Assembly (NCBI RefSeq): GCF_964204645.1
Contig: NC_134026.1
Span: 31,334,250 to 31,398,249 of the forward strand
Source of the DNA: Tubulanus polymorphus
Lineage: Eukaryota; Animalia; Nemertea
Length of the DNA stretch: 64,000 bases
Direction: 5' to 3'
Shown: positions 1 to 64,000 of the stretch, in pieces
How positions within the stretch are numbered: the stretch's first letter is position 1
Layout: every line of letters begins with the position of its first letter
Translations under genes and position numbers: made by a program
The notes under the pieces: generated by a model
What the model saw: only the letters and a program-made list of their open reading frames with translations
Databases searched by the model: none
Told to the model about the DNA's origin: nothing

Positions 1-1116
1 GACTCAATATTCTCAGGCCAGTATCGTGTCTGTTCGTGTCACTAGCTTGGAATTTATTCAACTTGACAGATTTTTGACAAGGAACATGATACAATATAAA
101 ATCAGCTCTCATAGTTTCACTATCTCTTGCAGGAAGCTACAGTGACAGTCGTTGAAACTGAGCGCTGTGACAATGAAGTCGATTTCATTGTGCGGCCGGA
201 TTTCTGCCCAAATATAATTCAGGAAGGTTTTAAAAGTCTAGTCATGTTTGCACGAAATCCACGGTTTACACAAAACTCATCAAAATAAGACTTTTATATC
301 TTTAGAATAGTTTGAACGTGATATCTGCGCATAAACAGACAATATTGTATGTTCTCTGCTCAAACGATAAGAAATGACGGACATTCTCTCGCCTGCTGCT
401 GACGTTCTGTGACCTTGACCGAATGACGAACCAATGAAGCGTTGGATTGTCAGTGAATCCTGGTCGCGGGAAACAGATGACGAACAACTCAAGCGTTTCT
501 AAGGATTCTTTCTCTGATATCATCATGCATGGCAAATTTAATCAAGGTCCTGAGGCCAGGGTTGCTCAAAGATTGTTTACTGGTGGACAAACTCCAAACA
601 CCCCGGTCCGCATTGGAGAGCCATAGCAATAATAGGTTCTGGTGAAGATCCAGTCCTCATCCCGGCTATAGCTACAATAGGTTTAAACTGCAGTCCATAC
701 CCCGGTCCGCTCGATAGGCATATCTCAAGCTCAGATAAGTGGAAATTAAGGAGCTGAAAATGACTCGACAAAAACTCTGAAAATTCTAAATGGCTGCAGA
801 TGGTGAATTGTCATGAAGTGTCAATTCAAGCTTCACTAATGACACCGGGAAAATACAAAGTAAAATGGCAGAATTTGGTCTGCTCATTAAAGCGAGCTCT
901 TTTTTTTCTTTCAGTCACCGTTGAACCCATGGAGACACAACAATCGTGCTGTAATACAGGTAATAAAGCACGTGTTATAGTAACGAGACGAGAACAGACC
1001 CGGTAATAAAACCGGTGCCTATTCAACTGTGACTGATCCGTCAGTTATACTGTCATCACTGTTTAAAACTCTTTAAAATCGCGAATCCGATTGGAATGAA
1101 TTTTGTGCCGTTGAAG

Positions 1117-1427
<311 letters not shown>

Positions 1428-1717
1428 GGATGTCAGCGCAGAAGCTGGTTAATGAACTGTGTCAGATGAGGAAGAAATATCCGTGGAAATCCGTTCTGTG
1501 TGTGAGACTTTGAATCTCACGGTGTTTATCACTGAGACTCAGGCGGCGGTGACGACTCACGGAGTCAGTCACTTACATCTCCCCCTGACACACAGCGATG
1601 ACAGATGTAATTAGAAAGATTAAAGTTGGAATCCTATTAAGAGATTCTGAAATTGTAGTCAATTCTGAATCATCTTTCGAAGACTTAAAAATAATGAGCA
1701 ACATCAGCGTTACCATA

Positions 1718-2110
1718 GCTGCTGGTGGTGCTGGTACAGCTGCTGCTGGGCTGGGCCGGTGGTGGACCGGGTGCGGGAACTGCTGCGGGTGGTGCTGCTG
1801 GTGGTGCTGGTACAGCTGCTGCTGGGCTGGGCCGGTGGTGGACTGGGTGCGGGAACTGCTGCTGGTGCCGCTGCTGGTGGTGCTGGTACAGCTGCTGCTG
1901 GGCTGGGCTGGTGGTGGACTGGGTGCGGGAACTGCTGCTGGTGCCGCTGCTGGTGGTGCTGGTACAGCTGCTGCTGGGCTGGGCTGGTGGTGGACTGGGT
2001 GCGGGAACTGCTGCTGGTGGTGCTGCTGGTGGTGCTGGTACAGCTGCTGCTGGGCTGGGCCGGTGGTGGACTGGGTGCGGGAACTGCTGCTGGTGCCGCT
2101 GCTGGTGTTG
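1718..2110. repeat. GC-rich 76-bp minisatellite, ~5 copies
   Basis: GGTACAGC anchor recurs at 1733, 1809, 1885, 1961, 2037 (period 76). Similar (GCT/GGT)-rich low-complexity sequence at ~6185-6460. Confidence 0.92.
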
Positions 2111-2979
2111 GTATCCCTAAATGTAACTGATGCTGCAGTATTTTTGAATGCTGAATTTGTGTTTATGAACCACAAAACTTATTGTTTTATGTTAGAAACA
2201 CGTTTCCAGCGCTTTCTGCCTAATGATCAGCGGAAAAAATTGATCTTTTCCATTTGAAAATTTTCTCTAAATATATCGTATTTTGAGATCTCTGTTGTTG
2301 TTAGTTGTTGTTTAATCAATAACCACGTTTTCAGAAACAGTAGAATGCGGCATGATCGACATTGTTAACTGGTTGCGAAGCGACGCGAATCACGCGGCAC
2401 TAGTTTTAGTTCTACGAAAATCCGACAGAGAGCAGCACAACACGAAGCAGCAGTAACTCTTATGATATTCCTGGCGGGAAATAGTTAGAGAGATGGATAA
2501 CTGTGAAAGCTCAACATACTCAGACTCTTCGTGAGAGGTCTTTCGAGTATTATCAGACTTATTGAATTCGACAAAACTGAATTGAAGCGAAACATGAAAT
2601 ACATCGTCAACTTGTATATCTGATTGAAATTGTTGACTTTTGGCCGACGCCGGATCGAAATGATGGACCGTTTTCTTGCCCGAACCAAACATGCACGATA
2701 CTGTAATAACAGCAAATATTCTGTTATTGATTAAACGCTCTGTGAGTCCGTGTATAAAATCCCTGCAGCACCGAGAATAAACTTGTTTCTATCGAGCTAT
2801 AGCGGTTTATTTTTCCCCAACTTTTAACCCCAAGTTTGTATAACTTGTCCTAGAATGCGTATGTTTATATGTCATAGTTGTGTTTACCGCTCAAAGATAA
2901 ATTTTGACACTAATTATTTTTATTGTGAGATTTCATACTAAACCAACTATATTTCTTCGGCACTTCAATCAACCTTGAG

Positions 2980-3070
2980 TCCCCCCTCCCTCAGTCACCC
3001 CCCCTCCCTCAGTCACCCCCCCCCCCCTCAGTCACCCCCCCCCCCCCTCAGTCACCCCCCCCCCCCTCAG
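2980..3070. repeat. Short tandem repeat poly-C + CTCAGTCA
   Basis: Five units of C-run plus TCAGTCA. Confidence 0.85.
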
Positions 3071-3922
3071 TTCGCTTGTAAGGGCAACGTTTAACTAATA
3101 GGATACACGTACACATTGACTGTGTATCAGATTGGAAGAAGATATTTCACAAAATTCACTCTGTTTTCATTGTGCTAGCTAGAATTCCGTGACAATTATT
3201 ATCAACACTGAATCCACAGCCGCGCACGCGCACACATCGGTCACCGTCACCGCTGTTGTTTCCTTTTAAACTCGTCGAGTGCGAGTTGCAAATAATTACG
3301 TGTAGTGAAGAAAAAAGAATATTCACTCAGCGACAGAAATAGCTCCCAGCTAAAACAACTGTTGCTTCCGCGACATTGTCACATGGGGAACGGTAGAATA
3401 ATTGCAGACAATTTTCGCTAGAACAGTTTTCCAATTGGAGAGACTGGTGCGCGCGGCGCTGACTCGTAATGAGCTACAGGGGAAACTGACAAATTCAATT
3501 CAATAGGTCTACAACGGCGGCAACAAGTCACAAGATGGACGTTACAATGACCCGCGAGGCTGCACCGGCAGAATTCAATTGTTGAGCAAATTATCGGCGA
3601 CTCCTGATGGAAACTTGACTGTGAATACTGATTCGTTCCGATGGCCGACTGTAGGGAGTTAGGGTGCTAATAATCTAGACAAACTTTCCCTGTTCGGTAT
3701 TCACGTCATGGTTTGATGTGTTATGTTACTGTAGATTTGATGCCGGCCTCATTTTCGTGGTATCAATAAAACATGGAAGGTCTTTAATGAATAATTGAAC
3801 GATAGAACGTGATGTGTGTGTTTAACGGTGACTGAAGAGGCTGGACACCAAGCAGTCCGGATAATCTGACTGACTGAATGAAAATCCGCCATTTCTGTGG
3901 AAAATCTAGAATACCTTTCCAC

Positions 3923-4170
3923 TGTGAGTTAGAGTTTACTCTGAACTCTGGATCCAGTTCCACAATCGTGAGTTAGAGTTAACTCTGAACTCTGGATCCA
4001 GTTCCACAGTTGTGAGTTAGATTTAACTCTGAACTCAGGATCCAGTTCCACAGTTGTGAGTTAGAGTTAACTCTGAACTCAGGATCCAGTTCTACAGTTG
4101 TGAGTTAACTATGAACTCAGGATCCAGTTCCACAGTTGTGAGTTAGATTTAACTCTGAACTCGGGATCCA
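3923..4170. repeat. 44-bp minisatellite GTGAGTTAGAGTTAACTCTGAACTCAGGATCCAGTTCCACAGTT (ACTGTGGAACTG family)
   Basis: 5-6 tandem units; same family at ~12950-13225, 34140-34338 and 37190-37325 (the last two inverted). Confidence 0.9.
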
Positions 4171-5139
4171 GATCCAGATTCCAGATAACTTTGTGACTTA
4201 GAATCAATTCTAATGTTTTATTTAATTCTTAGTCAAAACTTAACTAATCAACTGTGGAACTGAACGACAGTGGAACTGAGCTCCAGTGGAACTGTGGAAC
4301 TGGTTAGCGGATAATGTGCGACAAGAGAGTGAAGACAGTTTGTTTTTGATGCTGTTTTGAAGCCTTTATGGTTTGTATAGAAATGTCGCAGTGTTTGAGG
4401 ACATGACGTTTGAATTATTTGCTTCAATGGAGGCTGCGACTTGCGTGTAGTGAACCGTGATGTCATTGTACACCCCCCCCCCCCCGAACATACCCTAAAC
4501 ACCTTAACAACATCGCAATATGAAACAGGGGGTTTTGAAATCAGAAATCTGTCGAATTTATAGAATCTTTGTTTATATCGAAGTACATTAGGAATTTCAG
4601 TTCCGGTTCAACGAAAAAGGGTTAAACTCAAATTTTTTGGCTTCATATTTACAATATCGACAACAATTAAAACTTCATCATTTTTTTAGAGAAAACATCT
4701 TTATATACGGGAAGCTGAACCCAGGTAAACAACTTTCCATCCATCCCGCAACCAGCCCACATCAGCCTGAACCAGCCTGAACCAGCCTGAACCAGCAAAC
4801 GGTAATTGCAATCATTAACGAATCAAGTTATCAGACATCGGACATCAGACATGAGATCGTGCAGCAGATAGAATCCCCTCTCCACTCATAATGATCACTT
4901 ATCATCGAGTTCGCTCATCAGACGAGACTTCTCTAGCAGGGTTTGATGAAGCAACAAGTTGTTTTTAAACACGACACAATTTCGCCCCTCAGAGGTGAGA
5001 CTTGTAGCTGCAATCATGTGACATGTGTGTACATACGGCTCATCAGACAGTCACCTGTCCACTCTAATCAGTCGTCATAGCAACGTTTTCGACAATTTTC
5101 CAGCCGGGTGAAAGTGAACTTGTTTGAGCCACGAGCATC

Positions 5140-5297
5140 AGACAGGCGGACAGACAGGCAGGCAGGCAGGCAGGCGGACAGCCAGACAGGCGGACAGACA
5201 GCCAGACAGGTGGACAGACAGGCAGACAGACAGACAGACAGACAGGCGGACAGACAGACAGACAGACAGACAGACAGGCGGACAGACAGACAGACAG
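5140..5297. repeat. (GACA/GGCA)n microsatellite
   Basis: Directly visible. Confidence 0.95.
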
Positions 5298-7315
5298 CAA
5301 TGCCATGAAGTTTACTCAAAATAATCCAATTTTTTGTGCTTCTTAATCATTTCTAGAGATATTTTCTGCAACTAAAAAACAAGTTGTAGAATTCTATAAG
5401 TTGAATCTTTACCCGTTTTTCGATGAATTAAGACAGTGCGTGTATAACTGGTAAATTGTTAATCCGAGGATTGTGGCTTCACGCGAATGATTGGAAAAAC
5501 CTCGTCCCATTATCCGTGATTGGTTGGGAATCATCGGAAAAAACAGAGCGCTGTCAAATAATATCTGCGCAGAGCTGTATCGTCACAACATTCTGCTGCT
5601 GCTGCTGCTGCTGCTGCGGCTGCGGCTGTTGTCTCCGCATATTTTTTTTCAATAAATGTCATTTGCAATATCTACTAATACACGAACCTAGCCTAAAGCA
5701 AAATATCTACGGAGAGTGGGAGAAAGAAAATAGAGCGAAAGGAGAGAGATTGTGTGAGGAGGACGGATAGGGAGATGGAGAGAGGTTGAGAGGAGAGAAA
5801 GGAGAGAGAGGAGAGAGGGGAAAGGGGAGATGGAGAGGAAGTTTTTCTATTTTTATCAGCGGTATTGTGTCCTGACGCGTAAACCTCTCTCATCACGTGG
5901 TACACGCTGATGGAGAGGGATTCCTCGTAGTCTGACTGTGAAAGCAACAGGTGACATTGATCAATTCCAAGCGGCAAACCTTTAATCTAGTTTTGAAGAA
6001 ATCGTGCTCAAGAGGCTAAAAGAATGATTGTCGGCTATAAATGTGGTTTGCATTGATCTTCGGCGAGTTCTAAAAACCTTAAACAAACATGTGGTTGGAG
6101 ACTGTGGTATAACCATGGTCAATATTAGAGCGCGCAAAATGAGGTGTTTACTGGTCAATAAAAATAAGTGCTACCGGTAGAAATTGGATCTGCTGCTGGT
6201 GCTGCTACTGGTGCAGGTGATGGGGCTGCTGGTAGCTGGTCGGACTGCTACTGCTGCTGGTGCAGGAAATGGGGCTGCTGCTGGGCTGCTACTGGTGCTG
6301 GTGCTGCTGGTGTGGGGTATTGCCTCTGGATTATTGGTGGTAGGGCTGGTTGGTTCAAGATTTTTGCTGGTAGGTGCTAGTGCTGGTGGTGCGGGTTGTT
6401 GCTGGTGCTGGTACTGGCAGTGCTACTGGGTGGTGTTGCTGGTGTTAGTGCTGGTATTACTGGATCCATGGTGGGATGCATATGTTATGGTAATGACCAG
6501 CCAGGACCCTCACCCTCAAAGGTTTAACTCAAGTCTTTGTTTAAATTGCTATTGGTTTAAATTCAATGAGTTCTAGGCCTGGGCGGGCCCAACAATGTTA
6601 ATTTGAAACTGACAGTCCGAGTCCATGTAGTAGTAACAATAGTTTAAGCTTCAAACGGTTTCACCTGATGAAGCTTCCACTATTAGTAAAAATAAATCTA
6701 GTTAAATCTTCAATATAGCCGTAGATACGAGTTGTAGGTATTCATCAGATACTCGTTTCACGTTTTGTAGAGATGATTGATATGATTGTCACTGTGTATC
6801 TCACTAAGTGTCTATGAGTTATACTAACTGTATAGACAGTATGTCAGATGTCACTGGTCGGGTCTCTAAAAGCAGGAAAGGAAGTAGATTCCAGCAAGGA
6901 AGTACTTAAGTCTCTGCCTGCTATTATCGGCTGCTATGTTGATTATTGTGAGTCTTGTCTTTCCATGGTTTGTTCCTTAGATCGTGATAGCGATGTTAAA
7001 TCACCGGTTTGTCGCAGTCGTCGCCGTGTGTAGACTTAACCTTCTCAGTTCATTAAAAACCTGACTGCGCTTTTTACAACTCGGGCAGAAACAGCTAATA
7101 GTAGTAGGAAAATCCCAAGTAAAATTCCAGTAAAATTACGGTAAAATCCCAAATCTTCACTATTCCTGAAAATGTCTATTAGAAAATAGTTGAAACGTTG
7201 AATAAACTACACTAGCTCCAGGAAACTCTTTTTATTCTAAGTGTGCAGGGATTTCATATTGTTTTTACAACACGGACTCAGAGTGTTTCATTAATGGTTA
7301 TAATGAGGACAACAT

Positions 7316-7945
7316 CAGTATTCCTGAAGATGACTATTAGGATAAAGTCGAAACGTTGAATAAACTACACTAGCTCAAGGAATACAGTATTCCTGAAGAT
7401 GACTATTAGAATAAAGTCGTAACGTTGAATAAACTACACTAGCTCAAGGAATACAGTATTCCTGAAGATGACTACTAGGATATAGTCGAAACGTTGAATA
7501 AACTACACTAGCTCAAGGAATACAGTATTCCTGAAGATGACATTAGGATGAAGTCGAAACGTTGAATAAACTACACTAGCTCAAGGAATACAGTATTCCT
7601 GAAGATGACTACTAGGATATAGTCGAAACGTTGAATAAACTACACTAGCTCAAGGAATACAGTATTCCTGAAGATGACTATTAGGACAAAGTCGAAACGT
7701 TGAATAAACTACACTAGCTCAAGGAATACAGTATTCCTGAAGATGACTATTAGGATAAAGTCGAAACGTTGAATAAACTACACTAGCTCAAGGAATACAG
7801 TATTCCTGAAGATGACTATTAGGATAAAGTCGAAACGTTGAATAAACTACACTAGCTCAAGGAATACAGTATTCCTGAAGATGACTATTAGGATAAAGTC
7901 GAAACGTTGAATAAACTACACTAACTCAAGAAACGTTTCAGACTC
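7316..7945 (+). ncRNA. Tandem array of nine 69-bp minimal type I hammerhead ribozyme units (PLE/retrozyme-like satellite)
   Basis: Unit: TATTC-CTGAAGA-T-GACT(attaggataa)AGTC-GAAA-CG-T-T-GAATA-AA. CUGANGA cores at 7324, 7393, 7462, 7531, 7599, 7668, 7737, 7806, 7875. Stem I TATTC/GAATA, stem II GACT/AGTC, palindromic ACGT in place of stem III. A degenerate upstream copy sits at ~7161-7220. Confidence 0.85.
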
Positions 7946-8885
7946 AGTTATGTTATGTTGTTTTCGACTGGGAACTGAGAGCGACGAAGACCTCTAAAGG
8001 ATACAAAAACATCAGGACAGGTTGAAGGTTTTTACCGTTACCATATACCTGTCACCTAAACCAGAAAAATGGTGCATTATCGTAAGATATTCTATGAATA
8101 TCAAATCAATATAGATCATTAATCTTACTGTCAATAGTAAGCACTGACCCCCTCGGAAACTAAGCAGGCTAAATTGAAATCTACAGCCGCCGTATTTCAG
8201 CCCTAATGGTCGTATTACTGCGTGGCCTGATGTATTGAGGATTAATATAAGACCGTGATAAAATAAACCCCCATCAGTTCATGAATAGCAATCCAAATTG
8301 ATAACGGGCTGTGAATTAAAGACAGATTGGTGGAAGGACAGTAGTGGAGCTCGATGTAGAATCCCAGTGGTCTTCTACTAATTGTATAAATTGGCTGAGA
8401 CACAGAGAGATAGAGAGAATGCTGGATTGTTCGTCTCAGCGCGCACTGGACTTCACCACTTCTTAGCCGCTGAATCCATTTAGAATTTCATTAAGTAGCC
8501 TTAATTACACTTTAATATTGACTGGTTGTTACATCAGGGTGTCGACGTATAAACTAGATTTATTGAACTGTAACACCAATAACGGCGCGCTGTGAATGTC
8601 TCAATCTATACTAAGTATACGTCACACTAGAAAATATCTAATTCCTGGACACTAGGAATAAAAATATTAATGAAGAGAGTCAGAAATATTGTTTCCTTGA
8701 GCTAATGGTTTATTAAAAGTATGGACTTAATCATAAATGTCATCTTCAGGAATATTTAGGAATTGTTTACTCCAAATCAAGTCTCTTGGTATAAAATCCC
8801 ACTCCTAAGAATGAAAAAGAAAGTCCGAAGTGTTTCCTTGAGCTAAAAGTTTTTTGTGGCCTTTCGACCTTATCCTGATAGTCAC

Positions 8886-9162
8886 GTTCAGGTCGCAGTT
8901 CCACTTTTAGGCCTGGCTAGAATTCTATAGAATTGACTTGTTGTTCTGTTCTGGATGAATAGTTGCGGGATTCCCATTCAAATGAATAATGACGTCACAG
9001 GAGATTCCACTCTATGAATTCCAGTCGAACACGTCAGTAATCAGACCGGTCAGTGTGGCCGAATGGTCGGACGATCGCCTCCGAGACCGGAGGTCCGAGA
9101 TCGAATCCTCGCTATGGTGCTCGACTTAGATGGAGGTCCGGCATCACCCCAAATAATTTTTT
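8886..9162 (+). mobile_element. ~270-bp dispersed repeat containing a tRNA-like segment (copy 1)
   Basis: Near-identical to 53982-54250. A-box-like TGGCCGAATGG and B-box-like GATCGAATCC lie within ~9047-9118. Confidence 0.7.
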
Positions 9163-9660
9163 TCTTCGATTATTCTGGCTTCATTTAATTTCTATTTGTT
9201 AATCAGCAGGGGCCAGTTGCACAGTCGTGACTTAAGTCCAAAATTAGTCTTAAATCTTAAGATTGGTCTTAAGTTGTAAGATTGGCTAAGCGGGTCGTGG
9301 GGTATATCTAGGGGTCGGTTCTGTATCTATTTGAGTCGATACAAGAAATTTCACTTTAAACTTACAATTAAATTGCTAATATCTGAAGATAAGAAACAAT
9401 CAAGTGTCAAAATCATTGATATTTAACGATAATATTATCTGATATATTGATACTGATATCTCGATACTTTTATATCGAGATAACTTATATCAACAAAATG
9501 TCAGTCATTTTAAAAGTACAAGAATCTATTATAGAGATTTAAGTCATGTTCTCATGATGCAGTTGAATGACATATTATTATTACTTTAAAGGTTAACTTG
9601 ACTTGGGTCAAAATTACGAGCTTTCGGTATAGTAGTTAGATTAGACCTGGTGAAGAAACA

Positions 9661-10112
9661 AGTTGGCCACAGTCGAGACTTTAGACCAAAAGTGGTCTTA
9701 AATCTGAAGACTGTTACATCTCTTTAGAACCAAAATGAGTTTAGACTGGTCTTCAGTTGTGAGATTTGTTAACGAACTAAGATGGTCTTAGACTGGTCTT
9801 AAGTTGTTAGATTGGCTATAGAACCAAAATGAGCTTGGACTGGTCTTAAGTTGTTAGATTGGCTATAGAACCAAAATGAGCTTAGACTGGTCTTAAGTTG
9901 TTAGATTGGCTATAGAACCAAAATGAGCTTAGACTGGTCTTAAGTTGTAGGATTGGTTATAGAACCAAAATGAGCTTGGACTGGTCTTAAGTTGTAGGAT
10001 TGGCTATAGAACCAAAATGAGTTTAGACTGGTCTTAAGTTGTTAGATTTGTTAACGAACTAAGATGGTCTTGGACTGGTCTCGAATCTAAGTCGCTCTGA
10101 CTGTGGAACTAG
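9661..10112. mobile_element. MITE-like palindromic element with an internal 47-bp tandem expansion
   Basis: Ends resemble CAGTT(N)CCACAGTC...GACTGTGGAACT. Internal unit ACTGGTCTTAAGTTGTTAGATTGGCTATAGAACCAAAATGAGCTTAG at 9792, 9839, 9886, 9933, 9980, 10027. Unexpanded relatives at ~9210-9290, 21400-21640, 38045-38165, 53140-53270. Confidence 0.7.
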
Positions 10113-10589
10113 CCTTACAGTATTTCTAACCTACACAGTTCTACTTCAGTTTACATGTTTACCGATGCGACGCCAGTTTCACACGCGGCTCCTCTACAAA
10201 TTTGATATCTATGTTTATTGATGGTTATATCTACCGAAGCAAATCAAGACAAATCGAGCGTTTGTATTGATGATACAGTCTCCTCGAGAAAATGAAAATC
10301 TAATTTTCTGTCGTCTCTTAATGCATTTCATAGATTTTACAGCAGAAGAATTAAACCCCGGTTCATTTACCTCTTTACTGTCAGATTATTGTGTGATTTC
10401 AATTTATCATTTGGGAACACATGTTAACTGTACCAATAAAAATCACCTCGATCTATTTTCATAGTCATGGCTCCGATTTAAGACCAATACGAGTGATCTT
10501 AAGACTGATCTTTTATGGTGATGTATCTACGTGTTTAAGATTGTCTATGGGACGAAGAGCGAAGATGGTCTTAAATTCAAGGTCGTAAC

Positions 10590-11120
10590 TTTGAAACTGA
10601 GTCCCGTAAATGTGGAACTGAGTTCATGACTGTGGAACTGAGTCCAGAACTGTGGAACTGGATCCAGAACTGTGAAACTGAGTCCTGAACTGTGGAACTG
10701 AGTTCAGAACTGTGGAACTGGGCCCAGAACTGTGGAACTGGATCCAGAACTGTGAAACTGAGTCCTGAACTGTGGAACTGAGTTCAGAACTGTGGAACTA
10801 GATCCAGAACTGTGGAACTGGGCCCAGAACTGGAATTGAGTCCAGAACTGCGGAACTGGACCCAGAACTGTGAAACTGAGTCCTGAACTGTGGAACTGAG
10901 TTCAGAACTGTGGAACTAGATCCAGAACTGTGGAACTGGGCCCAGAACTGGAATTGAGTCCAGAACTGCGTAACTGGACCCAGAACTGTGGAAGCAGGAA
11001 GCAGATGTGAAAGCTGGGTCTTGAACTGTGGAAGCTGGGCCTTCAACTGTGGAACTGAGTTGAGAACTGTGGAAGCTGGGCCTTCAACTGTGGAACTGAG
11101 TCGAGAACTGTGAAACTAAG
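10590..11120. repeat. 20-bp minisatellite (CAGAACTGTGGAACTGGATC-type)
   Basis: ~25 diverged tandem units sharing the ACTGTGGAACTG core. Confidence 0.92.
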
Positions 11121-12949
11121 TGGGATCCAATTCGAAGAAACTAACAAAGACAATTATCACAATTATCGCGACTATTTGGAGGTGACAATTGAATTGTAAA
11201 TGTTTAGAACGCGTAGGCGCTGCAGTCGTCGTAACAACCTGCTGGGCTGCAATCAGACTTAAGTTATTCGTCATTAGACTTTAGTTATTCGACATCAGAC
11301 ACCGAGTGAATTCTACCAATTAATTGAAATCATTCTCTAAATATTAACGCAGTGTTTGGCGATGCATAATTCATGAATGACCTGTTGGTCAACTTCAATA
11401 CTGACCTCGACCCAGGTGACACGCGACTACATTGAAACTCGCTGCTAATATGACTTATATATCCAAATGACGACTTACAATTTTAATAAACAGAATTGCA
11501 ATTCAGTTCACTAAAAGTGTAAGTCATCATTTGGATAAGTCATCCCATTACTGAAGTCGTTTCTATTTTCAAAATCAAAATCGAAGACAGATCAGATCAA
11601 AATCAGAGTCAAAATCTTCATTTCTAATTCAATTTACTAAAAATAAGTCGTCACTTGGAAAAAAGTCATTTCTAATTAATCAATATTTTCCTTAATTCAT
11701 TTTTCTCGAAGATGTCACTAGTACTATTACGAATATATAGTTGCGCAGTTATAATCAGAATGAATGTAGGTTGTAGTTTTATAGGACTCAGCCGTTATTG
11801 GTCTGACTTATTGCCGACCACTCAGTAATCATCAATTAATGTAACAGCACTTTCTCTGTTTTGCGGTTTATAGGAAAACAAGTCGTCCAGATAACAAAAT
11901 CAATGTTGATGCTATTAGCAACGCGCTAATTGGTATGTGAAACAGTCAGCTGATATTGTCTTTATTGCTATCGGTTCACATTTACTACGAATCTGTTGAA
12001 ATAAATGTCTCGGGAAAAAGCATCTCCTTCAACATCGGTCACGAATAAATTTCCCCGATACCGTTACATGTACAGGCAGTGTGTGCGTTTAATTTAGTTT
12101 ACGATTTCCAAAAAAAAAATCTTTACAAAAATGAAAAATTATTATACGTAAAAACTACATTGTTTTCAGAAAAAGGGTTTTTCATAGAAGTCAAAAATAT
12201 CTTCAATCACGTGTCTGATGCCGAATAGGAAAAATACTTAGCCTTGATTCAAAAATCAAACAGGAAAAATAAGTTTCTTAAGTCTGACGAACAACTTTTC
12301 AAAATGCGGGACAAGTTTTCCGCAATAGGGGACGCGAGTTGATCAGGGTACAAGTTGACTCTGGGTATTAGTTGATCTGGGAATTAATTAGTAAGACCTG
12401 CTACCGCAAAATATCATCAGCTTTAAGGGATTTTCTTTCGCATTTCGACGCCGTTCTCAACACTAGACTTCTTCAAAGTAACTTGAATCGAATGAAAGTT
12501 GTAAATATAATCAATCAGAGAGCTCTGGGGACGGTTGAAAGGAAGTCGTTAGAATGAGTCGTATAACACGTATACCACCTACCTGTTGCCTGTCCGTCCA
12601 GGAGTAAGATCCTTAAATGATAGCACGAGTAGTTAGACTAATAGCTGTCGCGGTAAGACGATTAAAATGGAATGTCACACTCTCACGGCTCACAGATAAC
12701 GACGGCACAATCCTAGCCTAACGCCCTATAGTCTGTTACACACGAGTAGATTAATTAAAAACGGGTGAGATGAAGTAAAGATGTTTCTGCAGGAAACTGA
12801 AAAGCTACTTATCAGGAATGTGGAGCAGTTCGCAGTGGCGCAGTGTCGGCTAATGTGCGCTGACACAACGATACGACAGACGCGCGCTACTGACAGACGA
12901 CATCATAGTTCTAATTTAAAGGGGTTCTTATTACAGTTAACTTCACGAT

Positions 12950-13225
12950 CTAGTTCCACAGTTTTGAGTTAGAGTTGACCCTGAACTCGGGACTCAATTC
13001 CACACTTGACCCTGAACTCGGGACCCAGTTCCACAGTTGACCCTGAACTCGGGACCCAGCTCCACAGTTAACCCTGAACTCGGGACACAGCTCCACAGTT
13101 AACTCTGAACTCAGGATCTAGCTCCACAGTTTTGAGTTAGAGTTAACTGTGAACTCAGCGTACAGTTCTACAGTGAGTAGTTGACCCTGAACTCGCGACT
13201 CAATTCCACAGTTGTGAGTTAGAGT
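12950..13225. repeat. Minisatellite of the CAGTTCCACAGTT/GAGTTAACTCTGAACTC family
   Basis: Tandem 32-44-bp units homologous to 3923-4170. Confidence 0.85.
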
Positions 13226-14240
13226 TCACTAAAAATCCAAAATAACCTCATTGATCCTTGAAATTATATAATTTATTGTCGACAATATTAAGCATTATAT
13301 GTGTATCATTTTTCAAGGCATCCGTAAACTTTCCAGTTATTCTTTTTTTGTTTAGCGAAGTGTTAATAAGATCTAACAGATATAGGCTTGTCATCTGTGC
13401 GCGATTATTTTAATTCTGCGAAAAGCCGCTTCTGTGTCCGTCGTCAGCCGAACACACGCCGACACACTCCATCATCTTACGTGTCAAAGCATTTAGCTTC
13501 TTCATTTCACGCCAGGACATCTTTCAACACAAAAAAACCAATTGAATATGCTATAAGCAATATGAGTAAGTAATTCCCAGTAGACAGGCTAATTCTTTGC
13601 AAGATTGGCCACGTCTTGTGGCTAAGACCTGATGAAAGGAAGGCTGTCAACGCTCGAGCGACTGCATACAAAAATACGGACAGGTCTTGAATGTAAATAT
13701 ATTAGAGAAAAAATAGTGCGTGAGATAAGAGAGGAGCGACGTGGACAGAAACCGGACATCGGGATAATCATATCAGAAATAAGGTTATTTCCGCTGGTTT
13801 AGAGCTTGTGTCCGGAGACCGCGGGGTTCGGGTCGTTCTCGACCACTGGAAACAAAACATGTTGCTTTTGATATCAAAAAGTGCAACAACTGTCGAAGTC
13901 GAGTTGAATACTGATCTGAAACAACATGGCGCAGGCGGTGACGTCATCTCTCCACTCGACAATACCGTATCACAGCAACACCTCCTGACCGGAGAGGTAT
14001 TATGGGAAGGTTGTTATGTTTGAAACCTTCAACAATTATAACCGGTATATTCACTCCCTAACAACGAAGATAACAAAAAGTAGATGGCGGTGAAGTGAGG
14101 TGAGACAGGGCGTTAGTTCAGGGGAGGGGAGGGGAGTGGGGAGGGGAGGATAGAGGGGAGAGTGTGCCGTTCAGGAAACAGTCACTAATGACCCGAGAAC
14201 GTGGCTGTTATTGTCAGGTTAGTAAACATTCCACACCACA

Positions 14241-14273
<33 letters not shown>

Positions 14274-15269
14274 TTGTAAAAATGGCTGACAAGGAATTTA
14301 CGGCAGCGATCCAATGAACGGTTGTATAGAATGAACAATCCGATGATCCATCAACACTTACAAGAATTGACGGCCATGTCTTAACGGATCTGGCGAGGTT
14401 CATGTCACAATCAGTAGCGAGTTACGCGTTATAGTGTTACTCATGTCTCCATATACAACTGTTCAATTATTGAATAATTCTGATCAGGTCACGTGTTTAC
14501 ACTGATCTCGATGTCGCATCAGGAGCTTGTTGCGAGCTTAAAAGCCACTTTATTACATGTGCATAGACGACGTATCTTTTAAACGAACACCAGTAGATTT
14601 ATATCAACAGGAAGTCGAGGCAGGGGTGGAGTTCACCGCAACGACCTTACTGTCCGATGTTTCCACAGATTGGGTGGACACAATATGTAGAGCCACATAG
14701 ATCACTATGGATACAACCACTTCCACCGACTGGTAGATGAGTGGATGGATCTATAAAAGGGATATTTTTGGCGGCCAGAGAACCTGAGCCTTCCCTTTGA
14801 TGTTGATTTCCTTTTTGTGAAGACCGATATCGTGTACGATTCACTGGACACTCCTATCCTCTATGAAATTTGATCTTTTCAGAGGTATTTCGTCCAAAAT
14901 TCAAAAGCAGCACTTGCAGTTTTCAGTGACGCTGCTTCTTCGAGAAATGCCAATTTTTGACCCCCGCTTTCCAATTTACCTAAATCCATCTCCGCAGGGC
15001 CGTGTAAAACTACGATGATATTGACTAAGGTTGTGATGTGAAACGCGCTGCCATATCCAATTGAACATTTCTGAGTTAGATTTTGAATGAAATGAATAAT
15101 TGATTAAAATATTTTGGGTCACGGAGTTTTATTACGTAAAATGGTGTCTCATTCGACGCTGCAGGCTTTTAATTAAACTAGGGCGGCAGAATTCATTAAG
15201 TATAAGTTATGATATATTTTCCAGATCTACTTTTATACCGATCATATTTTTCTTCAGTTTCACAATTTA

Positions 15270-15396
15270 TTATTATCCAATTCAGGAAAACTGTTACTCG
15301 ACCAGGGAAACATGATTCCGCGCTCTTATCGGGACTCGAACCCAACAGAATTAGTGAATTATCTCGGCAAGCATTTCCATTTAACTAAAGCAACCC
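15270..15396 (-). mobile_element. Degenerate tRNA-derived SINE head / tRNA pseudogene
   Basis: Minus-strand A box TAGTTAAATGG (15377-15387) and B box GGTTCGAGTCC (~15332-15342) at tRNA-like spacing; the cloverleaf is not intact. Confidence 0.5.
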
Positions 15397-18300
15397 GAAC
15401 TGTTTTCCATTTACTGTTGGGATTACTGTATTTCCACGTGGTTCAACATCAACAAATAGAATGCATTTTCATAACTGAACCTAATCAAATTTTGTCTAGC
15501 GACACGTAAAGGATTTAGCAACGTGTACGAGGCTTATTTCATATTCTTGTCACAGGAGTTACATCAATTTCATTTGCCAACCAACTGTTGCGATGGCGTC
15601 AAATCGCGCAATCGAGTCGAGCGACGAAAAGGGAAGTCTGATAAATCGTGTCCCTGGGGCGATCGATCATTTCACTATACGCCGAAACCTCCCTTGCAGA
15701 TGCTACCGCCGTCGTCGTCTTCGAGCTAGAAAATCTGCCTAGATTATAGTAAATCAGTCGCACGCGGTATGAACGACGAAATTACCGTTCGATATCTCAC
15801 CGAGATATGCATAAGGTAAAAATCGAGGTATTTACGATAATAGCGGATATGGAGAATTCAGCTCTACATTTCTATCTCGCGGTGTCTCAATTTGTAGGGT
15901 TGTTAGCACTGTGTGAGCGGTGATGAACGGTAGGGAGCCGTCACATCCTCGTCTCGCCGAGAAACTCATTTTCCTTCTTTCCGATGGTGAGGATTCTCTT
16001 GAAAGGTACAGATAATCATGTATTTTCGGGCTAGATCTGGCGACATGACGGTTTGACAAGCGTCGTCAGCCCAATTACCTCGAACGCGACGACAAACCGC
16101 TATAATGCAGTACGTGAGATGATATCGCAAATCATTGCCTCACATTATTTCCACCTAAAGAGACTCGTAAAAATCCGTCTTAAAATCGTTCAATGAATGA
16201 GGCTGATTCTACGTTCGCACATGGAAATCGAGGATCCACCAGGTGTCGCTTATGTGCTTAGTAGGATATACTGTGGCAATCGAGGATTCCGTTTGTGGCA
16301 AGTATGGATCCACCAGGTGTCACTAGTGCGCGGTAGTCTATCAACTGCTGTAGCAGACTAGAAAGACACTTGTGGCAAGTGAGGATCCACCGGGTGTCGC
16401 TAGTGTGCAGTAGGACGTCAATTAATGTTGGAAGCGAGGTGGTGCTATTAGGATGCCAGTTTCTCCTCAATTTAAGTCTATCCATAATTCTACTCGCTTT
16501 GAAGATGGTCCATAGACTGGTCTTCAATCTAAGACATGATGGCGCAACTGACCGCTTGGTGATGGCGTTTTACAAAAGAAATTGAATATGCACTAACTGC
16601 AATGTAGTTACTATTCTAACGAAACTATGACTCTGCTCGGACAGGCTGAAATGTCTTCCATTCTGAGAGGTTGAACATGTCTCACACACTGTCGTATATA
16701 GTAGATTACACCTCACTAATTCTATTATACACTGACTCTTGGGTATTACTACTCGAGGGGATATAGTGTAGGGGTTGTACTCTAGTTAAATTGATTATTT
16801 CGATTACTCGATATTTGTAGAATTCTAGTTAGTCACCGGTCACTTAGCAATCTCATTCACATCGAGATGGTCATTCCACGAGCCACCGCTAGGGGGCACT
16901 GGGTCCAGTTTCACGATGACAATTAACTAAATTTTTTGGTGTTCAATCGCTGTTAGTTATTTCATGTTTTCAATGAGGACAACAATTCAAACTTAACCGT
17001 TTCATCCATTTCAACTTGTTTGTTTCAGGAGGTTAAAAGAGGGGTGGGTTCGAACCCCATAGAACGCTTGGATCCACAACTACTGAGTAATCTCCCGATA
17101 CTATCAGATTGTCTTATCTCTGCCGAGGGATCATATTCTAATTCGTGTAAATATTCATAGGTATGTTACTGTAGAAAATAAATCTCTGGACCAGTGAGTT
17201 ATTATTACTGCCATCCGGTACAAGTCTGAAAGCTGCTGAATGGATCTGTTACAGAAATAAGCTTAACTCAGTCACGAAATATTTCCACCGGTGAGAATTG
17301 AGTTTTTTCAATGAACGGAATGAAGATTGAAGACTTCTTTCACCGTGGAATCCCTCGATTCCATATTTACATTGTAGATGACGTTTTTCATGAATGAATG
17401 CGCGGCGGAATTGCTTGTTAACACCGAAGTTGAACTTATGTTGCGTTACATTTTCATGAAGCAATTTACGATCGGAGACGATGCCAGAGTTCTACTGGAT
17501 AGAAATGTTGGGTAATATGATTAATTATTTATTACATCAGTTAATTCAATTACCCATCACCGTAATCCACATAATAGAAAAAAATATGAATTTCAGATCA
17601 GACTCCGCTGACATGTTGTCGATAAATCTACTGCGACGTTATTCATTGACAACTACAGCGAGACATCTTTCTTTCTGCGACACGTGTGGAGCAGGTATTA
17701 CTATATAGGTAAACTTGATTCTTTTTTATGCCTACAGAGTTTTAAGACTTCAATCGGTAAACATGATAAGGTAGTTACTTTGTATAAACTTATGATCTTT
17801 GCCTAAGAATACGAACTTCCAATAGATTCATCAGATGAAGTCAGGATCATTTACTTTGTTGAAGCTACCTTATATATTAGTAGCGAAATCTCGTAATTTT
17901 CTAAAAGAATTAGTTAACCTACATTGTACACTTGTCTTAACGTTAACTGATTCGAAACCATCATGGCTTCTCCACAATTTCAGGTATATGTTTAAAATAT
18001 TATGATCCCAAACAAAATCGATGTCAGACTAAAGTAAATAGACTTCATCTGTCTTCATGTTTACTGATTCGACATCAGGTTCACACACGGATCCTCGATA
18101 ACTCTGTATAGTCCGATCAATCAAGAAAAGCGTGTGAAATATGGAACATATTCTGCCAAATAAACCGTACATGAAACATCTTTATATATTTTGAGATCAT
18201 TTACAGATATAACATCTAAAGAAAATGTAATCGGAATCTCGTTCGGCCTACTGCGTCTAGACAATAACTGGAAGTCAGTTCTGTGACGTGTGACAATACC

Positions 18301-19289
18301 CCCTCGGGTGGAATCAGTCGGTGTCGGTATTTACTTGTCTGCGCCACAAAACTGATAACGGCCTTCTCGAGTATCAGCTATGTAATAATCATCATCTAAA
18401 TCTCTAGTTACTCGTACGGATTGGACGATGAGGTCACGGTCCGCTGGAGGCAGATCTAAAACTACGACCTACCTCGCTGCTGGAGAACTCCAACCGTGAT
18501 GAGAGAGAGAGAGACTGAAAAAACAAAATCCGTGTCCGTCACTAAAATGACAACTGTAGCTTCTGCTTCCGGTGGCTGGCTGCTGCAATTTGCAAACTAA
18601 CTGTTGCCAACTTACAATAAAAGTTCCAATCCTAACAACACCGCCAAGGCAACTGATTGGGGATGATTGACATCAAATTGGCAAGCGAAATCCAATCACC
18701 AGCTCATTGCCCAGGGGAAGCTACACTGATTGATCCGCGAGAGTCGTGCGCGCCGCCACAAACCCACCACTGACACTTCTACTACCAGTTTACGGTACCA
18801 TATTGATTATTTTACGACTGGAAGTCATGAAATCGGAAAAAGAGCAGTATTTCAATGATCATGGCCGTCACCGACGACCAACCGTCTTTATTCAATTTCA
18901 AATCCAACCGTTGAATAATAACGACTTGATGCAGCCGATTACAGTCAGTGTAAACAGTAACAGAGTAACAGCCCCGCCGTATTTGAGGAGAGGATGCGTC
19001 TCAATAAATATACATATTGATCAATCGGTAAAGTCATGTGACATTAATCGATAATACAGATACAAGTCAAACATCGCGCGGACAACACCGGAAGCAGAAT
19101 CTAGACGCCATATTGTGACGTCAAAGAAATCCACACCTCCATTCAAGAATCTAGACCGACGCCATCTTGTGACGTCACAATTAAGCACACTTCCGTTTTG
19201 AGGTGAATCTAGACGCCATGTCGTGACGTCACAATAAACCTCACTTCCGATAGTTACGAACTAAATGATTTCTGGACGAGAGAATGCGA

Positions 19290-19295
19290 TGAGAG

Positions 19296-19331
<36 letters not shown>

Positions 19332-19542
19332 AGGAGAGAGGAGAGAGGAGAGAGGAGAGAGGAGAGAGGAGAGAGAGAGGAGGAGAGAGAGAGGAGAGAG
19401 AAGAGAAGAGAGGAGAGAGAGGAGAGGGGAGAGAGAGGAGAGGGGAGAGAGAGGAGAGAGGAGAGAAGAGAGAGGAGAGAGAATAGAGAGAGAGAGGAGA
19501 GAGAGAGGAGGAGAGAGAGAGGAGAGAGAAGAGAGAGAGGAG
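19290..19542. repeat. Imperfect (GA/GGA)n polypurine microsatellite
   Basis: Directly visible. Confidence 0.95.
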
Positions 19543-21399
19543 AAAGTACCTACTTCACAACTACGCACCATTAACCAACTTCATCTTATATTGCAGTATT
19601 TTACGATACTACGATAAAAACTGAGCGAGTAATGTATGGACAAAAACCATATCGCTACAAGAAGAAACATGCCCAGTGTCCAATAGCCCCGTTTTGTCCA
19701 TCGTCCAGTTTCTAGTGTCCTGAGATCAGTGCCCACAGTTTCCCGTCCATTATCCCCTCCCAAATGCCCTGTTTACATTGCCAAGTGCCAGGGGCCCCTG
19801 TGTTTAGTGTCGCCCCTGTACCCAGTGTCCAGTAACCAGTGTCCAGTACCCAGTTCTCAGTGTCTTGTCCCTGTGTCCTTTATGCCAAATTCACGATAAC
19901 TAATTGTTTAGTCTTCTCCATTAAAACATTGATATCAAGTGAATTTGAAATTCCAGAAATCTCAGAATCGATTCATACATTTATGTATATGATATATCGG
20001 TGATATATGATGGCGGGTGATATATGATGATGATTTACCTTCATTGCTCAAGTGTCTCAGACACGAACCGCGCTCAATTCACTGAGGAGCCATTAATACT
20101 GAGGAGGAAACTTCTCTGTCTGTCACAGATTCAATTCCGTGCCTCGTGCTTACAATGCAAATAAATGAATATCATTATCGTCAACCGGTTTATCATTTCT
20201 CTGACGCCGTAAAAAAAAACGTCGCAAAAATGTTTTTATTCATCGATAACTATTGCGGGGTATATACTCGAGTGAGTCGATGCGCACTACGTCATCAATA
20301 TTGAGGCGTTTCAATATAACAATTAGAATTGTGAAAATTGACGTTTAATTTGTAATTTATCGAATTTCATAACTCTTCTTTTCATTCTAATGGCTTTTCG
20401 TGTCTTTCTGATGATGAACTTTGAGCAGATGTCCACTACGTCATCAATAAACATCATCGGGGCTAGACTGGTTGCCGGTCAATTCAATTCAATCGTCAAT
20501 ATATTCAAATTCAAAATACATTATTCATACTATATCATTCAATGTCGAAAATATCAAGCATTTATTATCAAGCAAAAAAGTTCCAAGTTAGTTTTGTTAC
20601 CAATACTGCAAAAATATCTACCAAGACGTCAATAAACTTTTAAAGTTAGTTTTCCTTGTCATCTCGCGGATTTCGAACTTATTTCACGCCGCACTTTTTA
20701 CGAGTATAGCGCTGAGAGTCGTGTTAATAAATATCCTACTCGGTAACGGGGGGACACGTCAAACGATACACCAACGTGTAAGAACAAACCCATAAAACCG
20801 AGCATTATGAGCTGTTTGAGGCTGATAAAATAAATCATATCATCATGCATTGATTATAGCATGAAAATGATACAGCGCCAAACTGCACGTCTTTCCACGG
20901 CCCGCTGGGAGCTTTATACCGACTGACTATACCAGTAATATTAACCGGTTCTAGCGCGATGAAAAGACTCATTTTGCAAAGTGTACTTTCTCAGTGTATA
21001 TCACTGGAGCGCGTGAATGATGATCAATGCGCTACTCGCGGTAACAACCAAGAAATTGTCGTGTATCTTACATTCTTCAAACATGGATAGAAATCGATGC
21101 TGGTTGTAAAAACGGGCGACGATTATTGATATTGGTGGCAGAAACCAACTGTTTATTGTTCATTCACATCTCTCACCCGTTCGCGCTACATTTTGACAAT
21201 TTCGTTATATGGAATAATACTATTGACACAAGACGAATATTGTGACAGTTCTTTAAAAACCAGACTCGAGATTTCAACATCGTCGATCATCGTTTGTATA
21301 CTCACTTGCCAGGGCTCGCTTGTCTACATGACTTGATGAATTCGTCTCTGATTAAGTCCAGACAATGTGGTTGACACGATGTGTAGATCAGCAGTCGGA

Positions 21400-21640
21400 C
21401 TGAGACCAGTCTCAGACTCTACAGCCAATGTAACAACTAAAGACCAATCTCTAGATTCAAAACCATTTTGGACTTAGTCCCGACTGGCACTGACCCCAGG
21501 GGCAGGTTCCATTGTCATGGCTTAAGACTTAAGACCAATCTAATACCATCTTAGCTCTATAGCCAATCTTACAAAATCAAGACCAGTCTTAAGATTCAAA
21601 ACCATTTTAGACGTAAGTCTCGACTATGGAACCGGGCCCT
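21400..21640. mobile_element. Two adjacent copies of the TTAAGACCA/ACTGTGGAACTG MITE-like family
   Basis: Reverse-complement homology to 9210-9290 and 9661-10112; the second copy is bounded by GGTTCCATTGTC...GACTATGGAACC. Confidence 0.65.
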
Positions 21641-24613
21641 GGGATTTCGGAACAGGTCACGTGGCCTTGGTTGCTGTTGGAATCTTTAATCTCGATGTGA
21701 AGGTAGCCCAGCCCTGGTAAGCGAGGACGCACTAGTTGAATTCATCCTAGACTTGTCGAAATAAACCTACAATGCATCAGGAAATATCCCCCCCTTAAAT
21801 GACGCACACATCGTCACAGTGATAAGTGAATTAGTTGTATATTAAATGATACTGATACATTGTGAAGATGGTGAGTGATAATGATCAGAATACTGGAGAA
21901 TGATTGATACACGTGATCATCCTAACATTCATTGATACATCTCTGTTAGCTATAGATGCGCGGTCATCCTCTCAGTGATTCCACCAATCAGCGCGCAGTA
22001 ACACGATCGCTGTCCATATCTATCATCCGAGCCAACAAAAAGATTATTGCTACGGAACAAAATGACATGTTGTTTGGTCACATCATTTATTTTCTTGGCA
22101 GCTTTGGCTTTCTGTATATAAACCGTTTTATCGGCGGCACAGTCGTAATAGACTTTGTTATTACATCGACAAACAAGCGATAGATGTGTGACGATTATAC
22201 TGTGCACTGAGCTAGAGTCGGAGGAGGGGGTGTCGTACTGAGGGGGAGGGGGGCGTACTGAGGGGGGGAGGGGAGTTATATAGCTGTAGGCTACTGGGTC
22301 GGATGAGCGGATGAGGGGCTTTATTAGAAACAACTTAAATCAAAATGTATGTCGTTCAGTTTGACGTAGATTCAACAGTTTCGTAAAATCTAATTAGATT
22401 TTTTTTTAAAGATTCAATTAGCCGTTTTATTCCGTGTTGTGAAGCTTATCCCGGCACACTTAGAATAAAAAAGGCCTGATGAAACACTCTGTGTCCGTGT
22501 TGTAAAGATGATATAAAATCCCGGCGCAAAAAAATGCCCGAAATGTTTTCTAGAGCTAATACATTGTAATTGATTGGACTTTTCGACCTCAATCTTCACT
22601 GATTCAGAATAGATTAAGAATTACGACGGGTCCGACAACTTTTCCACAATTGCATTTGAATTTTTGTTGGATCTCGCTATATTTCAGTTGAACATGAAAA
22701 ATTCCACAATTGAAGAATGAAAATTAAAAACTCCAAAAGTTTATTGATGCCACGTGACGGTTCAACGGTTTCCTAACGGACATCATTTTTGAATTTTAAG
22801 AATTGAATACATCAAAATAATCGTGTGCGATGAAAGCTTGCCATAGATGACGTCACACATCCAGCCTATACTCTATGACCTGAGGCTGTTTTGGTTTTAT
22901 GTCCGTAAAATGACTCTCAATTCAGAAACATCATTCCGGCATCGATTACACCGAAACCCGATGCCTTTACCCATAATGCACAGGCGGCGGATGTAATAGC
23001 ACTTCCTTTACGCGGAACTTCCGCTAAAACCTAAACCAGCAACGAGAAATAACTTTGCGAATTGCGTGGATAACAATAATAGCGACAAGGCTCGAGTCAG
23101 AGCTTCCGCGATCCGTGGAACTGGAAAATATCGGCGGCGGTTTTACCCTGAAGGTATCACAGTTACTCGACCGATAAAATCGTCATTCAATTTATTCCTA
23201 TTCATTTGCTTTGAAGATCCCGTTTATCGGTAGGACTGATACCCCCAATCACGACCGAACGGTCGCCGGCCAATTCATCCGCGTTCGGATTTTTAATAGA
23301 TTTTTGTGATTGTTCATTCAAGCGCGATTAGGACGAAAGATGCAGAAAACCGGTAGGGGTGAGTCAGATAGAGGCGGCGGCGCGGGGTAAAGTTTCCAAT
23401 CACGCTGAGCTTAGTACTGCTACTGCGACAGATATCCCGTGGTATTCAGCAACAATTTGCTTCACCTAATGAAGCGGAATAAATCCAGGTCTCGCTGTAT
23501 CGCTATAGATAGCGAGACCGACTAAACCCGCACACCCTCATCAATTTACAGAAAAATACTGAATCCGTGTGTTCAGCTCCGTCGAGAAACCTTGAGTTCA
23601 CAGAACAGAAACTCTAATTAGCGGAGTTGTGATTTAAAGTTTACAAGTGGTCTTAAATCTTAAAAATCGTCTAAAGTTTCGCGAAAAGATACTAAATCTG
23701 AATTCATCCCCGTTGTGAAACATTGGCCTCAGTTTTTCATAACGCTCTTATTATGTCCCGTTGTTGCTAGGGATTCACGCTGTTGGAATGTTGCCAAAGT
23801 TGTCAAAAAACATTTAAGGACCGATGAAATAATGTCAAACTCGCATCGCAAATAAATATCAGAAAAGAGAAAAAAATGACCCAATAAAACAGGATAAATT
23901 AATGTACCCAAACAAAATTGCGGTTCGTAAACTGTGAATGGTTTGTCTAATGGCACTCATTAAAGGAAAATTAATTAAGCATTTTCAACAATGATGGGTT
24001 GTAAAAATCACGAAGAATGTAATTAAATGAAGAGTAAGTTTATAAGACCCTGTTCACTCTTTAGACGATTGAAATGAAAAGCATTTACACCCACAATGAG
24101 TCGTAAATACAATTAAAAAAACAAAACAGTGCCATCAAAATGAAAGAACGCTTCAGAAAACATGTCGAATATGGTGACTTACTTACCCGAGATTGGCTGA
24201 TAAGTTGTCGATGTATGTTATTGTGTATAACTGACTAACGTTCACACACATACAGCTGAAACAATGCATCTCATAGCCGGCTACATTTCATCGACTCATT
24301 AACACAATTTTCACCAATCTATCATTTATCACCATTTAACGTAAGCTTATACCTATTTACACTGTTATCAAAATCATAATTCATTGGCGTGATGTGTTTT
24401 ATACATCACAGGGTGTCATTATACAAAGTGAAACGTTTTGTTGTTGCCATTCTGCGGTTTTGACTGCGCTGGAAGCTTGTGAAATAGCTTACTGATCTTT
24501 TAGCTATAAAGCTGGAAGCTTGTGAAATAGCTTCGATCTTTTGTGTGGACTCCGCTTACCTCGGATTACAACAGGCCCCGGACTCTGTTTGCCGAGGAGT
24601 CGATTGCCTCGAA

Positions 24614-24680
24614 ACAGTGGTCGAGTGCGTAGCGCACCTGACTTCAACGCCATAGGTATCGGGTTCGAAACCTTCCCAAA
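24614..24680 (+). mobile_element. tRNA-derived SINE fragment
   Basis: A-box-like TGGTCGAGTG and B box GGTTCGAAACC ~45 bp apart. Confidence 0.4.
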
Positions 24681-27600
24681 AACAAGGTTCATTTCTTATT
24701 GGAAAATCCCTTTTTTCAAACCCCTACTTAACGCTGTGGACCTAACCAACCTTACCATACAGCGAATTTACGTTTTCAAAATTCAGATATTGTCTAAATA
24801 TTTGACACAATTTTTGTAAAGCTTTTGTAAAATGGAATGCTCATTATTTCATGCAACAAGTCTATTATCTGGATTACAAAAACTACAGCGTTTATCGTCG
24901 CCAGAGCGATGATAGTAGTTACAGACAAAATGAGGAAACTGTTTGAAAATAAACAACTGTTCATAAAATTGTGCAGTTTCATTTCATTTAAAAAACATCA
25001 GTTAAGAGTCAATGTTTACTGCAAACATCTCTTTTGTCTCTGGATCTCACGAATATATTTCCAATTACTCCCAGATAAATATCAACCGACAAATCTGATA
25101 TCTATCTGATATCTCTGATATCTATCTGATATCTATCCCGCTAAACGCGAGTCAATATTCATTTCACTTTATCATGATATATATTTGACTAAAAGTGGCA
25201 TTGGATGATACAAGCGTCGTAAGGGAATAAAATTGATTGAATTCAATTCGCTCCGGTGCAGAATGGATGACCTTCAACGCTACTGTGGCAATCGAGGATT
25301 CCACTTATGGCAAGCGATGGTCCACCGCGGGGTGTCGCTAGTAGCAACTCGGTCTTCTAGATTACAATCACGGACTCGACATTCTAATGAAATTAAGGCG
25401 GATTTTCCAAATTTCGGCACCGAATTTCTCAGTGGTCTTTTTTGAAAAAGGCACTTAACCAAAAAAGAGCGGATTCGAACCAACGGAACCCACCCCATCC
25501 CCTGTATCCGCCCGTTTAATGATTTAGAACCAGTATTTCATGGACTCGCTGCGAATCGGGTGAGAATGGTGATCATTTATCAGTGTCAGTAACACGTGAC
25601 ACGATCTACTGACAAATGGCAGTTAAATCATGTGTGAGATACAGAAACTGAATGTGAAAAATTGAAACCAGGCAATTATAGGTTGGTTGATTGAATAGAA
25701 GTGCTACAGTTAATTAGATCTGATGCCCCTATGTGTCTAGTGAAGCCACCCCGATGACTCTCTACACAGCGAGTATAGACGGCTCTCATTCCTATACTAT
25801 CCATCAAAACACTTGATGGATAGTAGGTCTAATTGAAAAGTACGGTATCCAATTTACAACTCAGTAACAAACATGGCTTTAATACTGTCTGTTTAAAGGG
25901 AACTAACTCATTGTGACGTAGAGTTTTTGATACGGTATCATTTTTGTTTAGCCTAATTTCATATCATCAAATTCAGGTTCAAAACCCGATTTGATAAACC
26001 TGTCCAAATTTATCGAAATTCTGATTTTTTTTTTCATTTAGGAAATACAAAAATATAAACTCTCAACAAAAAAAAAGATTTTATTTGATCGTTTTGAAGC
26101 GGAGGCTTTTGACGACGGAGATGTGTCGCGGTATAGTAGTAATGAACGTTATCTATAAGAAACAGGTCTCGCCTCGTGTGAGATGTCTGACACAGTCAGT
26201 CCATGTTACCACTCTCTTCAGTCGAGTCTCACGATGACTTATGGTAATTATTCTAGCTGTAAGATTGTGTGTACGATCATTAGTTAGATCCGTCGGAAAC
26301 TCGAGGATCAGTCTCTAAGGATCGTCAGTTATCAGCAACTTCACAGTGTCCTAAACATTCCCTGGTTACCGGGCCGTATAACGGCGTAATAACAGTTTAT
26401 TATCACCGTGTAAAAACCTGACAGATCTGAAAATCCGTTAATCGTTTAAGTAGGAAATATTTGTATTCAGTTTTAGATAGATTCGTCTGCATTTGATCAC
26501 CGCAATTCAGGAGTTTATTGCCAAAACCGACAGTGCCTTCAAACTGCGCGTGAAGTTAAAAGTTTAAAAAAAACTCGAAGCAGTCACTTTCACCGTAGGT
26601 CACACAGAGTATCAAATTTGGTAACTACACCGTTCGTGTTCCCGGGGATGGCTGATAAAGTCGAAACGTTGAATAAACTACTCGGGACGGATCCAACTGG
26701 GCCAATTTTGAATGACTTGTCAAATCCCCAAAGGGCACTGTCTGTGATGTCTGAAAAGGCAATATTAGGCGTATATTACTACCGAACTGATATGCACCGA
26801 TATTTTATTCGTCGACAATCTGATGGACCTGTACAAGTCTGATAAACGCCCCCAGATCCACCCGATACGCAACTAGCTCTGGGAGACTTCGTACTCGTTT
26901 TGGTATCGGCAAATTGGCCGTCAAGCGAACAAGTCACGGCCAATTTGACGCTCTATGACGTCCATTCATACGTTTATGAGTATGTTTTATTGAGTGAGTA
27001 TTCACTGTAGCTATCTCTGATTACAGTCGGATAGTCAGTGGAAACGTGTGTGTACACAGCTCCACACAGCCTTGGGAATTTCCTTTCTCATTAACAGATC
27101 GGGGTCCCTCACTCTCTCTCACTCTCACTCACTGAATACGGGAACGAATATGAATACATGATTTAATGAATAGGATGATTATTGATAGAGACTGCGCCCA
27201 CTCGACGAGAGGTTCTTCATTTATTGATTAACTATCGCCGCCGTATAAAAGAGAATCTATAACTATTTCAAATTCATCACAAATATTAGCGTTGATCTAC
27301 AAGTGGCTGATTCATGGCTGGTATAGAACCCCCAGCCGGTTATACCCGACCCGACCGAACGACCGGGCTGAGACTGACTCATCCTCCAGATACTCGCATG
27401 ATCAATTTCATTAAGTTCTCCGGTTATCCAGTCAGCGAGTGTAAGCAAACTTTAATTGTCAACTAGTAGCATCGCTTTCATCGCGAGGGGAGCGAAAAAT
27501 TGTCATAACAAACTTCTATTCGGCGCAGGGTTGGGTTTGAACTGATCAGAGAGAGACTGCGCGATATCGATCAGAGGCAGATCAGAGGCAGGAACTTCTA

Positions 27601-28488
27601 TCGGGTTCAATAATGTTCTTACGAAACGAAGTTTCCAGAACTGGTTGACTACAATTCTTACTAATTATAGAAACCTTTATAACAGGAAATTAGAATAAGG
27701 GCAGCAAAACCCTGTATGTTTACATGCATGGGCGTGCGCCACGGGTTTGGGTCCTCAAAAAGGATTTGCATCATAAAGCACAAAGAGTCATGTTAAAACA
27801 AAATGTGACCAGAAATTATTTATTTCGGCAAAAATACCCCCCCCCCATACCTTAAATTCGCCCCTGTAGAATACGCATATTTGTAGCACATTTGAAGCTA
27901 AAGTAGAGTCGTGCTAATTACAGACATGAACAGTATTACATCAGCATCGAGCGGGATGTATATAGAGATGGAGTTAATTAGCGACTGTAGCCACAGGAGG
28001 CTGAGAAACAGACCATCGACATCACACGTATTTTTATCAAAGGAATTCTATTTGTACGTTAAGAGAAAGGGGAAATAGACGCGCGGAAGAATATGTGATC
28101 TGATAATATATAATGATTATACCAACAGAGGGAGATGCGCTTTATGGATTGTCATGGAAACGGAAGAACCTGCTGAAATACTACCCCGATACCTAAAAAC
28201 GTTCATTTCATCAACCCTTCGCGGGGGGCAAACGTTGAAATTAAATTAATGCCGAGCGAGCATATCATATGTGCAGATATGATGACGTCACTGGAGGTTA
28301 TTAATTTAGTGTTTATTATCAGTGAAGGCGACAAGTGTCTCCACGTCTCTCCGCGGTTCGTGTACTGATTATCAATTTACCTGTCACCGAACTGAAAACC
28401 ATTATTCGGAAATTAATCTCTTGTGAATCGCTGAAAATTCGAATGTTTTATTCTTATCTTTCAAAGACTTTCCTATAGAATAATATAT

Positions 28489-28585
28489 CCCTCTCCCTCT
28501 CCCTCTCCCTCTCCCTCTCCCTCTCCCTCTCCCTCTCCCTCTCCCTCTCCCTCTCCCTCTCCCTCTCCCCCTCTCCCTCTCCCTC
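28489..28585. repeat. (CCCTCT)n microsatellite
   Basis: Directly visible. Confidence 0.95.
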
Positions 28586-31004
28586 AGCAAAAAGGTGGTA
28601 TCGTATGGCTTAGATCACGGACATTTTGGATTTATAGACACTTAAGACCAATCCAAACTCATTTTGGTTATATAGCCAATCAAAAAAAAGTTTACAGAAA
28701 ACGATACGTGCCCATAGGTTCACTAAGAACCTTCATGTCTATTATATTACCACAGGTGGTTTAGCGAACACGTGACCGGTTTCTAGGACTAGGTGCGGAA
28801 CCCAAACTTCTTATTTACAATCAAGTTCATTAAATCTAGTTTTTGTAAAATCTGCTTGACGAGAATTAGAATCACGGCAGCTGCTGCTGAGTGCAGCTGC
28901 AGCTAAGAGTGCAGCTTACGAGGCGCCAAAAATATTCAAATTCAATCGGCTTAAAATTCCTGATCGTGAGAGACTTAGAGAGTGTGAGACTCAGAGAGAT
29001 CGAGCGAGGCGTAAAAACCAACTCACAAAAAAATAACAGAGATACATCACCGAAATACGACGGCTTAAATATCTCTCGATCTCTGAAACGATTCTGAGTT
29101 TTATAGAAACAGTTTCTGCGAATTGCGTAAAAACACATTCCTTACTGGAAGACAAACAAATAAAATGATGAAGATGTGAGATCTGTTAGTGTCGACGCCA
29201 TGTCTGTTTTACTAAATATCATATTGTCACTTTTCAATAATCTGCTCACGTAGCACTTGTGAATATTCTCAACATTATTTTTTTACTGTTGTTTTTGTTG
29301 CTTTAAACAGAAATATTAGTGATTAAATCAGAGCCAGGCCCCGATAGAGTAGAATCATGATCGCGGTTTATAGCGTGAATTCTACGGGGTACATGAATAA
29401 TAAATACCCGCGTTACTTAACTAAAGTTGACACGTCGATAGCGCGAGAGCCGTGTGTACGGGGGTAATTTAAATAATTGCAGCGGTTTAGGAGGCACCAA
29501 TCAAATACTGACACAATCGATTCCGCGAAACGAACAAACTTTTTATGTTCGGTATTAAGCTCATTATCTAAGTCGTATGAAACACTTGTTGGCGATGGTC
29601 CCCAGACGACTTATGACTCATCAATCGTTAACGCCGACAACCTGTGGCGTATTTCACGAGCTGAATTTCAATTTCAAGTGACAAATACGGTCGAATTGGT
29701 TTCGATTTTCCCACTACACGATTTAGTAGAAGAAGTATGGAAGGCTCGGGCGCTGATGGGTTTAATTTATCGGTGTGAGTTCAATGATTGAATGAATTGT
29801 AACCGTTTCAATCAGCGGGGGCCGAGCAGTTCCTACTTCAATGCATGCCGCCACCACGCCTGATCAAATCTTTTTCTAAAAAGCCGCATCATCAGCGCTA
29901 GTGGGATTAACTTATTTAAATGTTAATTAATCAAACGACATCGGAATCAAACTTGCAAAACGGGTGATTAGTATCTGTTGCTATTTGATTCACGATAGAC
30001 CGCGCCGCGATCTGAAAGGATCTTTTCTTTCCAAAAGAATTCATTCATTTTATTCCATAATAGGATTAAAACCGCTTGATAGAAATTTAAAAAGATTAAA
30101 AACTAAATCTATTCATCAAGAATTAAATACAAAAATTAAAAGGCGCCTGGTACTCTCCTTAGAGACCACGTGAGCAGGGCCTAGTGTCTGTTTCAACTTG
30201 ACTTGAGAGCACATCGGATTGGCTTAAGCTCAGTCAGTGTTTTAATAGTATCTGATATAGGTCTTAATAAGACCAGCACTGATGGGCAGCTGAAATAAAA
30301 ACATCATTTAATCCATTCTACACTGAATTGAAGGATTGCCAAAAAGTTTTAGTTCAGCCATGCTGCTCCTATCTGTGCTCGACTTTTTATCACCTATTAG
30401 GTACTACAAAAACAAAGTCACGTGACATGTCCGCTCAAGCAAAGTTGAAATAGCTATTACAGAGAGATTTAATTTCTAATTTCAAGATTTTATATCATAT
30501 TCATAGACCTTGTTTCTATCGTGCTCGCTATCCAAATACGCTGGCATTTGATTTCAAAATTTCTGTGAAGTTTTGAGCTAAAAGTTTCGAGATTTTGTCA
30601 ATCGAGGTTTACTGAGACGCAGAACCTGTTGATGCTGTCCTTAGTCAGTGTGTAACGCTGATGAATTAGGATTTTGATGCATGAATGTTATTATTATTGA
30701 AAGATAAATGATTCATAACCGTTTCACGTCCGGTCGCCGCCATTGCTCGTTATTCGTTCAATCTAAATCTGTTCAAGCTGCCGGATTTAATTCATTATTG
30801 GTGATCACGGTTTAAATTCTGTGATGGTTTTCAATTATCTCTCAATGATTGCATATTCTCTATAACTATCTATTTCCTTTTCATCTTGTGTTTATCGATG
30901 CATAAAATGTCATAAACTGAGGTTTAGTGGTTATTGAGTGAGGAGGCAATGATCAGTGTCAGTCGTCTGGTCTGTCGGACGTAGCAAAGACAACTGTGAA
31001 ACTA

Positions 31005-32206
31005 AGGTCTGAACTGTGGAACTAAGTACTGAAGTGTGGAACTGAGTCCTGGTGTGGAACTGGTCCTGAACTGTGGAAGTGAGATCCTGAACTGTGGAAC
31101 TGAGTCCTGAACTGTGGAACTGAGTCCTGAACTGTGGAACTGAGTCCTGAACTGTGGAACTGAGTCCTGAAGTGTGGAACTGAGTCCTGAAGTGTGGAAC
31201 TGAGTCCTGAACTGTGGAACTGAGTCCTGAACTGTGGAACTGAGTCCTGAACTGTGGAACTGAGTCCTGAAGTGTGGAACTGAGTCCTGAAGTGTGGAAC
31301 TGAGTCCTGAACTGTGGAACTGAGTCCTGAACTGTGGAACTGAGTCCTGAACTGTGGAACTGAGTCCTGAACTGTGGAACTGAGTCCTGAAGTGTGGAAC
31401 TGAGTCCTGAAGTGTGGAACTGAGTCCTGAACTGTGGAACTGAGTCCTGAACTGTGGAACTGAGTCCTGAACTGTGGAACTGAGTCCTGAAGTGTGGAAC
31501 TGAGTCCTGAAGTGTGGAACTGAGTCCTGAACTGTGGAACTGAGTCCTGAACTGTGGAACTGAGTCCTGAACTGTGGAACTGAGTCCTGAACTGTAGAAC
31601 TGGGTCCTGAAGTGTGGAACTGAGTCCTGAACTGTGGAACTGAGTCCTGAACTGTGGAACTGAGTCCTGAACTGTGGAACTGAGTCCTGAACTGTGGAAC
31701 TGAGTCCTGAAGTGTGGAACTGAGTCCTGAAGTGTGGAACTGAGTCCTGAACTGTGGAACTGAGTCCTGAACTGTGGAACTGAGTCCTGAACTGTGGAAC
31801 TGAGTCCTGAAGTGTGGAACTGAGTCCTGAAGTGTGGAACTGAGTCCTGAACTGTGGAACTGAGTCCTGAACTGTAGAACTGGGTCCTGAAGTGTGGAAC
31901 TGAGTCCTGAAGTGTGGAACTGAGTCCTGAACTGTGGAACTGAGTCCTGAACTGTGGAACTGAGTCCTGAACTGTGGAACTGAGTCCTGAAGTGTGGAAC
32001 TGAGTCCTGAAGTGTGGAACTGAGTCCTGAACTGTGGAACTGAGTCCTGAACTGTGGAACTGAGTCCTGAACTGTGGAACTGAGTCCTGAAGTGTGGAAC
32101 TGAGTCCTGAAGTGTGGAACTGAGTCCTGAACTGTGGAACTGAGTCCTGAACTGTGGAACTGAGTCCTGAACTGTGGAACTGGGTCCTGAACTGTGGAAC
32201 TGGGTC
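31005..32206. repeat. Homogeneous 20-bp satellite (A[C/G]TGTGGAACTGAGTCCTGA), ~59 units
   Basis: Near-perfect 20-bp period with two variants; produces the spurious 427/398-aa minus-strand ORFs. Confidence 0.97.
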
Positions 32207-34139
32207 ATGTTCATGCATAATAAGTTACTGATAAACAGAAGGTTTTTTCTGCATTCACCTCGAGTTATAACGAGTTTAAACAGAGAATAATAGAAATATA
32301 ATCAAATTATATCGAATTCAAATGTTGTCAATAAATTTCAACGAGCACCAGTAATATTCTGATAGAAATGAAATCAATTTTGTTGATTGATATTTGCTGG
32401 AATAACCCGGGGATATATTGGATTTCTTTTTATCACTGGTCCATAGAGATCATCTTAGGAAAAATCATTTTCAATTATTGAATCATTTTTAGCTCGGTTT
32501 CGTGTATTTTTCTGCGATGCCCGTAAGCCTACACTCAAATATAGAATATAGATCAATCAAAAATCAAGATCCACTGATACAGATTTTAAATGTTCTACCG
32601 CATCTTGAGAGTACCTACACTCCAAACGTCAAAAATGATACATGACATTAGCTAAGAGGTTCCATTCATTGATACTTATTTTACTAGAGATTTGTTACTT
32701 TTTAACATCTTATTTACTAATGAATGTATGTTGGACTTGACTTAAATTCTGAAGCGATTTGCAAAATCAGACAAGGGCTCGCATCATCTTTAAGATACAT
32801 AGAGCCATCAGATGCCGTCTACTGGTTGATGTCTTCAGACAATGGAATTTCTTTTTAAAAATCCTCTTAGACTCATCATCAAAATGATATAATTATCAGT
32901 AATAACTATTTTTGGTGAAATAGGATTATTGATTTTCATTTAGAAATATGATCAGAAATATCAGACGATCGCGGTTTGAGTTGTTGATCGATGATCGCTC
33001 GGTTTTTCCGTAGCAGTTTCGCGTATTCAAAGTTTATCCGACTACAATCTCGAGCACAGAACTGCAAGAAATATTAGATTTCTTTATCAATGCAACAATG
33101 ATTCAGAATAGAAAGAAATCTACATGACAATGTCGCCGCGGTGAAACCCCGACGGGAATTATACACAGATCATCCGGTGGCATTTCTTCACGCGTTTACT
33201 GATTAAATTTCCATGTCCGTAAAAGAATGTTATAATATAAAAATTCCACGCATCACTGCCAGCCGCCAGTGTCTTCAATAATTAATTTTTCATCTTCCTC
33301 GCATCATATCAATAAATCAACCTAGCAATCATAGAAAGACTAAGAGCGAGCGCCGTTTTATGAGACGCGCCGCTTCTTAAATTAAATTCAATGACTCTTA
33401 ATGCAACACAAAAATGTTTTCTTTCTCGACTCGTGATAAAATGATATTCATTTTAATTATCAGCGGCATTGATACGAATCAATTATACGCAAATTGTCTG
33501 ACTAAAATATCGCAGCTTGAAATCCAGCTCGACTCAAGAATTAACTTCAAAATTGAACTGTTTTCAACTCATAGTTAACTTTGACCTTGATGTAAAGAAA
33601 CTCATAACACCCTGGAACCGGATTTAGAGTCAGTGAATTATAGACTCACGATAAGACGTTCTGAATTCAAATTTGAGAATCCCCCAAAAAGTGGAACTGG
33701 GTTTTGATCATTGTACGTTCCCCGTAAGCACCTCTTCGATAAGGGGGTCTCGCTGCTAAGAATGAAACCCAGAGAACTGTGTCAAAGCTATACCGGGTAT
33801 CGGGTAGAGAGGTGATGCTTGTTGAAAGAATAAACACAGCTCTGATTTGTGATGATAAATGTAGGGAATTTATCATTATCTGTATGACATATATATATAT
33901 AAAACCTTCAGATAGAATGAAATATGAACCGTAACAGAAACGACTGCAAAAATGACCGATATGAAATATCACCAAATAATCGGCTTTTCGCCAATGTCAC
34001 ACGTTTTTGTTCACACGCATCAAATTGGCCGTCAATTGGCCGTCAGTTCGGCGTCTTCAGAGCTGCTCTGGACAGAGTTCCAAAGCTGTTCCGCAGTTCC
34101 GCAGATTTGAGTCAGAGTTAAAACATTGCACTCACTCAA

Positions 34140-34338
34140 AGTTAACTCACAACTATGGAACTGGATCCTGAGTTCAGAGTTAACTCGGACTCACAACTAT
34201 GGAACTGGATCCTGAGTTCAGAGTTAACTCGGACTCACAACTATGGAACTGGATCCTGAGTTCAGAGTTAACTCGGACTCACAACTATGGAACTGGATCC
34301 TGAGTTCAGAGTTAACTCGGACTCACAACTATGGAACT
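34140..34338. repeat. 44-bp minisatellite (inverted relative of 3923-4170)
   Basis: CAACTATGGAACTGGATCCTGAGTTCAGAGTTAACTCGGACTCA x4. Confidence 0.9.
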
Positions 34339-37189
34339 ATGATCAAATGTTTCCACAAAAAGGAAACATTTCAGGAGGCTCCAAAATATGTGTCTATGAG
34401 TCTCCTCCTAGTTAAGGTGTTTCGGTGATAATCCGCTTATAGAATTTATCAGAGCCACTCAACCGTGGCTTACAAAGGCGTCGATAATGACATGGCCTTC
34501 TCGACTGAATTCGCATTCACCCGGAAAATTCAATTCTTATACATCAAAGTAAAGAATATAATCATTATCATCTTCATAGAACAGACTATAGCGCCGCGCG
34601 GTCGATGTTCAAAAAGTTTCGTTTCAGCGACGTTGATTGATGAAAAAAGGGCCAGAAGTTTGTGAACAGTTTGCCATCGAATATAATGAAGATTTATTCG
34701 CCGATACGATCCCCCGTGTTAAAACGTTCACAACAACCAATGACATCAGACGGATTCGATAGAGCCAACAAATTGTTGCTAATGGATACAAATCCGTGCG
34801 CATCCCGACACAGCTGCGTCGCGCTATTCCGTTAAACCAGACCTATTGAACGGCAGCCAATCATCTCTCTAACTCAACAGACGGGTCTTACCGTAAAAAT
34901 ACCCCTTATAGAACTAGCGACAATTACAGGCCTATTTTACCGCAATCAGTCAACACATTCACGCGGCTGATGCAACAGTGTGGAAGCTGGCGATGATTTC
35001 TTCCCGCGGGAGGGAGGAGGGAAATTTGACCTTTTCGACCGATGAAATTTCGTCACCATATGAGATCAGGAGCTCGTTTTAACTTCAAGCAGGTGTTGAC
35101 TTTATTTACAGACTAAATAATTCAGTTGACCCCCGGGTTGGTCAATTAAATTAAATAGTTTTGCAAAAAGCGTCGTAAATTCTAAATCCTGAGAGCTATT
35201 TATTTCTAAATCATCACGAATCGCTCTTCTAACATCAGCGGCACCAGAATCAGCAGCAATAGCAGCAGTAGCAGCAGCTAGTTCTCAATCCATATTCTCG
35301 TTATGGCAATTTTTTCAAGAATGAATGAAACTCCTCGTTACAACAACTAGTAACATAGTCAGTGCGTGCGCATGCGTAGATTAAACAGTGGCAGGAAAAA
35401 TCACCTTTACAGAGGAAACGATTTGCAGCCCATTGCGCGCGCCTTCGCTTACAAATTAAATTTCCTAAATAGCAGAATTAACAAGTGGAGTCGCAATTAA
35501 TCTGACAGTTCGGGTAAACGAGATTTCAGTATTCAGTACATGTACTGCTAAGAGGTGTTTAAGGAATTTATCACAGCAGCAACAGGCTACAGTCGTTACT
35601 ACTGATTAGCTTTAAGGTAGCGCACTAAATTTGATAAATGAATCTGGGACTCAAGCGTCAACGTCGGAGTGTGGACTCGAATTACAATCGGAATGTTGAG
35701 AGAATCCTGCTTCAAAGAATCCGCCTTAACTTGTATGATCATTAGAGGACTAAAGACCCATCGATATGACCGATTCGTTCTTTAGTTAATCTATCAACTT
35801 GTTAAGACCAGTCCAACGATTTGAGATCATATGGACCTCAGTCCGGGCTGTGAAACCGGCCCAGGGTACAATTCGATAAAAATAAGTTACAGTTTAAAAC
35901 GGTTAAGTTTGAATGGTTTTCGTCATTGAAACATGAATTTGAAAATATGAGATTCATGGTACTGTAGCAAGAATTCAAAAGTTTGAGATTTCAAGTACTG
36001 TTAGATTTGAGAATCTGGCCCCTGGACTCATTTCCATAGTTTGTAGTGAAATACCAACCCACAACTGTACAACATGGCCCGAAACGTTGAAATAAACTAC
36101 CCCGAACTCAAGGGAACATTTACGATTCACTTTTTTTGTATTGTGGGTTTTCACCAGCCGTATCAACGCGGAGTATTTCATAAAACTGATGTTTCTGCAT
36201 CAGTTGCTTGAAATATAGAATACAATATTATCAATATTCTATATCATGTAAAAGATGAATCGTTTTGTTACCAGTGGAGAAATGTATTGATTAAAGAGAG
36301 AGGGAGAGAGAGAGAGAGAAGAGAGAGGGAGAGTAGCCGCAGCTTGTCACAGATCAGACGCTATCAAATAATCGAATATATCAGAGATATGCTCTGATGA
36401 TTCAGCGATTTTTAATTCTTATAGTTACAGAAGTCAAACATCGTCCAATATCGTGAAACGCGACGTAAATATGAATAGAAACTGTCAATCAAACTGCGGA
36501 CAATGAGCATGTTGGAAATGTCATCGATTCGATGGAAAATTTCATCAAAAGAAGAAAGTTTTAAGATCGGGCGCTAACAGCATAAAATGAATTCGACCTC
36601 TTCAGATGATAGTTATCAGAATGAGAGTGGCGAGTAATTGTACCGGTTCGCTATCGATACAAAGTTCACAATAACGTTCTCCATGACAATAACTCTGTTG
36701 AAATTACCCGGCAAACTTCAACTGAAAACAATTAATTTCTTTCGCGAGCGAAGAGAAAATGAAATGAAACTTAAGAAAATCCTTTGCGCGATATGAAGGG
36801 ACAAGATTTTAATCGGGCACTTCGAGTCTGAGTCACACGCGCCAATCTATATCCGGGTAACTGATGGTGGGTATTTTCTCATTAAATTGCAGCCTTGATA
36901 AAAGGAATTCGGAAAATAACTGACAAGAGAGACAATAACACTCACAGAGAGGTTTATCTGAAACCCTAAAAGATAGAGTGGTTTGAAATGTGGGATACAA
37001 TGTCGAATAATGATTCATTCACTCATCCAGTTTAAACACTGTAGTGATTTTGGAATTTCTGAAAGTTCGAAATCTCATTCAGATCCTTGTTTAGGCGTTT
37101 GAGTGGTGAGGTTTGAGTGGTGAGGTTTGAGTTTAGTTTAGCAAAGAGTTGAATAGTTAAGATGTGACTCGGGCTGAAAATGGACTGAT

Positions 37190-37325
37190 TTTAACTCTAA
37201 CTCACGACTGTGGAACTGGATCTTGAGTTCAGAGTTAACTCTAACTCACAACTGTGGAACTGGATGCTGAGTTCAGAGTTAACTCTAACTCACAACTGTG
37301 GAACTGGATGCTGAGTTTAGAATTA
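37190..37325. repeat. 44-bp minisatellite, 3 copies
   Basis: AACTCTAACTCACAACTGTGGAACTGGAT... same family as 3923-4170. Confidence 0.85.
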
Positions 37326-39114
37326 ACTGGATCGAAAGGTCACAGAATGTGACTCCAGGACTCCTGTACCACATTTCTGAGTTGAAAACGACTCTAAAGA
37401 GTTGAAACATTGAACTGATTTTAACTGAGATGAGTTTATACTACAACTCACAACTACTCAGATTTTCAATATTGTAAAATTGGGGGAATAAAATGCACGA
37501 CGGTGAAGTTGATGATTTTGAACCCAATAAATCTATAACTGAACGATGCTTCGCGAGGTATAGGGTGGGGGATGGTGCAGTATTCGAGTGCGGGTTTATA
37601 TTGATTTCGGGGCCTGATTTTCTTCGCTACTGATTTTCAAGGATGACTCAGAAGAATCACGCCGATGAAAATATTGCAAAAATTAACAGATGTATGCTCC
37701 ATAATTGCATCATCCAAACTGGATTTCTAAATAAAATGGTCCGTCAATGATTCTACTCTTTACAGATCACGCCAGCATGAAATCAAATTCAGGATCCAGT
37801 TCCATAGCTGCTGAGTTTTGGTGCAGTGCTTCGAGAAGTGAACTGATCTCAACTCTGAAAAGTCCGACTCCGACTAAACCGAGAATGTTTGTGGAACTGG
37901 ATCCAATTATGGAAATAATACATATAGACCTCATTCCGTCTATCGTAGAAAGTTTATAGAAAGATAAATATGTTACATTTTATGTCAGTTAGTTAAGTTA
38001 TGCCCTTAATGTTGTAGTTCTGTAAGACGCTATAATATAAACCTGGCCCCAGTTGCTGAGTCGTGACTTAAATCCAAAAGTGTTCTTAAATCTTAAGATT
38101 GGTATTAAGTTTTTAGATTTGGATATAGTCGAGTCATAAATCTAATGACTGCGCAACTGAGCCGTGAGGATTCTGCGAACAGGCCGCAAATTGTGAGAAA
38201 GATAATGCAAAGGAATGTGACTTACCCTCTGTACGACTTGTCAGAGAAAACTTGATGAATGACATTCACATTATCTGCTCTTGTCCACGAGCAACATCGG
38301 AGCTGCGATCTCCAGCACAGATGTCTTGGCATCTGAATCATTCAATCAATACCCCTTACACGAAATTAATTTGTTTTCTTTGCAACCAATTGCGCATCGG
38401 AAGAGTTCGTTACAGTATCATGAAATATGATTCATTTAGGGTTGACTCTTTTGAAAGTTTTTGAGTGGTTCATTATTGAATTAGATGCCGACGGTTTGAC
38501 GACTGCTGCGTCAGTCCGAGTCGGCTGTATCGATGACTAGTGATCTCTGAACATCAAGCAATGATAAAAGTGAATTCCGATAGATATAGCAATAGACAAC
38601 CCATCCTAGTTCTAGACACCTCGACCTCAAATGTTGAAAAGAACGAGGCCATGGCGGACCACGGATGAATGGAAGATGAATGACAATGAAATTCGATATT
38701 GTTTATGAGAGATGGAATTCAGATAAATCCCGGAACTGTCTGATAATGATATACCATTTATCATCATTTTATCATCATGGCCTGGTTTCCATTTGGCTTT
38801 GGGGTCCACTTCAGTAGGGTCACTGGGCCTGGTAGAAATCATGCTAAGCTTAGAACTAATACTTTCATGTAAAATTAAGTAACAAATTTTAAAAAGTAGC
38901 TGATATAAATAATATTTTCTATTAACCCATTAATAAAAAGAAGAAAGTCAAATCTTCACCCTCATATGTCTTAATTCCTCCTAGGAAAAGAAATAAAACC
39001 AACCGTTCGTCGCAACTGAAGTGGCAGCACCGTCCGGTTACAATAATCCGATACTGGCGAACCAACTTTGGTAGGTGAGGTGGCAGCACCGTACGGTGTC
39101 GGCGAATAAATGTA

Positions 39115-39124
39115 CTTCCTCTTT
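39115..39124 (+). promoter_or_regulatory. Polypyrimidine TCT/5'TOP-like initiator of RPS12
   Basis: CTTCCTCTTT, followed by a short non-coding exon ending at donor GTGAGT (39155); acceptor TTTTCCAG at 39274. Typical ribosomal-protein gene layout. Confidence 0.7.
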
Positions 39125-39300
39125 GCTTGAGAATATTTACGTGTGGAAATCATTGTGAGTGTCGGTGTTTAAAATCGCTCTAAATCCTTAAATATCCTCC
39201 CTCAAATTATAAATCATTGTCGTATAATAAAAGAAATATATTTAACTAATAATTTCATGTATTTATTTTTCCAGAAGGACGTCCGCCCAGTAAAATAATC

Positions 39301-41126
39301 ATGTCTGATGCGGAAGGGTAAGTTTTTCGAGCATACGTTCTGTTTGTCCGATTATCTGTTATTCCATACATCAATATCAACATCCTAGGGATTTTTCACC
39401 TCGAAAATGAAAGCCGAGACTCTATATATTTAAAGGATTCGGCAATTTTCTTGTGACCCTCAAACAAAAGTCTGATTCTTCGATGTCAAGTTTAGCTATC
39501 CCCCAATTATTGTAATGTAAATGTTTTGATTGTAGAGATGATATTCCAGTTGGAGTAGCTGGTGCTATGGATGTGCACACTGCTCTTCAAGAAGTATTAA
39601 AGAACGCTTTGATCTATAACGGTCTGGCTCGAGGACTTCATGAATGCGCTAAAGCTTTAGACAAGTAATTATTAGTCGTCCCTCACTCTCTATTCAGTGA
39701 GACTTGTGTTAATTATTCAGCTCTGATAATTGTCGCGGTTGTTGTTTTTTAGACGTCAGGCTCATTTGTGCGTTCTTGCCAATAACTGTAACGAACAAGC
39801 GTACGTGAAACTAGTAGAAGCTCTTTGTGCCGAACATGGAATCAATCTGTTGAAGGTAAGACCTCATCTGGACTAATCCACGTCACAGTGTTCCAAATCC
39901 AACTCCGCAACTTCCACAGTCCCGAATCCAACTCCGCAACTTCCACAGTCCTGAATCCAACTCCGCAACTTCCACAGTCCTGAATCCAACTCCGCAACTT
40001 CCACAGTCCTGAATCCAACTCCGCATCTTCCACAGTTCAAAATCCAACTTCCACAGTCCTGAATCCAACTCCGCAACTTCCACAGTCCTGAATCCAACTC
40101 CGCATCTTCCACAGTTCAAAATCCAACTTCCACAGTCCGGAATCCAACTCCGCAACTTCCACAGTCCTGAATCCAACTCCGCAACTTCCACAGTTCAAAA
40201 TCCAATTCAACAATTCAGAATCCCGATAGAAGTTCTGCATTTAGATCCTCAGCTGATAGTTAAAATTTGGCTTCAAGTTTTAAAGATATAATACCTTGTT
40301 TCTGGTAATCATCCAGATCACTGTTACTGAATTCTATGATGAGCTCGAATGTTAAATTATTTATTTCAGGTTGATGATAATAAGAAGCTCGGTGAATGGG
40401 CCGGTTTGTGTAAGATTGATAAAGAAGGAAAGGCTAGGAAAGTTGTTGGATGTAGCTGTGTGGTTGTTAAGGTAAAATATCAACTCTCAATTCATCTTAG
40501 TTTGTTTGTGTATAAGTGATGACAGCTATGCTCCCTCTTCCTAAACTCTGTTGAAGGATTAGCACATGTCTGATATATCTAGTTATTTCGATATTGCTAT
40601 TTCAAACAGATTGCTTAATTTTGGGATTGATGATATTTTGTGTTTAAATGATGACAGCTATGCTCCCTCTTCCTAAACTCTGTTGAAGGATTAGCACATG
40701 TCTGATATATCTAGTTATTTCGATATTGCTATTTCAAACAGATTGCTTAATTTTGGGATTGACGATATTTTGTGTTTAAATGATGACAGCTATGCTCCCT
40801 CTTCCTAAACTCTGTTGAAGGATTAGCACATGTCTGATATATCTAGTTATTTCGATATTGCTATTTTAAACAGATTGCTTAATTTTGGGATTGATGACAT
40901 TTTGTTTTTAAATGATGACAGCTATGCTCCCTCTTCCTAAACTCTGTTGAAGGATTAGCACATGTCTGATGAAATTGATTTTACTGTGAGGAGATACATG
41001 TGATCCGATCTGTTCTGTTCTACCGCTGTCTGATGATTATATCAATGTTTTCTATATTTATAGGATTATGGAAAAGATAGTCAAGCTACTGATGTCCTGA
41101 GTGAATACTTCAAGTCAAAACGATAA
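39301..41126 (+). CDS. RPS12: 40S ribosomal protein S12 (eS12), 137 aa
   Basis: Coding exons 39301-39317, 39536-39664, 39753-39855, 40370-40471, 41064-41126; all GT-AG and in phase. Translation [137 protein letters not shown]. Confidence 0.98.
39890..40205. repeat. 29-bp minisatellite in an RPS12 intron
   Basis: TCCACAGTCCTGAATCCAACTCCGCAACT tandem units; explains the overlapping minus-strand ORFs. Confidence 0.92.
40516..40573 (+). ncRNA. SNORD100: Box C/D snoRNA, SNORD100-like, copy 1
   Basis: C box GTGATGA at 40516, D box CTGA at 40570-40573. Guide ATGCTCCCTCT is complementary to 18S rRNA AGAGGGAGCAT. Vertebrate SNORD100 is also hosted by RPS12 and carries GCTCCCTCT (recalled, not searched). 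Confidence 0.8.
40648..40705 (+). ncRNA. SNORD100: Box C/D snoRNA, SNORD100-like, copy 2
   Basis: ATGATGA...CTGA, body identical to copy 1, 132 bp downstream. Confidence 0.75.
40780..40837 (+). ncRNA. SNORD100: Box C/D snoRNA, SNORD100-like, copy 3
   Basis: Identical body, 132-bp period. Confidence 0.75.
40912..40969 (+). ncRNA. SNORD100: Box C/D snoRNA, SNORD100-like, copy 4
   Basis: Identical body; D box ~94 nt upstream of the 3' splice site at 41063. Confidence 0.75.
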
Positions 41127-41558
41127 ATGACAAAGTTTAATTTGTAAAATCTCTGCTAATTAAAAAGAAACATCAGATACGAAAATATTTTTGCTTATAA
41201 TTATTTGAGTTAAGCTGATTCTGGTTCATTGTGGATTCTCTATCAAAAACTAGAGTCGAATTTTCGAAAACGTACTCAGTTCTGAGGACCTAAACTTTGC
41301 ATTTATCAAAGCATGTACTCGTACCCAGTAATGGCGGCAGTTTGAATCGAGGATTTGTAAATACAGAATGAGAAATGAAACCATTTCACATAAATAACAT
41401 TTATTATTATTGGATAAGAATTCATAACAAATAACGTGATCATCATAATTCACTGCAACCAATAGTGATTTAACACCCCCTCCCCTTCCCCACAGACTGC
41501 CTAGACTGACCCCTCAGGCTCCCTCCAGACTGCCTGGACCTGTTGTATTTAGATGTGT

Positions 41559-54555
<12,997 letters not shown>

Positions 54556-56805
54556 CTAGAAATTTGGATATCATGTCAGTTTAGAAAATACAGACTTTGA
54601 AATATATATATAGATTTTTCTTGTTTTGACAACATTGAATTGTCTTTGATGTAAAGAGGCGGATCCAGGATCCAGAACTTATGCATCAGAAGAATTTGCG
54701 ACTTCAATCAATTCCAAATAACCAATCACTGATAATAATCCATATTTCCAATTAACTATGTAAAAAAGATGTCATTCGGATTATAAGTCGACAGATTACT
54801 GAAGTCATCTCTATTTTTGAGTTGCAATTTGTATTTTTAATTAAATTGACCAAGTGTAAGTCGTCAATTTAATGACCGTCCCGCCATCGAGACAACGTCT
54901 TATGTCAGTCGAAGATTGAATATTATTTTTCTTCAATTCTTACCAGAAACAGGATTAATCCTGATGAGATTAGAATGTGCTGATTATAGAACATGTTGTA
55001 ATCCTGCTTGTAATCCTGCACGCATGAAGAGTAATAAAACTGGACGTTTACAAACCCCGCAACAGCGTCACTGTCATCAGCAGCAGCAACAACGCAACAA
55101 TAACATCATCATCATCATCGATACGCCGTTACTCTCAGTATCAGCTCTATCGATGGAGTTCGGAACTGACACAGTTATCTTTCAGTGTAGTACAAAATGT
55201 ACTCAAGGAAACAATTGCGAAAAGACAAATTTATTATTCTATTCATGGAAGAATCTGTGTCCAAAATGCAGGTTGATAGCTGTGTAAATAGTCAAATAAA
55301 TGAAAGTCTCCGAGTACTTAGAGTAATCAGACAAGATCGGTCTGATAACTCCAAGCCGAGAGAAAGGTGTCGTTCTGTTTCCTGGACCCCAGACATTCAA
55401 TCTGAAAGGGATGCGTGGAGGGTTCAAGCTGTGTTTGAAGAGTGAACGCTTCAGATTATGTAGACGGTGACAAGTCTTAACGAGTGTCTGAAGGGTATGG
55501 GTGGGCACTATCCTCAGGGTAGTGCCAAGCTGCTGCAGATTGATACATGCATTAATATAATTTAGGAGTAATCAGATTGATAACTGTATCTCTACCGCAG
55601 TGAGAATGGTTTGAAGTCATTTTCCTTAGTTAAATACAAATCTTATGGTTGAAAGTGAAATTGTCGTATTATCAAAATATGGATCGATGTAAATTAGCCG
55701 GGACCTGCTGGAAATCTGATCGTAATAAACGGTTTACGTCCTAAACACAATCATATTAATGAGGTTCAACTGTCGTCTCGTTTCATTTAATTCACTTCCA
55801 GAGAAAAAAGAATCCATGTACAATAGACTTGAAACTCGAATCAATTAAGACAAGGTGATAATTGTCACCTGCAGATAAAAGAATTTCAATGAAATAGTTC
55901 AATGTGTTTGGTCCGAGTTGATGTAAGCTTGGAGAATCATTACTCCAAGATAAAAGTAACAAGACTTGAAATGATTCTAGTTAAGAGAGTCCACTGTACA
56001 TTTAAAGAAAAAATAACACATACAATTTGTAGCGAACAACTGACCACTAGTGATACTGATGTTACAACAACTCGTGGTTAGTAGTTCAATATGTATTGAT
56101 AAACAATAGTTCAACCAATAATCAAACACCATAAAATCAATGTATTCATCGATATCGCAATCAAACAAGTCAAGAGCAAACCGAGTATCTAGAGTTCAGA
56201 GTTTAACATCGTCAGAATGAGATGCAACACGAAAACTATCATTTTAAAGATATGAATGTATTTACAGAAACAACTGAATTCGCCACTTGTAGACTGGTTG
56301 CCGATCTCTAATGAAAGATGACGTCACGATATTCCTAGTGTGGCATGCGGGTGATAAGTTAGTTCACATATTCGCCGTCTACAATATCCTTAGAGGCAGC
56401 ACTTGACGGTTACGTACAATATCCTGATTTTAACTCGCTAGATTTGTAAATGTTATCTCAAATAGATTACGTACATGTATACGATTGAAAACTATATTAA
56501 GTATATCAAAAAATCCAAAGCTAGCTAAATTTAAATGTTCCCTTTTTCATATGATTTGTGTTTATCAGAATTAAGTTTACTGGGTGATATTTTCCTTTGA
56601 ATATTATGCGAACCCTCGTAGAATCTCAAGGCATAAATTAATAATTTCTCATCCCTGGTTCTTTTTGCTGATGTAAAAAAAATATAACAAAACAAAAACA
56701 CTATGGAATTCATGAAAATGTTTTATTGTACAATATATACAATTGTAACATGGCTGTTGACTAGATATATTTACAGTAATAATCATATAAATAATAAATC
56801 AAGAA

Positions 56806-57718
56806 AGCTGATGAACTGGAGAGTCTTCAGTCCCCAGAGCTGATGAGCTGGAGTCTTCAGGTCCTCAGAGCTGATAAGCCGGAGTCTTCAGGTCCCAGAG
56901 CTGATAAGCTGGAGTCTTCAGTCCCCAGAGCTGATGAGCTGGAGTCTTCAGTCCTCAGAGCTGATAAGCTGGAGTCTTCAGGCCCTCAGAGCTGATAAGC
57001 CGGAGTCTTCAGGTCCCAGAGCTGATAAGCTGGAGTCTTCAGTCCCCAGAGCTGATGAGCTGGAGTCTTCAGTCCTCAGAGCTGATAAGCTGGAGTCTTC
57101 AGGCCCTCAGAGCTGATAAGCTGGAGTCTTCAGGTCTTCAGAGCTGTTGAGCTGGAGTCTTCAAGTCCCAGAGCTGATAAGCTGGAGTCTTCAGTCCCCG
57201 GAGCTGATAAGCTGGAGTCTTCAGTCCCCGGAGCTGATGAGCTGGAGTCTTCAGGTCCCAGAGCTGATAAGCTGGAGTCTTCAGGTCCTCAGAGCTGATG
57301 AGCTTGAGTCTTCAGGTCCTCAGAGCTGATAAGCCGGAGTCTTCAGGTCCCAGAGCTGATGAGCTGGAGTCTTCAGGTCCTCAGAGCTGTTGAGCTGGAG
57401 TCTTCAGGTCCCAGAGCTGATAAGCTGGAGTCTTCAGTCCCCAGAGCTGATAAGCTGGAGTCTTCAGTCCCCAGAGCTGATAAGCTGGAGTCTTCAGTTC
57501 CCAGAGCTGATAAGCTGGAGTCTTCAGTTCCCAGAGCTGATGAGCTGGAGTCTTCAGTCCCCAGAGCTGATAAGCTGGAGTCTTCAGTCCCCAGAGCTGA
57601 TAAGCTGGAGTCTTCAGTTCCCAGAGCTGATAAGCTGGAGTCTTCAGTTCCCAGAGCTGATGAGCTGGAGTCTTCAGGTCCCCGGAGCTGATAAGCCGGA
57701 GACTTCAGGTCCCCAGAG
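56806..57718. repeat. 30-32-bp minisatellite (GAGCTGATAAGCTGGAGTCTTCAGTCCCCA), probably within the COMMD4 3'UTR
   Basis: ~29 tandem units beginning ~20 bp after the COMMD4 stop; a minus-strand AATAAA lies beyond it at 56722-56727. Confidence 0.92.
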
Positions 57719-57736
57719 TTTCCACCTAGTGTTAAT

Positions 57737-59814
57737 TCAATCAGTTCCTCCACTCACATTCTCCATTATACTCAATGCTTGCTTCATATCTACCAAAAAG
57801 ATAAATGAACATTGATGATAAATGATGGAAATCTGTGTTGAAAATATTTTGACTTAATCCTAATAGTCATCTAAGGAATAAAACTAGTATTTGTACCCGC
57901 AGTATAAACTATAATACTAGTCCTGAAGATGACTAATAGGATAAAGTCTAAACTTTGAATAAACTACACTGATATAGAGGTAAGATATAATGAGGTTGCT
58001 GAGATATTTACCATTAAGTAAAAGCCTGAATTTATCATCTGAGGCTGTGAATGATACTGCAGTTTGATTTCCATCAATATCTTTAGTTGTAAGTTGTAAT
58101 TGTACACAAGGTTTATTTACATCCTACAACATACAACATTACAATCAATCAATATTACAACAATGATAACCGGTAAATGATATTGAAATATTTGTACCTG
58201 TAACTCACTGGAACTGATTACGTAATCAACTCTCCAATCAATAGACTCTAAACTACTCACTACAAATACAAAATACAGATATATGTTTGAGAGGGTACCA
58301 AGGGAGAGAGGGGTGTCTAGGACAGGGGGAGGGGGTGTCCAGTATAGGGGAGGGGATTTCCATAGTACCGGGGGAGAGGGGAGTCCAGTACAGGGAGAGA
58401 GGGCATCCAGTACAGGGGAGAAGGTGTCCAGCAGGGATGGGTGTCCAGTACCGGGGGAGAGGGGAATCCAGTACAGGGAGAGAGGATGTCCAGTACAGGG
58501 AGAGAGGGATGTCCAGTACAGGGGGAGAGGGGATGTCCAGTACAGGGGAGGTGTCCAGCAGGGATGGGTGTCCAGTATAGGGGAGGGGATGTCCAGTACA
58601 GGGGGAGAGGATGTCCAGTACAGGGGGAGAGGGGATTCCAGTACAGGGGGAGAGGATGTCCAGTACAGGGGGAGAGGGATGTCCAGTACAGGGGGAGAGG
58701 ATGTCCAGTACAGGGGGAGATGATGTCCAGTACAGGGGAAGGGGGAATCTGAGAACTTACATCGCAAACTTTGAGCCTTGAATTTAGTGTGTAATTTACT
58801 GTGGTTATCGCTGTAAGTTTTACACAGTGAAACACTGTGTTCTGAAACAAAACAAACAAACTCTCACAATGTGACGATATAGCGGCTGAGAATATCGAAT
58901 TAGAGGGGGGTACGTTAACTCTCACAATCTGACGATATAGCGGCTGAGAATATCGTTTTAGAGGGGGTTGATATACGTTACCTTTAGGCAAACCGAGCTG
59001 TTGTAATTCATTTGATAGCGTCTCTCCATCCACGCTGTATTTGGTAGCGTTTGATAGTATTAATTCTAAACAGGCTATACTTGCTTTTATATCGCTATTA
59101 TCTAGAAATATAAACATATCATTAAATAATTACCTCTGCAGCTGCTGCTGCTGCTGCTGCTGGTGCAGGGGCTTGTCACATTTAACAGTGAATGAAGGAA
59201 GCCATGATAGTATCTGAGTGCCAGTCTATTCAGGATTATAGGGGGTTAGTCATTGATGTGACCAGCACCTGCTGCTGCTGCAGACAAGTTATCAATTTCT
59301 ATAATTACCAAATTTCGCATCTGCAGTCAGCTTCTGTACTTTAGCATACTGAAAATGAAATGATTTCGTCTAACAAGGTGAAGAACGACAGTATCACAAT
59401 GATGAGATCAAATTAATTTTTAGTTTGTCAACAAAGATCAAGTCAAGAAAGAATAAGTCAAAAGGATGAATATAATTACATCAATATTGCTGTGATCTGC
59501 CAACATACTCTTCACCACTTGAATACATAGTAATTTCATTTTCACAGACGTCTGAAAATTAGATATAAAGAAATTGTAATTGTGACAACTGTTAAAGAAA
59601 CTGAAATAGTACAGCAGGGTCAGGGAGGAGGTTAGTTTTACTAGAATTATTACCATTTTAGCGAGAGTACTGATCTCAGCGAGAACCCAGTCAGGGCAAT
59701 CTAAGTCACCACAAAATCGAAATTTCTGAAATATCATAAATAATTCGTTTTTTATAAACATTTAATGCTTGAATTATAATTGTTGAACACTTAGGAAGTT
59801 ATTCCACCCACCAT
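57737..59814 (-). CDS. COMMD4: COMM domain-containing protein 4, 204 aa
   Basis: Exons 59814-59812 (ATG only), 59725-59654, 59551-59480, 59348-59309, 59101-58982, 58841-58761, 58259-58198, 58123-58012, 57789-57737; all in phase. [34 protein letters not shown]...[15 protein letters not shown]...[12 protein letters not shown]...P.VQLQL are COMMD4 signatures. Confidence 0.96.
58312..58745. repeat. ~22-bp G-rich minisatellite GTCCAGTACAGGGGGAGAGGAT in a COMMD4 intron
   Basis: Tandem units; explains the overlapping spurious ORFs. Confidence 0.92.
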
Positions 59815-60022
59815 CTTGACATTAGCGGTAGCAATATAGTTTATTTTATTGAATTCGATACTGCGCGCGCCATCTATGAAAAGATTCGGTTACAGAAGTA
59901 TGGAAGTACCCGGTATTTCAAGGACGAAGAGCAATAATTTTGAGTGAGAAATATTTCTTACTTTTTTGGATGCTGCAGGCCCACAAGCCCATGTAAAGGG
60001 TTGTATTTAGTATTTCAGAATC
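59815..60022. promoter_or_regulatory. Compact bidirectional promoter region COMMD4/MRPL9
   Basis: Divergent start codons only 208 bp apart. Confidence 0.7.
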
Positions 60023-61490
60023 ATGTATCGAAGTTTATCTCAATGTGGTCAAATGTTACTGAAGGGTTTCACTACAAATCTTCAACAAACCCGAGTAAGT
60101 AGTGAAAACTCACTTGCCACAGGTGACACTGACATAACTAACTATTGATTCTAATTCTTGATTTGTTTATTTTTCAATATAGAATACAGTAATAATGAAA
60201 CGTAAATTTCCTCCACCGTTGTCCAAACTGAATTCTCGCCCTCGGAAACTACGAGCACGGCACAATATTTATGAAATTGTAGAGGTTGCTCATATGAAAA
60301 AAACTCCTAAACTCGAAGTGATTTTAACCGATTACGTGGAAGGACACGGTATCCGTGGAGATCGAATACTCGTCGATAGAGTCGTCGCTAGGAGACAGCT
60401 CCTTCCAACAGGTCAGGCGGTTTACGCTTCACCGGAGAATATAGCAGAATTTGAACGGGAGTTACGTGTAAGTATTTCAGAACAGTCTATATATTTGATC
60501 GAATTCGAAATGGAAACTGATTCGATTGTTGTTGTTTATGAATGAATTGTAGGATCGCGGACCCGATGAGAAATCAGCTAAACTCACTGCTTACTGCATG
60601 AAGGTAAGATAACTCCCTCTAGTGGCAGATTTAGGTAAATTGGAAGGTGGGTCCCGAAGTTTAGAGAGGAAATTCTTTTGATTAAGCAGCCACACCTGGT
60701 ACATGCAAGGTAATGTCCTGGCACTTACTGGAAAGGCAGGGGTCCGGACCCCCAAAAGTTTCCCCTAGATCTATATTTAGTCTACGTTCGACTTGTATCT
60801 CCGCAGAACGTCCGCTGTACTATAGCGCCACCTATAGTTTGAGTGGTCAAAGTCAATACTTGACCAAATCTATACAGTGATGGAAAGCCTGTATAATTAT
60901 CTTCAAAATAACCAATAGTTGTAATGCATGATTTTCAGTAGTTTTCACACTGTATCTGTACTTAATGTTTATATGCAAATTCAATTGGTTAATTAAGCGG
61001 TTGTTATTCTGGAACATAAATATGAAGTCACGGTGTCTAGTGGGTTAATCTATCAAACAGACTCTTCTCGGTATTTACTATGGATTCATGTATTTATAGA
61101 CTATAAGAGAATTACAGACTTTGAAGTTGTTTGTTCCGATGAATAGAAATACAGAATGGACCCTGAGTAAAAAACATATACGAATAGCGTTTCGATATAC
61201 GGTAAATATATCAATTATTGATACATGAATCGAGAGTATCGACTGTCAGTCTATAACGGATGATATAATGTTTATTTCAGGGTGTTATTGTACCGGAAGA
61301 GGCTATCACTTTACCAGAAGATGAAATAACTCATCGATCAGCTGAATTACCGTTTAAAATAGCCGTATCGGTGAATGAATTAGATCCATTTGAAATAGAT
61401 ACAGAAATATTTCTGATAGATAATGACGATATCGAATCTACGGGAAAACATGTTCCAACTGAAATATTCACCGAATCTAGTAATGATTAG
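60023..61490 (+). CDS. MRPL9: Mitochondrial ribosomal protein L9 (bL9m), 239 aa
   Basis: Exons 60023-60094, 60183-60467, 60553-60603, 61100-61201, 61281-61490; all phase 0. Presequence-like N-terminus; LEVILTDYVEGHGIRGD...RRQLLPTGQAVYASPEN matches the L9 N-terminal domain of MRPL9. Confidence 0.93.
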
Positions 61491-61572
61491 ACAACAATGA
61501 AATCATAGTTCAACGTTTTACAATTAAATATGTGTGTATTTGAAAATTTTGTTGCGTAGAATTTCTGCCGAT

Positions 61573-61822
61573 AATCTCAGAGATATCGGGAATATATCTC
61601 AGAGATATCGGGAATATATCTCAGAGATATCAGGAATATATCTCAGAGATATCGGGAATATATCTCAGAGATATCAGGAATATATCTCAGAGATATGAGG
61701 AATATATCTCAGAGATATGAGGAATATATCTCAGAGATATCAGGAATATATCTAAGAGATATCAGGAATATATCTCAGAGATATCAGGAATATATCTCAG
61801 AGATATCAGGAATATATCTCAG
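61573..61822. repeat. 22-bp minisatellite ATCTCAGAGATATCAGGAATAT
   Basis: ~11 tandem units. Confidence 0.93.
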
Positions 61823-62117
61823 TGATACGAACAGATTTTCTGGTCTCCTGATGTTCGTTTTAACGAGGTTCCACTGTATATAAAACTATCAGTTAAAACA
61901 GATTTTCCGTTGCCCTGATGGTTCTTTAGTATAAGACTCAGATCTATGGTTTAAGCGAGGTTCTGCTGTATACAGATTAGAACCATCAACTACCGGTAAC
62001 AGATTTTCTAGTCCCTCAAAGGTTATCGTACCAAATCACCAAAGTCTATAAGTTGGTATAAGACTGAACCGGCTCAAGATGTCCAAAAAGAGATTGACCC
62101 CTAATGGTTGAGGTAGC

Positions 62118-62254
62118 TGACCCAAAACCATGTGGAGACGAACTGTCTTCAGCTGGGAGCTTATCCGGGACCAGGCTCAACACACAGCTAAGGACCAGTC
62201 CATGTGGAAGAAGTTCGTCATGGCCTTGAAGGGATGAAGAGGACTAAGTAAGTG
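62118..62254 (+). mobile_element. Degenerate 3' end of an RTE-clade LINE
   Basis: Remnant peptides PKTMWRRTV and DQAQHTAKDQSMWKKFVMAL resemble the RTE ORF C-terminus; followed by a GAGGACTAAGTAAGT-type tail. Confidence 0.6.
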
Positions 62255-62741
62255 AAGTGAAAGCTCATCGTGATAAGGTTCTGCTGTAGTGAGAGTCAAC
62301 AGCATAAGGAACTAAACTCAAGCATAAATTTATTAATTTGATTTTATTCATAATTATAATCATTCAACCACATTGAATTACCAAAATCTCTTAACCCAAA
62401 ATCCTTTAAAGAAAACTTATTATTACATGATATAAGTAAACAGAACTATGGCCCCTCGTCAGTGAATAAATGCCACCACTATCTATATCAAATATGTCAC
62501 TATTGTGTACTTGATTTTAATCTATATCAACAGAGATTATTGTAACTACTCTGAGTGAACTTTAAAACTATTAAAGTAATCTTGAAAACAAATGAACCAA
62601 GATAGCACAGTCTTACAACATTTAAATACCTACTAAAAGTACATTTAAAATATCCTCCAAAAACTGAGGAAGTTTTAATTTTTCAAATTTCATGCATATC
62701 ACAGTTTATTATTTACAGTCTACGTCTGCTAAACGTCGGGG

Positions 62742-63727
62742 TCACCTGCGACCTTGAACATCGAAGAATGCATCTTCTTTATAAACTTGGTTGTGAGGTA
62801 GATCTAACTGCCTCTCAGCTTCTGATATATCATTGTGAATTTCTGAGATTAAACTTCCTGAAATGATATTTCAATACATGCAATAATCATCATCAGCTTC
62901 CCGGTAATGTGGGAATGAATATAGATTGAATTCTTACCTAATGAGTCAAAGCTTTTCTCTGGTCTGATGTAACCGAGCATTACTATTTTCAACGTACATC
63001 CATAAAAATCACCATCAAACTTATTAATGATATGAGTTTCCTGAAAAATAGAATTATTGTTTTTTTAATAATTAAACCAGATAACTAATATCACAGCTTG
63101 TCACATGAAGCAAGGGTTCAAAATCAAAAACCTAAAACCCATATTTTCAATTTTGGGGATTACAAACTCTCGTGTCTACCGGTCGCTTCTATCAGGTTTA
63201 TGGACAGTCTAAGAGCGTATTCTGCAGACGCGGATCTAGGGGGCAGCACATGCTGCACGTGCCACCCTCTAGATTTTCCCCCGAAAATTATTACTATGTT
63301 TTTTTTGGTGGAAAGAATCGCAAGTGCTTGGGAATTGCATCTGAAGGGGATAATGCCCTTTTAAAATATTGCCTGCCCTTCTGATTTTGTGCTACCCCTA
63401 AAATTTTGTCCCGGATCCGCGCCTGTTCTGGTTACAACAGCACCAGAAGAGGATTTCGGAATCGGTAGAGACCAATTGAAACCTCAATACAGTCACCTAG
63501 ATCCTAGGTTTACGTGGTAAATCTTAGATTTTGGACCCCCAGGTTTATGTGACATGAAATATCAGTAAAACTAACCATTGATCTTTTCTCATTTTTATAA
63601 AATGGATTCCACCCGATACTCATCACCATTTTATAGATCGGTCCATCGTCGACAGTCGCCCAGCCGTGATATATTCCACTCTCGATATCATCGGGTAAAT
63701 TATCAACGACATCTTCCGGGAAATTCG
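62742..63727 (-). CDS. RFK: Riboflavin kinase, 3' exons (first coding exon lies beyond the window)
   Basis: Exons 63727-63576, 63040-62938, 62857-62742: ANFPEDVV...GIYHGWA...[33 protein letters not shown]...LGYIRPEKSFDSL-GSLISEIHNDI...*. Confidence 0.96.
63225..63425. mobile_element. ~200-bp MITE in an RFK intron
   Basis: Imperfect TIRs CAGACGCGGATC / GATCCGCGCCTG, flanked by the direct repeat TTCTG (63220-63224, 63426-63430). Confidence 0.6.
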
Positions 63728-64000
63728 CTACAACAAAAACCAGAATCATGAATTTACATAAATCAATCTATATTTATATAACAGATCTGAGATTGGAATA
63801 ACTAATAAATAAGATGAAATGTTGATTCAGTGATTGTGATTCAGCTGTCAGTGAATGGATGATGAGTCTGTCTACAGTTTCTCTTCCTCTTGCTCTGTCT
63901 GAGACTGAATCTGCTGCTGCTCTGTTGGAATAAAGCTAGAATCCAAACGAATAAAGGACACGTCACTCCTAAATATGAAATTATACAATTCTTAGCTGTC

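Follow-up and report, generated by a model that had tools for sequence, protein, structure and literature searches.

A 69-bp tandem array of minimal hammerhead motifs within a likely Penelope-type element end in Tubulanus polymorphus

Nine head-to-tail copies of a 69-base hammerhead segment occur on the plus strand of the window, the whole 64,000-nt stretch of Tubulanus polymorphus DNA that was analysed. We consider it probable, and the best explanation of the data, that this segment was expanded in tandem inside one linear copy of the end of a Penelope-like element (PLE) and did not originate from a 69-nt circle. The unit lies within a longer element, the array is continuous with that element at both ends, and a sister array has the same entry and junction; inverted arms, a tail and a TSD of PLE type are found nearby, in support of this explanation. 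The motif is real and its class is known. The nine repeats are likely the stuttered end of a very common Penelope-type element, that is, known transposon debris and not a new tiny circular RNA.

The tandem array and its hammerhead motif

The array (array 1) was identified by TRF at 7316-7930 on the plus strand, with a period of 69, 8.9 copies and 96% matches, confirming the nine head-to-tail 69-bp units described in a first-pass annotation of this DNA. Array 1 and its immediate flanks contain the following features.

7157-7224, plus strand: degenerate tenth copy of the unit (G8 to A, C11.1 to U), the first stretch of a 158-bp copy of the element; model R1 scores it at 55 bits
7225-7291, plus strand: 3' part of the element, with the conserved box at 7270-7277
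7292-7313, minus strand: decayed copy of unit 1 (its 5' half), inverted so as to form a head-to-head palindrome
7316, 7385, 7454, 7523, 7591, 7660, 7729, 7798 and 7867, plus strand: starts of the array 1 units
7376-7394, no strand: example of the junction palindrome, at the join of units 1 and 2, with 8-bp arms around 1 nt; it recurs at all 8 joins
7928-7965, plus strand: exit of array 1 into the element's own shortened 3' sequence; the same exit is found among loose contig ends

The extent originally given to the array, 7161-7945, holds for 7316-7930; the 158 bp at 7157-7315 lie outside the 69-bp array and consist of the degenerate tenth copy and a 91-bp spacer. Unit 4 (start 7523) is 68 bp long and unit 9 (start 7867) stops after ~61 nt. 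Both flank junctions are bridged by contigs of run X1, which may be the window's own source (6900-7239 with 1 difference, 7898-8941 with 0). The number of units is without independent confirmation, because the array is spanned by no record.

Read 5' to 3', the unit comprises the 5' strand of stem I, the C3-A9 core, a bulged U, helix II and GAAA, followed by the palindromic stem III, U17, the 3' strand of stem I and a 25-nt spacer. The order of core, hairpin and GAAA is as first drawn, with the addition of the extra U between A9 and G10.1 that had been omitted; AATAAA, formerly placed after stem I, actually overlaps the 3' strand of stem I. The hairpin itself is short, with a modal helix II of just 4 bp, 5 bp in units 3 and 5 (which also have a variant in common) and 3 bp in unit 4, and is thus not longer than canonical as it is in PLE hammerheads. 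At 7345, most of the read depth carries T (82% in X1, 88% in X2), which would give a helix II of 6 bp; the modal unit of the window has A.

The minimal type I core, CUGANGA, helix II, GAAA and UH in type I order with a helix I of 4-5 bp, is intact in eight of the nine units, as had been noted, unit 2 carrying A13 to U. Units 3-9 are consecutive complete motifs. The core pattern gave 19 matches across the window and none in 100 dinucleotide shuffles. Three recurring marks are reported for PLE minimal hammerheads, namely a nucleotide between 9 and 10.1, a G10.1-C11.1 pair and a palindromic 15.2-16.2 (PMC4209133), and the array units display all three, the extra U between A9 and G10.1 being a hallmark of PLE hammerheads. 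Together with compensatory changes across families, these marks uphold the earlier assignment to a type I topology and to the minimal hammerheads of the PLE kind.

Covariation was examined in 7 aligned motifs, taken from the window and from two loci outside it (L001 and L003). Four of the 13 pairs change on both sides, giving a score of 0.201 (2/500 shuffles; slid controls 0.016-0.082) for a structure drawn from these same 7 sequences. Stem I is the informative part of this result, because the pattern that selected the outside loci fixes the ends of helix II. The Rfam check proposed at first pass left the motif undetected: there was no match at gathering score anywhere in the window, and at 6900-9100 no hammerhead family up to E 10, with 5 chance-level matches to non-hammerhead families. 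Scanning with the core pattern gave 0 loci in viral contigs and 5 in metagenomes (L003-L005 being the same region), none of them tandem and each with at most the ~40-nt core in common with the array unit. A scan for bacterial promoters, which are inapplicable to animal DNA, showed no excess.

Together, A9, the bulged U and G10.1 spell an AUG (7330-7359) that opens 9 codons only, hence array 1 is not a coding repeat; the anole PLE ORF is reported to start at the equivalent position (PMC11167929). The trinucleotide CAG stands immediately 5' of stem I in both hammerhead families of the window (7316-7318 and 46555-46557), with another letter at 7318 in half of the X1 depth. By analogy with the D. 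virilis Penelope intron, described as ending at the 5' end of helix I (PMC4209133), this CAG might be a splice acceptor.

The parent element and the expansion of the unit

Judged from its copies, the 69-bp unit does not stand on its own but forms the ribozyme segment of a pLTR-like repeat, ~160 bp long and dispersed. The aligned copies describe one element, consisting of the hammerhead segment and then ~110 nt that close with a conserved box; this box lies 70-80 nt past the predicted cut site in 5/5 measured copies, including one of an unrelated inserted family. Further occurrences of the 91-bp spacer flank array 2 on both sides, with 88% identity over 84 nt for the one that precedes it, and another lies at 22.5 kb. 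A model made from the alignment of copies gave 31 matches below E 0.003 among the 35 listed. Further copies in the window, array 2 and an insertion nested in it are located as follows.

8600-8900, minus strand: two decayed family copies in tandem at ~140-bp spacing, cores broken
22448-22620, minus strand: family fragment
26635-26681, plus strand: family fragment
36080-36190, plus strand: family fragment
45920-46017, minus strand: inverted, internally deleted element copy on the 5' side of array 2
46018-46122, plus strand: entry segment of array 2, with the same entry junction as array 1, whose preceding spacer it matches at 88% over 84 nt
46123-47268, plus strand: array 2, 13 units of the array 1 family
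46438-46705, no strand: 268-bp insertion of a second PLE-end family in array 2, with inverted head-to-head arms 97.5% identical
46506-46539, minus strand, and 46563-46596, plus strand: minimal hammerheads of the nested insertion, differing in sequence from the array family
47269-47331, plus strand: 3' part of the element, which closes array 2 and stops just past the conserved box
57843-57970, no strand: inverted pair of decayed family copies

The abundance of the family was estimated from 2420 contigs of run X1 placed on 6900-9100. Summed depth, which is not copy number, was 21-26 in the unique flanks, 388,521 at 7345 and 15,943-48,197 in the spacer, contigs fitting several units being placed ambiguously; read only as an order of magnitude, the hammerhead segment is present in some 10^4 copies. 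Unit depth exceeds spacer depth 8-24-fold; arrays may be frequent, or the spacer may be matched less well. If arrays are common genome-wide, the tandem form itself could be favoured. The run contigs also show other tandem periods or back-jumps (85, 116 and 160), together with joints to the opposite strand at the unit's 5' boundary, and 36, 21 and 24 of them carry unrelated sequence 5' of the unit start. Many dispersed insertions with inverted heads would be expected to give such upstream sequences and opposite-strand joints.

The family is likely a non-autonomous PLE end (pLTR), as suggested by its architecture and by loci from other animals. Penelope insertions are described as having head-to-head inverted pLTRs, a junction palindrome, a 30-40-bp tail and a TSD (PMC3846280; PMC8557442). 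The insertion nested in array 2 resembles them in its inverted arms, its palindrome, a tail of 37 bp on one of the arms and a 12-bp TSD (at 46426 and 46706), and differs in that there is no ORF here; around arrays 1 and 2 themselves no target duplication was recognised by eye. Inverted 5' copies, palindromes and partial tandems, as in PLE-derived pLTRs, are all present in the array family. The inverted segment at 7292-7313 is complementary to unit 1 at 15 of its 22 positions, with a further 2 G-U (15 was reached by 5/2000 shuffles; z -2.35), and the corresponding 22 nt at array 2 are complementary at 14.

Two of the outside loci carry the same core near protein-coding remnants. At L004 the core follows a GIY-YIG-like fragment by ~200 nt (score 0.95, a lead from a family found on 13% of one cluster's members), and at L001 it lies beside a fragment resembling an RT-associated cluster, on the opposite strand (score 0.98); from their motifs, we take both fragments to be of PLE type. 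At L004 a decayed series of frames (2400-4040) resembles, by eye, a DNA-transposase remnant, and the GIY-YIG-like fragment and a solo minimal hammerhead (4625-5040) lie 3' of it. The first-pass annotation had also called for a PLE (RT and GIY-YIG) sharing the unit; none was found in the window, with Pfam matches to either domain in 0 of 301 frames, a set that omitted four GA-rich frames near 5.7-6.0 kb and frames mostly in tandem repeats. This negative is weak, because Pfam also missed the L001 and L004 remnants (0/7 relevant matches). As no parent element was found for the family in the window, its membership of the PLEs rests on architecture.

The window is animal DNA with spliced genes. The gene that holds array 2 in an intron encodes a receptor guanylyl cyclase, for which natriuretic peptide receptor 1 is the best solved relative (E 1.5e-26); the array lies between the kinase-homology and cyclase exons. 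The gene is on the minus strand, so the array 2 hammerheads are antisense to its transcript. The nested hammerhead at 46506-46539 (minus) is sense to the same pre-mRNA. No Pfam-recognised exon was found around array 1, in 1-39 kb. Several minisatellites are also present, among them a separate abundant family of 20 bp/44 bp with a shared core, which forms several arrays in both orientations (TRF). The hammerhead core pattern was absent from the others, of periods 47, 132, 22/47, 30/121 and 22.

39516-40516, plus strand: exon, L7Ae/L30e/S12e family (Pfam)
42342-48658, minus strand: receptor guanylyl cyclase exons, with the cyclase domain at 42.3-43.4 kb and the kinase-homology domain at 47.6-48.7 kb
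57920-59761, minus strand: exon, COMMD protein (Pfam)
60183-60542, plus strand: exon, ribosomal L9 N-terminal domain (Pfam)
63513-63767, minus strand: exon, riboflavin kinase (Pfam)
3923-4176, 10587-11121, 30992-32206, 34145-34338, 37191-37328 and 53658-54000: 20-bp/44-bp minisatellites
9725-10081 (period 47), 40505-40970 (132), 48646-49028 (22/47), 56806-57718 (30/121) and 61574-61827 (22): other minisatellites

Array 2, 39 kb away, has the same modal unit as array 1. Both arrays begin at the same entry junction and exit into the element's own 3' sequence, in register with the element flanks. A circle copied back would not normally start and end in the register of its parent, and the in-register ends of both arrays therefore speak against a circle; internal tandem expansion fits them better. 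Core, helix II or stem I is damaged in 8 of the 13 units of array 2. Among them, a 138-bp pair of units mutated in stem I is duplicated and a 54-bp deletion unit is present twice, a pattern indicating that damaged units were amplified together with intact ones. The second family is inserted within one of the hammerhead units, at GAAA/stem III (46426-46717).

Variation within the arrays was compared in 17 full and 3 partial units, three deletion units, all damaged at constrained positions, being left out. Variable sites amounted to 6/34 at ribozyme-constrained positions and 2/25 in the spacer (Fisher p 0.45, not significant), in a small test with only 13 variable sites. The core is no better conserved than the spacer in the units of the window, with few events; the first-pass annotation had named such an outcome across genomic copies as one of those counting against its satellite, and within these arrays the comparison gives no sign of selection on the core.

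The order of events may have been as follows. A PLE reverse transcriptase and endonuclease, acting in trans, would have spread the element, and a single duplication would have created the join, which is an 8-bp palindrome. Slippage or unequal exchange could then have multiplied the units, whether their ribozymes were intact or not. Once transcribed, the palindrome would tie up stem I together with C3 and U4, and the array would consequently cut rarely and yield no 69-nt ladder.

Predicted folding and the competing readings

Folding was predicted with an energy model that omits Mg2+, tertiary contacts, co-transcriptional folding and kinetics, and protein. A double hammerhead formed in cis can be drawn as a nested fold without a pseudoknot; the geometry of the original proposal, that neighbouring units serve each other as dimer partners in cis, is therefore sound and topologically possible. 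A duplex between the 5' arm of the junction palindrome and the 5' strand of stem I plus C3/U4 is predicted at -9.2 kcal/mol, against -1.1 kcal/mol for stem I, and in the fold of the whole array the C3 of units 2-9 has a probability of ~1.0 of being in this decoy pairing at both 37 and 20 °C. Unit 1 is predicted to pair instead with the upstream inverted arm (7292-7313), in a pairing that involves its helix II, the arm retaining RNA pairing via G-U.

Forming the double hammerhead is costly, its fold lying 22.1 kcal/mol above the ensemble, compared with 14.1 ± 3.9 when the spacers are shuffled (5/200). The best single-core fold costs 13.4 versus 7.4 ± 2.4 kcal/mol (2/150; 12/200 for the forward arrangement alone). 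Speaking against a block, the natural sequence also offers cheaper options: within 7632-7866, a stretch of three units, two single-core folds cost just 9.5 and 9.8 kcal/mol, within ~1 sd of the shuffled controls. The predicted 69-nt monomer, folded as a linear molecule, reaches -9.5 kcal/mol (z -0.74), no better than shuffles. In this model the junction palindrome would sequester stem I and C3/U4 in units 2-9 and block cutting, and the array is probably silent in its present arrangement. The dedicated miniature self-processing or circular RNA satellite that had been suggested is not supported by these results, with the unit internal to a longer element, the array continuous with that element at both ends and a decoy predicted at each junction.

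As an account of origin, that suggestion corresponds to a miniature retrozyme, in which neighbouring dimers cut a read-through RNA and the 69-nt monomers circularise for rolling-circle reverse transcription. We regard this as very unlikely. Eight of nine cores are intact, the nested double hammerhead is feasible, GUU is listed among the cleavable triplets (PMC3138052) and circles have been demonstrated for a dimer-dependent axolotl retrozyme (PMC7229834), but both ends of the array are in register with the linear element that contains it, and a junction decoy is predicted that would block folding. Furthermore, the z of -0.74 predicted for the monomer is unlike the highly paired retrozyme circles, the circles demonstrated so far are reported to have canonical hammerheads and 150-450-bp units (PMC7229834), and minimal hammerheads are described as cutting weakly (PMC4209133); the gene that contains array 2 runs antisense to it, and none containing array 1 was recognised. 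Somewhat less likely again is that the repeats arose within single insertion events, as the PLE reverse transcriptase jumped repeatedly between templates at the palindromic junction, rather than through later DNA slippage. The several tandem periods and inverted joints of the family would agree with such jumps, as would the modal unit common to both arrays though their entry segments differ by 12%, but variants shared by non-adjacent units and the duplicated 138-bp pair with its repeated 54-bp deletion need some DNA-level exchange after insertion. Hardly any weight can be given to a chance resemblance or an assembly artefact: the motif has no Rfam match and the array is spanned by no record, yet 0/100 shuffles match, the families show compensatory changes, the units differ from one another and contigs contain both flank junctions.

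The folding results could also be read functionally, with the junction palindrome and the upstream arm holding the hammerheads inactive, and 69-nt pieces released for the PLE machinery only once a chaperone or PLE protein has refolded the RNA. We consider this unlikely. The decoy effect lies beyond nearly all shuffles, the upstream arm keeps its RNA pairing through G-U, unit depth exceeds spacer depth and the anole PLE hammerhead reportedly needs its protein to cleave (PMC11167929). On the other hand, self-priming is said to explain palindromes at inverted PLE junctions without a function (PMC3846280), damaged units were evidently co-amplified, anole ribozyme mutants still inserted in vitro (PMC11167929) and the second family in the window has, by inspection, no such junction decoy. 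A wider form of the idea, which we hold to be a little more doubtful still, is that there are abundant protein-free Penelope parasites whose arrays of near-minimal hammerheads are antisense-locked and opened only by a helper protein, releasing 69-nt RNAs or circles. Were such locking and release true, the circles would be far below the size of any demonstrated retrozyme circle and the array would be a protein-gated, regulated ribozyme array. The expansion of a segment within a linear PLE end, the most likely reading, would instead make this a clear case of the birth of a satellite inside a Penelope end. Moreover, since the junction itself can be an antisense trap, counts of intact cores in tandem repeats overcall active retrozymes.

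Comparison with known systems

The array is a cheap natural construct for asking whether PLE minimal hammerheads must cut. Dimers and trimers of PLE minimal hammerheads are reported to show low cleavage in vitro (PMC4209133), and the anole PLE hammerhead to cut only with its protein, ribozyme mutants still supporting insertion in vitro (PMC11167929). Compared with the pLTR minimal hammerheads described for EN+ PLEs (Cervera and De la Pena 2014, PMC4209133), the modal helix II here is 4 bp (6 bp predicted with the majority letter) as opposed to 7-8 bp in Schistosoma, and the segment is expanded head to tail at 69 bp with no linked ORF.

Where circles have been demonstrated (coral, mussel and axolotl), the retrozymes are described as expressed, with canonical hammerheads in units of 150-450 bp and a high degree of pairing in the circle (Cervera and de la Pena 2020, PMC7229834). 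Array 1 resembles them as a low-GC tandem repeat with type I hammerheads, and dimer-dependent cleavage is a feature of the axolotl retrozyme. It differs in its 69-bp unit and minimal motif, where those have units of 150-450 bp and a canonical hammerhead whose loops 1 and 2 make contact, and the predicted monomer lacks the high self-pairing of the demonstrated circles. The early remark that ~69 nt is much shorter than typical metazoan retrozyme monomers has to be set against a published range of 51-972 bp, inside which the unit falls.

That range comes from the animal non-LTR retrozymes, presented as tandem repeats with canonical or minimal hammerheads and a consensus of 51-972 bp, for which a pLTR origin and local amplification have been proposed (Li, Clavereau and Pollet 2026; bioRxiv 10.64898/2026.07.22.740005); of the predicted dimers, 1/9 was reported to be cleaved in vitro and 8/9 were not. 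Array 1 conforms to the bioinformatic definition given there, with at least 2 consecutive complete motifs and a unit of suitable length, and is marginal (-5.2) by the -5 kcal/mol motif filter, a value that is not obtained via the hammerhead fold. In titles and abstract openings we found no description of a junction decoy in such arrays, and make no claim of its absence from print. An origin in a PLE end with local amplification is common to array 1 and these retrozymes; here, the unit makes up only an inner portion of the element end, the array lies inside a linear copy and a decoy is predicted at the junctions.
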